Source: Prorocentrum cordatum
Taxonomy: Eukaryota
Assembly: GCA_963575745.1 (NCBI GenBank)
Contig: CAUYUJ010000303.1
Location: 620,001 to 662,458, forward strand
Length of the DNA stretch: 42,458 bases
Direction of reading: 5' to 3'
The notes under the pieces were generated by a model. The model made no database searches. It was not told the DNA's origin and saw only the letters and a list, made by a program, of their open reading frames with translations. The position numbers were made by a program, and so were the translations under genes. This document shows positions 1 through 42,458 of the stretch, piece after piece. Each line of letters opens with the position of its first letter. Positions within the stretch are counted from its first letter, which is position 1.

Positions 1-295
1 GAACGTGTGAGGGGTGTGCCGAATTGGGTGTGCGGGACGCATGCGGGCGGCAGCACTGGGGCCTTCGGTGGGGCTCCCTATGGGGCCACGAAACGTGTGA
101 GGGGTGTGCCGAATTGAGTGTGCGGGACGCATGCGGGCGGCAGCACTGGGCCCTTCGGGGGGGCTCCCTATGGGGCCACGGAACGTGTGAGTGGTGTGCC
201 GAATTGGGTGTGCGGGACGCATGCGGGCGGCAGCACTGGGGCCTTCGGTGGGGCTCCCTATGGGGCCACGAAACATGTGAGGGGTGTGCCGAAAT
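1..295. repeat. 90-bp tandem repeat (about 3.3 copies, truncated by the window start)
   Basis: The unit gaacgtgtgaggggtgtgccgaattgggtgtgcgggacgcatgcgggcggcagcactggggccttcggtggggctccctatggggccacg recurs at 1, 91, 181 and partly at 271. Confidence 0.95.
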
Positions 296-322
296 GGAGG
301 ATGATGACGATGATGATGGTGG

Positions 323-449
323 GAGGAGGGAGGAGGAGGAGGAGGAGGAGGAGGAGGAGGAGGAGGAGGAGGAGGAGGAGGAGGAGGAGGAGCAATGCGG
401 GGCACCGTCTCTTCAAAACGAGGACCCAACACCACAGGATGGTTGGGAA
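323..449 (+). repeat. (GAG)n microsatellite plus conserved tail of a dispersed repeat
   Basis: (GAG)n spans about 323-392 and is followed by ccgtctcttcaaaacgaggacccaacaccacaggatggttgggaa. A diverged inverted copy of this tail next to a (TCC)-rich tract lies at about 9838-9950. Confidence 0.8.
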
Positions 450-649
450 TAACAGTGATGCACACCAGTGATGCACAATGATGCACAATGATTGTGCATC
501 ATTGGTGGCATTTGCCTGTAGGCTCATGGGCGCTGACGGGGTGCTAGGTGGTGGTAGGGTTCTTCAGCTGTCGCAAGAGTTTCGCGTGGAAGGGCAGCAG
601 TGGCAGGCCAGGTGCAGTGCGACGTTCCACACTCCCACCGTCTTTCCCT

Positions 650-1980
650 CAACGGAAGCGCCTCAACTTGGGGCGAGTTGGAACTCTTCGGGGCCGTTTC
701 GAGCCTTCCTGGCCCCACAGGGAGCCTTCTTGGGCGATCTTGGAGTCACCTTGAGGCGACAGAATACCATGGGAGGCGGCGGAAACGACAATGAAAAGCA
801 CATAGGAAGACGTCCATGTGGTTCAATGATGTCGGATTCTTGGGAACTGTGGGCATCTTGTACCATCTCGGGGCTATGTCGCGGCCTCTTGGCGCTGTCT
901 TGGGAGCATCTTGGGGCTGGTGCGTGCCACCTCTGGGCTATATCGGGGTCTCTTGGGGCTATCTTGAGAGCATCGTTGGGCTATTTCGGGACCAGCCTTG
1001 GGCCTGCCTTTCCTTGATGCCCGCTCTTGGACAACCTGGGACTATCTTGTGGCATCGTTGCTGTACCAGGTACATTTGAGGACCGGCTCGAGGCCATCTT
1101 GACGCTTTCCACTCCTTGATGCTTGCTCATGGGCCGCCCTGGGTCACTCTCGCAGCTGCCGTGGGCCTCTACGCGGGCGCTCGCGGGGATCTTCGGAGAC
1201 ATTCTCAGTTGACACCATACTGTGTGGGTATTGGAGCCAGATTGGGACCTCAGAAACCCGTGGGAAGGGAAAGTGCGGGGACGCCACACTCACTGTACGT
1301 TCAAACTTTGCTTCAGAAGTTAAACCTCTGGCATGTCTCTTCGGAGTTGTGCTTGACCATCTTGGGCTCTCTTGGGGCTGCCTTTGAGGCATATTGGTGC
1401 TGTGTTGGTTTCATGTCGGGGCCTGCCACCCCCTGATGCCCGATCTTGGGCCGCATGGGGTCCCTCTACTGAGGCGCCCGCGGTGACATTCGGATGCCAC
1501 TGGAAGACATGTTCTTAGCATCGCTCGGACGTGTGCATTTTTTATCGGCAAGGGCCATCGAGGAGCATTTTTGTTCACGTTACGGAGAAATGCAAGCACG
1601 AAACCGACAAATGCACAGGGAATAGACGTCCAAGCGATGGCGAGAGTTCATTCTGGGCGCTCTTGGAGCCATCCTGAGGCTTGAGAGTCGCATGGGAAGC
1701 GAAAACAGTGAGAAAGTAAATTTCATTGAACGGGAATGGTTGAACGATGTTGGCCCCTTGGGGCTGTCTTGGACCATCTTGGGCCACTTCAGGGCTATCT
1801 TGGGGCCTCTTTGGGCTGTATTGGAAGCATATTGGGGCTGTTTCCATGCCAGATTGGGGCCTGACACCCCTGAATGCCCAATGTCGTGCAGCCCTGAGGC
1901 CCTCTTGCAGCTCGCTTGAGCCTCTATTGGGGCGCTCGCGGGGATCTTCACAGCCATCAGGGGCGATCCCGGCGTCACTT
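650..1980 (+). repeat. Degenerate low-complexity dispersed repeat rich in TCTTGGG(G)/GGCC motifs
   Basis: Recurrent tcttgggg, ggccatcttg and ctcttgg words. The same vocabulary occurs at 7900-9280 and 24000-24500 (+) and at 16690-17220 (inverted). Confidence 0.55.
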
Positions 1981-2062
1981 TGACGCGTAAGTTTGAGTTT
2001 CAGTTTTGAGCTTGAGCTTCGGAGTGCCGCTGCATCGATGCTAGAGCTTGAGCGTATGATTC

Positions 2063-2175
2063 AGGAAGGGGGAAAAATACAGACACAATTAATCGTCGAT
2101 TCCAGGAAAATATGGGAAAATGTTGGGAATCCTGTCATTTATGTGTATTTATGTGTGCGTCACAGGGCCCCTTCA
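2063..2175 (+). repeat. Dispersed repeat; second copy inside PPR intron 2 (about 14025-14175)
   Basis: ggaaaaatacagacacaattaatcgtcgat...ggaaaatatgggaa...tatttatgtgt...cagggccccttca aligns by eye with ggaaaaacacagacacaagtaatcatcgat...ggaaaatatgggaa...tatttattt...cagagccccttca. Confidence 0.8.
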
Positions 2176-2746
2176 ATGATTATGATTCAGCATGCGAGCC
2201 AAATCTTGTTTGAGGAGGCCCTGGGAGGTACGAAGCGCGCAACGCCAACCAATACGACAGCAAACCACTTGGCGTGTGCATTGCAGTTGATTTGCAGTGC
2301 ACTGTTTTGCAATGACCTGGCATCGCTCGGACGTAATCATTTTTTCTCGGCGAGGACCATCCTGGACCATCGAGCAAAAAAACACGCACGACACCGAAAC
2401 ATGCACGGGAAATGGACGTCCGAGCGACGGCAAGATGATAGGTTGGTATTCTTCGGGGTGCCGCTGTGTCGCTGCTAGGGCTTTAGCTTCTGATCACGGT
2501 TCCACGTTCGATACGAATTTGGTTTGAGGAGGTTCAGGGAGGTGCGAACCGCGCAGCGCCAAGGATTACGTCGAGATCAGAACAACAGTTTGCGCGTTGC
2601 AGAGTTTGTTGCATTGTTACCTAACAGCGAAGACTGATAGGTTTCTAGTGGGCTCAAAAGAAAGCACTCACAGATCACTCCACAGGGGGGTCCGGGCAGG
2701 TGTTGGGAGTTGCCGGGCGGCAGTGTGCCGGGCTCGTTTTTCACCA

Positions 2747-3241
2747 ACAGTCACACACTTCGTGCTCTTCGAGTTCCCAGAACTCCATTCCCAGGCCACA
2801 TTCTGAATACCCGGATGCAACAGTCACACACTTCGTGCTCTTCGAGATCCCAGAACGCCATTCCCGGGCCACATTTGAATAACCGGATGCAACAGTCACA
2901 CACTTCGTGCTCTTCGAGATCCCAGAACGCCATTCCCGGGCCACATTTGAATAACCGGATGCAACAGTCACACACTTCGTGCTCTTCGAGTTCCCAGAAC
3001 TCCATTCCCGGGCCACATTTTGGATGCCCGGAGCCAACTGTAGGCCACTTCGTGCTCTTCGAGTTCCCAGAACTCCATTCCCGGGCCACATTTTGAATGC
3101 CCGGAGCCAACTGTAGGCCACTTCGTGCTCTTCGAGTTCCCAGAACTCCATTCCCGGGCCACATTTTGAATGCCCGTAGCCAACTGTAGGCAACTTCGTG
3201 CTCTTCGACTTCCCAGAACTCCCATTCCTGGGCCACATTTT
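2747..3241. repeat. Minisatellite of about 63-72-bp units (about 7 copies); two more units at about 4111-4254
   Basis: The core cacttcgtgctcttcgagttcccagaactccattcccgggccacattt is repeated in tandem with two alternative spacer types. Confidence 0.93.
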
Positions 3242-3254
3242 CAGCAGGGGCAAG

Positions 3255-3950
3255 AGCACGACGAGGAGGAGGACGAGCAAGACCAGGAGGACGAGGACGA
3301 GCAGGAGCAGGACGAGGAGCAGGAGGAGCAGGAGAAGAAGGACGAGCAGGAGGAGGAGGAGGACGAGCAGGAGGAGGAGGACGACCAGGAGGAGGAGGAC
3401 GGGAGAGGAGGAGGAGGAGGAGGAGGAGGAGGAGGAGGAGGAGGAGGAGGAGGAGGAGGAGGAGGAGGAGGAGGACGAGGACGAGGAGGAGGAGGAGGGG
3501 GGGGGAGAGTACCAGGAGGAGGAGAACGAGGACCACCAGGAGGAGGAGGAGGAGGAGGAGGAGGAGGAGGAGGAGAGACACCAGGAGGAGGAGGACGAGC
3601 AAGACGAGGAGGACGAGAACGAGGACGACCAGGAAGAGGAGGAGGAGGAGGAGGAGGGGAGGGGGAGGACTACCAGGAGGAGGAGGAGGAGGAGGAGGAG
3701 GAGGAGGAGAGAGGAGGAGGAGGACGAGGAGGAGGAGGAGGAGGAGGACGAGGAGGAGGAGGGGGGGGGAGAGCACCAGGAGGAGGAGAACGAGGACCAC
3801 CAGGAGGAGGAGGAGGAGGAGGAGGAGGAGGAGGAGGAGCACCAGGAGGAGGAGGACGAGCAAGACGAGGAGGACGAGAACGAGGACGAGCAGGAGGAAG
3901 AGGAGGAGGAGGAGGAGGAGGGAGAAAGAGGAGGAGGAGGAGGAGGAGGC
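3255..3950. repeat. Compound (GAG/GAC/CAG)n microsatellite with an internal ~260-bp duplication
   Basis: Purine-rich triplet tract. The block gggggggagag(t/c)accaggaggaggagaacgaggaccaccagg occurs at about 3497 and about 3761. Confidence 0.92.
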
Positions 3951-4102
3951 AGGCAGGCTGAGGCTGAGGCTGTGACTGCGACTGCCGTTGCCGCTGCGAC
4001 TGTCATCGCGAATGCGACTACGACTGCGAGAACAGCAGAATTCGACAACTGGATGTTCATCTGAATCTTAAGGGGAATGCTTTCAGATATGCTTCTACAC
4101 AT
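3951..4102 (+). repeat. 152-bp direct repeat, left copy
   Basis: Colinear with 7465-7616; 7 substitutions counted by eye. Confidence 0.92.
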
Positions 4103-4383
4103 TCTGGAGGGCCGGATGCAACAGTCACACACTTCGTGCTCTTCGAGTTCCCAGAACTCCATTCCTGGGCCACATTTTGGATGCCCGGAGCCAACTCTAG
4201 TCCACTTCCTGGTCTTCGAGTTCCCAGAACTCCATTCCCGGGCCACATTTTGAATAGCCAGACGCTTCATAATCCTTCCGCCACAGCCGTGTTTGGTTCA
4301 GGACTTGCTAGTGACACTGCAGTCCACTGCATTCAATCGTGCCACTGCATTCATTCACTGCAGTCCACTGAGTTTCGATTGCA

Positions 4384-6576
4384 ATGGCGTTCCCCTGGCC
4401 GTACCCCCATGTCCAACGTTCATCCGCAGCCTCTGCTCCGCGAGGCTCGTCCGAAGTGTCGCCGCCTCGCGGTGCTTCTCAGCCTGCGCCGCCTCGCGGT
4501 GCTTCTCAGCCTGCGGAGGAAGGTGGACAGACGCCTGGTTCTGGCGCTGTGCAGCCTGCGTCTTTCACGGTCGCCTCGTTCAATTTCGGGTTCGAGCAGG
4601 GCATGATGACTGGTAAGCAGGCGGCCACTCACTGCGCTAACTTCGGAAGGGTGTGCGCCACGATAGTGGAGACCGCTGATGCTGATATGGTCTGTGGCTG
4701 CGAGGTCGGTGCGTTCCGTGAAGGCTTTCGCCGAGCAGGGATCAACGTGACAGAGATCCTCAGTAAGCCTTTCGGTGATGGCATTCGCTTCTCGGAGGTC
4801 GACAACTACTTGACTCTCTGGGGGTTCCGCGGTGCTTCTCAGCCTGCGGAACTGACTCTGTGCGAAGACAGCAAAGTTTACAGGCCTCCTAGCGGCCGAG
4901 AGATTGATGCTGTTATTTCACATTTTGAGGTGAACAAACCAGGCCATGACAAGTTCCACGTGGTGATCGCCAACATGCACATCGTGTGCGGCAAGAAACC
5001 GCCGACCATCCAGACTCGAAAGCGGACAGTTCGCCATCTCCGCTTGCACCTGGACTGCATGGCTCAGATTCTCAATGCTTCGGAGCCGCACGTGCCAGTC
5101 GTTCTGCTTGTAGTCGGCGACGACAACCTGACTTTCCAGGAGGCGCGGGAGGCTTACCAGCGCCAGCAGAACGACGAGAAGCTCTGGGAGGTCCATGCCA
5201 CTCCGGCCGACCTCAAAGGCGACCACGTCGCGGTCTGCGGAGCAGTCGCCCGTTTCTGCTCCATTGCCGTTGGCGCGTCTTTTACGGATCGTGGCATGCG
5301 CAACGACGCACACGATGCGGTGGCGGTTGTGCTCACTCTCCCTGGTGCTATTCAGCCTGGGGAGAGCAAGAGGCGGAAGATTGTCGTCGAAAACGTCTCC
5401 GACGCCGACGTCAGCGTACAGGCGGACGCCGAGTCTTCTGTGCATTGGGATCGGTCGCCGAGTTCTACTCCTCCGCTTTCACCGACTTCACCGGGTGATC
5501 CCGACTACGTCGAGGATGTCGTTCAGAATCGCGCGAACGACTTGCACAGGGAGCTGAGGCAGCTTTGGGACGAAAGGTACGACGAGGAGTACGATCCGAA
5601 AGTCCTCCATCATCTCAGTCTCTTGCTTTTCAAAAAGAGGAAGTCCACGGAGCCAGCGGACACTGATCCAGCTGGCGCTCCTCAGCCTGGCTCGGAATAT
5701 GACACGGCCTTTGCGTCTCAGGAGGAGACTGGCCGAGCCATTCTCTCTGTCCTTAAGCTTCGACATGACTTTCTGCGGAGCAAGAACATCGACGACATGC
5801 GCTACGTTCTCACGGAGCCTGAGCGCCAGGAATTGGTCAGAGTAGCTCGCGACCAGTACGAGCAGTCGCGGCAGCAGCGTGCGCTTCAGGAACGGGATGT
5901 CGAAAAGGGAAAAGCGAGAGGCAAGTCTGCGCCACAAGGGGGCCATGCGGTTCCGCAGGGTCCTAACAAAGGGCCAGGCGGTAAGAAAGGTTCTCACGGT
6001 GCTTCTCAGCCTGCGGGAAAAGGTGGCCAGGCCAAGGGTGCAGGTCTGGGTAGCGTCGCCAAGTTTGTGAAAGACCAGAAGCGTAAGCGGTGGCATCGCC
6101 ATTTGCAACGTGTGGCCGGTACCAAACAGATCTGGGAGGTGCTGGCCTTCTCAGGGCGCTTCGACGTTGATTGGCTAACGCAAGCGTTGCAAGCTGATCA
6201 CAGTGAGGGCCGTGATGCAGCAGTTCCCGAGGAAGCTCTGCGGCAACAGCGGCGCCGGCTGCACCACCAGAAGGCCGAGGCCATCGCGCGCTACAACGAG
6301 GGGGAGCGGCTTTCCCGCCATCTGTCTGCCCAGGCTGGCCAGCCAAAGCCGAACTTCACGCGCAGGCAGCTGGACGTGTTGCAGATGTTTGAGAGCGGAG
6401 AGCTGCTTCAAATCCGCAACCAAGCGATTCTGGCGTTGGGGCACGGCCGTCTGTTCAGGGCCGATGGCGACTACCTGGACATCGGCGGCAGCACGGGCGG
6501 TGGCTCCAGGCGCATCATCGATTCTTGGCAGCCGCCGGACTGGCGTGACTTCCTCCAAGACGATCAGGACATCTGA
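4384..6576 (+). CDS. Intronless 730-aa ORF: EEP (endonuclease/exonuclease/phosphatase, APE-like) domain plus an uncharacterised C-terminal helical region; probably mobile-element encoded
   Basis: EEP motifs occur in the expected order at about 4564-5340: FTVASFN, DADMVCGCEV, VVIANMH, LVVGDDNL, KGDHVAV, NDAHDAVAVVL. It is a long non-repetitive ORF. The true start codon is uncertain. Confidence 0.72.
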   Translation: MAFPWPYPHVQRSSAASAPRGSSEVSPPRGASQPAPPRGASQPAEEGGQTPGSGAVQPASFTVASFNFGFEQGMMTGKQAATHCANFGRVCATIVETADADMVCGCEVGAFREGFRRAGINVTEILSKPFGDGIRFSEVDNYLTLWGFRGASQPAELTLCEDSKVYRPPSGREIDAVISHFEVNKPGHDKFHVVIANMHIVCGKKPPTIQTRKRTVRHLRLHLDCMAQILNASEPHVPVVLLVVGDDNLTFQEAREAYQRQQNDEKLWEVHATPADLKGDHVAVCGAVARFCSIAVGASFTDRGMRNDAHDAVAVVLTLPGAIQPGESKRRKIVVENVSDADVSVQADAESSVHWDRSPSSTPPLSPTSPGDPDYVEDVVQNRANDLHRELRQLWDERYDEEYDPKVLHHLSLLLFKKRKSTEPADTDPAGAPQPGSEYDTAFASQEETGRAILSVLKLRHDFLRSKNIDDMRYVLTEPERQELVRVARDQYEQSRQQRALQERDVEKGKARGKSAPQGGHAVPQGPNKGPGGKKGSHGASQPAGKGGQAKGAGLGSVAKFVKDQKRKRWHRHLQRVAGTKQIWEVLAFSGRFDVDWLTQALQADHSEGRDAAVPEEALRQQRRRLHHQKAEAIARYNEGERLSRHLSAQAGQPKPNFTRRQLDVLQMFESGELLQIRNQAILALGHGRLFRADGDYLDIGGSTGGGSRRIIDSWQPPDWRDFLQDDQDI

Positions 6577-6589
6577 GTTTTGCAAGTCT

Positions 6590-6850
6590 CCCTGCCCGCG
6601 GTGCTTCTCAGCCTGCGGTCTGCCGCTCTCCAGCTGCGGTCTCGAGCAGTAGTGTTCGAAAGCATGCGAGTTCCTGCGGTGCTTCTCAGCCTGCAGGTTT
6701 CGCAGCTTGCGCTCTGCAGTACAAGTGCTTTTCAGCATGCGACATCCTGCGGTGCTTCTCAGCCTGCAGGGTTCGCAGCGTGCGGTTTGCAATGCATTCC
6801 TTTTCAGTATGCGAGTTCCTGCGGTGTTTCTCAGGTTGCAGGGCTCCGAG
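6590..6850 (+). repeat. Degenerate ~72-78-bp tandem repeat built on cctgcggtgcttctcagcctgc
   Basis: Motif copies at about 6600, 6678, 6751 and 6823, mostly preceded by gcatgcgagttcctgc-like sequence. Confidence 0.8.
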
Positions 6851-7166
6851 GCTCTTCGCTTCGATGCCAATGTTTTCAGACACCGTAGCTCCGTTCCGTA
6901 AACATCTTCCAAGAGCCGCTCGCAACCTTTTGCAGCTGGCGGTCTGCAGACGTAGTCTGTCTCAGCATGCGAGCTCCCGCACGCTTCGCCGGCTTTTGCT
7001 GCGCGGACAATTTTCTCACACACGTCAGCGCCGTTTGTAGGCGTCAGAAAAACATGTAGACATTCACGAAGGGCTCAGTCTGTATATCGTCACATCATTA
7101 CATACGCAGTCGTCGAACACATCGGTGTACATTCAGCGCTTTGTCCTTCTAGCTGGGTCGCTTCGT

Positions 7167-7486
7167 GCTGAGGCTGAGGCTGATGCAGGCTGAGGCTGAG
7201 GCAGGCTGAGGCTGAGGCCGAGGCCGACGGCAGACTGAGGCTGAGGCTGAAGCAGGCTGAGGCTGAGGCAGAGGCAGGCTGAGGCTGAGGCTGAGGCAGG
7301 CTGATGCTGAGGCAGGCTGAGGCTGAGGCTGAGGCTGATGCAGGCTGAGGCTGAGGCAGGCTGAGGCTGAGGCCGAGGCCGAAGGCAGACTGAGGCTGAG
7401 GCTGAAGCAGGCTGAGGCTGAGGCTGAGGCAGGCTGAGGCTGAGGCAGGCTGAGGCTGAGGCTGAGGCAGGCTGAGGCTGAGGCTG
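7167..7486. repeat. (GAGGCT)n/(GAGGCAGGCT)n microsatellite
   Basis: Directly visible tandem hexamer/decamer; it runs into the right direct repeat. Confidence 0.95.
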
Positions 7487-7616
7487 TGACTGCGACTGCC
7501 GTTGCCACTGCGACTGTCATCGCGAATGCGACTACGACTGCGAGAACAGCAGAATTCTACAACTGGATTCTCATCCGAATCTTAAGGGGAATGCTTCCAG
7601 ATATGCTCCTACACAT
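7465..7616 (+). repeat. 152-bp direct repeat, right copy
   Basis: Matches 3951-4102. Confidence 0.92.
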
Positions 7617-7899
7617 GGCTGTTAGGTTGCTTTGCCGGGATATTTTTTTCTGTTTATGCCTCGCAGTTTTGGTCTGCTCAAGAGTGCCGCTGATTCGTTG
7701 CTAGAGTTACGATGTTCCAACCTACTTTAGCCTCGATCACCAAAAATAAGTTCGAGCACCAAGAAAGTACCGAAATTTGAGGGTTGTCACGCATCGGGCC
7801 CTGGGAGACACTCGTTCGACACTGTTTCGACACTTTTCCTGGGGGCCCGAACTTATTGAATCGCTTCGCTCATTCCGCCGGCCCGTATTGTGCCATCGC

Positions 7900-9450
7900 G
7901 GGGTCTTGGGGGGTCTTGGGAGCCCTTGGAAGCTTCGTGGGAGCTTCTTGGGAACTTTGGGAGGCCTCGTGGATGGCTCTGGGTGGGCCCTCTTGGTGGT
8001 CTCTTGGGGGGGGTCTGCCTGGCCTCTTGGGGGCCTCCTGGGAGCTTCCTGGGGGTCTCTTGGGGGCCTCTTGGGGCTTTCTTGCGGCCTGTTGGGGGCC
8101 TCTTGGGGCTCTCTTGGGGGCTTCGTGGGGCTACTTGGGGGCTTGTAGGGGCATTTCGGGGGCGTGTTTGGGCGGGAGGCTCAAAATTTCCGTTCAGGTT
8201 GGCCCTGTGGACCTCAATCATGGGGCCGTCTTGGGGCCTCTTGGACCGTCTTGAGGGTTTCTTGGGCCTTCTTGGAGGGCTCTTGGGCCGTCTTTGAGCG
8301 GTCTTCAGGGTCTCTCGGGCCGTCTTGGGGTGATCTTGGGGGGCCTCTTGGACCGCCTTTAAAGGTGTGAAAGACGAAGAGACGGATATGTTAAAAATGC
8401 ACGTGTTTGCCCAAGGGAGACGATTTTTGCTTGTGGGAGTCCTTTTGGGACGCCGCTTAGGGACCTCTTGGGGCGTCTTGAAGGCCTGTTGGGCCGTCTT
8501 GAGGCCATCGTAGGCGCTTGGGGGTGATATTTCGGCGTCTCCCGGCTCTCTTGGACCGTCTGGAGGGCTTCTCGGGCCCCTCTTGGACCGATTTGGAGCC
8601 CTCCTGGGCTCCGAAAAAGAGTTCTTGAGGGTTTCTTGGGCCTTCTTGGAGCGCTCTTGGGCCGTCTTTGAGCGGTTTTGTTTTCCCAAGGGAGACGATT
8701 TTTGCTTGTGGGAGTCCTTTTGGGACGCCGCTTAGGGACCTCTTGGGGCGTCTTGAAGGCCTGTTGGGCCGTCTTGAGGCCATCGTAGGCGCTTGGGGGT
8801 GATATTTCGGCGTCTCCCGGCTCTCTCGGACCGTCTGGAGGGCTTCTCGAGCCCCTCTTGGACCGATTTGGAGCCCTCCTGGGCTCCGAAAAAGAGTTCT
8901 TGAGGGTTTCTTGGGCCTTCTTGGAGCGCTCTTGGGCCGTCTTTCAGCGGTCTAGAGGGTCTCTCGGGCCGTCTTGGGGTGATTTTTGGGGCCTCTTGGA
9001 CCGCCTTGAAAGGTGTGAAAGACGAAGAGGCGGACATGCTAAAAATTCACGTTTTCCTGAGGGAATGGGATGATTTTTGCTTGTGGGAGCCCTCTTGGGA
9101 CGCCGCTTAGGGACCTCTTAGGGACCTCTTGGGGCGTCTTGAAGGCCTGTTGGGCCGTCTTCAGGCCATCGCAGGCGTTTGGGAGTGATATTTCGGCGTC
9201 TCCCGGCTCTCTTGGACCGTCTGGAGGACTTCTCGGGCCCCTCTTGGACCGTTTGGAGCCCTCCTGGGCTCCGAAAAGGGACCTTGCCGGGAGTCTGCCG
9301 GGAGTCTGCCGGGAGTCTGCCGGGACTTTGCCGGGGTATTTTTCGTCCGGGGACCCCCAGGGCCCGCCCCGCGCGCGCGAACTAGAAATATTGTTGAGCA
9401 GTTACCGGAGATCTTAGCACGCCTCTGGCCCGTTGGGCCGGCGAATTTCT
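7900..9450 (+). repeat. Non-coding repeat element with an internal 200-270-bp block in three copies and a terminal hairpin motif
   Basis: The block gatttttgcttgtgggag...ctcctgggctccgaaaa occurs at about 8422, 8697 and 9072. (gccgggagtct)x3-4 lies at about 9287-9330. The element ends with gcacgcctctggcccgttgggccggcgaattt. Confidence 0.75.
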
Positions 9451-10299
9451 GAGATGCGGTCCTGAAGTACGATGGCAGCAACGCAATGCTAGAGGCTAGG
9501 CAGTGTGCTCATTATTCTGCATGGTTCCGCGCGCGAGCCGAATTTGGCTTGCGGAGGTCCAGGGAGGTACGAAGCGTCTTGCGCCAACCACCATGACAGC
9601 ACGCCAGTTGTTGCTGCACTGCCGCTTCTGCTGCAGTGCAATATTTCGCAAGTTGGTAGACCTCCTACCCTGACATGTCGATTAGCGAATTGGCCGTTTT
9701 CGGTTCGCGAGAGGGCGTCGCGGCCGTCATTTGTGCGGGTCCAGGTCCGTCGGTTTCGGTCCTAGGCCGTTTTCACTAAGGGGAGGTTTACTAAAAGGGA
9801 GGCGTGCCCACCGCCGAGTATTTGGTGCGTTGACTTGTTCCCCACTGTCCTGTGGTGGTGGGTCCTCGTGTTGAAGGGACGGTCCCCGCGTTCCTCCTCC
9901 CTCCTCCCCCTCCTCCTTCCTCCCCCTCCTCTCTCCTCCCTCCCTCCTCCGAATGCGGTGCACACAGCGGCGGTGCTCACAGCTGCAGGTGGTCGGGTCC
10001 TTCGCAAGGCTGGTGCTGTTGCAATGCGGTCTGGGTCTGCTTCGGGGTGCGCTGTTCCCCCGCTGGATCTGGAGCTCATGATTCCGCGGGCGAGCCGAAT
10101 GCGGTTCGAGGAGGTCCAGGGAGGTGCGACGCGCGCAGCGCCAACCACGACGATGGCGACCCAGTATGTTTTTGGTCATTTCAGTTTGTTGCGTGTTGCA
10201 TCGAAGTTGCTTTGCAATGCTGGTTTGGTCTGCTTCGGAGTGACGCTCTTTCGCCGCTAGATGTTGGGCTGGCTGGTCCGGTTCGTCTTTATGGTGTTC

Positions 10300-11040
10300 C
10301 TGCTGATGGCGGTCTGGTCTGGTTGGTCTGGTTTGTCTATTTCGCCGGTTTGACTTGCTGATCTTGTTGTCCTGCTTGGTTAAAGCCTTCTCGTTTGTTT
10401 TATTTCGCCTTGCTGATCTTTGCTCGCCTGCTGATACAAGTTGCTAGATCGTTCATCTGGTGGGCCTGGTTGGTCTGGTTGGATTCGTCCGATTGGTCTG
10501 GTCGATCTGGGCGGCATTGTGGGTCTGGTTCGGTTGGCCTGGTTGGTCAATTCGTCTGGCTGGTCGTGGCTGGATGTTCTGGTCTGGTCTGGTCTGGTTG
10601 GTCGAGTAGTTCACCTGGTTGTTCTGGTTAGTCTGGTCTGGTACGTCGACTCGGTTGGTCTGGCTTGGTTTGCTTTGTTGGTCTAGCTCGTCTGGCTGAT
10701 CTGCTCGGCAGGGTTGGTGTGGGCTGGCTGTTCCATATCTGGTGGGTCTGGTTGGTTGGTCTGCTTGGTCCGGCGTGGTTGCTCCATTGGGTCTGGTCGC
10801 GCATAGTTTTCCTCTGGTCTGGCTGGCTCGGTTGGTTTAGTTTGTTCGGTTCGCGTGGCTGGCCATCTGTCTGGTCCGCTCTGGTTGGTCGAGTAGTTTT
10901 TCTGGTTCGCCTGGTCTTGTTTGGTTGGTCTAATCTGGTTGGCTGATTGGTCTTGGCTGGTTGGTCGATCGGTTATTGCATCTGGTCAGCTAGTCTGGCG
11001 ATTTGGCTGGACCAACTAGTTTGGCTGTCTTTGCCTGGTC
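10300..11040. repeat. Degenerate (CTGGT/TTGGT)n low-complexity tract
   Basis: A-poor tract of ctggt/tggtc words. Confidence 0.8.
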
Positions 11041-11209
11041 CGCCTGCTGCGCAGGACTTCCACGAAGACGGGCAGAAGCAGGAGAAGCAGCAACTGCGAA
11101 AGCATGACTGGCATCAACGTCCGGAGGATGGGGGATCCGAGCAGGAGTAGGGGGAGATGGAGGGGAGGACCTGCGTCAGCAGCCGTATCAGATCCTATGC
11201 CTTGGAGTG

Positions 11210-11500
11210 TAGCGCAATCTGTATAGCAATGCAAAGCGATGCGCTGCAATGCAAGGTTATGACAAGCAATGCAAAGCAATACAACGCAACGCAATGCGAT
11301 GCAAAGCGATGTAATGCGATGCCAAGAAATGCAAAACAGTTCATGTGATGCAAACCTATGCTACGCGATGCAATGCAATGCGAGTCAACGCAAAGAAATG
11401 CAACGCAAACGAATGCAAAGCAACACAATTCAATGCGATGTGATGCGATTGTGCTGCAATGGGGTTGCAACGCAATGTGATTGCAACGCAATGCGACTGC
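11210..11500. repeat. Degenerate (GCAAT/GCGAT)n pentamer tract
   Basis: Visible tandem gcaat/gcaac/gcgat units. Confidence 0.8.
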
Positions 11501-12032
11501 AGTCCAACGGCGGGTGAGTGCAGCGGGGCGGCGGCGGCGGCGACGGGCGGGAACGGGATCGCCGGTGCCGCAATCGGGCGTTTTACGAGGAGACCCTAGG
11601 CGACGACGGACGGGAACGGGGCCGCTGGGGCCGCGGACGGGCCCAGTTCCTTGGAAGGGACGCGCGAAGCTTGCTGAGGCCCTCTGGGGGGCAGTCGTCC
11701 GCAGTCTTGGGCCACCTCGCGGCATCTTGGAGCTGTCTTGAGTCGCCGATACATTACCTCAAAACGGACACGTGCTTTTCGGACGTTTGCGAGCAGTTAC
11801 TTTGCGAGTAGTGGAACGAGCTTGTCTATTGAGAGCCTCTTGACGCTGGCCACCCTTTGATCCTTTCCCTCGTGTGTTCCCGCCCCGGAAGCGCTCGAGG
11901 AGCGCTCCAGAGGGCCCTGGGACCGCGCCCAGGAGCGAGACCATCTGTGACCCGGTCTTGCAGCGGGGTCCTCAGAGGTTTCCCAGAGGCCAGGCGGGCC
12001 TTCGCCAGGGGCAGTCTTCTCTGGGGCCCAGG

Positions 12033-12235
12033 GTCGGGCCGGACGAAAGGGGGGGACAGGGAAAGGGGGGATCACGAAATCTGCTGCATGCAGCGGGTTT
12101 CGGCCCCGCCGAGGGGCCGATTCCTCGATACATGGCCGCCTCCCGGCGCCGGGAGGCGCCGGGAAAATCAGCTACGTGAGCTGATTCTCAAACCCCCCCC
12201 CCCCTTTGCTATCCCCCCCTTGCGCCCGGCCCGAC
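12033..12235. mobile_element. MITE-like element with imperfect ~45-50-bp terminal inverted repeats
   Basis: The left end gtcgggccggacgaaagggggggacagggaaagggggg is roughly the reverse complement of the right end cccccctttgctatcccccccttgcgcccggcccgac. The TSD is ambiguous. Confidence 0.6.
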
Positions 12236-12345
12236 GGGGGCCGCCACGCGCGCGCGAGTTGGTGTTGTGCAGCACGTACTCTGAACCTCTCACCACAGGT
12301 TCTGGCACGCCTTTAGCCCAATGGGCCAGCGGATTGCATGCGAAG

Positions 12346-13332
12346 GTCATCGCCAAGGATCGCAAAGGCATCTGGAGCCTCGTGGCGGAGATGCGGGGAG
12401 CTGGGGTCAAGGCGAACTCGGTGACCTGCTCCATCTTGCTGAAGTCCCTGACAGAGTATTCCAGCGAGGCAGAGGTCAAGCGGGTTACCGACCTGATCGA
12501 GGAGATCGAGGAGAGCATCGACGAGGTCCTGTTCTCCTCGGTCATCGAGGCCTGCCTGCGCATCAAGCAGCTCGCTCTTCTGACGAACATCATGCGCCGC
12601 CACAGGCAAAAGGGCGGCTTCGTGAACCTGACGGCCCCCACCTACGGTTCGATGATCAAGGCGTACGGGCAGGCGGGCGACGTGGCGCGGGTGCGCGAGC
12701 TGTGGCAGGAGATGGAGGAAAGGGGCGTGAAGCCGACGTCGATCACGCTCGGCTGCATGACAGAGGCGCTGGTGGTGAACGGCGAGGCGGAGGAAGCTTT
12801 TCAGTTGCTGCACCAGCAGCTCGACACGGAGGAGCGGAAAGCCAGCATCAACACCGTTATCTATTCTACAGTCTTGAAGGGTTTCGCAGTCGCCAAGAAC
12901 ATCAATAAGGTCTTCGCCGTGTACAAGGAGATGAGGCAGAGCGGGTACGCTTGCAATACCATCACCTACAACACCATGCTCGACGCGTGCGCCAAGTGTT
13001 GTGCCATGTCGAGGGCCCCCAGCCTGCTGGAAGACATGAAGGGTTCATGCGTGGAGCCAGATATCATCACCTATTCGACCATCGTCAAGGGCTACTGCCT
13101 GGAGGGGGATGTCGATCGTGCCTTCCATGTCCTGGAGGACATGAAGAGCGACGGCAAGTTCGCTGCGGACGAAATCATGTACAATTCCATCCTCGACGGC
13201 TGCGCGAAGCAGCACCGCGTCGACGACGCGCTCCGAATCCTGGAGGAGATGAAGACCGCTGGCGTGGGCCCCTCGAACTACACGCTCAGCATCCTGGTGA
13301 AGCTGCTCGGGCATGCGCGCCGCCTGCCTCAG
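12346..13332 (+). CDS. Pentatricopeptide-repeat protein, first visible exon (5' exons not identified)
   Basis: Tandem ~35-aa PPR motifs (NSVTCSILLKS, TYGSMIKAYGQAGDV, NTITYNTMLDACAK, PDIITYSTIVKGYCLEGDVD, DEIMYNSILDGCAK, PSNYTLSILVKLLG). Putative acceptor aag|gtc; GC donor cag|gcgcgc. Confidence 0.88.
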
Positions 13333-13343
13333 GCGCGCGTTCT

Positions 13344-13558
<215 letters not shown>

Positions 13559-13703
13559 CGTCGCCATTTCAAGAGCGCTTGGCCGAAGAGGCGTGCAGGC
13601 GAGTCCCGACTTGCGTGAGGTTCAGATTTCTCTTCGGGCCTCGTCCCCCCCCCTCCCGACTTGCAAGCAGACTTGCTAGAATCCAAACAACAATTGCCTC
13701 CAG

Positions 13704-13997
13704 GCGTTCCGGCTAGTGGAGGACCTGAGCAAGCAGCACGGCTTCCGGCCCAACGTCCAGGTCTACACCTGCCTTGTCCAGGCTTGCGTCCTCAACCGGC
13801 GGCTCGAGAAGGCGCTCGCGCTGCACGACGAGATGGTGGCGGACTCCGGGTGCCGCGTCGACGAGAAGTTCTACGCGGTGCTCGCGCGCGGGTGCCTCCA
13901 GATGCAGCAGCCGATGAAGGCCGCGGAGGTCGTGAGGGCGGCCTACCGTCTGGAGGGGCACAGCCTGGCGTCGCCCGCGAGGAAGAACGCCCCAACG
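13704..13997 (+). CDS. PPR protein, next exon
   Basis: Acceptor ccag|gcgttc. A phase-0 join gives RRLPQ|AFRLVEDLSKQHGFRPNVQVYTCLVQAC, which completes a PPR motif. Donor acg|gtcgtg. Confidence 0.85.
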
Positions 13998-14372
13998 GTC
14001 GTGGAAGGAGCAAAGCAGCATATCAGGAGGGGAAAAACACAGACACAAGTAATCATCGATCCCCCGGAAAATATGGGAAGGGGGGGAAGACACAAACCCG
14101 GAAAATGTGGGAAAATATTGGGAGTATTGTTATTTGCGTGTATTTATTTATTTGTGTGTCCCAGAGCCCCTTCAGCATAAACATGAATTTTCGGCGCTCC
14201 GCGCGGAGTTCTTGGATCGGGACTGGAACCGCCCTCTCTGGCGCGCTGAACGCGCTAGGGGCGTCGCTCGAGGCGCCGCCAGGGGGGTCGAGGGAGGGGG
14301 GTCCGGTGCTGATCCAGGAAATCCGCGCGGAACTCCAAGTGGTCCTGTTTGTGCCGCTCCCTCTTGCTTCAG

Positions 14373-14579
14373 GTCGGCGTCGAGGCGCGCACGCTCGAGG
14401 AAGTGGCCGGCAGGCTGCAGGAGGGCGGCGCCGAGGAGCGCGAGGCCTTCGAGCGGTTGTCGGCGGACCTGTGGGACAAGTGCGGGGTTCAGCTGACCGG
14501 CCGCGGCGGCGGCGGCCGCCGCGGCGGCGGCGGCGGCGGTGGCGCCGGGCGCCGCCCAGGCGGAGGCCGTCGGCAGTGA
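14373..14579 (+). CDS. PPR protein, last exon (Gly/Arg-rich C terminus)
   Basis: Pyrimidine-rich acceptor ctcttgcttcag|gtcggc. A phase-0 join gives RKNAPT|VGVEARTLEEVAGRL, ending at TGA 14577-14579. Confidence 0.75.
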   Translation, partial: VGVEARTLEEVAGRLQEGGAEEREAFERLSADLWDKCGVQLTGRGGGGRRGGGGGGGAGRRPGGGRRQ

Positions 14580-16129
14580 GCGGAGGACGACGGCTGCACG
14601 CCGACGCCAGCCCTTCCTGGGCCCGCCGCGGGCCGGGATCCGGCGCGCACGGCCCTCGGGCCGAGGGCGAGGAGGGCATGTACACCTCAGAGGAGGAAAA
14701 GGTACCCATACCTCGACCCCTCGCTCGCTTTCCCCTTTAGTGGCCCTCCTAGCGGCTCTCGTCACCACCGCTGGATTCGCCTCGAGATCCTGGTCAGATC
14801 GCACCCCGGGGAGGTCCGGGGAGTAGCGGTATCGGTACCTTTTGCTCTTTCCGACACCCTGCAGGTCAGCCACGCGCAGAGGGGGGTATGGGGCGGGGAA
14901 GGCTTCTTAGAAGCACCCCTGCTTCTTAGAAGGCGCGGGCCTTGTCTGTAGATGTAAGGCCGGCGCCGTCTGAGAAGCAGCCTCTTTCTAAGAAGCCCGC
15001 CCTCCTGCCCCTGCCCCCCTCTGCGCGCCGCCAAGCAGGGTCCACTACGATCTGATCGATCCGAATCGATCCCGATTCTGGCCGGCTCGTTCAAATTCGG
15101 TTCTGATGTTTGCATCGCGCTGTGGTGCATCTTGGCGCGGTCGATTCGAGTCGATTCCGATGCCGATGCAGACCGACCCAGTTTCCCGGTTCGATGCTCA
15201 CCTATCTTGCCATGAGACTTGGGCGTTGCATTTTTCCCACCAGGCGTTTCGAAGGGTTTTGGGCCCTGGGACCATCACAGGTTGATCTGGCTCGAAAAAT
15301 GCAGCACAGAGGTGCGGTCAAGGGCCCTTGCCGTGATTGCAACGTCGGATCTCAGACCAGACACCGATCATGGGCCCACGGGCGGCCTGGCCAGCATCGG
15401 TGCGGGTGTACAGATGCCGTCCTCCTACGTGAGTTCGAAGTTTTCGGATGCAACTCCTGGGAGGTCAAATTCTGATTTTGCCCTGGTCCGAAATCCAGCC
15501 GAATCCGACTTAATCCTGATTGATCCGGCTTCATCCCGCTAATTCCTGCAATCCGGCCCAATCCCGCTTAATCCAAGGCCCACTAACAGCCCCCCAATGG
15601 GGCGCACTCCTCCTTAATCCTTCCGACGAAGACCTCCCAGCAGTTGCCTCCTAAGAAGTTGGCGTTCCGCTGAGCACCGGCGGGCGGCCCCGGCCCCCTA
15701 TACATGCGGCCCCTTCTTCGGGCACTCGCGCGCGGGCACGCGCCAGCACTGAGAACAGCACGGGCGAAGCGAAGTCTTTGCAGCGCAACAAAGGAAGCGG
15801 CGCATGGAGTTAAGTCGGGCCTGTCCCTCCACAGGGGGCATATTCAAAAATAGTCAAAAAAATAGTCGTGGGATTATTTGTTCCATCATTTTCGAGCAGT
15901 TTGGGGTATTGTTCGACTGTGTTTTATTTTTTCTGCCCGACCTAAGCATAGAGGCAGGCAGTTGGGCGAGGAACGGGTGGGAAGAGACGTGCGGACACAT
16001 AAGCGTAAGGAGAGGCCATTTGCGGGAGGAGAGCACGTCGTTTTTTGTTTTAGTGGGCGTTATTGGGTCGCTGCAGTCGCCATGGATTCATCCGCCCTCG
16101 ACAGGAGGGCGATTGCGAGGGGGCGATAA

Positions 16130-16526
16130 CAGAGAGAGAGAGAGAGAGAGACTGAGAGACAGAGACAGAGAGAGAGAGAGAAAGACCAAGAGAGAGAGAG
16201 AGAGATCGAAAGAGGGGCCGTTTTGGACCAGATCTTGGCGTACCTCGACGGGCTCCCAGCCTGGCCAGGAGGCCGTACATGACACCAGGGTTTGGTTCAA
16301 ACATTGTTCGCAGAGGTTTGGCGATGGTGTAGGCTTTGCCACCCCGGCTGAGAGAAAGAGAGAGAGAGAGAGAGAGATAGCGACATTAAGAAAGGAAATA
16401 GAGAGATAGGGGGATTGTTACAGGTAAGAGAGAGGGTGAGGGGAAGAGAGAGAGAGAGAGAGAGAAAAAAACAAACAAACCATATTTTTATATTGTTATA
16501 TATGTATATTTATATGTATATATGTA

Positions 16527-16572
<46 letters not shown>
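16130..16572. repeat. (GA)n tracts and (TA)n microsatellite
   Basis: (GA)n at about 16131-16205, 16350-16380 and 16445-16465; (TA)n at about 16490-16572. Confidence 0.92.
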
Positions 16573-16575
<3 letters not shown>

Positions 16576-16689
16576 GAGTAGGCCTTAGGGGGGGGGGGGG
16601 CCGGCCGCTGCCTGTACCCCCCATGGGTCCCCCCCGGGTCCCAGGGCTCCCGAGACGGCCCGGGCCCGCCCCGAAACAAGCCACGACAG

Positions 16690-17390
16690 GCTAAGGGCCC
16701 CAAGAGGGCCCACGACGGTCCCAAGAGGTTCCGAAGACGCCCAAGATGCCCTCAAGACGGCCGACGAGGACTCCAACGCGCTCCTTGACGGACTCAAGAA
16801 GCTCCCCAAGAGGGCCCTGGGAGGAAAAAACATTAATTATCCTATGGTGTTTGAAGCATTGTGGCGTTTTCGTTTTTCCCGCTTCCCAGCTCTCCCTCAC
16901 GGCCTCGGAGGACCTTCAGATCAATCCAAGACGGCCCACGAGGCCCTGGAGAGGGCCCCAAGACGGCCCAGGAGGCTCCCCAGACAGCCCACGTGTGGCC
17001 CAAGAGGGGGCCCATATTTTAAGGTCTCTGGCCCTAGAGGCCCACAGTAGGCCCCTGGAGGCCACCAAGAGGCTCCTACGAAGCCCCGTGAGACCTCCAA
17101 GAGGCCCCCAGGAAGCCCCAAGAGGCCTCCAAGGGACCCCCAGGGAACGCCCAAGAGGCCCCCCAACACACCCCAACAAATCATGCCCCCAGAAAGCCTT
17201 CGGGGACATGGTCTCCAGAGGCTTCGAAGTACAATCGCGCTACCGGAGAGCTGTTTGGGAAGTTGATTGGGAACATGATTGATCGCCTTCTCGCGGCTCT
17301 CCGCGGATCGTTGGCTCTCCGCGGATCGTTTCGCACAAAGTTGCCCCAAGTGCCCTCTTGAACCAACGACGACGAAACGACGAATATGAG

Positions 17391-17476
<86 letters not shown>

Positions 17477-17560
17477 CGCGCCCCAAGAGGCGACGACGAC
17501 ATTAAGACGACGACGACGGCAACGTCCCAACAGGCTTCCCAAGACGTCCCCAAAACCCAT
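16690..17560 (-). repeat. Inverted copy of the CCCAAGAG/CTCTTGGG repeat family with a (GAC)n tract
   Basis: Recurrent cccaagagg/cccaagacg words; (GAC)n at about 17390-17474. Confidence 0.7.
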
Positions 17561-18404
17561 GTACCCAGAGGGCCTTCTGGGAACCCGATTCATCAGGCCT
17601 CCGCCCTACGCAACCATCTTCCCAGAAAGCCTCCCGGAATGCGGATTGACATGCATGGATTTCTCACTGCCCATTAAGCGTTCAGCGTTATGGGCACTTC
17701 TTCATTACCCGTTCAAACCATCTGTGGTCCACTATTTCAGTGGAGCAATGAGCTCGCCAAGGCCTGGGGCCTGCTAGCACTTGAGCGCGCGCGAAGCGCG
17801 CGCGATGGTTCTAGGCTGTAACTATAAAAACAAGGAAACCAAACCCATCACACGGAAGACACGAACGGTATCGGTGTGACTAGAGTTGGAGATAGGATAG
17901 CGCACGGCTAGGGGTGGGCGGAGCGCTCTATCAGTATCGGCAGAGGCAGGTACGAAATATTGAGAAGAGGAGAGAGCAAGCTAGGTGCGCTCGCACCATA
18001 TCCTTCCCCCATCCCACCCATCCCTTCACATTGCGTTTGTGATTTTGTATCCGCCAACGCGTGTCATCGCGGATTTGGAATTCCCAGGAATAACCCACCG
18101 TGTTATGCGCAATCGGTTCAGGGGAGCTGCGTGCACAGGCGGTCCGTTTCGGATCGCCAGTTCGGTTCGGCCGCGCACTGTTGGGGCTCGCAGGTGCGGG
18201 CCGCCCCCCCTTGTTCGGCCGGCTCGGTTCGAGAAGTCAACAGTTCACGTCCGCCAGTTCGGATTGGGCGTTGCACAATTTGTGAGACAATGAGGCCACA
18301 TGTGTTGCAACGTTCCTCTGGTGCGCCTTTAGGAGAGCTCCAAGCGACATCAGAAGGCGGGAGGGTGCCCAAGACGGCCCCACCCGCCCCGCAGTTTCTT
18401 ATAT

Positions 18405-19445
18405 GAGAAAGAGCGTGTTCTACCGCTGCTGGCGGAAAACCGGGGGGGGGGTCACTACCGGTTCGAACCCCACCCCCCCCCTCCGGAAAACCGGGGGGTC
18501 ACTACGGGTTCGAACCCCCCCCCCCCAGTTCTCATGAAAAGGGGGGGGGTCATTACCGGTTCGAACCCCCCCCCCTCCTCGAAAACCGGGGGGGTCACTA
18601 CCGGTTCGAACCCCCCCCCTCCTCGAAAACCGAGGGGGGGTGCGGACAGTGGTGGGGACGGTGGCGGGGACAGTGGTGAGGAGACAGCGGGACAGTGGTG
18701 GGGACAGTGGGACAGTGGTGGGGACTGTAGTGGTGGGGACAGTGGTGAGGACAATGGTGGGAACAGTGGGGACAGTGGACAGTGGTGGGGACGGTGGTGG
18801 TGGGGACAGTGGTGTGGGGACAGTGGGAATGAGGTGGAAACAGTGGGACAGTGGAGGGTACAATGGTAGTGAGGACAGTGGTGAAGGCGGTGCGGAGGCG
18901 GTGGGACAATGGGACAGAGGTACAGCGGGGACAGTGGTGGGGACAGTGGGGACAGTGGTGGGAACAATGGGACAGCTCAGTGGGACAGCGGAGGAGTCAG
19001 TGGGATAGTGGGGACAGTGGGGATAGTCGGGCAGTGGTTGGGTCCGTGGAGAAAGTGGGGAGAGTGGAACCGTGGTGGGAACAGTGGTGGGAACAGTGGG
19101 GACATTGCGACAGTGGTGGGGGCACTGATGGGGACAGTGGGGACGGTGGTGGAACCAGTGGGGACAGCGGTGGTGAGGACAGTGGTGCTGGGAACAACAG
19201 TGGGGGATGTGATGCGGACGGTGGTAGGGACCGGGAGTCGTTTGCTGGCGGTGCGTGGGGGCAGGGGGGTCGAACCGGTTTTCGAGAAGGGGGGGGGGAG
19301 AGGTTAGGGGATGGGGGGGTTTTTGGCCGAGGGAGGGGGGGGGGTTCAGCAGGGGGGGGGGATTTTTGGAGGGTGGGGGGGGCGACCCCCGGGTTCCGGA
19401 GGAAAAGGCAGGCAATTTTCCACAGTAGAGCGGCGGTGGATCACG

Positions 19446-19519
<74 letters not shown>
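18405..19519. mobile_element. Non-autonomous TIR element carrying a G-rich GGGACAGTGGT minisatellite
   Basis: Left TIR gagaaagagcgtgttctaccgctgct versus right agcggcggtggatcacgctctctctc (4 mismatches in 26). Subterminal accggttcgaacccc occurs x4 on the left with an inverted copy at about 19265. tcttatatgaga is present at both ends (18397-18408 and 19518-19529). The minisatellite spans about 18640-19230. Confidence 0.65.
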
Positions 19520-19523
<4 letters not shown>

Positions 19524-22500
19524 ATGAGATCACGGGCGTCTGGGTCACCAGGCCCAGGGGGCGCAGACGTTTCCCAAATTCCCCCACCCAGCCCGCAACC
19601 CTTTTTAGCCACAGCTTAGTGCCTGATTTGTTTGCTTGCGAGAGTTATTTCGGCATTGAGAGGCTTCGACATAGCCCACGGGCCCGCCAAGACGCCCCAG
19701 GCGAGCCCCAAGCGCCTAAATATGATTCCAGGACCCAACGAAGTACACCGCAAGATGCTTCGAGAGAAGCCCAAATCTGGTTCAAAAGCAGTTTGTTCAT
19801 GATTGCTGTGATTCATTTCGCGTCGCGGGGTGCACATCCGGATTGCGGAGAGCGCGGGGGTTTGGCACGTCTTGGGTTTTTGTTGTTGGAACTTTCTTGA
19901 AGGTGTTGGGGGTCTACTGGAGCCTTGCGGCTTTTGTTGGGGATCATGTTGCTGTTTCTTTGGCGCTTGCGGGCGTCTCCGGAGGGGGATGGGTCTGGGT
20001 CGTTTCTCACAATATGGTTGGAGTATCAAATTGTCTCCGTCCGTCGCGGGCGTCCTCATCGTGTTTCTTTGGTTGTCTTGGGATGTAGTACATGATTGCT
20101 CTTGGGATTTTCCAGGGGCCTGTGGATCGATGGGGACACGGAGGACAGCAGTTGGGTTTTGGACGTTGCAAGGGGTATTGCTTGAGGGGCCGTGGGTGTG
20201 AATCGGAATTTGTTTCCTTTGTTCTGGTTATTTGACGCTTACGTCCGAGGCCTGCGGAGCCCGTTTGGCTGTACTCTTCTGGGTGTTTCTTGAGGCGCGC
20301 TCCATATCCAAAACCATCCTGGTTTTTAATCGTACAAGTTTCTCGAACTACGTGCAGCCGTAGCAAAGAGAGGGCCCCCGAGAGCCAGAGCGCCATGGAT
20401 CCAGGGTTCGGAAGTGGTCAGATGCGACCGGAGGCTGTTTGTGCGCCCGAATCTGTGATGCGGCCAGGGCTCACAAACAATTGGCCCATGTGCTCGCTTG
20501 GTGGCATGCATTCGAGTCTCTGTTCGATTGGCGAAGAATTTGAGGGCGTGACGAATTGGGGCGGTTGTCATTGTCAAGGCTGCTAGCATAGGCGACCTCG
20601 CTTATGAGTTCAGCGCGTGTTGTCTTGTACTCCCTGTTTTTTTCCTGGCCCCTTCCGCTTTCGCGCTCGTCAGATAAAGTCCTTTGTGCCTGGATTTCCG
20701 GGCCCTGGATTCCGCGCGTGAGTTTCGAAGGGCTTCGGCCGTCCTTTCTCGGAGTGCATTTCCGGACGCTTCTTCTCTTCAAAATTGTTTCAGAGCCCCT
20801 CGCGCGGACCGACTGCGCCAGTTTGCGTTCGCCGCCGCATTGTTCGTCCACCCGCGCAACGCCCACCAGAGGGGGAGACTGACGCTGCGGGCAGCGGGCG
20901 CCGCCCCCCCCGATTCGGGGCGGCGCGCGCAGGTCGAAAGATTCGCTCGGCAACGCCGAGCAACACTGGCTCGCGCACCCAGAGAACAAGACAGGCGGTG
21001 GTCTCCGGAGGGATGCGAGCGCGGTTCGCCGCCGCGGAGCATGCTGAGGCAGGAGCTCGCAAGCGCGCCTGGGGGACCGTTGAGGGGCGGGGCTCTCCAC
21101 CCCCACGATTCGACGTTGGCGGGCGAGCACAGGTCCGAGCCAGCGCAAGCAAGCACTGCGTCGCGCGCCCGACGCGATCACGGTGAAAACCCCGGGAGCA
21201 CGGCGCCCCTTTTTGGAAATAAGGCAGATGGTCTTTCCCGTGAACATGAAGGGGGCGTCTTGGGACCGCAGCCCCGGCTTTGCTCACGGCCGTGGCGATC
21301 GGGGCTTCAGAGATGGGGGCCAGTGCAAACGGGGGTCAGCCAGGGCACCAGATCCCGCAGGATCCTGCGAAGCCCCCATCTTGGCTGACCCGGGTTAGCG
21401 AGCCGCTCGTGGCCGCGAGGCGGCCGCGCATATTGGCTGACCCGGGTTTGCGAAGATCTGCGTTGCAGTTTTATCCCCCTGCACTGCAGTGTTTGGTTTC
21501 CTCCGGACCCGGGTCTGGAGTGACCGCGGTCGGAAGACCCCGGGGCGAAGCGCGCGGGGTCCCCGCGTGTTCCGCCTTTCGCCGCCACCGCCCACTGCGC
21601 CGCGGGCGCCACGCTGACGCGGGCCACCATCAACCTCCCGTGCGCGCGCGCGCGACGCCCCGTGCACCCATGGCCCCCGCGGGCCACGTAGACGCAGCCG
21701 TCAGCCGAACCAGGAGGGCGGACGACTTGGACATGGCGCAGCTTTTTTCATTGCCCATGCTGCTCCCCTAGGGGCATCGAACGGGCCCGCAGTTTCTGCG
21801 CCCCTTCACAGCCGGGGGGGAAAACACGGAACGGGCGAAAGCCGGATGGAACAACGCATAGAAAGAAGCAGCGCCCAAGTCGTTGAGGAAGTTGGAGGAC
21901 GCCACGCTCCAGCGCGGTGACAGCCGCCAGCGGAAGAGAGCGGGCAATTTCCCCAGCGGCGGCGCTAGGGCGAGCGCCCCCGCGGAGCGCGCCATGGCGG
22001 CGCCGAGCCAGGAGGCCGGGAGGAGGCGCCCTTTCCGCGCGCAGAAGCGGGCCCTTGCATCGGGCGCAGTCGCCGCAGCTGTGGCGCCATTCAGCTCGAA
22101 AGGGAATAGCGCGCACGTCTGCAGTCGCTGCGCGGAGACTAAACCGCGGAGGAATGTTTGACGCAGCGAGGCGAACAACCGCAACATGAATTAAGAAGGG
22201 CACAGCGCCACGCCCGCCGCGCACGCGCCCGCCGCGTTGACGGAGGCCCGCTTCACGCAAGCGTCGCACGCGCGCGCAGGAGGAGCCCGCGGAGCAGTTT
22301 GATGATACTTTTTCTGCATGATGCGCATGGGGCGGGCGCGGGGCAATGTCGCGGCTCCGTGGCCGAACGCATGGAAGCGCGGAGTCAACCGACCGGAGTG
22401 AACCTGCGCCCCGTGCCGGGGGGCGCCGCCGCTACCGAACCCACCCCTTCACCCCCGCTCGCCCCAGGGCGGGCGGCAGGGAATGGAGATCGACGCCGTC

Positions 22501-24507
22501 GCAGGCTTTTCGCCGATCCAGGGCGGCGCTTGCGATGCCCTCAGCCAGAGCCCCCGCGGCCTCGAGCACCATGGCCAGCTCCCAAGCCAGCTCCACCGAG
22601 CCGCGCCACGCCGCGGCGCCGCCCATCTCAACCGCCACTGCGCGAACAGGCGCGCGCCCCATGGCCTGCGCGCGGCGCGCTACCGGCAGCAGCCAGACGG
22701 GGCGCCCGTCGAGGGGCCCAGCTCCGCCGCTGGGCTAGGGGAGCAGTAGGCCCCCTGGCTCGGCGAGCCCGCGGGGCCCGGTGCCAGCGGCCTCCGCCTG
22801 TCCCAATGCGTCCGCGGCCCAACCGTCCAGCTCCGCAGGGAGAAGGCGGAGCGCGCCCGCGGCCCCACCGTCGAGCTCGGGCTTTTTCCACGTCGGCACG
22901 CGCTGCAAGATGCTCGCCGCGAGGTCCGCGGTCCAGGGCGCGCGCGGCGGGCAGGGCGGGGGGCCGCCCAACTCCCGCAGCCGCTCCTTCCCGGCTGCCA
23001 CTCGCGGCTGCCGCTGCCGCAACTCGCTCCGCGGACCCGCGAAGAGGGGGGGCCGCGCCGCGCAGCCGCCGCGACGCGCGAGCAACCGCGGCCCGTTGCC
23101 CACCGGCGCGCCCGCGCCGCCAGCGGCGACGGGCGGGCGGGGCACGGGTGCGGAATCAACAACGCCCCACGTTGCGGATCCACAGTTGTAGAAACGCCCC
23201 TGCTGGTCCGTCAAACAATCGCGGCGACAGCCGTCGCGGCGCCGCGCCCCGGCAGCAACGCTGGCCTGCCGCCGTGCCTCCCCCGCGCGCCCCAGCAACC
23301 CTGCGGGCCCCTCCCGCCGCCGAAATCGCCGCGAGGTCCTGCGACCAGGTCGCGTCTGCGGCGCCGACGGCGCGTTGGGCGGCCAGCGCGCATGCCTGCT
23401 GCAATCCGCGCAGCCGCCGGGGCTGGGGCAGCGTTGCATCGGCGACGGCGTCCGCCACGTCTTTACCGCCGCCAGAGGTGGGGGGTGGCAATGAATCCGC
23501 CAAGTTGCCGCCGCGCGCGGGCGCTCCGGCGTGGCCGGCAGTCCGCGACGCACCGCCATCCACTCCGCCATGGAAGCATGCAGCCGTTGCCAGGCTTCCA
23601 GAGAGGCTCCCGCGAAACACGGTGAAATCCTCCAGTCGCGGCAACGCAGCTTTGCTATGCCCCACCTGCCAGAAGCCCCAATGCGCAGCAGGCTGGCTGT
23701 CGCCACCGCGCATTCTCCGACGAACCATCTGCTCCACGTCGCCCTTGACATGTTTCTCGCCTTTCCCCAGCCATTGCCTTGCATCGGCGACCGCGCCCAC
23801 GAACACATCGCGTGGGAAGGGGGGGCGCGCACTCTGGGCGCTGGCTCATTATTTTCGGAGCGCGCGCAGCCAGGTCGCTGCGGGGCCGCGCCGTTAGTTT
23901 TGCCCGCTCTGGGGCGCCGCAAGAACTCGCCATTCGCACGCAACTGCGCGGGCCTTTTCGCGGTGTCTCGGGGCCTCGCGGGGGGGGGGTGTAGGTTTCT
24001 TGGGGGCCTCCTTGGGGATTCTGTGTGTGTGTGTGTTATTTTTTTCTCGGGGCGTCTTGGGCAGTCGCGGGGTGCTTTTGCTCCGTCGGGCCCCGTCGAA
24101 AGTCGTTCCGCGGTCCTCTCGGGGGCGCCCTGGAGCTTTTTGGAAAGTCTCTTGGGCCTTCGGGGGGTTATTGTGGGCCGTTTTGGGGGCCTCTTCGGGA
24201 CATCAGGAGCCATTTTGGGTAGTCTTGGGGGCCTTTTGAGACAAGCTGGGACTGTTTGGGTGTCATTTGGGGGGCTGTTTTCGAGAAAAACAAAAACAGA
24301 AACATGCAAAAATGGCTTGACTTCTGGAGGTGCTCTTAAGGGCCCCGTCTGGGGCCTTTTGAGACCGTCTTGGGGACGTTTGGGTGGTCTCCTGGGCCGT
24401 GTTGGGGCCATCGTGCGCCGTCTTGGGGCTGCCTTGGGCCGTTTGGAAGCCATCTTGAGCCGTCTGGAGGCCTTCTTGGACCTCCAGGAGGCCTCCGAAG
24501 CCGATCT

Positions 24508-24792
24508 ACTTTAAACGGAGAAGGTTAAAGGCGAGGTATAAATCGAGCATGTACCGCTGCCGTGCCTGGCTCAAGCCGGGCCCGGCCAAATATGTGATTG
24601 TGCCTCACCGAGGCGCACGACTTGTATCTGAGATCGGAAAATACCTTTTCCATTGACGATGCCCATCCTATCCTTTACTCCAGATCCCATGCTTCGTCTC
24701 GCTCTCTTGCTCATGCGATATGAGCCAAAGCCTGGGATATGGCAACGCTTAAAGCGTAACACATACCTAAGCTTACCAGCTTGTTTTCGACT
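24508..24792 (+). repeat. 5' LTR (shared portion; may be 5'-truncated)
   Basis: Colinear with 40821-41105; 11 substitutions in 285 bp counted by eye. Confidence 0.92.
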
Positions 24793-25967
24793 TGGTAGCG
24801 GAGCTGGCTACACTCTCGTGTGGCTGGCTCTCGCTCTGATTCCTGTAATCCACGGCACAACTTGGTGGACTACTACTACGGTGGAATACCATGTTGCGCC
24901 GGCTCTGCGAGGAGCGGAGCCAGTCCGCGATCGAGCTAGCGGGGCAACCCGCGAACTCGAGACGCTCTCTCCTACTTCACTGCGCCACTTCACTCTCGAC
25001 TTCCACCAGATGCCAATCGGCAACTCGATCGAGAACGTGGTCACCCTGCGGGGCTACCCGCAGCGGGGCCACCTGCATCCCGTGCCAGTCAGGCGCCTCA
25101 CGGCTACTACGCCAGAGCCTGACAAACCACAGCCTAAACCAATCACCGAAGCCGAAATGCACATGCACTGGATTAAGATAACTATCTTCGGCATTCTGTG
25201 GGTAATAATGGGATGTGCTGTGGGATACATGCGGCAGGGGATGGACGACACGCGTACTACTGGCCCCTCATGGGACCCTGCCGGTACTACGCCTTTTCGC
25301 GAATACGTTCGCGAAGTACATGCATGGTTAAACGTAACGAGTGGCAATATGACACCACCACAACAAGCTGCAGCACTACAACGAGGCCTTCAAGGTCTGG
25401 CTCGTCGTATCGCCATGCAGGTCCCCTCCCAGATCATCAATTATGGTGTAACTGTCAATGGACAGCCAACGGATGCAGTAACCATATATACTGTACTTAC
25501 TGAGCACCAAATTTGAAAATCTGGAAGATGAGCGCCAGCTCAACTCTGGCACTGCCCTTATCGACTTTCGCGTCGAAAGGGGCGAGCGAATCGACTCAGT
25601 GTTAGCTCGATTCGAGATGGCCCGTGACGAGGCTAACTCTGTTGGATTTGTCATCCCCAACTTTAAGATCCTAACGCTGATTCTCTTCAGAGCGTTAGGC
25701 GTTGGCGCGTCACGAGCCCAACACCTGCTGGAGCCCTTTAATCATCAGATGCCCCGAACGCAAGCAGACTATGACAGGCTGCTGACCAGGATGAGGAACT
25801 ACGGACATGTTGCCGAGCGCTCTCCTGGCAACATTGCGGGTATCTTCGCAGGGCACCACTCACATGCAGGTGTCTACGCCACGACTGCGGGGTCACCCGC
25901 TGGTCCTGGCGAGCCAAATCCCTGGGCTGACCCAGCCGATATGCCCAACGAGGCCACTGCCTTTTAG
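24653..25967 (+). pseudogene. gag: Gag N-terminal/capsid-like region (two frames joined by a frameshift near 25490)
   Basis: PSWDPAGTTPFREYVREVHAWL...QQAAALQRGLQGLARRIA, then in the shifted frame LLSTKFENLEDERQ...IDFRVERGERIDSVLARFE, which resembles retrotransposon Gag. It lies directly after the PBS. Confidence 0.7.
24793..24807 (+). promoter_or_regulatory. Primer-binding site, probably initiator tRNA-Met type
   Basis: TGGTAGCGGAGCTGG starts immediately after LTR homology ends and resembles the canonical tRNAiMet PBS sequences TGGTATCAGAGC and TGGTAGCAGAG. Confidence 0.8.
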
Positions 25968-26244
25968 GGCAGACTGGCCAGGCATCGGCAGAGGCAGCTG
26001 AGGCGAACGCCTGTCGAACTACTCGCCAGGCGCCGCCTACACTGCAAGCCCGCCCTCGGGCACAACCCTCTGGGGCCAAGCGGAGTCATCCGCTCAAGGG
26101 TCTCAGCCACCCTCACCGTTTGAATCTGGCACTGACACAGATACCTCATCTGACGATGAGCACAATGGAATAGTCTCTGCTGGTAATGACTATCCAGCGG
26201 ATGACACTCACCTTTCTGAACAACAAAGAGCGGAAGCCGCTTTT

Positions 26245-29200
26245 ATGGCTTATCGCAAATCAAAACGCCGTTGGAGGCGCTTTATGAAGAAACCAGTCAG
26301 AAAAGTGAGACGTGCAGTACGCCGACATTTCAAACGATTTGGAAAGGGTCGTGGCAAAGGGGGTCGCAGACGCCGTATGCATGGTAGGGGTATTACTGCT
26401 TTCCTCACGTCCTTAACTGATATAGCCTTTGAAGAAGCTCTTATCGGAGGCAAAGGTCGGGGTCACAGGCGGACCTCCGGTAAGGGAAAAGGGCGGAGGG
26501 GCAACCCTAGGGACGCTTCTGGCAATACTATGAAGTGTCATACATGCGGTAGCACAGAGCATTTGCGCGATCAATGCCCGAAGGGGAAAGGAAAGGGATC
26601 CGTACATTTGGCTCAAAATTCTTTTATGGACGACATAGACTACATTGACTACGAGTATTACGTCAATCCAGAAGCGGCTCCCGCTGCGGGCTCCTCCACG
26701 TACTACGTGATGGCCCGCTACGCTGAAGTAACCGTAGCCCTGGAAGACTACGCAGTGACCCTCTTCGACGAGCTCCACGGCTGGGACGAAGTCGACGAGG
26801 TCGCGTTCAATGCTTGGTTCGGTCTTCCAGCGGGGCCACCCGCCGGCGACGAGGTCTCCGAAGCTGAGACCGTCCCGGCGACCGAGGAAGAGCTCACCGC
26901 CGCGCTGGCACCGCAGGTGATTGGCACGCCGTTGCTGCCAGATCTTTCGCGAGCTGGCTCGGAGGCGGGAGGCGCTGATGACGAAATGCGGGGCCATCCC
27001 GCGTATTCTGACTCCGAAGAGGCCGAAGAGGACTATAAGGACATGCTCCAAGAGCAGGTCGCAGAAGCAATCCGGCTCCTGAGTGCGCCAGCACATCAGC
27101 AGATAACCATGAACGACCTGCTGTCGCGCCCAGGGGCCGCACGGCTGCGTCCATACCTGGGTTCGGACATGTCGGCACCTCAGATGCTGACAGCACTCCA
27201 GGCTCCAGCGGGGTCACCCGCCGAAGTGACGCCAGCCGCAGCAGCGGGGCCACCCGCTTGGTCTATGGATGTATTTATGCAGGGCTGCGACCAGATGGAC
27301 CTCAACGACCTCACGATGGAGCAGTTAAACGACATCGGGTACTTCCGAAGCCCGTATCAACACGTATTCATGGTCCAGGACAGCTCAGAGGACTCGGAGG
27401 ACATGCGCTACGCCCAGAGGGACAGACGACCATCGCCTCCCCGAGACTCAGAGCATGACGATCAAAGGCCAATGGAACGTGGTAGTGCGTCAGCGGGGCC
27501 AGCCCGCAGGAGGAGCCGTTCAGCTCCCAGACGCCCTACACATGATGCATCGGGCTACCCGTGCAGCACTGAGCACTCCGTTGGCGTATCCGCTCAGCAC
27601 GTGCCGGAGTGGTACATCAATTGGTACCCCGGCTACTCGATGGACGTGATCCGCCACTGGTATTCTAAGGAATACTGCACCAAAAGGGACGAAACTGGCA
27701 TGATAATACGTACCAAGGGTGGCAAGACCAAAACGCCAGAGGCTTGGGACAAAAGGGCTAAGAAACAGGAGATCATCAACGATCGCAAGACATACAGGAA
27801 ACAAGTATGTCAGTGCGAGCCCTTCAAAGGTCACATGCGCAGGTGTCCGATGGACCGCCCCTCCAGGAGTCCTCATCACGGTGAGACCCCGTGGAATTGG
27901 TCTCATGGAGATGACGCTGGCAACGTCCATGATCCTAACAAGGAGGTCCCTGGAGGAGGAAAGCGCATCACCGAAGCCGATCGCGTCCCCATGACCGAAG
28001 AGGTGGCCAACATCGTCAGGGAAAATTGGGTACAGCTTCCCAATGACCATCGCCTCAAGGAGTGGAACCGCCGATTCCATAAAGAGGCGGGGTCACCCGC
28101 AGGATCTAGTAAAGAAGCGGGGTCACCCGCAGACGCGGCGCCAGCCGCTGGGTCCGCGGACGAAGATTGGATAGCTGTTGCATCTGCTGCTGGGTCCGCC
28201 GCCGGCACTGACCACACCGAACTGAATGAAGAATGGGCGGCGGAAGACGGCTCAGAGAATCCATTCCCTGATGGAAGCGCCTGCTGGTACTACAGCTCTT
28301 CGGCGCAGAAGTGGTTGTGCACGAGGGTAATCTACCGCCATGAGAATGGCAAGTACAAGCTGGCCATAAAAGGTACTGCCGACATCGACCAGATGAGGCA
28401 GGTCATCCATGATCATGGACAGCCAGATGGCCCTCCTAGAGACCCTCCTGGTCCACAACCGGGTAAGGGCAGCAGACCACCTCCAAGACCTAAAGCCGAC
28501 TCCTCGTCTTCACCGACTCCTGCGAAAAGGCACCCGTCCAAGAGCCCCGAAGGAACACAGGGGCGGGCGAAGGCCAGAGGGATCGCCAAGACGGACGACC
28601 TTGAGCTGGAAGATCCTCCCGGTCTGTCCGTGACGGAGAGGAGGAAGGCTTTTGCTGGACCATCGACCCCGATGCCACCGGCTGCCCAAGGCGATGTCAA
28701 GGACGTAGCTCGCAATCAGCCTAAGGCAGCCTTCCGAGGTGACTGGACTCCAACTCTGCATCAGCCGCGCCTTGCACCACGACCAGGTTCGGCACGAATG
28801 AAAGCGCAGCCGAAGCCTGAAGCTGGGATGAGGTCGGTGCGGGCAGAAGCAGCCGCCAAAGCTAAGGAGGACAAGGGCTCTGCGGGGCCACCCGCTAAAG
28901 CGGCGCCAGCTGCAGCAGCGGGGGCACCCGCAGAAGGCACTCTCTCAAGAGAAGAACGCTTCAAAGTCCTCAAGGAATTTGGCGACCGACAGAAACTAGC
29001 CGATGATGCAGTGGCTGACCAAGGTCACCCGCACCCTGGCGCGGAGTCATCCGCTGGAGTTGCCTCGTCAGCCGCAGGCTCTGCGGGGCCACCCGTTAAA
29101 GCGGCGCCAGCTGCATTGGCGGGGCCACCCGCGCGTTGGCAGCCAGTGATGTCTGTTCTCAGGAACATCCCTCTGGGAGCCATGGAATATTGGCAAGGCA

Positions 29201-31098
29201 TTGAAGGCAAAGGCCCGAAGCGCACCTCAAACCCACGAGTCACTCGAGACGATACAGATCGATACGAGGTCATTAATTGCCCTGATCGTCGTAACTTCGA
29301 GTGCCGCAACGACTGGGAACGTGAACAACAAGCCGTGGGAAATATGTTGCGAGACAGGCCGCCATTGCGCGTCGCGCAGCACAGGGCAGAGCTCATGAAG
29401 GTCATGGAGAAGATTAATACAGATCCTACTCTGCCGCGCGACTGGCAAATGACCAAGGTGTCAATATGGTTCTCTACAGCCCTACGCCATAGTCCGTATT
29501 GGAAGGATGGATTCAGCCGACACTTCGAAAATATCAACACTTTCGATCCATACGATGGCTGGGTTGTTATTGACGATTTGTTGACAAACTGGACTGAAAA
29601 CGATCAGTGGAAAGGCTACCGTGACATGCATGATGTGCTGATCAAGGGCAACCCTCACTGTTCATACGTGTACTGGGTGTTGCTAAACTGCTGCGAGATG
29701 ATCGACGGTCATGGTATGCAGAAGGGCAGGCTCCAGATGAAGTGCGTCGAGGACAGCATGAAGCGACATCCCAGATTCCGACCAACGGTACGCAGGCCAC
29801 AATACTTCATCAGAGCCACGAGCGGCCATAGCAGCCCAGGCATCCACTGCCCCGAGTCGCTCTATAAGCCGATCACAACATGGATGAAGGAACCAGACGA
29901 CCCAGTATACTTCATCCACGGGACACAGTGGGAACATGTCAAGGGCATCCTTGATAATGGCCTTTCATGCCTCGCACAGGACAACCCTACGGGGAAGGGG
30001 GGGCGCCAGTTCGTACACGGCTGCCCCTACCTCCCGGGTGACCCGAGGATTCAATCGGGCATCCGTCCTGACTCGGAGGTGCTCATATTCTGCAGCATCA
30101 ACAAGATGCTGTCCAGTGGCTTTTCCCTATGGAGGTCAGCAAATGACATCGTCATGACACGGGGCCACGACGGCCGTATACCGCCCGATCATATCCTCCA
30201 GATTGTGAGCATTGCGAAATATCGGGTCGGCGAAGCCTGGAGCAATCCGCTGGCTTATGACAAGTCGCGGAGGCGGGGCCAACCCGCGGACAGGATTCGC
30301 ACCGATGACTACCTGCCACTTAAATTGTGTGACAGAACTCTGGGTGTAATGGAGGATCACGCCATGTACCTAAAGGGCTGGACTAAGACGGACGGTCGCC
30401 CATTCAATTTGATCATGACCGAGCAAGATGTTGCTCCACGACCGTACGACACACAGACAGTCCTCATGATGAATGCCCAGGAGGACGAGGTCATGCCTGA
30501 AGCGGGGCCACCCGCAGGTGCGGGGACACCCGCGGTAGACACCTCGGAAGGTTCATGGCAACAAGTGGTCACACCAGTAGCAACGGTAGCATCTCCTTGG
30601 AGGCCGGACCAGCAGACATGGGTCCAGGCCCTCAACAGCTATTTGACACCAGCCGACGTCTCTGGACTGACCGATCAGCTATATCGTGCTGACCCGTGGG
30701 CAGTGCATACAGGTATCCAAGACGCACAGCAGAGGAACCTGCGCACTCCTGCGGGGCCTCCAGGCGTCCTAGGACCACAGCCACAACGCCCTCCGCAGCA
30801 GGCTGGAGGTGCGAGGTTTGTCCCTATGGCGGCTCAGATGGTGGCTCGCCGTTTCGGACTCCGCCGTCTGAAACGAGCGAGAACAGCTTGTGGCAAAGAC
30901 TCCAGGCGATTCGCGGGAATCCGGCGCTCGCAGCAGCACTCCAGGCGACCACTCCCTTTGGCACTCCGAGGGGTAGTGAAGGAGGAGTGGCTGCGGGGTC
31001 ACCCGCCGAGCGAACGCCTGCGGAGCCACCCGCGCATGCGGGGCCACCCGCTGACGGACAGCAAGGTTCAGACTATGAACGTCGGGCAGCCAACTTAA
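26245..31098 (+). CDS. Polyprotein segment (1617 aa): basic region, CCHC zinc knuckle, long disordered linker, SH3/Tudor-like module and Tpt1/KptA domain
   Basis: CHTCGSTEHLRDQC (CX2CX4HX4C) at 26536-26577; Tpt1 motifs at about 29452-30213. The coding frame probably shifts near 30830. Confidence 0.88.
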   Translation: MAYRKSKRRWRRFMKKPVRKVRRAVRRHFKRFGKGRGKGGRRRRMHGRGITAFLTSLTDIAFEEALIGGKGRGHRRTSGKGKGRRGNPRDASGNTMKCHTCGSTEHLRDQCPKGKGKGSVHLAQNSFMDDIDYIDYEYYVNPEAAPAAGSSTYYVMARYAEVTVALEDYAVTLFDELHGWDEVDEVAFNAWFGLPAGPPAGDEVSEAETVPATEEELTAALAPQVIGTPLLPDLSRAGSEAGGADDEMRGHPAYSDSEEAEEDYKDMLQEQVAEAIRLLSAPAHQQITMNDLLSRPGAARLRPYLGSDMSAPQMLTALQAPAGSPAEVTPAAAAGPPAWSMDVFMQGCDQMDLNDLTMEQLNDIGYFRSPYQHVFMVQDSSEDSEDMRYAQRDRRPSPPRDSEHDDQRPMERGSASAGPARRRSRSAPRRPTHDASGYPCSTEHSVGVSAQHVPEWYINWYPGYSMDVIRHWYSKEYCTKRDETGMIIRTKGGKTKTPEAWDKRAKKQEIINDRKTYRKQVCQCEPFKGHMRRCPMDRPSRSPHHGETPWNWSHGDDAGNVHDPNKEVPGGGKRITEADRVPMTEEVANIVRENWVQLPNDHRLKEWNRRFHKEAGSPAGSSKEAGSPADAAPAAGSADEDWIAVASAAGSAAGTDHTELNEEWAAEDGSENPFPDGSACWYYSSSAQKWLCTRVIYRHENGKYKLAIKGTADIDQMRQVIHDHGQPDGPPRDPPGPQPGKGSRPPPRPKADSSSSPTPAKRHPSKSPEGTQGRAKARGIAKTDDLELEDPPGLSVTERRKAFAGPSTPMPPAAQGDVKDVARNQPKAAFRGDWTPTLHQPRLAPRPGSARMKAQPKPEAGMRSVRAEAAAKAKEDKGSAGPPAKAAPAAAAGAPAEGTLSREERFKVLKEFGDRQKLADDAVADQGHPHPGAESSAGVASSAAGSAGPPVKAAPAALAGPPARWQPVMSVLRNIPLGAMEYWQGIEGKGPKRTSNPRVTRDDTDRYEVINCPDRRNFECRNDWEREQQAVGNMLRDRPPLRVAQHRAELMKVMEKINTDPTLPRDWQMTKVSIWFSTALRHSPYWKDGFSRHFENINTFDPYDGWVVIDDLLTNWTENDQWKGYRDMHDVLIKGNPHCSYVYWVLLNCCEMIDGHGMQKGRLQMKCVEDSMKRHPRFRPTVRRPQYFIRATSGHSSPGIHCPESLYKPITTWMKEPDDPVYFIHGTQWEHVKGILDNGLSCLAQDNPTGKGGRQFVHGCPYLPGDPRIQSGIRPDSEVLIFCSINKMLSSGFSLWRSANDIVMTRGHDGRIPPDHILQIVSIAKYRVGEAWSNPLAYDKSRRRGQPADRIRTDDYLPLKLCDRTLGVMEDHAMYLKGWTKTDGRPFNLIMTEQDVAPRPYDTQTVLMMNAQEDEVMPEAGPPAGAGTPAVDTSEGSWQQVVTPVATVASPWRPDQQTWVQALNSYLTPADVSGLTDQLYRADPWAVHTGIQDAQQRNLRTPAGPPGVLGPQPQRPPQQAGGARFVPMAAQMVARRFGLRRLKRARTACGKDSRRFAGIRRSQQHSRRPLPLALRGVVKEEWLRGHPPSERLRSHPRMRGHPLTDSKVQTMNVGQPT
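29452..30213 (+). other. Tpt1/KptA NAD+-dependent RNA 2'-phosphotransferase domain within the polyprotein
   Basis: Motifs in family order: SIWFSTALRH, DGWVVIDDLL, KGRLQ, IRATSGHS, FIHGT, ILDNGL...GRQFVH, SGIRPDSEVLIF, RSANDIVMTRGHDGRIPP. Confidence 0.88.
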
Positions 31099-32834
31099 GG
31101 GCACAGGCTACTTTTCTGCAGCAACAAGCTGATAGAGTGCCCAGCCTGTTGCGGAACCGCAACATAGATGTTACGAATCATGGCGACATTCGGCCTCTCT
31201 GGAGCTGGACTTCTGAAGATGCTCCAAATGCTGATCCCACGAATCCATATCGACAGGTGTTTATTCCAGGAATAGCATCACACCCAATATATGGATGGGA
31301 CAATCATGGACCAGCAGAGGCACAGGCCATGGACGCGCCGATGTACCCGGAGTACTACGCGCAGATGAATAATACTCCTATGATTGCGGGGCCACCTGCG
31401 AACAAATACACTCGGAATCTTGCCAATGAGATGTTTCGTTTGCAGTTTACACGAGCGGTCGATGCGCAGTCTATGCCGCACTACGCCTACATGCCCACGC
31501 CGACGGACCCCGAGACCATAGTTCAGCCAGCTGGTCTCGCGGTGCCAGCCGCTATGGGCAGCATGCCAGACTACATCCGCGACGTGCACGACACGCAGCA
31601 AGCGATACTGGCATCTAGGCAGCAGGCTCGGGACAACGCCAGGCTGCGCCAACAGCGCGCGATCCAGAGAAGGATCGAGCGTGAGACCCAAGCGGGGACA
31701 CCCGCAGACGCGGGGCCACCCGCTGAACGGACAGATAGACGGCCGCCACCGACGCCATATCGGGAGGGCGAAACCACTTTCGAGCGACAAGCTCGGACTC
31801 GCCCAGACGTGCCTGCTCCAGTTATTTCAGACTACAACTTCACACAGTGCCCAATCTGTATGGACACCTACGAGATGGGCACCATAGTGTGGAGACTGGC
31901 GTGTGGGCACTTCTTCCACGATATATGCTGGGATCGTGTTGCTCAGCAGCACGTCCGCAATCAGCGGCCAGGTGCGCCGAACGAGGCCCCCTGCGCTGTA
32001 TGTCGTGGGCCGGGCATAATTACAGCACATTTCCCGTATGCTGGACAGCGCGACGCTGAGTCGGAACAAGCGCGCCAGCAGGAAAGGTACGTGGTAGATG
32101 CCCAGGAACTGCGTCGGCTGCGGGAAGCAGTGGAGGCACTAGAGGCTCGAGCCGCACACTCGGCGGAGCCATCCGCACGTGCCCCAGCTGCACAGACACA
32201 CCCCTGGCCAACGCCAGAGCAAGGCATCCAGATGCCAATCCTGCCTACGCTTCGAGCGCAGGAGCCCCCAGCAGCGGGGCCACCCGCCGAAGCGGCTCCC
32301 GCCGCCAAAGCGGGGCCACCCGCAAATGGACCTCCGAATCCAGGATTCCTGAGGGCAATGGAGGCCAATATCAGGCGGAGTGGCAGGAGCGGAGGCGGGA
32401 CGCGCAGGCTGACTGGATCATCCAGGACCTCACGTGTGGCGAGCCCGGTCAGCGCTAGGAGCCGGGCAAGCGCTGAAAGTGCGGAGGCAGCCCAGTTCCA
32501 CACCACATTCATGATTGATACAAAAGGGCTGACCTATGCACGTGACGACACGGACACGCTGCCGCCAGGAGGTGAATGGATGTCCACACTCTCTGCGAAT
32601 TATTGGGTTCTTGAACAGGAACCAATTACCGTGGAGGAGCGCCGCCAATATGAGCAGATGTGGTGCACCGAGTTAACCATGAGTCAATGGGTGCTTGAAC
32701 AACGCCTGTTGAAAGGTACACTCGGTTCGCAGATCACGTACCACACCAATGACCATGGTACAATGGCTCTGGCAGCGCGAAATGGACATTCTTTCCTGAC
32801 GAAGACGGTATGCCCTGCATCTCGTTCATGCTAG
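30696..32834 (+). CDS. Polyprotein segment containing a RING-H2 finger (31848-32003)
   Basis: CPIC-x14-C-G-H-FF-H-DI-C-W-x20-CAVCR matches the C3H2C3 pattern. Confidence 0.8.
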   Translation: MGSAYRYPRRTAEEPAHSCGASRRPRTTATTPSAAGWRCEVCPYGGSDGGSPFRTPPSETSENSLWQRLQAIRGNPALAAALQATTPFGTPRGSEGGVAAGSPAERTPAEPPAHAGPPADGQQGSDYERRAANLRAQATFLQQQADRVPSLLRNRNIDVTNHGDIRPLWSWTSEDAPNADPTNPYRQVFIPGIASHPIYGWDNHGPAEAQAMDAPMYPEYYAQMNNTPMIAGPPANKYTRNLANEMFRLQFTRAVDAQSMPHYAYMPTPTDPETIVQPAGLAVPAAMGSMPDYIRDVHDTQQAILASRQQARDNARLRQQRAIQRRIERETQAGTPADAGPPAERTDRRPPPTPYREGETTFERQARTRPDVPAPVISDYNFTQCPICMDTYEMGTIVWRLACGHFFHDICWDRVAQQHVRNQRPGAPNEAPCAVCRGPGIITAHFPYAGQRDAESEQARQQERYVVDAQELRRLREAVEALEARAAHSAEPSARAPAAQTHPWPTPEQGIQMPILPTLRAQEPPAAGPPAEAAPAAKAGPPANGPPNPGFLRAMEANIRRSGRSGGGTRRLTGSSRTSRVASPVSARSRASAESAEAAQFHTTFMIDTKGLTYARDDTDTLPPGGEWMSTLSANYWVLEQEPITVEERRQYEQMWCTELTMSQWVLEQRLLKGTLGSQITYHTNDHGTMALAARNGHSFLTKTVCPASRSC

Positions 32835-33140
32835 ACATTGGGTCCAACGTGAACATCATTGGAGCCAATACGGCGCGAACCTTCCAGGAGATTATGGCCA
32901 GGTACAATCACAGACCTGCCATATGCACCCTGAGCAAGACCCTCTACATTAACGGTGTCGGTGAGGGTGCTGCGATATGTCGGAAGATGGGCAACTTCAA
33001 GATCGGGGTGCAATACGCCAATGAGGCAAGCCCCCGTATCGAGGAGTATGCCTCCAACATCGCAGAAGGCTCAGGTGCCAATCTCCCGGCCATCTGGGGC
33101 CTAGGAGCCATGGAAGCACGTGACACGATCATCGTGCTGA
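32822..33140 (+). other. Retropepsin-like aspartic protease domain
   Basis: FMLDIGSNVNII (D-x-G), flap-like INGVGEG and LPAIWGL (equivalent to the ILG motif), located upstream of integrase. Confidence 0.72.
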
Positions 33141-33402
33141 AGCCAGGCTACCAGAAGGTTATCTTCCCCAGCGGTGACTACACCCTGAAGCTGGGAAGGG
33201 GTGCCAAGGTCCTGAGGGCGAAGAAAACTCCCTCGGGACATCTCGCGATTCCCTGCGGTTTGTATGACGGGGCTAAAAGCCAGACGGTCACGAACACCTT
33301 CACAATCCGCAGCAGTCGAGATGGCTACACCGAGACGGAGAACGAAGAGGATCCCGTCAGTGCGGGGCCACCCGCCGGAATAAGTGCGGGGCCACCCGCC
33401 GG

Positions 33403-33413
33403 AAAAAAAAGTG

Positions 33414-33451
<38 letters not shown>

Positions 33452-33511
33452 AAAAAAAAAAAAAAGGGGGTGGGGGGAAAAAAAAAAAAAAAAAAAAAAA
33501 AAAAGGAAAAG

Positions 33512-33557
<46 letters not shown>

Positions 33558-33567
33558 AAAAAAAAAG

Positions 33568-33598
<31 letters not shown>
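33403..33598 (+). repeat. ~195-bp interrupted poly-A tract inside the polyprotein region
   Basis: Directly visible; flanked on both sides by agtgcggggccacccgccg. Confidence 0.9.
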
Positions 33599-33601
<3 letters not shown>

Positions 33602-34162
33602 GTGCGGGGCCACCCGCCGAAGCAACAGCGGGGCCACCCGCGACGGGACAGTCCATGACCGTCACGACCGATATGTACATTGTCGAGCCGTACATCGACA
33701 AGCAGCTCCTGGAAGACACGACCCGTTTGATCGTGGACAGGACGCTGAACAGCTGGTGGGAGGGCCAACAGTGTCCCGAAGGGACCTGGCACATATGAAG
33801 GATGCCCTGAAGTCCAAGATATTTTGGGCAGTCCAGGAGGCGGTGAATAAATGGACGCCTGAGAACCAAGCGGGGCACCCGCGACACCGCCACCACCACC
33901 AAGCTACACGGGCGGAGGTTCGTCGGACTCTGCGGGGCCAACCCGCGTGGAGATCGCGAGCGTAGCCGCACCAGCGCCTCCTGCGGAGCCATCCGCTAAC
34001 AGCATGCCCCCGAGTCAGACGGCAACGTGGTCACACGACCGCCGCTGACGGGGGCAGGCGGGCGCGCCGGCGGCGCTCGCTTGCGAAGAGAAGCCGAATA
34101 CCGGCCTCCTCGCGACATACGTTGGCCGCGCTGAGGGCCGAGAGGAAAAATATCATTCAAAA

Positions 34163-34730
34163 TGTCTTGTCATCGAAGATATTCGCACAGCTTGCGCTGA
34201 ACTCCGAACCCGTGGATATATATGCGACCGGATTACCCATAATGAGGTAATGACTTCAACTGGAACACAGTATTTGGGAAATTTGTTGTCAGGAGACTAC
34301 AATATGTTGTGGGTGGCCACACCCTCTGATTGGTACGTTCGTACTCCAGGAAAGAGGGCGGGACCACATTATCAACGTATGCAAAATCTCCTGATCAAAG
34401 CGCGTGCTCTGAGAATGCAGATTGTTATCCTGGGGCCACCCGGGTATTTCTGGAAACAGGGTCCGATCAAAGATGTTATCGAAGATTTGAAGCTAAGCGT
34501 TATACGAATCAGACTCTGTCATTTCGGTATCAAGTTTGACCGATCCAGTAAATATCCCAGTGGTTCTTATATACAAGTTGCTACATCTTGTCCTCATATA
34601 CGATAAACTTATGGAAATGTACTTGTGGATCACACAAGGAGCATGATTTGGATTGGTATGGCCAAGATCAGCAACGTGCCGAGCTTCGGTATAAAACTTT
34701 GGCTATTATTATTGCACGCTTCCTTGATCA
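34163..34730 (+). other. Degenerate C5-methyltransferase-like domain (copy 1)
   Basis: GDYNMLWVATP, IVILGPPG..W, IRLCHFGI, YIQVAT and KCTCGSHKEH parallel the motif order of copy 2, but there is no glycine-rich motif I or catalytic Cys. Confidence 0.45.
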
Positions 34731-35487
34731 ACTCGATAAAGCCAACATGATCAGGAATGAGCGGAGTGCGGTGCACCTCAGTGTGTGTACACGCGTTGAC
34801 AAAAAGGTCAGACACTACGTCCAATGTCCACAAAAGGGCCCTCAATGGGACCATGTTGTTCGTAGAGTCACGACCGACCTGGACACGAATAAGATCGTTC
34901 AAGATATCAGAATCCAGGATCAGCCAACTGGGTACAACTATGAAGCTCCATTACCTGATGGGGTTACAAACATCAGTACTCGGCTATACTGGGAGCCTCC
35001 GGCTCCAGTTCTTCATGGCGACGGTGAGTCGCGAAGGCCACGCCCAAAGCGTGTGACGATCGTCGATGACGATCGATCTCCTCCCCCTTCGATTGAGCGT
35101 TGCCAAACGCGACCCACCAACAACTTTCCTGAAATTCCGCCACTTCCTGACTTAACAGCGGATCCCTCCGCAGCGGATCTCTCCGCGGAAACTGCGTTGC
35201 CCACTGATGCCAGGATAAAACAGAAAGAAAAGCAGAAAGCTGACAAATAAGCCGGCATCAAACCGAAGAAAGTCCCGAAGAAAGTGGAAGATGGTAACGA
35301 CGACTGTGGAGAGGACCTCAAAGGGCTTGACTGCTCCACATATTTCAACGACGTTCCTCTTGACGACTCGGACTCGGACAGCGAATCAGAGGACATCTTC
35401 ATTATGTTACCGGCGGGGCAACCCGCTGACTCACATGCTGATGTCTTCTCGATAGTCCAGTCGCTATGCTACGGCAGAAATAATCAA

Positions 35488-36120
35488 GTGGACATGCTTG
35501 AATTATGTGGGGGCAAGGGTGGTATATCCATTTTAAGGCCTTCAAGGGGGACTCTCGTCAGGCGGGAACTTGACAAGAATATCTATGGTTGACCTTGGAA
35601 ACTCGGAAGTACAAAGAGCAGTCCTCCACTACCTCAAGACTTGCTTTGTCAAGATCACGATTCTTCAGCCAAGCTGCAGAACTACTGGACTTCCTTCCTA
35701 TTTCAATGCACAGGTCAATCATGATACGTGGCTTAAACACCACAAAGAGGACCTGCCTCACATCACGTTCTGCGGAACAGTTGCTCTATTACAAGACGAC
35801 CTAAGACGTTTCTTTCTCAGGGAACAACCAATGGGCACGTGGGTGGATGAGATCCAGCCATGGAAGGAACTGGCACAACGCAAGGTCACTTGCCAAACGA
35901 TTATTGATCAATGCACGACTGGTCTCAAAGATTCGTTTGGACAATACATTCGCAAGCCAACACAAATGATGGCAAACAAAGAAGAGTTGTTGGCACCTTT
36001 CAGAGGCAAGCGTTGCCCAGGTAATCATGTGCACGCCAATGCTTGCAACAAAGAACTAGCAAGGGCGGCACAGTATACCCGCAGAATGCAGTCACTGATC
36101 GTTGATGCGGTGCAAATCGC
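35488..36120 (+). other. C5 cytosine DNA methyltransferase-like domain (copy 2; frameshifted near 35540-35590)
   Basis: Motif I-like MLELCGGKGG, motif IV-like ILQPSC, motif VI-like FLREQP, then IDQCTTGL, RKPT, CPGNHVH and motif X-like AAQYT. Confidence 0.65.
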
Positions 36121-36869
36121 CAAAGATATGTTTGCTTACGGTCGCGATCCATTCGCGAATCGCGAACGCAGTTACGCGTTCGTAACAAACAGTGCTGGCT
36201 ACGACTTGGACGACCCAACAATCCAGAGACACTCAAACGGAGAAATCCTGCGACCACCATCTGGCGGTCTCGGGTGCCCTGGCTGCGCAGACAACAACTA
36301 CAAACAATCACCAAGGCACAGCAGGAATCCGAAGATGTGTCGATGGTATGATGTTGAACCATACTATTGGGACTGTCCAAGCTGTAAGAAGGAATATCAG
36401 AAGAGCAATCTTCACCATGCCAAGATATCTGGCCAATGCAGATTCGCCGAAAAATGGAAGCTGCCAGATAACTTTGGTCAGCCGCGCCCAGCGGGGCAAG
36501 CCGCTCCTGCGGCGCCAGCCGCGGAAGCGGCTCCAGCCGCAAAAGCGGCGCCGGCCGCGAAAGCGCGCATACGCGCGCCTAGGCCGCCACGGCCTGGTGA
36601 GGGCGATCCAACCGCAGGCGCCAGCAGCCATGACATCACCAGAGCCGACGGGGCTAATGGTGGCAGCAGTGGCGCTGGCAGCTCTGACGACCACCGTAGA
36701 CTGCCACAAGTTGCAGCAAGGCGCGGACGCATGGAGGGAGGAGATCCTCCACCACCGCCGCAGCCTCAAGCAGAGCCGAGGCCAAGGCCAAGGCTCCCTG
36801 ATTGGACTCGCTTCGACGTTCAGCTCAGCCTCCAAAACCTGCGCAGCTTTGACCCAGCTGTAGTGCAGC

Positions 36870-37540
36870 GAGAACTCCGCAAACTCCACTTGAGATGGTT
36901 TCATGCCAAGGAGCAAAAAATGCGGATGATTCTAACCAAGGTTGGTCTGGGTGAAACCCGTTTGAGTCTGATCAAAGGCATTTGCGACTCGTGTAGAGAA
37001 TGTCGAGCCTGGGACAAACCAGGCAACACGGTGATGCCTTCTGTGTCACTGCCAGGACGTTTCAACGAGGAAGTCGAATGTGATCTTTTTTTTACAAACA
37101 GGAACATATTGTTTTTCACATCATCGACCGTTGTATTCGCTGGGCAGCTGGCACAGAGATTCCTGATAAAACCATGCATACTGTTCTCGATGCCTATCAT
37201 ACAACTTGGATGCAACATGGCCCTGCTAAAATCTTATACTCCGATGGGGAAGGAGCACTGAACAACGATACAGCAAAGGCCATCCTTAAGGCTAAGGGAA
37301 CAGAGCTTCGTATCCGAGCGCGTGGCCAACACGCCACGACTATCGAAGCTAGGAACGGCATCCTGCGACACCTCTTACACGTGATGGGAGAAGAATTGAA
37401 TAGATTAAATATTCCTCTGAATTTCATTCGTCTTTTACATGAAGCCTTGTTTGCCAGCAACGCATTTACCTTCTACAATGAAGTGTCTCCGTACAATGCG
37501 CTGTATGGCAGACAACCAGCTATGCTTCCTGATATCCCTG
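36870..37540 (+). other. Integrase (HHCC plus DDE core; frameshift in the T-run near 37090)
   Basis: LHLRWFH...CDSCREC; FNEEVECDLFF; HIIDRCIRW; ILYSDGEG; HATTIEARNGILR; SPYNALYGRQP. Confidence 0.92.
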
Positions 37541-38904
37541 TCTTGGATCATGATCAGTCCGCTGAATCATCAGATCACTCAAGGGAGGAAACAATCAGGA
37601 GGGTTAGTCTGGAGGCAATCACGCAGGCCACTGCGGTTGCCAAGACGAACAGGGCTCTTCGTACGAAGGCTACTGCTACGGGTGAATTTCACTACAAAGA
37701 GGGATATCTCGTGGACTATCATCGCCCGACCACCACGAAAGACGACTGGGGTGGATGGAGTGGTCCATACCCGGTCATCCGCAACGAACCTGACCGAGGC
37801 CAGGTCATCGTGAAGGTCGGCAGTCGCGAGGTGCGAGTACAGTATCCTGACACACGACACACGCTGTACATCGAAGCACTTATGGTCCGCGAGATAGGAT
37901 CGGGCAATACGGCCCTTCGGACAGTATTGGCCTTTATTGCCGGTCTGCCAGCGGGGAAACCCGCCATGACTTTCGGATATCTACCAGCGAAACAGGGTCG
38001 GCTGCAGATGACTGCTGCGAGCCGACTTTCGCCTAAGGTGCACTTTGCTCTTCAGTACCTCATACGCAACTACTTTCGTATTGAAAACGTTGTTGCTGTA
38101 CGACTTGCCAAGAGCCTGACGAAGTTGCCTGCTGCACCCTATGCAGACAGCTGTACACTAGTGCACTATGATAATGATGTGACCCCTGGTTTTCATTACT
38201 GTGAAGCTGATGGCACTGCCTTGAACATCTACGACATCACAGGATCTACACACTCACGCATCATCCAGTGTCTTAAATCCAGGAAGCCGCCTGCTGGATT
38301 TGACCGAGACCTCACTAAGTTTGAGGAACTCGCTGATGGTCCACCACCAAGCGAGTCACCTCCAGCAGCTGCTCCTGAGCAGCCTCCTGCGGAGAACGAT
38401 GGTCGGCTCCCGACCATCATGGAAGAAACAGAAGAAGATCTGGATGCCTTTGTCTTGAAGTCGTGGTATGCTGAACTGATGGATGACAGAACACTCCTTG
38501 AAGTTGACACAGAAGAAGTCATGCATACAGTTCCCACATACATGACAGACACACAGTGTGTGTTAGTCTCTACGACCTGTGAAGATGTGCAAGGCCACTT
38601 GCCGGAGCGGGGTCACCCGCCAGGATACGACATGGACACTTCTTACTTCGTTCCTTTATGCTCCACGGATCCGGACAGTAAATATGATCTGGACTCCGAT
38701 GAGCACGGGAAGTACATCGAGCTCTGCTTCACAGCAGACATGTCCAAAGTCGCCCTGTCCGAGCAGCAACGCCGATTGTTGGATGACAGCAGCGTCACAA
38801 CTATGCGAGTGTACGTTAGTGCTGCCTCCAAACGTGCCGTGGTCGTCAAGGAAGACGATCTACTCACGAAGGCCGATATCCAAGCAAATCCGGTCAAAGT
38901 TTCC

Positions 38905-39680
38905 AAAGCCCTTTACACAGAATTGAAGACTTGGCTTGACAATAAATGCTTTCAGATGACTGGCTTGAGCAAAGCGTCTAATATCATGACGTCACGCTAC
39001 GTATACAAATGGAAGTTTGTCAAGAACGAAAAGGGCGAGATGGAAAGGACGATCAGGTTACGCTTGGTACTCCGTGGCTTCATGGACCTTGAAGCCTTTG
39101 ATGTCGAAACCTTCTCTGGCACGGCAAGGAGGTCAAGCCAGAGACTGCTCGCAAGTTCTGCTGCATGCAACAAAGCTTGGATCAACGCTTCCCTGGACAT
39201 CAACATGGCTTTCTTGAAGGGACTGACCTATGGCGAGCTCGCCGCGGCAACGGGCGAGAAAGAGCGTGTGGTGTGCTTCACACTACCACCTGGGTCAGCA
39301 GCTGTCCTTCGCACACTGCCAGGCTTTGAGTCATATGACGAATCGAAGCATTGTCTTCGGTGTCTGAAGCCGGGGACGGGCACGAAGGATGCTCCCAGGG
39401 CATTCTCGCTGAAGCTCAGGTCCATCACTAGGAGCTTTGGGCTACAGCCTACTTCATACGACGAAGAGTTCGAGATGAGCTCAAACCTCTTGACAGCCAA
39501 GCAAGTTGATGACATCAATATGACTGGGAAGGAAGAGGCTATTGACAAGTATGTCAAGTGTGTTGAAGATACGTTTGGGAAGTGCAAACTGAACAAGCAC
39601 ACATACACAAACTGTGCCGTTCGGTACAACAAGACCGATGATGGGAGCGTCACTCTTGATCAGGACGAATACATCAAACA
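38905..39680 (+). other. Copia-type reverse transcriptase
   Basis: ELKTW, SRYVYKWK, RLRLVLRGF, SLDINMAFLKG, LKPGTGTKDAPRAF and AKQVDDI, within ORF 37174-39930. Confidence 0.93.
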
Positions 39681-39939
39681 GCTTCGTCCCATCACACATC
39701 CAGAGCTCACAGGAGCTGATCCTGAGAGCAAAGCGACAAAGACGATTTCTGACATGTTCGTCAGTCTTCGTGGCGCTCTAGCCTATGCGTTGATCACGCA
39801 GGTATGGCTGATGGTCTATGTTGTCTCACTACAACGTATCCAGGAACCGACAAACATCCAGGTACGACGACTAAACGCGGTACCAGGAAACTACAGGCAG
39901 GTCCGAAGAAGATCGTGTATCAAGCTATGACCCCAACAG

Positions 39940-40450
39940 GAGAAGTCGACCTGCATAGCGATTCTGGCTATCGTCGTCTCAACGGAGATGAAGACGACGA
40001 AGTCAAAGGCTATGGTATCCGCGGGGCTAACCTGCTGAGGCGTGGCCACACGCAAGCGGGGACACCCGTCGTGCACCTGGTGGACGCATACTGCAAGTCT
40101 CATCGACTGCAGGTGCGTTCGAGCTACTCTGCGGAAACACTGGCAGCAGCCCACAACTTGGAAGACTGCTACCCGACCATTGAAACGCTCCACGAGCTAC
40201 ACTCGGGACCATTGACCCCCACACAGTTAAAGAACATATTGGAAATGGGTGGTCTATGTATCAAAGTCACTCTGACTATTGATGCCGAGTCTGTCTTCAA
40301 GTCTTTGTCTAGCAAAGATCTGAAGAAGCCCACAGAATGTACCCTGCTTGGGCACATTAGCTGGATCCGCCAGATGATGGAGCGCGGAATCGTTGAAAGC
40401 GTTCAATGGTGTGACACGCGGGATATGACTGCCGATGGTCATACCAAAGG
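39940..40450 (+). other. Copia-type RNase H (after a frameshift near 39880)
   Basis: LHSDSGY, VRSSYSAETLA, TIDAESV, WCDTRDMTADGHTK. Confidence 0.92.
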
Positions 40451-40820
40451 TAGTATTGACCGCGCGTTGCTCCTACAAGTAATGGCCGGCCAGCAATCCT
40501 TCACCCCCCCCCCTCCGCGGACCTCGGCACCCCCCCTCCCCCGCCGCCCCCCCCCCCCCTCCCCCCCCCCACCCGCCCCCAGCAATCCTTCCGCACGAGC
40601 TGAAGAAACATACACCGTATAGGGCGGGCAGGTCGTCTCAGGACGGCCCTGCCTCCCGAGCTAGCGGGGAAACCCGCGGGCAGGTGCGCTTTAATAGCGA
40701 GGAAACTCGCCGGTAGCGAGGCTACTCGCGCGCCCTTTCCTTGTAGGCAGCCGCTGCTGCTTAGCACTGTTTTTCCGCATGATGTAGAAGTGCGGTGCCT
40801 GCTCGTCTCCTCCCCCTCCG

Positions 40821-41105
40821 ACTTTAAACGGAGAAGGTTAAAGGCGAGGTGTAAATCGAGCATGTACCGCTGCCGTGCCTGGCTCAAGCCGGGCCCGGCC
40901 AAATATGTGATTGTGCCTCACCGAGGCGCACGACTTGCATCTGAGATCGGAAAATACCTTTTCCATTGACGATGCCCATCCTATCCTTTACTCCAGATCC
41001 CATGCTTCGTCTTGCTCTCTTGCTCATGCGATATGAGCCAAAGCCTGGGATATGGGAACGCCTAAGGCGTAATATATACCTAAGCTTACCAGTGCGTTTT
41101 CGACT
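40821..41105 (+). repeat. 3' LTR (portion shared with the 5' copy)
   Basis: Matches 24508-24792; ends ...gttttcgact directly before the satellite. Confidence 0.92.
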
Positions 41106-42458
41106 GAGAATCCATTTGGGACCTCCCGACGCTGCGCGGGAGGGCCCAGCCACGAAAAACAAGCTCCCCCAATAAGAGATTTCATTTGGAAAATTGCCAT
41201 TTTGGGGGCTCGGGTACACCCCCCCCATCCCCGAGAGAGCCGTTTTGCGTTGGGAGAGGTTTCCCAGATGGATTTTCACCCTGGAACGGTTCCGGGGTGA
41301 AAATCCATCTGGGACCTCCCGACGCTGCGCGGGAGGGCCCAGCCGCGAAAAAACAAGCTCCCCAAAAAGAGATGTCATTTGGAAGATGGCCATTTTGGGA
41401 GTTCGGGTACACCCCTCCATCTCCGAAGGAAGCGTTTTGCGCCGGGAAAGGGTTCCAAATGGATTTTCACCCTGGAACGGTTCCGGTGTGAAAATGCATT
41501 TGGGACTTCCCGACGCTGCGCGGGAGGGCCCGGCCGCGAAAAACAAGCCTCCAAAAAAAGATTTCATTTGGAAGATGGCCATTTTGGGAGCTCGGGTACA
41601 CCCCCCCCGCATCCCCGAGAGAGCCATTATGCGTTGGGAGAGGGTTCCAGATGGATTTTCACCCTGGAACGGTTCCGGGGTGAACATCCATTTGGGACCT
41701 CCCGACGCTGCGCGGGAGGGCCCAGCCGCGAAAAACAAGCTCCCCCAAAAGAGATCTCATTCGGAAAAGTATTATTTGGGGAGCTCAGGTAACCCCCCCG
41801 TCCCCGAGGAATGCGTTTTGCGCTGGGGGTTCCAGATGGATTTTCACCCTGGAACGGTCCGGTGTGAAAATCCATTTGGGACCTCCCGACGCTGCGCGGG
41901 AGGGCCCGGCCGCGAAAAACAAGCTCCCCAATAAGAGATGTCATTTGGAAAATTGCCATTTTGGGAGCTCGGGTGTACACCCCCCCCGATCCCCGAGAGA
42001 GCCGTTTTGCGTTGGGAGAGGGTTCCCACATGGATTTTCATACTGGAACGGTTCCGGGGTGAAAATCCATTTGGGACCTACCGACGCTGCGCGGGAGGGC
42101 CCAGCCGCGAAAAACAAGCTCCCCAATAAGAGATGTCATTTGGAAGCTTGCTATTTTGGGAGCTCGGGTACACCCCCCCCCATCCCCGAGGGAGGCGATT
42201 TGCGCTGGGAGACGGTTCCCAGATGGATTTTCACCCTGAAACGGTTCTGGGGTAAAAATCAATTTGGAACCTCCCGACGTTGTGCGGAAGGGCCCAGCCG
42301 CGAAAAACAAACTCCCCAACAAGAGATTTCATTTGGAAACTTGCCATTTTGGGAGTTCGGGTACACTCCCTCTCCCCGAGAGAGCTGTTTTGCGTTGGTG
42401 GGGGTTCACCTATGGATTTTCACACTGGAACGGTTCCGGAGTGAAAATTCTTTTGGGA
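41106..42458. repeat. Satellite with ~192-bp unit (about 7 copies, continuing past the window end)
   Basis: tccatttgggacctcccgacgctgcgcgggagggccc and variants recur at 41111, 41304, 41495, 41687, 41871, 42066, 42259 and partly at 42448 (periods 184-195). Confidence 0.96.

Follow-up and report, generated by a model that had tools for sequence, protein, structure and literature searches.

Packaging and recognition hairpins are known from RNA viruses, among them the MS2-type operator with its bulged base and the repeated coding-region stem-loops of alphaviruses. Iron-responsive elements (IREs), which have a 6-nt loop and occur in untranslated regions only, are present in five copies in the transferrin-receptor 3' UTR. 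The histone mRNA 3' stem-loop (RF00032) lacks a bulge, is single and marks a processing site at the 3' end. In-frame palindromic repeats of bacteria, such as the Rickettsia palindromic elements and the Ssn-nuclease hairpins, are mobile units of 65-150 nt found in both orientations. Dispersed packaging signals of coronaviruses are, judging from its available part, the topic of a 2026 bioRxiv entry. The available part of another paper (PMC3575797) describes CAR-E, a linear 10-nt consensus that recurs in the coding regions of human mRNAs naturally lacking introns and promotes their export.

We analysed a 42,458-nt stretch of DNA (the window) in which a 16-nt word, GGTGCTTCTCAGCCTG, recurs within and behind an intronless open reading frame (ORF). 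In a small hairpin, this word is the invariant core, and the hairpin as a whole looks like an undescribed RNA tag rather than a protein motif. It resembles the dispersed hairpins of RNA viruses in its many sense-strand copies, its fixed loop and bulge, its variable stems and the constraint it places on codons, and the repeated sense-strand hairpins with a shared loop motif that characterise dispersed packaging signals were found here. Unlike those signals, it is accompanied by no capsid, Gag or replicase; it is carried by a nuclear gene family in tandem arrays that encodes an EEP-fold (endonuclease/exonuclease/phosphatase) enzyme, and its copies are old and placed at conserved protein loops. 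With IREs, for which a dedicated reader is characteristic, it shares a bulged pyrimidine, a fixed loop, a covarying stem and several copies per message, but it is also coding and has a 4-nt loop. As in RF00032, the stem is capped by C-G and U-A pairs and the U-rich 4-nt loop ends before AG, but here the hairpin is bulged and multi-copy. A scan of positions 4300-7100 with the Rfam 15 covariance models at E<=10 gave one chance-level match to an unrelated family and thus no described RNA family, with neither the IRE family nor RF00032 matched. Like the Rickettsia elements, it is hairpin-forming DNA in frame within genes, translated as a tolerated loop, and its in-frame presence or absence varies between relatives; unlike them, the unit is about 24 nt long, always on the sense strand (0 of 98 covariance-model hits on the other strand), at orthologous sites and with a G.U wobble kept. 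Another comparison lies in the same window, where, as the first-pass annotation had noticed, a Copia-type element carries a different motif of its own. We find this motif to be CGGG-GNNA-CCCG, in 29 copies, all on the + strand. Both arrays consist of tiny, one-strand, element-specific hairpins that run through coding and non-coding parts of a repeated element. The hairpin studied here exceeds that of the Copia-type element in length, contains a bulge and a wobble, and has a pyrimidine loop in place of a GNRA-type one; the gene family that carries it encodes neither reverse transcriptase nor transposase. As far as the available part of the CAR-E paper goes, both CAR-E and the hairpin are short and recur in the coding regions of messages that lack introns, CAR-E acting in the RNA as the hairpin probably does, and they differ in that CAR-E is a linear consensus and ours a covarying hairpin.

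A structured RNA signal at six or more coding sites, fixing synonymous codons and forcing a loop peptide, is rare outside viruses. In the present case it would characterise a very large eukaryotic gene family that has no name, next to a second, different hairpin array in the same 42-kb window.

The ORF, its predicted EEP-fold domain and the unit

The ORF and the sequences that bracket it are as follows.

3951-4102, + strand: 152-nt direct repeat, left copy; brackets the unit (95% identical to the right copy, 3514 nt apart)
4384-6576, + strand: intronless ORF, 730 aa, stop codon included in the coordinates; member of a large unnamed family
4546-5412, + strand: predicted EEP-fold domain, residues 55-343; AlphaFold2 pLDDT 91.5
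5497-6573, + strand: helical C-terminal region, residues 372-730; pLDDT 81.7; no fold match
7465-7616, + strand: 152-nt direct repeat, right copy; preceded by a (GCTGAG)n array at 7167-7486

The ORF family comprised 769 representatives at E<=0.001 (50% clustering), and no homologue carried a name beyond "hypothetical protein". Foldseek comparison of the EEP-domain model with the PDB returned 290 chains at E<=0.001, the best matches being 3mpr, nocturnin, ANGEL2, DNase I and TDP2 (E about 1e-9; TM 0.42-0.55, normalised to the model), and the model displays the four-layer alpha/beta sandwich of the EEP fold. The family alignment contained conserved SFNFG, CEVG, NMH, GDDN, GDH and HD motifs, which may correspond to the EEP catalytic Asn/Glu/His/Asp residues. 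By their predicted structure, residues 55-343 are a diverged EEP-fold nuclease/phosphatase domain, a first fold-based annotation for this family. Pfam, including Exo_endo_phos, matched neither the ORF protein nor 14 relatives, a 38-sequence profile matched no solved EEP protein among the PDB sequences, and Atlas gave only sub-threshold EEP leads for the whole protein. The C-terminal helical part is basic; Foldseek found nothing for it at E<=0.001, VIA gave generic helical pairs only (best Z 7.2) and Atlas nothing specific, and none of the three matched a known RNA-binding fold.

The ORF contains no reverse transcriptase domain, as a LINE with an APE-type endonuclease would, and a search for longer, fused relatives yielded none, a result of little weight. 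Its neighbours in related loci are paralogues, in head-to-tail arrays, or members of an unrelated family, and no coat, Gag or nucleocapsid domain was found in the ORF or its neighbours. In genomic contigs, the ORFs of the family run without interruption. Contigs of run X1 join 4098 to 7614 and lack the unit. Origin as a retrocopy via the spliced leader was also considered: a 16-nt query, presumably part of the dinoflagellate spliced leader, had one distant 3-mismatch match in the window, which is at chance level.

Copies and structure of the hairpin in the window

An exact-match search recovered GGTGCTTCTCAGCCTG seven times in the window, at 4471, 4498, 4831, 5998, 6600, 6678 and 6751, all on the + strand, just as the first-pass annotation had reported; none of 100 dinucleotide-preserving shuffles contained a match. 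Allowing up to three mismatches gave 12 window matches against 0.74 expected, adding 5344, 5674, 6724 and 6823 on the + strand and a single - strand match at 14966 that is probably due to chance. Three of the four variants proposed earlier (5344, 5674 and 6823) were thus recovered, and the fourth, at 4543, is a decayed copy only, with four mismatches. The clear copies are seven exact and three variant, on the + strand only, within 4468-6845, with a chance expectation of 0. A covariance model run over the whole window returned ten hits with E<=0.0023, all on the + strand within 4468-6845, ahead of a next match at E 0.53; the window copies are part of its training set and match by construction. 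Seven lone 17-mer matches in viral contigs, one per locus, were taken as chance.

From outside to inside, the hairpin consists of a variable outer stem of at least 3 pairs, C-G, G.U and G-C pairs, a bulged U, G-C, C-G and U-A pairs and a YCUC tetraloop. What had been described as a linear word of 14-16 bp is therefore better seen as the central part of a hairpin of 9-12 bp whose outer stem covaries. The sites are listed below.

4464-4493, + strand: hairpin 1; residues 30-35, GASQPA; 27.4 bits; first copy of a 27-nt tandem duplication
4491-4520, + strand: hairpin 2, coding; residues 39-44, GASQPA; 38.1 bits
4536-4565, + strand: decayed copy at an ancestral site; GAVQPA, with GASQPA in relative P0002; 10.6 bits, E 2.6
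4824-4853, + strand: hairpin 3; residues 150-155, in a loop of the predicted EEP domain; 12-bp stem; -18.8 kcal/mol, z -5.3
5337-5366, + strand: hairpin 4; residues 321-326, GAIQPG, in the linker that follows the EEP domain; outer stem differing but compensated; z -4.1
5667-5696, + strand: hairpin 5; residues 431-436, GAPQPG; located in a loop, pLDDT below 50
5991-6020, + strand: hairpin 6; residues 539-544, GASQPA; segment pLDDT below 50
6593-6622, + strand: hairpin 7, 3' untranslated; 39.2 bits
6671-6700, + strand: hairpin 8, 3' untranslated, in a 73-nt tandem repeat; z -3.9
6717-6746, + strand: degenerate related hairpin; 3 mismatches, bulge paired instead
6744-6773, + strand: hairpin 9, 3' untranslated, in a 73-nt tandem repeat; z -3.8
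6816-6845, + strand: hairpin 10, weakened, in the last 73-nt repeat; 23.2 bits

The six coding copies are all in frame 0 and are translated as GASQPA, GAIQPG or GAPQPG. They lie in the N-terminal tail, in a loop with a pLDDT dip, in the linker and in two segments with pLDDT below 50; the copy at 4831 sits inside the EEP-fold domain, in agreement with the first-pass annotation, which had also placed copies beyond the stop codon. Four clear copies (6600, 6678, 6751 and 6823) indeed follow position 6576, three of them within the 73-nt tandem repeat, and the 27-nt and 73-nt tandem repeats together hold five of the ten window copies. Folding of these ten yielded the model form in eight and z values of -1.2 to -5.3 in all; in hairpin 1, the overlapping duplicate makes the lowest-energy fold depart from that form. 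None of the runs recorded as RNA contained this stretch. Contigs of runs X19 and X20, which are RNA only by guess, cross the hairpins at 4498, 4831, 5344 and 5998 without gaps, indicating that these forms exist and no more.

Covariation was examined in 106 distinct 30-nt copies, of which the window contributed 11; the other 95 came from 27 metagenome loci that encode relatives of the ORF. The outer stem, whose three outermost pairs played no part in the selection of copies, showed 119 double-change cells compared with 39 in shuffles, and this value was reached in none of 500 shuffles. Paired cells amounted to 90.1% in the 106 copies, compared with 76.3% after shuffling and 30-46% in slid controls. 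Among 954 cells, 146 were G.U and 23 were A.C, and the G1.U15 wobble was retained in 85 of the 106 copies. A G2-C14 to A-U variant keeps the pair and alters the peptide. Conservation of the core in this alignment is partly circular, because the copies were chosen by their likeness to it; a test on codons of peptide-chosen sites and a pattern with free loop were designed around this circularity. In the latter, which fixed the stem only and left loop and bulge free, 47 matches fell on the + strand and 0 on the - strand, and the loop read YCUC in 21 of the 27 coding copies and in 13 of the remaining 20. Beyond the core, different copies had only 3-5 nt of flank in common, and comparison of flanks between copies revealed neither terminal repeats nor target duplications, which would mark a longer mobile unit such as a MITE.

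Strand, codons and age in related loci

The first-pass annotation had offered absence of the motif from homologous ORFs as grounds for giving up its proposal; we found the motif in all 27 related loci. With up to three mismatches, these loci (71,946 nt) contained 113 matches on the + strand and 1 on the - strand, and 98 of 98 covariance-model hits at E<=0.1 were on the coding strand when both strands of the 22 non-duplicate loci (54,530 nt) were scanned. Since the loci were oriented by the family gene, the strand bias within genes could be partly inherited; the 37 copies outside family genes were also all on the + strand, perhaps within the same transcription units. The proposal of a private barcode held within the window, where the motif is confined to the EEP unit, but of 96 copies in the related loci, 37 fall outside the coding sequence of the family, in 3' UTRs, spacers and unrelated neighbouring ORFs, so that the motif is not strictly private to the EEP ORF. 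In one neighbouring unrelated gene, the hairpin is carried by a 14-residue insertion and read in frame +1 (RCFSAC).

Within family envelopes, 58 of 59 copies were in frame 0, and GASQPA was the commonest 6-mer across 168 family proteins (76 occurrences). Codon use in 22 GASQP peptides, chosen by peptide, was as fixed as the first-pass annotation had claimed for Ala (GCT in 22/22, against 18% elsewhere in the ORFs) and Ser (TCT in 22/22, against 12%), with Gly read from GGT in 17/22 (16% elsewhere) and Pro from CCT in 16/22 (19%); the alternative codons, GGC and CCC, leave the structure intact. Third codon positions were modestly more conserved in hairpin cores than elsewhere (0.76 vs 0.63), the pairs compared not being independent.

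Hairpin sites recurred at family profile columns 17, about 122, about 290, 406, 495 and about 606, and the core was kept in relatives down to 29-30% protein identity. The sites at 4831, 5344, 5674 and 5998 are non-tandem and common to relatives of 30-60% identity, with surrounding DNA 64-75% identical. A tiny intron or trans-splice acceptor was considered, as the core begins with GT and the loop ends with AG, and was rejected: the peptide is present in the relatives' predicted proteins, and no joints fell at hairpins among the joints listed. Literature searches retrieved no paper on the peptide word and nothing relevant on dinoflagellate tetraloops or on dinoflagellate transposable elements with hairpins.

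Possible roles of the hairpin

Selection acts on the nucleic acid, most likely on the sense RNA, because hits fall on one strand, G.U outnumbers A.C, codons are fixed, copies occur in 3' UTRs and spacers, and the neighbouring gene reads the motif in another frame. The earlier idea of a nucleic-acid-level feature is borne out by the codons, the post-stop copies and the neighbouring gene; a chromatin site, also suggested, or a double-stranded DNA binding site fits poorly with strand bias and G.U pairs, which point to RNA. From these two properties we infer that the hairpin acts in the sense transcript. Our favoured explanation, which we rate at slightly better than even, is that the sense-strand hairpin is a multi-copy recognition tag for an RNA-binding factor in the intronless transcripts of EEP genes. 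The fixed loop, bulge and wobble pair would form the recognition surface for a sequence- and shape-specific factor, and about ten copies per transcript would therefore mark EEP-family RNAs for a common fate, such as ribonucleoprotein assembly, export or stabilisation of a message that lacks introns, or being recognised by the protein that the gene itself encodes. Candidate readers, and no more, are the EEP domain of that protein and its basic helical C-terminal part. Coding copies sit in frame 0 in disordered loops or linkers and are translated as the harmless peptide G-A-S-Q-P-A.

A broader possibility, which we put forward tentatively and regard as doubtful, is that each selfish or repeated gene family of this marine protist places a private RNA hairpin throughout all of its transcripts, even in the coding sequence, to be read by a cognate protein, which for the EEP family might be the EEP or helical protein that it encodes. 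Such a scheme would amount to an RNA address system that separates "own" transcripts from all others, and a private tag would constrain codon choice over long evolutionary time and could reach neighbouring genes by small insertions. It would also offer a route into post-transcriptional control, thought to be dominant in this organism group, and a practical means of sorting repeats into families by tag.

A general RNA element without a private reader, supporting export or stability of the intronless message or slowing ribosomes at domain borders for stepwise folding, is rather unlikely in our judgment. The uninterrupted ORFs, the coding copies at domain borders and in loops, and the export-promoting repeats in naturally intronless human mRNAs, so far as the available part of PMC3575797 describes them, agree with it; a sequence-specific loop, bulge and wobble would be superfluous for a pause or stability element, however, and four copies lie past the stop codon, beyond ribosome passage. 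The quite different hairpin of the Copia-type element in the same window argues for separate readers. We consider it unlikely that the element works as DNA, either as a single-strand hairpin formed during transcription or replication and serving as a nuclease or recombinase site, possibly for the encoded EEP enzyme, or as a tiny mobile palindrome of about 24 nt akin to the in-frame bacterial elements, with duplication, gene conversion or mobility of gene arrays as its effect. The nuclease-like EEP fold encoded by the same gene, the hairpins that come and go as whole modules between relatives, the 14-residue insertion in the unrelated neighbour, the head-to-tail arrays, and the 152-nt repeats with the unit-less form in run X1 would all suit such a role. 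RNA fits the retained wobble (85/106) and the excess of G.U over A.C (146 vs 23) better, random insertion would have left some copies in opposite orientation, of which none was seen even outside genes, the 3-5 nt of common flank leave no room for terminal repeats or target duplications, and the differing, covarying outer stems suggest maintenance in place rather than copy-and-paste.

Spread without function, locally by tandem duplication and through patchy gene conversion between the arrayed paralogues, would account for the five window copies in tandem repeats, a 54-nt tandem duplication in one related locus (L009) and the arrayed genes, but we hold it to be quite improbable: the four non-tandem sites are common to distant relatives amid diverged DNA, and conversion patches of 16 nt at six or more sites with compensated outer stems would be unexpected without selection. 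Finally, GASQPA could be a short linear motif for cleavage, modification or docking, the DNA repeats being a mere reflection of it, as its rank among 6-mers, the 58 of 59 copies in its frame and its disordered loops, usual for linear motifs, might suggest. This is highly improbable and comes close to being refuted by the codons fixed against the codon bias of the ORFs, the untranslated and intergenic copies, the same DNA in other reading frames, the mutually complementary, covarying flanking codons, and the variants that change the peptide and yet keep the pair.

New hairpins mainly originate in short tandem duplications and small insertions; old ones decay or are lost as whole modules. The first-pass annotation had proposed motif seeding; gains by small modules (27- and 54-nt tandem duplications and the 14-residue insertion) agree with it, but most ORF sites are old and shared with relatives. 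Whole hairpin modules have been gained and lost between relatives, in frame within coding sequence. The window protein and the 96% identical P0001 differ at three hairpin-coded residues, indicating that recent copies are not frozen.

A one-strand repeat in an EEP-fold gene

The first-pass annotation had described a dispersed, one-strand motif in the EEP unit, and this observation was confirmed. The exact 16-mer GGTGCTTCTCAGCCTG occurs seven times in the window, at 4471, 4498, 4831, 5998, 6600, 6678 and 6751, each time on the + strand, and 100 shuffles yielded no exact match. Allowing ≤3 mismatches gave 12 matches versus 0.74 expected, adding + strand copies at 5344, 5674, 6724 and 6823 and a probable chance match on the - strand at 14966. 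All seven exact sites of that annotation were recovered, as were its variants at 5344, 5674 and 6823, and its variant at 4543 carries 4 mismatches. Six copies, all read in frame 0, lie inside the ORF (4384..6576, 730 aa); another four clear copies lie 3' of the stop codon. The first two copies fall within a 27-nt tandem duplication, and three of the 3' copies within a 73-nt tandem repeat.

A Pfam search of the ORF protein and 14 relatives returned nothing. Residues 55-343 were modelled by AlphaFold2 with a pLDDT of 91.5, and the model matched EEP-fold proteins (E about 1e-9, TM about 0.5), namely the Bacteroides EEP protein 3mpr, nocturnin, ANGEL2, DNase I, TDP2 and CNOT6L. Residues 372-730 are predicted to be helical (pLDDT 81.7), with no specific fold match in structure searches. 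The hairpins that the motif forms in the coding sequence occupy the N-terminal tail, a loop at residues 150-155 where pLDDT dips, the linker that follows the domain (321-326) and two stretches (431-436 and 539-544) whose pLDDT is under 50. The family comprises 769 representatives at E<=0.001, of which 71 reach E<=1e-30, and no longer fused forms were found. About six profile positions hold recurrent hairpin sites, each occupied in ~1/3 to 2/3 of the proteins covering it; further sites are sporadic, often in profile insert states.

A covarying hairpin on the sense strand

The 16-mer and its flanks fold as a hairpin. From the window unit, pooled with 27 metagenome loci encoding ORF relatives, we took every + strand match (<=3 mismatches); the 121 matches comprise 106 distinct 30-nt stretches. 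Read inwards, the hairpin begins with three outer pairs that vary in sequence, followed by C-G, G.U and G-C pairs, a bulged U, further G-C, C-G and U-A pairs, and a 4-nt loop. The three variable pairs, which were not used in selecting the copies, are paired in 74-86% of them by many pair types (for one pair, G-C 59, C-G 20 and A-U 9), and pairing drops to about 40% one step beyond. Counted over the 9 pairs together, pairing held in 90.1% of the 954 cells versus 76.3% in shuffles, and 119 cells carried double-sided changes versus 39; none of 500 shuffles matched the observed covariation values. Sliding the 3' partner by 1-3 columns as a control left only 30-46% pairing. Eight of the 10 window copies fold into the exact model form, the ten having folding z-scores of -1.2 to -5.3. 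When only the stem letters were fixed in the search, the loop read YCUC in 21/27 coding and 13/20 other copies.

The same sites can be read as peptide, GASQPA being the commonest 6-mer of the family (76 times in 168 proteins), and copies within family envelopes are in frame 0 in 58/59 cases (65/72 over whole stop-to-stop frames). Frame 0 yields this small polar peptide and the other frames yield Cys-rich or hydrophobic strings, so the frame-0 bias is the outcome expected from protein tolerance. Codon choice was examined at 22 GASQP peptides in family ORFs, picked by peptide alone. Ala GCT, Ser TCT and Gln CAG were each used in 22/22, Gly GGT in 17/22 and Pro CCT in 16/22, compared with 18%, 12%, 72%, 16% and 19%, respectively, elsewhere in these ORFs, where GC3 is 0.68. 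The minor codons GGC (bulged U to C) and CCC (G.U to G-C) keep the structure. In addition to those 3' of the stop codon in the window, 37/96 copies in related loci lie outside family coding envelopes. One copy sits inside a neighbouring gene that is itself conserved (P0169/P0170 family, relatives at 41-44% identity); its frame +1 reading there is RCFSAC, and it falls in a 14-residue insertion that P0171-P0173 lack. The hairpin is best regarded as a nucleic-acid feature and not a peptide motif.

Strand usage was nearly absolute, with 113 motif matches on + and 1 on - in the 27 loci (71,946 nt). A covariance model trained on the 106 copies and run over the 22 non-duplicate loci (54,530 nt) gave 98 hits at E<=0.1, 100% on the + strand; the training copies match it by construction, and the informative part is the empty minus strand. 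In the window, 10 hits reached E<=0.0023, every one + and confined to 4468-6845, the next-best hit having an E of 0.53. G.U cells numbered 146 versus 23 A.C cells, and one G.U wobble was retained in 85/106 copies. These G.U pairs would be mismatches on the opposite strand. From the strand bias and the pairing together we assign the structure to the sense strand, with RNA preferred over DNA as the molecule that probably bears it.

Turnover and surroundings of the unit

Between relatives, hairpins are present or missing as whole modules; a site near residue 652, for example, is filled in L008, L011, L017, L023, L025 and L026 but not in the window. Short tandem duplications adding copies measure 27 nt (window), 54 nt (L009) and 73 nt (3' part), and the 27-nt duplication is absent from the 96% identical protein P0001. 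Different copies share just 3-5 nt of flank past the core, and thus no longer mobile unit is seen. Short tandem duplication is thus a way in which new copies arise.

Genomic contigs show family genes in head-to-tail arrays of paralogues, with three in L011 and in L015 and two in L008, and on the L020 contig they occur together with an unrelated family. The latter, P0169 (L020 1201-3345) and its relatives P0170-P0175, is unnamed, about 700 aa long and adjoins EEP-family genes; P0169-P0175 gave no confident Pfam match. Its genes bear the same hairpin at non-conserved sites, and members of both protein clusters are also found on contigs of 17,234 and 12,431 nt. In the most distant related locus (L031 1-7049, about 30% identity), 15 hairpins are spread over 7 kb. 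They cover an EEP-family frame as well as adjacent frames that gave weak AAA_19 and ubiquitin hits, and the locus may be a multi-gene unit.

In the window, the EEP unit is bracketed by satellites and by direct repeats, each preceded by a (GGCTGA)n-type array.

Direct repeats bracketing the EEP unit
3951-4102: 152-nt direct repeat, 95% identical to the second
7465-7616: 152-nt direct repeat, second copy

Contigs of sequencing run X1 join 4098 to 7614 with the unit absent, indicating that the locus also exists in a form lacking the 3.5-kb unit. Word depth is much higher in the 152-nt repeat than in the ORF. A 73-nt satellite (2738-3251 and 4039-4262), also of very high word depth in sequencing runs, flanks a long (GAG)n tract directly upstream of the ORF. 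The stretch is present in nearly identical form in 20 listed runs from 14 studies, mostly marine metagenomes. Many of the differences in X1 show two states, which suggests that several almost identical copies exist. Among the listed differences, only 6836 T>C hits a hairpin core, shifting that copy towards the consensus. Elsewhere in the window, an uninterrupted 627-aa frame (11833-13713) is rich in pentatricopeptide repeats (PPR_2, E 2.9e-54).

A putative multi-copy tag and a second array

Protein-recognised RNA hairpins usually have a fixed loop, a bulged U, a wobble pair and a variable stem. On the basis of this format and of about ten copies per predicted transcript, we propose that the hairpin could serve as a multi-copy tag recruiting one putative RNA-binding factor, which would give tagged transcripts a common fate. 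The first-pass annotation had suggested a private barcode of the element, acting as a protein-binding, packaging or chromatin-organising site or left by motif seeding; this interpretation is supported in part. The nearest known systems by format are the dispersed packaging hairpins of RNA viruses, iron-responsive elements and the histone 3' stem-loop, and no Rfam family matched the hairpin region. The in-frame palindromic repeats of bacteria share coding insertion but differ in strand rule, size and conservation. A literature search, whose coverage left out most subscription journals, found no account of hairpins of this kind in the genes or elements of dinoflagellates. The new detail is threefold: the motif has a hairpin format, it keeps to the sense strand, and it is conserved across a large EEP-fold family.

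A variant hairpin at window 6717-6746 and L034 1945-1974 carries C14 to A, by which the usually bulged U is paired in a perfect, bulge-free 6-bp stem; it could represent another dialect of the tag.

Another hairpin array, distinct from the first, is present in the window. Its unit, CGGG-GNNA-CCCG, has a GNNA tetraloop on a 4-5-bp stem; 29 copies occur at 24940-40676, all on the + strand, versus 0.17 expected, and they pervade a large Copia-type element whose frames hold Tpt1/KptA, RING and RVT_2 domains.

Follow-up and report, generated by a model that had tools for sequence, protein, structure and literature searches.

Hairpins of one strand polarity recur through a 16.6-kb Copia retrotransposon and are constrained as nucleic acid

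Introduction

Single-stranded RNA viruses such as MS2, STNV and hepatitis B (in its pregenome) carry packaging stem-loops dispersed along their RNA, and the binding of these stem-loops by coat protein has been measured. The known hairpins used for packaging and dimerization by retroviruses and LTR retrotransposons are confined to the leader; examples are the two paired hairpins with GACG tetraloops in murine leukaemia virus and the leader structure of Ty1. In Rickettsia, palindromic elements of 100-150 bp are mobile units that have inserted in frame into bacterial host genes.

The window analyzed here, a 42,458-nucleotide stretch of Prorocentrum cordatum DNA, holds a 16.6-kb Ty1/Copia LTR retrotransposon along which a small hairpin recurs. 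As in MS2, STNV and hepatitis B, the stem-loops are many, short and spread genome-wide, with a common loop motif, varying stems and a position mostly in coding sequence. They differ in being carried by a retrotransposon, in having one predominant stem sequence and in being known from sequence alone. Like retroviral and LTR-element leaders, the element has a CCHC Gag and a tetraloop hairpin just 3' of the primer site (24931-24960; such hairpins are in tandem in two other Copia elements, L068 and L076), but here some 50 repeats of the unit are spread over the coding region and the 3' end. With the Rickettsia elements it shares a palindromic nucleic-acid unit tolerated in proteins as extra peptide; here, however, the unit is 14 nt long, stays within one mobile element, and some copies arose by point changes. 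Plant Sireviruses, which are also Copia elements, are reported to have conserved palindromes in the cis-regulatory part of the LTR, linked to siRNA targeting (PMC4728375; see also PMC2829016). On that account, conserved hairpin-forming palindromes are a family trait in both, but the Sirevirus palindromes lie in the LTR, whereas here none do and most lie in the open reading frame.

Results

The element comprises LTRs, a tRNA-type primer site, a CCHC knuckle and an RVT_2 domain, and its top protein matches are from Prorocentrum cordatum. Judged by its letters, the primer site TGGTAGCGGAGCT would pair with the 3' end of an initiator tRNA; a search of the window for tRNA genes found none. The polyprotein frame ends at a stop codon at 40620-40622. 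Beyond it one other frame is open as far as the 3' LTR, so that in other copies of the element the post-stop sequence could be coding.

Searching for GCGGGGNNACCCGC returned 27 exact matches, the number that the original prediction had counted by eye, all on the + strand and all within 24939-40677. Dinucleotide-preserving shuffles (n = 100) gave a mean of 0.01 matches and a maximum of 1. Allowing one mismatch yielded 33 matches, and the six beyond the exact set, fewer than the roughly ten one-off variants that had been claimed, are likewise on the + strand and inside the element. The proposed single orientation and confinement to the element both hold, with no exact or one-mismatch copy in the remaining ~26 kb of the window. 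Two of the predicted positions were off by one (33386 for 33385, 35413 for 35414). Every central dinucleotide that had been proposed (CC, TC, AC, GC, CA, AA, CT) was seen.

The exact motif is the commonest member of a wider class of about 50 hairpins in the element. The stem of each member is 5 bp long and most often GCGGG/CCCGC; the loop fits GNNA, usually as GCCA or GTCA (GUCA in RNA). Within the element, 56 such hairpins lie on the sense strand and 8 on the antisense strand, and the corresponding counts outside it are 10 and 6; neither this search nor that for the exact motif placed a hairpin in the 5' LTR (24508..24792). Some of the 56 are random matches: among the 16 GNNA hairpins with non-canonical stems, permutation expects 3.4 by chance. 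The spread is even (7, 7, 9, 9, 7, 7, 4 and 6 per 2 kb), and the close pairing already suspected is evident in 37 of the 56, which have a neighbor within 50 nt, most commonly at 18 nt. The loops include 30 GCCA and 9 GUCA. The G+C-rich stem and G..A closure recall GNRA tetraloops, as do the 11 of 56 loops with a purine in third place, but the other 45 have a pyrimidine there, which makes GNNA or GYCA, not GNRA, the fitting description of the class.

In most cases the hairpin falls on an Ala/Gly/Pro-rich linker of the polyprotein frame. The offset is 0 for 34 hairpins, 2 for 9 and 1 for 4, with 9 unassigned or after the stop. As predicted, the motif is mostly read as A-G-x-P-A and as R-G-x-P at 25048 and 38607; the S-G-A-T reading at 24939 also agrees, provided that this stretch is translated at all.

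Table 1. Positions of the LTRs, primer site and hairpins in the window
Feature	Coordinates	Strand	Description
5' LTR	24508..24792	+	direct repeat D12, 285 nt, 96% identical to 40821-41105
Primer binding site TGGTAGCGGAGCT	24793..24805	+	adjoins 5' LTR, read from sequence
Extended hairpin	24931..24960	+	147 nt after primer site; lower stem CGAG/CUCG, 3x3 internal loop, upper GCGGG/CCCGC
Hairpin pair	25048..25076	+	25048 GCTA loop; 25063 GCCA loop, G.U pair; offset 2, LRGYPQRGHL
Single hairpins	25529..26093	+	25529 TGAGC/GCTCA loop GCCA; 25887 exact; 26080 GCGGA/TCCGC
Exact copies 26830, 27208, 27244	26830..27257	+	AGPPA, AGSPA, AGPPA; 3' of CCHC knuckle
Cluster	28087..28148	+	28087, 28117 exact; 28135 GCGGC/GCCGC; spacing 30 and 18 nt
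Three-unit 18-nt array	28882..28931	+	28882 exact; 28900 GCGGC/GCUGC with G.U; 28918 exact; repeat D11
Cluster	29041..29132	+	29041 GCGGA/TCCGC; 29083 CCCGU, G.U; 29101 G.U; 29119 exact
Exact pair 30502, 30520	30502..30533	+	18 nt apart; 3' of Tpt1/KptA-like domain
30993, 31038 exact	30993..31051	+	A:C-mismatched copy 31020 in between
Group	31386..31723	+	31386 G.U; 31539 GCGGU/GCCGC, U.G; exact pair 31692, 31710
32163 and array	32163..32323	+	32163 GCGGA/TCCGC; 32274 exact; 32292 GCGGC-UCCC-GCCGC; 32310 exact
Two exact pairs, 24-nt period	33362..33641	+	33362, 33386 and 33604, 33628; flank A-rich tract
Middle region hairpins, mostly other stems	33983..36413	+	33983 GCGGA/TCCGC; 34311 GGGTG/CACCC; 34430 CTGGG/CCCGG
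Middle region, continued	33983..36413	+	35097 GCGTT/AACGC; 35413 exact (GCAA); 35880 GCAAG/CTTGC; 36107; 36400
18-nt array of GCGGC/GCCGC (AAPAA)	36491..36558	+	36491 (G:G mismatch), 36509, 36527, 36545; repeat D11
Group	37622..38620	+	37622 CGCAG/CTGCG; 37951 exact (GAAA, AGKPA)
Pair within 37622..38620		+	38589 GCAAG/CTTGC and 38607 exact; 18 nt apart; offset 2, QGHL..RGHP
Pair, 16 nt apart	40040..40069	+	40040 GCGTG/CACGC; 40056 GCGGG/CCCGU (G.U); different frames
Three post-stop hairpins	40664..40729	+	40664 GCGGG-GAAA-CCCGC; 40697 GCGAG-GAAA-CUCGC; 40716 GCGAG-GCUA-CUCGC
3' LTR	40821..41105	+	direct repeat D12

The original prediction took the unit to be a hairpin with a 5-bp stem and a 4-nt loop on the sense strand, constrained as nucleic acid rather than protein. 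Frozen synonymous sites, stem covariation, one loop on differing stems and the use of three frames all bear this out. Hairpin codons are used by 21 of the 23 AGxPA peptides in the element. At motif positions 3, 6, 9 and 12 of these 21 sites the wobble base is G (21), G (21), A (21) and C (20, with one T), whereas position 15, the wobble of the Ala codon that follows, varies freely (C7, A6, T5, G3); for GCG at Ala1 versus Ala5, Fisher's test gives 7.5e-9. The Gly and Pro codons concerned, GGG and CCC, are the rarest for their residues elsewhere in the element (14% and 19%).

Base pairing is conserved where the bases are not. At GCGG-N-....-N-CCGC sites the fifth stem pair is Watson-Crick in 38 of 41 cases (27 G:C, 6 A:T, 5 C:G), with one further U.G; permutations average 21.0, and 0 of 100000 reached 38. 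On the sense strand of the element, GCCA loops with non-canonical flanks close a stem in 7 of 119 cases where 0.34 are expected (P = 6.5e-8), against 0/91 on the other strand and 0/153 and 0/120 outside the element. Single non-Watson-Crick pairs on the sense strand stand at a G.U:A.C ratio of 7:2 (GYCA) or 11:4 (GNNA), compared with a background of 38:41. The fourth pair is compensated in the post-stop hairpins (GCGAG/CUCGC). Spacers between hairpins have diverged while the 14-mer has not, and the flanks of most copies are unrelated. None of the variable places among copies falls in the exact motif among the 40 listed of 1287, but chance alone would place only about 0.9 there.

These results make it very improbable that the motif is a peptide repeat only, in which AGxPA would serve as a linker or protease site and codons would be alike through recent copying of units. 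The A-x-x-x-A frame does hold 34 of the 47 frame-assigned hairpins, and hairpins are found between domains, which in L076 means the PR/IN and IN/RT junctions. But the frozen wobbles beside a free Ala wobble one codon on, the 13 copies in other frames and those past the stop, the use of the rarest codons, and the GCCA loops on unrelated stems, which encode WVATP, QGHL and RGHT, largely refute this explanation. Moreover, only base pairing makes sense of the residue pairs G..P, E..S and A..A.

Repeated units also invite a mutational explanation. Reverse transcriptase or the replisome might slip or switch template at self-complementary 14-mers, which would then multiply in tolerant linkers and mark the joints of rearrangements while being of no use to the element. 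Tandem arrays of 18 and 24 nt are present, and the unit number of the 32274/32292/32310 array differs among copies (joint 32307->32272 in run X8 steps back 36 nt). Some deletion or rearrangement joints in the copy comparison start at or beside hairpins (29131->29230; 33863->26826), and an expanded A-tract separates two hairpin pairs. By genetic-code reasoning, A-G-x-P-A, A-A-x-A-A and A-E-x-S-A fix four of the five stem pairs through amino acids alone. Polarity does not decide the matter, since it would follow from duplication too. Nevertheless, we consider a by-product fairly unlikely: the 14-mer is unchanged while the spacers and position 15 have diverged, hairpins with other stems occur in non-repetitive coding sequence and other frames, and the structure after the primer site is kept, with covarying lower stems, in L068 and L076, which share only 51-57% of protein residues. 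A 196-nt A-rich tract lies at 33403-33598, flanked by two exact hairpin pairs.

The extended hairpin near the primer site (exact motif at 24939-24952, loop GCAA) lies outside the A-G-x-P-A frame, and the fold of 24925-24966 has -22.9 kcal/mol (z -3.95). The hairpins are short, and two other local folds are no better than shuffles (z -0.95 and -1.09). Three unrelated metagenome Copia elements, L068, L076 and L019, also have the GCGGG/CCCGC stem. L068 (after its 5' LTR) and L076 (upstream of its polyprotein) share the primer-site 11-mer, followed some 40-110 nt 3' by three and two tandem hairpins, respectively. These leader hairpins have the upper stem of the window element and a one-base bulge, but their lower stems differ widely (folds at z -5.59 in L068 and -3.28 in L076). 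All 8 AG.PA peptides in the two elements are coded by GCGGG....CCCGC, and at the RT motif HGDDFLAEG there are two compensatory synonymous changes.

The window element has no BLAST-detectable protein similarity to the L068/L076 lineage, yet shares its primer site and stem. This could suit mimicry of the primer tRNA or primer site, by which the hairpin might engage tRNA-handling factors or bridge both RNA ends. The primer site reads TGGTAGCGGAGC, and because the arm GCGG(A/G)G is its core, the arm would also match the 5' strand inferred for the acceptor stem of that tRNA. Stem variant GCGGA/TCCGC (4 with a GNNA loop, 6 with any loop) would match acceptor pairs 2-6. In addition, GAGCTAGCGGGG.AACCCGCG is common to 24939 and 40664 at 20/21 bases, including the primer-site TAGCGG, and CCGGTAGCGAGGC upstream of hairpin 40716 resembles the primer site. 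Still, we regard mimicry as improbable: the acceptor stem is itself inferred, with no host tRNA gene found in the window, just 4-5 bp are matched, in a stem that is G+C-rich, the flanks of most copies are unrelated, and the non-canonical stems are unlike the primer site.

In L068, L076 and L019 the GNNA reading lies antisense to the polyprotein (14/14). A GNNA loop on sense RNA is therefore not general, although the stem reads identically on either strand; and as our search pattern fixed the G..A loop ends, the loop match in these elements is ascertained rather than independent. That orientation, equivalent to minus-strand cDNA, would fit a signal acting in DNA, either in single-stranded cDNA in the course of reverse transcription, for instance at sites of plus-strand initiation or strand transfer, or as a protein-bound or modified site in integrated DNA. 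Each copy contains two CpGs, DNA hairpins tolerate G.T pairs as well, and second-strand priming is a consideration in a 16.6-kb element with no clear polypurine tract seen immediately 5' of its 3' LTR. However, the stems change completely while the loop stays, a misfit with a duplex half-site. The original prediction's candidate binder, an element-encoded MTase-like domain, fails: Pfam searches of all long + strand frames of the element found no methyltransferase domain (E up to 0.01, and E up to 1), nor any sequence-specific DNA-binding domain. In Symbiodinium, the available part of one report describes CG methylation as the default, near-global state and Copia elements as lacking DNMT domains (PMC5890265). 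To that extent the hairpin CpGs need not be special, and a DNA-level signal seems to us unlikely.

Discussion

The most likely role, which we put forward tentatively, is that the hairpins on the genomic RNA act as repeated Gag-binding sites for packaging or condensation. They would form on the genomic RNA and bind, at many sites, the CCHC nucleocapsid part of the element's own Gag, selecting, pairing or condensing an unusually long RNA into particles, much like a leader packaging signal multiplied along a whole genome. New copies would come from 18-nt slippage in linkers and from point changes wherever the protein allows. We count the CCHC knuckle in favor of Gag binding; on the other side stand the opposite loop direction in L068, L076 and L019, the shortness of the hairpins with two folds no better than shuffles, the random matches among the 56, and the limited occurrence of the AG.PA peptide among homologues.

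An RNA signal might instead be directed at the host, for export, stability or translation of the long RNA, or for hairpin small RNAs as proposed for Sirevirus palindromes. Three-unit arrays such as 28882..28931 can alternatively refold into a single structure some 50 nt long (-45.5 kcal/mol, z -4.81), again a hairpin. We give this little credence: Dicer-type enzymes need a stem longer than 5 bp, and no result indicates any host factor. The LTR palindromes of Sireviruses are siRNA hotspots in the available part of one report (PMC4728375), but the LTRs here hold 0 hairpins.

Since the hairpin forces A-G-x-P-A in the linkers of the polyprotein and a linker can tolerate it, two codes overlap. The AG.PA peptide is not shared across the family: IN-RT homologues have only 8 among 150 representatives, or 12 with the 4 in P0005 (= L076), where 3.0 are expected over 151 proteins. 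At site 37951, homologues keep A-G-K/R and not P-A.

A strand-polarised hairpin recurs along a Copia retrotransposon

The hairpins lie in a Ty1/Copia LTR retrotransposon of 16.6 kb, far above the usual size for such elements. Comparing the window with itself gives two LTRs, a 285-nt direct repeat with 96% identity, and a tRNA-type primer site (TGGTAGCGGAGCT) can be read directly 3' of the 5' LTR. The + strand, which is the sense strand, carries a series of long open frames. In these, a Pfam search found RVT_2 above its cut-off (1.8e-9) and, in Gag, a zf-CCHC knuckle of 17.3-18.8 bits, under the cut-off of 20.8. The region upstream of RVT_2 gave no Pfam match and shows, by eye, the HHCC-like residues of an integrase. 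The element thus has both the paired LTRs with a primer site and the combination of RVT_2, upstream integrase region and CCHC Gag that define Ty1/Copia.

The 14-mer GCGGGGNNACCCGC, a 5-bp GCGGG/CCCGC stem with a 4-nt loop, occurs exactly 27 times, always on the + strand and always within the element (shuffle mean 0.01). The count made by eye in the original prediction was therefore right, and its coordinates were correct except for two that were off by one and should read 33386 and 35413. One-mismatch variants exist as it had claimed, all on the + strand and inside the element, and they number six more rather than about ten. The remaining 26 kb of the window contains no exact or one-mismatch copy, in agreement with the earlier impression that the motif is confined to the element.

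A search for any 5-bp stem with at most one G.U pair closing a GNNA loop places the 14-mer in a wider class, with 56 sense and 8 antisense hairpins in the element, and 10 and 6 in the rest of the window. GCCA is the commonest of the 56 sense loops (30), followed by GTCA (9), GCAA (4), GACA (3), GAAA (3) and others (7). The stem is GCGGG/CCCGC in 27 and a near variant in about 14 (GCGGA/TCCGC, GCGGC/GCCGC and G.U forms). Quite different stems also occur: GCAAG/CTTGC and GCGAG/CTCGC twice each, and GGGTG/CACCC, CGCAG/CTGCG, GCGTG/CACGC and GCGTT/AACGC. The third loop position is a purine in 11 of 56 and a pyrimidine in 45 of 56; because of this pyrimidine, the class differs from the GNRA tetraloop. 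Rfam gave no match at E <=1 over 24400-41200.

Neither LTR holds a hairpin of the wider class, and the spread along the element is even, with 7, 7, 9, 9, 7, 7, 4 and 6 per 2 kb. The close pairing noticed originally extends to this class: 37 of the 56 lie within 50 nt of another, most commonly at a spacing of 18 nt. That the hairpins are a by-product of slippage or template switching seems unlikely. Four three-unit arrays could form either three small hairpins or one of about 50 nt. For the single array that was folded (28875-28940), the long form has -45.5 kcal/mol and z -4.81 and is capped by the middle unit.

Features of the element and its surroundings, in window positions
Feature	Position	Remark
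Ty1/Copia element	24508-41105	+ strand sense
5' LTR	24508-24792
Primer site	24793 (start)	directly 3' of 5' LTR
Exact 14-mers	24939-40677	27 copies, all +
Two-storey leader hairpin	24931-24960	147 nt past primer site; z -3.95
Tpt1/KptA RNA 2'-phosphotransferase domain	ORF 26002-31098	aa 1248-1388; Pfam, 1.2e-15
RING finger	ORF 30693-32834	aa 385-438; Pfam
Three-unit array	27208-27257
Three-unit array	28875-28940	folded
Three-unit array	29083-29132
Three-unit array	32274-32323
A-rich tract	33403-33598	196 nt
AGxPA with other codons	34058
AGxPA with other codons	37939
C-rich tract	40530-40580	before polyprotein frame end
3' hairpin stretch	40656-40678	20 of 21 bases common with leader
Primer-site-like word CCGGTAGCGAGGC	40712-40724	3' terminal region
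3' LTR	40821-41105
193-nt satellite	41105-42458	about 7 units

The constraint acts on nucleic acid rather than protein

In offset 0 the commonest form of the hairpin encodes the peptide AGxPA. For AGxPA, AAxAA and AExSA, the amino acids alone already fix all but one of the five stem pairs, since GCN is its own complement, GG can pair with CC, and GA with TC. Therefore, peptide and nucleic acid have to be told apart by silent sites and by copies that lie outside this peptide.

Across the 21 hairpin-coded AGxPA sites, the wobble positions inside the motif are fixed: position 3 is G, position 6 is G and position 9 is A in all 21, and position 12 is C in 20 and T in one. Position 15, the wobble base of the next alanine, is free in the same sites (C in seven, A in six, T in five, G in three; Fisher 7.5e-9). 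Outside these sites, GGG and CCC are the least used glycine and proline codons of the element (14% and 19%), and hairpin codons are used by 21 of the 23 AGxPA peptides.

We then considered the fifth stem pair at 41 sites chosen by the outer four pairs alone. It is Watson-Crick in 38 and U.G in one, compared with a permutation mean of 21.0, and none of 100000 permutations reached 38. The partners correspond in the protein to G with P, E with S and A with A, a set with no protein logic. When sites were instead chosen by the GCCA loop alone and canonical flanks were taken out, non-canonical stems closed in 7 of 119 cases versus 0.34 expected (P 6.5e-8), and in 0 of 91, 0 of 153 and 0 of 120 controls.

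The hairpins are also read in several frames: 34 in offset 0, nine in offset 2 (RGHP, QGHL, RGHT), four in offset 1 (WVATP) and nine unassigned. Three lie past the polyprotein stop with a compensated fourth pair (GCGAG/CUCGC), in a stretch where one other frame is open and which could be coding in other copies. Single non-Watson-Crick pairs on the sense strand favor G.U over A.C: the ratio is 7:2 with GYCA loops, 11:4 with GNNA loops and 38:41 in the background. This excess is weak but lies in the expected direction. A signal acting in cDNA or DNA is quite unlikely.

Taken together, the silent-site, covariation, stem, frame and G.U results show that a hairpin with a favored loop is under selection, and because of them we reject a plain peptide repeat. 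Such a repeat would account for four of the five pairs, but silent sites within the motif lack the variation seen elsewhere in the gene, and we regard a repeat of this kind as highly improbable. The constraint is on nucleic acid rather than protein, as originally proposed: AGxPA arises from the hairpin, not the hairpin from AGxPA. The element offers a clean natural overlapping code: structure in RNA (or single-stranded DNA) holds all four silent sites of a pentapeptide fixed.

Related hairpins in other Copia elements

A scan of metagenome contigs for pairs of the motif returned 87 loci. Tandem repeats or high-G+C DNA with no relation to the element account for 84 of them. The other three, L019, L068 and L076, are Copia elements with RVT_2. 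L068 and L076 share 51-57% protein identity and L019 about 35% with both; their proteins have no BLAST-detectable similarity to those of the window. The L068 element is complete (6.7 kb), has LTRs of 99% identity and sits in A+T-rich DNA; its primer site is identical to those of L076 and the window.

About 40-110 nt past the primer site, L068 has three tandem hairpins and L076 two, each consisting of a 6-7-bp lower stem, a single bulged base, a GCGGG/CCCGC upper stem and a 4-nt loop. The lower stems are wholly unlike, both from one hairpin to the next and between the two elements, and the leaders fold with z -5.59 (L068) and z -3.28 (L076). Five two-storey hairpins of this kind follow the polyprotein of L019.

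In the coding regions of L068 and L076, all eight AG.PA peptides use GCGGG....CCCGC, with variation at loop wobble sites only. The reverse transcriptase motif HGDDFLAEG is encoded by CTTCT-TGGC-AGAAG in L068 and CTTCC-TGGC-GGAAG in L076, two silent, compensatory changes. The GNNA loop reads antisense to the polyprotein in 14 of 14 cases in the L068/L076/L019 lineage, a figure ascertained by a pattern that fixed G..A, and G.U pairs in L068/L076 give one case for each strand. What is truly common to both lineages is the stem, which is the same on both strands, and its placement. The loop seems to differ by lineage.

Among 150 representative homologues of the integrase-reverse transcriptase (IN-RT) region, AG.PA occurs only eight times, or 12 with the four from P0005, the L076 protein, compared with 3.0 expected over 151; the control AP.GA is absent from the set. 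The enrichment is weak. At 37951, homologues keep A-G-K/R and do not keep P-A, the 3' arm. Hairpins therefore seem to arise where the protein permits and not to be retained at individual sites. Many widely spread copies, rather than fixed positions, would be the requirement that best matches such turnover.

Further searches gave no relative among 21 pattern stretches in metagenome contigs by ORF1 or 7 in viral contigs by the IN-RT frame, no match to the motif-pair pattern in viral contigs, and no homologue of the motif-rich stretch 28699-29301 among 8000 scored candidates. The metagenome loci L001, L071, L086 and L061 are unrelated; in them a 12-nt or 22-nt unit that includes the 14-mer (GCGGGGAAACCCGC, GCGGGGTTACCCGC) is repeated in long tandem arrays.

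Putative Gag binding sites on the genomic RNA

The window leader also contains a two-storey hairpin, so that here, as in L068 and L076, a structured element separates the primer site from the main part of gag. Its 21-nt stretch including the hairpin recurs near the 3' end, and a primer-site-like word lies in the 3' terminal region; this likeness, or the word, may serve to join the two RNA ends. Mimicry of the primer site or of the primer tRNA as the role of the hairpins themselves is very unlikely. The window yielded no tRNA genes.

We tentatively favor, as a putative function, a series of sites along the genomic RNA to which Gag would bind, one of the roles first suggested for the motif. This possibility draws on the tandem pairs and the placement behind the primer site, on the common loop carried by varying stems and on the even spread, and equally on the sense polarity, the CCHC Gag and the great length of the RNA. 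That the same sense-strand hairpins serve a host-directed RNA function is, like mimicry, very unlikely. The other role first suggested was as target of a methyltransferase-like domain. It is without support because no methyltransferase Pfam family was detected at E <=0.01 (13 frames) or E <=1 (10 frames). For 5hmU, the available part of PMC11572971 gives no sequence motif.

Gag binding could be extended to a joint reading, speculative and on balance rather unlikely, in which a genome-wide, multivalent hairpin code overlaps the reading frame and lets Gag recognize and condense a 16-kb RNA. The code would shape linkers into AGxPA, and the stem would copy the acceptor stem of the primer tRNA, so that a single surface of the protein would deal with primer and genome alike. 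If true, this would be the first retrotransposon with dispersed packaging signals, and it would show clearly how RNA structure can impose a recurring peptide.

To our knowledge, how LTR retrotransposons, and Copia elements especially, choose and fold RNA for packaging is poorly known. The nearest concepts are the dispersed packaging signals of RNA viruses, retroviral leader hairpins and the LTR palindromes of Sireviruses. Like the first, the hairpins are many stem-loops along a whole genome with a common loop on varying stems, a likeness at the level of sequence. The second resemble the structured element after the primer site, as judged from folds. Sirevirus palindromes, as described in the available part of PMC4728375, lie in the cis-regulatory region of the LTR, whereas none of the window's hairpins is in an LTR. 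Symbiodinium Copia elements are treated without mention of hairpins or palindromes in the accessible portion of PMC5776459. Querying literature text with four 14-mers on both strands returned no relevant paper, the sole match being an unrelated plant paper. As a repeated, easily mutated structure with a defined loop, the hairpin lends itself directly to tests of binding and packaging, and the 14-mer is a simple marker of this Copia family for annotating dinoflagellate genomes.

Other features of the carrier element

In contigs from sequencing runs, the family reaches very high depth, with 1287 variable places among copies, and the frame breaks of the window copy fall where other copies differ by small indels. 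Its sequence is present in many marine, estuarine and freshwater runs. No clear polypurine tract was seen just before the 3' LTR in 40780-40820, where the last 13 bases are pyrimidine-rich on the + strand.

The Tpt1/KptA and RING domains of the polyprotein are unusual cargo for a retrotransposon. Spacing is wide, with about 6.5 kb from the CCHC knuckle to a protease-like DIGS motif and about 3.5 kb from protease to integrase. The A-rich tract, in the coding region, would encode poly-lysine; it is flanked by two exact hairpin pairs with a 24-nt period, and run contigs appear cut there. Other copies skip the C-rich tract, with a joint from 40503 to 40593 in 4 of 4 runs. The satellite begins right at the end of the 3' LTR.

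A homologue search with ORF1 found four proteins, covering the Tpt1-like part only, and the sole named relatives are Prorocentrum cordatum models, 85-90% identical across that part, which makes this dinoflagellate or a closely related one the probable host. Compared with ORF 26002-31098, three such models (P0002-P0004) join ...DVIRHWYSK straight to VMERFG... and miss about 576 residues (aa 557-1132), which reflects either a shorter family variant or a gene-model artefact.

Follow-up and report, generated by a model that had tools for sequence, protein, structure and literature searches.

A Tpt1/KptA-type RNA 2'-phosphotransferase domain encoded within a large Copia-type LTR retrotransposon of a dinoflagellate

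The window analyzed here, a stretch of DNA of 42,458 nucleotides, contains an LTR retrotransposon that is very large (16.6 kb), defective in this copy, and probably of Ty1/Copia gene order. Sequence and predicted fold identify a domain within it as a true Tpt1/KptA of the eukaryotic type, with the two lobes of an NAD+-dependent RNA 2'-phosphotransferase. We regard this identity and architecture, that is, Tpt1 in a large Copia-type LTR retrotransposon, as very probable. Our literature searches found no report of Tpt1 within a retrotransposon. Two papers considered as prior reports of Tpt1/KptA with a retrotransposon (PMC4053983 and PMC3549820) were set aside because PF01885 is only listed in their domain tables.

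Organization of the element

All coordinates are those of the window, and all features described lie on the plus strand. The element is bounded by direct repeats of 285 bp, the 5' LTR (24508-24792) and the 3' LTR (40821-41105), which are 96% identical to each other. The LTR start motif and length (∼289 bp) are matched in L001, an 8.8-kb metagenome contig carrying an intact relative whose proteins are 35-62% identical to those of the window. As seen by eye, the LTR termini are ACT...ACT and not TG...CA, the 5-bp flanks differ (GATCT and GAGAA; the flanks are tandem repeats and the copy is old), and a pyrimidine-rich stretch precedes the 3' LTR in the window and L001 alike. Directly 3' of the 5' LTR is a TGG-initiated, PBS-like 17-mer, TGGTAGCGGAGCTGGCT (24793-24809), which is identical in L001, where it directly follows an LTR-like stretch (at 1014), despite the low identity of the proteins; no tRNA gene was found in the window. 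A 9-nt match in the two LTRs only, to what we take to be the end of the dinoflagellate spliced leader, was discarded as not above chance (at least two matches in 18 of 100 shuffles).

The leader and Gag-like N-terminal region (24785-25964) is split over frames 2 and 3, and tblastn with the L001 polyprotein aligned it at 48% identity over 24785-25513 (frame 2) and at 62% identity over 25485-25964 (frame 3); its identity as Gag we infer from its position, with no Pfam gag family matched. The next feature is a stop-free frame of 1698 codons (26002-31098), to which the tblastn homology to L001 keeps from 26119 to 30558. This frame encodes both the Tpt1 domain and a CCHC zinc knuckle (CX2CX4HX4C, CHTCGSTEHLRDQC, 26536-26577), the latter scoring 17.3 bits (E 0.005) with Pfam zf-CCHC, below the cut-off of 20.8, and being present at the equivalent place in L001. 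Between the two is a conserved region with no assigned fold and no Pfam family (27538-28101), which is 35% identical to amino acids 893-1087 of L001. Further downstream, a RING finger (31848-32003, frame 3 in the window copy) was detected by Pfam with zf-C3HC4_2 (31.7 bits, cut-off 27) and zf-RING_2 (30.2 bits, cut-off 27.3); a RING was likewise detected in L001 (zf-RING_11, 33.8 bits, cut-off 27) and in P0013, an ENA protein. The region at 32822-33241 aligns with the C-terminal portion of the L001 polyprotein at 36% identity and contains LDIGSN (32831-32848); it is protease-like by position and motif and matched no Pfam protease family.

A conserved domain with no assigned function (35251-36580; relatives P0169, P0170, and P0171, 41-58% identical) separates the protease-like and integrase-like regions. 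It gave no Pfam or PDB profile match, and the AlphaFold model of P0169, built from a 5-row alignment, had a pLDDT of 31.8 and no usable fold. The sequences ELCGGxGG, QPSC, and REQP within it resemble C5 DNA methyltransferase motifs; this assignment found no support in the Pfam or PDB profile searches and is conjectural. In the integrase-like region (36887-37359), H-H-C-C followed by D, D, and E was recognized in the translation, upstream of a Copia-type reverse transcriptase (38944-39723) matched by RVT_2 (PF07727; 38 bits, cut-off 31.6, E 1.8e-9, profile positions 2-237 of 244). The nearest named ESM Atlas clusters to the ORF spanning integrase and reverse transcriptase carry RVT_2 and rve (scores 0.81-0.82), which we take as a lead only, and no usable neighbor was returned there for ORF 35537-37261. 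The RNase H-like region (39954-40502, frame 3 in the window copy), with D, E, D, and D motifs at 39954-40442, is 87% identical over 171 amino acids to the 5'-open ORF preceding the LTR in L001. Pfam searches at E values up to 5-10 returned no family for the Gag-, protease-, integrase- (rve), or RNase H-like parts or for the unassigned regions, and PDB sequence searches gave nothing useful for the integrase-reverse transcriptase ORF, the RNase H ORF, or ORF 35537-37261.

A preliminary description of this DNA had proposed a Copia-type element between LTRs, with Tpt1 in one uninterrupted ORF with the knuckle, and the 285-bp repeats, the RVT_2 match above cut-off, and the stop-free frame at 26002-31098 bear this out. 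The description had also used the words "apparently intact," which hold for the Tpt1 domain but not for the element copy; we restrict them to the domain, as the reading frame of the window copy is broken by many indels. Homology to L001 passes through frames 2, 3, 1, 3, and 2 between 24785 and 33241, with more frame changes downstream of 33241, and where the frame shifts, the window copy differs from most other copies by a single-base indel. Homopolymer assembly errors were rejected as their source, as, of the 12 indel sites listed, just 1 is in a homopolymer run. The window copy is defective or dead as an element, and the Tpt1 domain within it is intact.

The putative gene order is comparable with that of SmTCL1-4 of Symbiodinium microadriaticum, dinoflagellate Ty1-copia-like LTR elements with integrase upstream of reverse transcriptase and RNase H (PMC5776459). 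Compared by description, one of these is ∼10 kb, whereas the window element is 16.6 kb; the parts of that paper at hand describe reverse transcriptase, integrase, RNase H, and LTRs and make no mention of Tpt1 or RING.

Sequence and predicted fold of the Tpt1 domain

With both of its lobes, the Tpt1 domain spans 29437-30243, with evidence from Pfam PF01885, an AlphaFold2 model, Foldseek, and VIA-align. PF01885 (PTS_2-RNA; cut-off 26) scored 65.3 bits (E 9e-18) for 29452-30213 alone and 58.4 bits, at amino acids 1248-1388, in the whole 1698-codon ORF; the match covers positions 55-177 of the 177 in the profile in the window and positions 5-177 in L001 and P0013. In a PDB sequence search, the window domain retrieved human and mouse TRPT1 (E 5e-14 and 9e-13). 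The AlphaFold2 model of the domain (mean pLDDT 83.1, pTM 0.80) is predicted to contain the winged-helix RNA lobe and the ADP-ribosyltransferase NAD+ lobe of the two-lobe fold. Its best Foldseek matches were 7yw2 and 7yw3 (E 1.3e-13, TM 0.79/0.74 per target), and all 22 matches at E ≤0.001 are Tpt1/KptA. Using VIA-align, residues 62-330 of the model superposed on mouse TRPT1 (7yw2) with a Z of 18.6 and an rmsd of 2.2 Å over 205 of 206 residues, and Z was 17.4 with human TRPT1 (7yw3), 12.1 with Clostridium thermocellum 6e3a, and 11.6-12.8 with full-length archaeal/bacterial Tpt1 (rmsd <3.5 Å).

The available text of PMC6333775 defines an Arg-His-Arg-Arg catalytic tetrad and the roles of the HGT motif and the arginine cage at the NAD+ site. 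In a 23-sequence alignment that includes canonical Tpt1 proteins, the tetrad was assigned to R1162-H1163 (LRH, 29482-29490), R1243 (KGR, within 29719-29736), and R1335 (GRQFVH, 30001-30018), and the NAD+ site to HGT at amino acids 1306-1308 (29917-29925) and SGIR at amino acids 1352-1355 (30055-30066), which aligns with the canonical SGMR. Across this alignment, conservation holds for the Arg-His, Lys-x-Arg, HGT, Arg (GRQFVH), and SGxR columns, and the motif IRATSGHS (29809-29832) likewise falls in the columns of the canonical proteins. The earlier claim that all catalytic blocks of Tpt1 are present is thus sustained by profile, fold match, and alignment together.

Cellular Tpt1/TRPT1 proteins (7yw2, 7yw3, and 6e3a) have the two-lobe fold, the tetrad, HGT, and the arginine cage in common with the element domain, and cellular TRPT1 further shares with it the eukaryote-type PGDxxIxSGxR block. 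In contrast, the cellular enzymes are free proteins of ∼200-250 amino acids, whereas the element version sits in a retrotransposon polyprotein, is 25-29% identical to them, and reaches about one-third of the canonical Pfam score (45-65 bits compared with 150-190 for canonical Tpt1 proteins). It also has RQF[VI]H where the canonical sequence is RxHxH, two insertions in the RNA lobe, and a family-specific N-terminal helical extension (29311-29436). The helices of this extension, predicted at model residues 20-34 and 40-53 (block pLDDT 85-95), are not covered by the alignment with solved Tpt1 structures, and the extension is conserved in L001, L002, P0013, and P0025. Because the domain is divergent in score, in RQF[VI]H, and in the RNA-lobe insertions, its substrate may differ from that of the cellular enzymes.

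Relatives and selection

In L001, the Gag-like region, the knuckle, Tpt1 (amino acids 1387-1620), RING (2130-2183), and the protease-like end share one 2653-codon frame, and in P0013, Tpt1, RING, and the protease-like region are in one protein. At 45% identity, and with linkers that are barely alignable, the window, L001, L002, and P0013 retain every catalytic column. Between L001 and L002, dN/dS is 0.128 for Tpt1 (dN 0.116, dS 0.902; 245 codons) and 0.774 for the adjacent upstream linker (152 codons), both values coming from one pair of metagenome contigs in which dS differs threefold between the regions. The Tpt1 domain, with a dN/dS well below 1, is kept by purifying selection. The checks set out in the preliminary description, namely a Tpt1 profile and fold match, retention by sibling elements, and dN/dS <1, have thus each come out in favor of the domain: PF01885 and Foldseek agree with the VIA-align Z of 18.6, the distant L001 keeps Tpt1 at the same position, and the L001-L002 pair gives 0.13.

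In an unrooted tree whose rows carry no taxon labels, all 10 element-type rows fall on one side of a branch with an SH-aLRT of 99; this single long-branched clade fits one ancient capture of Tpt1, without proving it. A precedent for host enzyme domains retained by retrotransposons is the capture of DNA methyltransferase in dinoflagellates and charophytes (PMC5890265, of which a part was at hand), where the enzyme is a DNMT and not Tpt1, and where the Symbiodinium Copia superfamily is stated to be without DNMT domains.

Contigs from four public runs, belonging to four studies, cover 30 of 30 bins of the element, those of Tpt1 included. The family occurs in metagenomes of marine, estuarine, and freshwater origin and reaches very high abundance in at least one cultured organism, and for this reason it likely matters for the annotation of dinoflagellate genomes; among the gene models deposited for Prorocentrum cordatum, several are chimeras with pieces of the element. 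The proteins nearest to the window in the databases are annotated as P. cordatum, and the host is a dinoflagellate.

Possible roles of the domain

We infer that Tpt1 acts, in an NAD+-dependent manner, on phosphates of the RNA or cDNA of the element. The preliminary description had suggested that the domain could heal or cap element RNA, cDNA ends, or the tRNA primer, or counter a host defense, roles that stay hypothetical. The polyprotein order of the intact relatives is Gag-like region, CCHC knuckle, Tpt1, RING, and protease-like region, to which the window adds an integrase-like region, reverse transcriptase, and an RNase H-like region. Because the domain would be made within the Gag-Pol precursor, Tpt1 would enter the particle, alongside the RNA and the primer tRNA, and, once inside, would act with NAD+ on phosphates carried by the nucleic acid of the element itself. 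In the leading version of this role, which is the canonical reaction of Tpt1 enzymes, internal 2'-phosphates would be stripped from the RNA template or the primer, and reverse transcription would thereby be unblocked. The 2'-phosphate substrate is hypothetical because we know of no step in the retrotransposon cycle that creates internal 2'-phosphates. Taken with this specific role, the removal of 2'-phosphate from template or primer is our best explanation, and we hold it tentatively, at a little short of an even chance.

Tpt1 enzymes have a second activity, in which ADP-ribose is transferred from NAD+ onto a 5'-monophosphate end, and 5'-phosphate ends are left on fragments of cDNA and RNA when RNase H cuts during reverse transcription. 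The same enzyme at the same location could therefore modify 5'-monophosphate ends, and the ADP-ribose cap so formed could protect them against 5' exonucleases or against end-joining into dead-end circles, with the 3'-OH ends used by integrase left free. The enlarged RNA lobe of the element domain fits an altered substrate, KptA complexes with 5'-ADP-ribosylated DNA (9lda and 9ld6) are among the structural matches, and the model is nearest to mammalian TRPT1 (Z of 18.6 and 17.4, against 11.6-12.8 for archaeal/bacterial enzymes). However, closeness to TRPT1 may merely reflect eukaryotic ancestry, the sole solved fungal structure (7yw4) being of the C lobe only; to our knowledge, only a subset of the tested Tpt1 enzymes cap 5'-phosphates efficiently, and the sequence offers nothing to separate 2'-phosphotransferase from 5'-capping activity. 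This reaction is a real possibility, albeit one that we consider on the whole unlikely. The more particular claim, that the element lineage caps the 5'-phosphate ends of its own cDNA or RNA with NAD+-derived ADP-ribose by means of its own Tpt1, is doubtful.

A role in conflict is also conceivable, in which Tpt1, perhaps with the neighboring RING ligase, would target host molecules and not the nucleic acid of the element. It might repair host tRNAs or other RNAs cut by a defense nuclease, make or consume an NAD+/ADP-ribose signal, or mark a host restriction factor. Consistent with this role, Tpt1 and RING co-occur in the window, L001, and P0013, and PMC9503650, in its available part, places viral KptA in RNA-repair counter-defense and reports KptA as part of the polyprotein in one picorna-like virus and in one nidovirus. 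The viral systems, like the window element, are thus selfish elements encoding their own Tpt1/KptA, sometimes in a polyprotein, but they are viruses and not a retrotransposon, and the likeness is drawn from description; the same part of the paper gives KptA as absent or rare in eukaryotic viruses, and a search of the paper for the term "transpos" found no occurrence. Against a role in conflict, a Pfam scan of long element ORFs detected neither an RNA ligase nor a 2H, Macro, or kinase domain as a partner, and the tetrad, which binds phosphates of nucleic acids, is retained. We consider such a role improbable.

Decay in individual copies raises the question of whether the domain is a passenger, that is, a captured piece of host Tpt1 that is neutrally decaying or serves as a noncatalytic, structural or RNA-binding, part of Gag. 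Among the best-supported differences, private changes in the Tpt1 region of the window number 5 nonsynonymous to 2 synonymous, and several family fragments are without catalytic residues: P0004 and P0011 have Ile at a tetrad Arg, and P0007 has RGA for HGT. Loose ends at 29650 and 30008 indicate that some copies break inside the domain, and in three deposited gene models (P0003, P0008, and P0014) the N lobe is followed immediately by the protease region. By a crude motif count, family fragments keep RQFxH in 14 of 18, HGT in 8 of 10, and KxR in 4 of 5 cases. However, decay of individual copies is expected for any transposon family, and both the low dN/dS over 245 codons relative to the neighboring linker and the retention of every catalytic column among barely alignable linkers argue against a passenger, which we regard as very improbable. 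Finally, that a misassembly or a host TPT1 gene merely beside or inside a retrotransposon has misled us is scarcely credible because, for all the frame changes in the window copy, the same domain order recurs in an independent metagenome contig and an ENA protein, contigs of the four runs and four studies cover the whole stretch, and Tpt1 and the knuckle share one frame over 5.1 kb.

The part of PMC6333775 available to us describes as an open question which biological substrates Tpt1 has beyond tRNA splicing in fungi and plants. A selfish element that keeps Tpt1 under purifying selection in its replication polyprotein offers a testable setting for 2'-phosphates or 5' ADP-ribose caps, and Tpt1, with the RING domain, joins a short list of accessory enzymes in LTR retrotransposons. 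Were ADP-ribose capping true, the domain would rank as the first nucleic-acid ADP-ribosyltransferase encoded by a retroelement, and capping would be a means, new among retroelements, of protecting or routing replication intermediates.

Scattered through the element between 24939 and 40677 are also 29 copies of a hairpin motif of 14 nt, GCGGG-GNNA-CCCGC, the hairpin being the predicted minimum free energy structure of the 14 nt. A peptide repeat or protease site (AGxPA) was rejected as the whole explanation because the same 14 nt and codons recur, also in the leader and trailer beyond the long ORFs. These ∼30 sense-strand GNNA hairpins could belong to the RNA-handling system of Tpt1, although nothing links them to it yet. 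A search with GCGGGGYCACCCGC at ≤1 mismatch gave 29 matches, all on the plus strand, where 0.15 were expected, and a looser hairpin pattern likewise gave 29 sites in the window, all of them within the element and none outside.

Anatomy of the Tpt1-bearing element

The Tpt1 domain lies in a stop-free frame of 1698 codons (26002-31098, + strand), which also holds a CX2CX4HX4C knuckle of canonical spacing (26536-26577, + strand) that scored 17.3 bits against Pfam zf-CCHC, under the 20.8-bit cut-off. The match to PF01885 (PTS_2-RNA, Tpt1/KptA) begins ∼970 codons past the knuckle, so that the single uninterrupted frame proposed for both in the preliminary description is indeed present. Relative to a curated cut-off of 26 bits, PF01885 scored 58.4 bits with the entire ORF and 65.3 bits (E 9e-18) with 29452-30213 alone. 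The Tpt1 motifs, all on the + strand, are LRH (29482), QKGRLQ (29719-29736), IRATSGHS (29809-29832), HGT (29917), GRQFVH (30001-30018), and SGIR (30055). When the window domain was aligned with 8 element-type and 14 canonical proteins, its Arg-His, Lys-x-Arg, IRAxxGHS, HGT, Arg (of GRQFVH), and SGxR fell in conserved columns, which bears out the catalytic and NAD motif blocks named earlier.

A PDB sequence search with the domain returned TRPT1/Tpt1 matches only (human 7yw3, E 4.8e-14; mouse 7yw2, 8.8e-13; yeast 7yw4, 4e-4). The AlphaFold2 model of 29254-30321, built from a 79-row alignment, had a mean pLDDT of 83.1 and a pTM of 0.80, and all 22 of its Foldseek matches in the PDB at E≤0.001 were Tpt1/KptA, with mouse and human TRPT1 on top. 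VIA-align aligned model residues 62-330, spanning both Tpt1 lobes, and gave Z 18.6 (rmsd 2.2 Å, 205 of 206 residues) for mouse TRPT1, Z 17.4 for human TRPT1, and Z 11.6-12.8 for archaeal and bacterial enzymes (full-length, rmsd <3.5 Å). Profile and structure prediction of 29452-30213 thus both lead to the Tpt1 family, as had been claimed from the sequence, and together indicate a predicted active site that is complete.

The element-type domain nevertheless differs from canonical Tpt1. Canonical proteins score 150-190 bits with the Pfam profile, whereas the element type scores 45-65 bits; the canonical RxHxH corresponds to RQF[VI]H in the element type; the element-type RNA lobe carries two insertions relative to canonical proteins; and an additional, confidently modeled helical extension lies N-terminal of the fold. 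Canonical relatives include the following multidomain proteins (P0023, P0030, P0112, and P0160): four tandem Tpt1 domains in one protein, two Tpt1 domains in one protein, a tRNA-ligase-CPD-Tpt1 fusion of 1700 aa, and a 2H-phosphoesterase-Tpt1 fusion.

A repeat search delimited the element by 285-bp direct LTR repeats that are 96% identical (24508-24792 and 40821-41105), and the PBS-like word TGGTAGCGGAGCTGGCT directly follows the left LTR (24793-24809, + strand). Downstream of the Tpt1 frame, a Copia-type reverse transcriptase (RVT_2) scored 38 bits in Pfam against a cut-off of 31.6, which, together with the repeats, confirms the placement of Tpt1 inside the LTRs of a Copia-type element; reverse transcriptase family and domain order fit Ty1/Copia. 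The integrase-like part (36887-37359, + strand) shows H-H-C-C followed by D, D, and E motifs, an RNase H-like stretch read from motifs lies downstream of the reverse transcriptase, and a protease-like stretch contains LDIGSN. The integrase-, RNase H-, protease-, and Gag-like parts had no match in Pfam; these labels are based on motifs, position, and homology to relatives. No TG...CA termini, target-site duplication, or polypurine tract was seen at the element ends; a pyrimidine-rich, not purine-rich, tract precedes the LTR start and is conserved between the window element and L001, a metagenome contig with a related element.

A RING finger (31848-32003, + strand) that passes two Pfam cut-offs separates Tpt1 from the protease-like region; as an accessory domain it is, after Tpt1, the second that is unusual in an LTR retrotransposon. 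The ∼3 kb from the protease-like stretch to the integrase-like one belong to no known family (34049-35250 plus 35251-36580). The second of these intervals is conserved in the database proteins P0169, P0170, and P0171 at 41-58% identity and has motifs reminiscent of C5 DNA methyltransferases; it gave no Pfam match, no PDB profile match, and no usable fold model.

We found no report of a Tpt1-retrotransposon fusion in full-text literature, a coverage outside which most subscription journals fall, and within the literature searched an LTR retrotransposon with Tpt1 as an accessory enzyme is new. Two papers in which all these terms occur together name PF01885 solely as an entry in domain tables. 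Passages of PMC9503650 describe KptA as frequent among large phages, whereas eukaryotic viruses lack it or rarely have it, with exceptions that include two positive-strand RNA viruses with KptA embedded in polyproteins; the term "transpos" is absent from that text. Similarly, the text of PMC6338049, which lists accessory domains of retrotransposon polyproteins, has no occurrence of phosphotransferase or ADP-ribosylation. Unlike the element here, the Ty1-copia-like elements of Symbiodinium are described, in the sections of PMC5776459 consulted, with reverse transcriptase, integrase, RNase H, and LTRs only. According to excerpts of PMC5890265, dinoflagellate retrotransposons captured DNA methyltransferases, the Copia superfamily there being without them.

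The fusion in relatives and the state of the window copy

The ENA protein P0013 (1627 aa) is 45% identical across 100% of the query and joins Tpt1, RING, and protease-like region in a single chain. A metagenome scan revealed three further loci, L001, L002, and L003. L001 (8780 bp) starts within an RNase H-like ORF, whose end is followed by an LTR-like stretch of ∼289 bp and the same 17-nt PBS-like word (1014-1030). Its main frame of 2653 codons, open at the 3' end, runs in the order Gag-like, CCHC knuckle, Tpt1 (aa 1387-1620), RING (aa 2130-2183), and protease-like; Gag through protease-like is therefore one frame in an intact relative. Because this order is kept at 35-62% protein identity to the window (Gag, Tpt1, RING, and protease-like parts), the architecture is old and conserved, and Tpt1 occupies the same position in this sibling. 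RING is likewise shared by P0013, L001, and the window. At 87% identity (window 39990-40502 versus L001 2-694), the RNase H-like part stands far above the other parts, suggesting markedly unequal rates, recombination among lineages, or chimerism of the metagenome contig.

In an unrooted maximum-likelihood tree of 48 rows, all 10 element-type domains fell on one side of a long branch (SH-aLRT 99, length ∼2.3), which fits, but does not prove, one capture of Tpt1. Deposited gene models of Prorocentrum cordatum (P0003, P0008, and P0014-P0017) are chimeras with the N-terminal half of the Tpt1 region; in some of them this half runs straight into the protease-like region or into unrelated sequence, and one is named protein-tyrosine-phosphatase by a source.

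Selection was estimated by the Nei-Gojobori method from L001 and L002, whose Tpt1 domains share 81% identity. For this one contig pair, with a simple method and a threefold spread of dS between regions, dN/dS was 0.128 in the Tpt1 domain (245 codons; dN 0.116, dS 0.902), 0.435 in the conserved stretch directly upstream (70 codons; dN 0.207, dS 0.476), and 0.774 in the linker before that (152 codons; dN 0.238, dS 0.308). Dividing the Tpt1 dN by the lower dS still yields only ∼0.37. The value below 1 anticipated for a maintained domain was thus obtained, and these results show that Tpt1 has been maintained long-term in the element family. Individual copies do decay: in L003 the Tpt1 domain is interrupted by stops and a change of frame. 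In a crude count over 29 element-type fragments out of 156 proteins, the motifs were retained in 14/18 (RQFxH), 8/10 (HGT), 4/5 (KxR), and 15/15 (SGxR) of the fragments covering each; the tetrad Arg is Ile in P0004 and P0011, and HGT is RGA in P0007.

In the window copy, homology to L001 runs through frames 2, 3, 1, 3, and 2. Contigs of four public runs were aligned to 24400-41200, with 30 of 30 bins covered in all four, and most other copies differed by single-base indels at 25482, 25963, 26012, 32783, 33789, 34600, 35536-35578, 37085, and 39880. Eight window frame junctions coincide with indels carried by most other copies, with the signs needed to hold one frame; the junction near 30558-30786 and the frame after 33789 are explained by none of the indels listed, beyond which there are 27 more. 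Of the 12 listed sites, only 1 falls in a homopolymer, so the indels look like real mutations, not assembly errors. Private changes in the Tpt1 interval, counted over those differences from other copies that have the best support, are 2 synonymous and 5 nonsynonymous (C1220S, G1236D, R1255L, H1256P, and T1330K), none at catalytic motifs. Given the frame-breaking indels and 4% LTR divergence, we regard the window copy as old and dead: the description "apparently intact" holds for the Tpt1 frame and its catalytic motifs but not for the element copy. The working members of the family probably produce a single polyprotein of great length.

Candidate roles for Tpt1

As read from the sequence, Tpt1 lies inside the replication polyprotein and adjoins a predicted nucleic-acid-binding knuckle. 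It would enter the particle together with RNA and primer, and there, in an NAD+-dependent manner, would target phosphates on nucleic acid of the element itself. We tentatively place first the reading that Tpt1 would strip internal 2'-phosphates in the element's cycle, but we know of no retroelement-cycle step that creates them. This reading is ranked first because the reaction defines the Tpt1 family, 2'-phosphate removal being the canonical one in the portion of PMC6333775 consulted.

A possible though more doubtful role is ADP-ribosylation of 5'-phosphate ends of element nucleic acid. RNase H cleavage leaves 5'-phosphate ends, and the cycle would therefore offer natural substrates; the closer structural match of the model to mammalian TRPT1 also agrees with such an activity. 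The reaction is described for mammals and bacteria in the abstracts of PMC12678800 and PMC10415124. A host-directed role in conflict, possibly exerted together with RING, appears improbable to us, and we give little credit to Tpt1 as a passenger or non-catalytic domain. That the Tpt1-element fusion is an artefact is scarcely credible.

A dispersed hairpin motif and other sequence features

The 14-nt word GCGGGGYCACCCGC occurs in the window at 29 sites with at most 1 mismatch, compared with 0.15 expected, all on the + strand between 24939 and 40677, within the element and nowhere else. It is predicted to fold into a 5-bp stem (GCGGG/CCCGC) with a GNNA loop. In coding parts the word reads Ala-Gly-x-Pro-Ala, always with identical codons; it is also found in the leader (24939, 25048, and 25063) and trailer (40664), and sites are often paired, 18-36 nt apart. 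Relatives carry the form GC[GA]GG-NNNN-CCTGC (17 sites in L001 and 5 in L003). At the third stem pair, the 29 window sites have G-C (27) or G-U (2), those of L001 G-U (13) or A-U (4), and those of L003 G-U (4) or A-U (1). No site in any of the three has A-C there when read on the sense strand, which suggests that the motif acts as a signal at the level of the sense RNA; one conjecture is that the sites serve packaging or bind the nucleocapsid. No link between the hairpin word and Tpt1 was found.

Both LTRs contain TGGCTCAAG (24567-24575 and 40880-40888), which we take to resemble the end of the dinoflagellate spliced leader; alone the match is not above chance, 18 of 100 shuffles giving at least 2 matches. 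A long A-rich tract after the protease-like region (33400-33600) reads as poly-lysine, and a C-rich tract where the RNase H ORF ends (40503-40593) as poly-proline. Contigs in each of the four public runs skipped 89 bases of the C-rich tract, which, with the very high depth there, marks it as a common low-complexity repeat.

The remainder of the window is eukaryotic nuclear DNA. The closest database proteins bear the annotation Prorocentrum cordatum, and a PPR-repeat ORF lies at 11833-13716 (Pfam PPR_2, E 2.9e-54). A long GAG-rich repeat occupies 3200-3970, and a tandem satellite with a 193-bp unit begins immediately after the 3' LTR (41105-42458).
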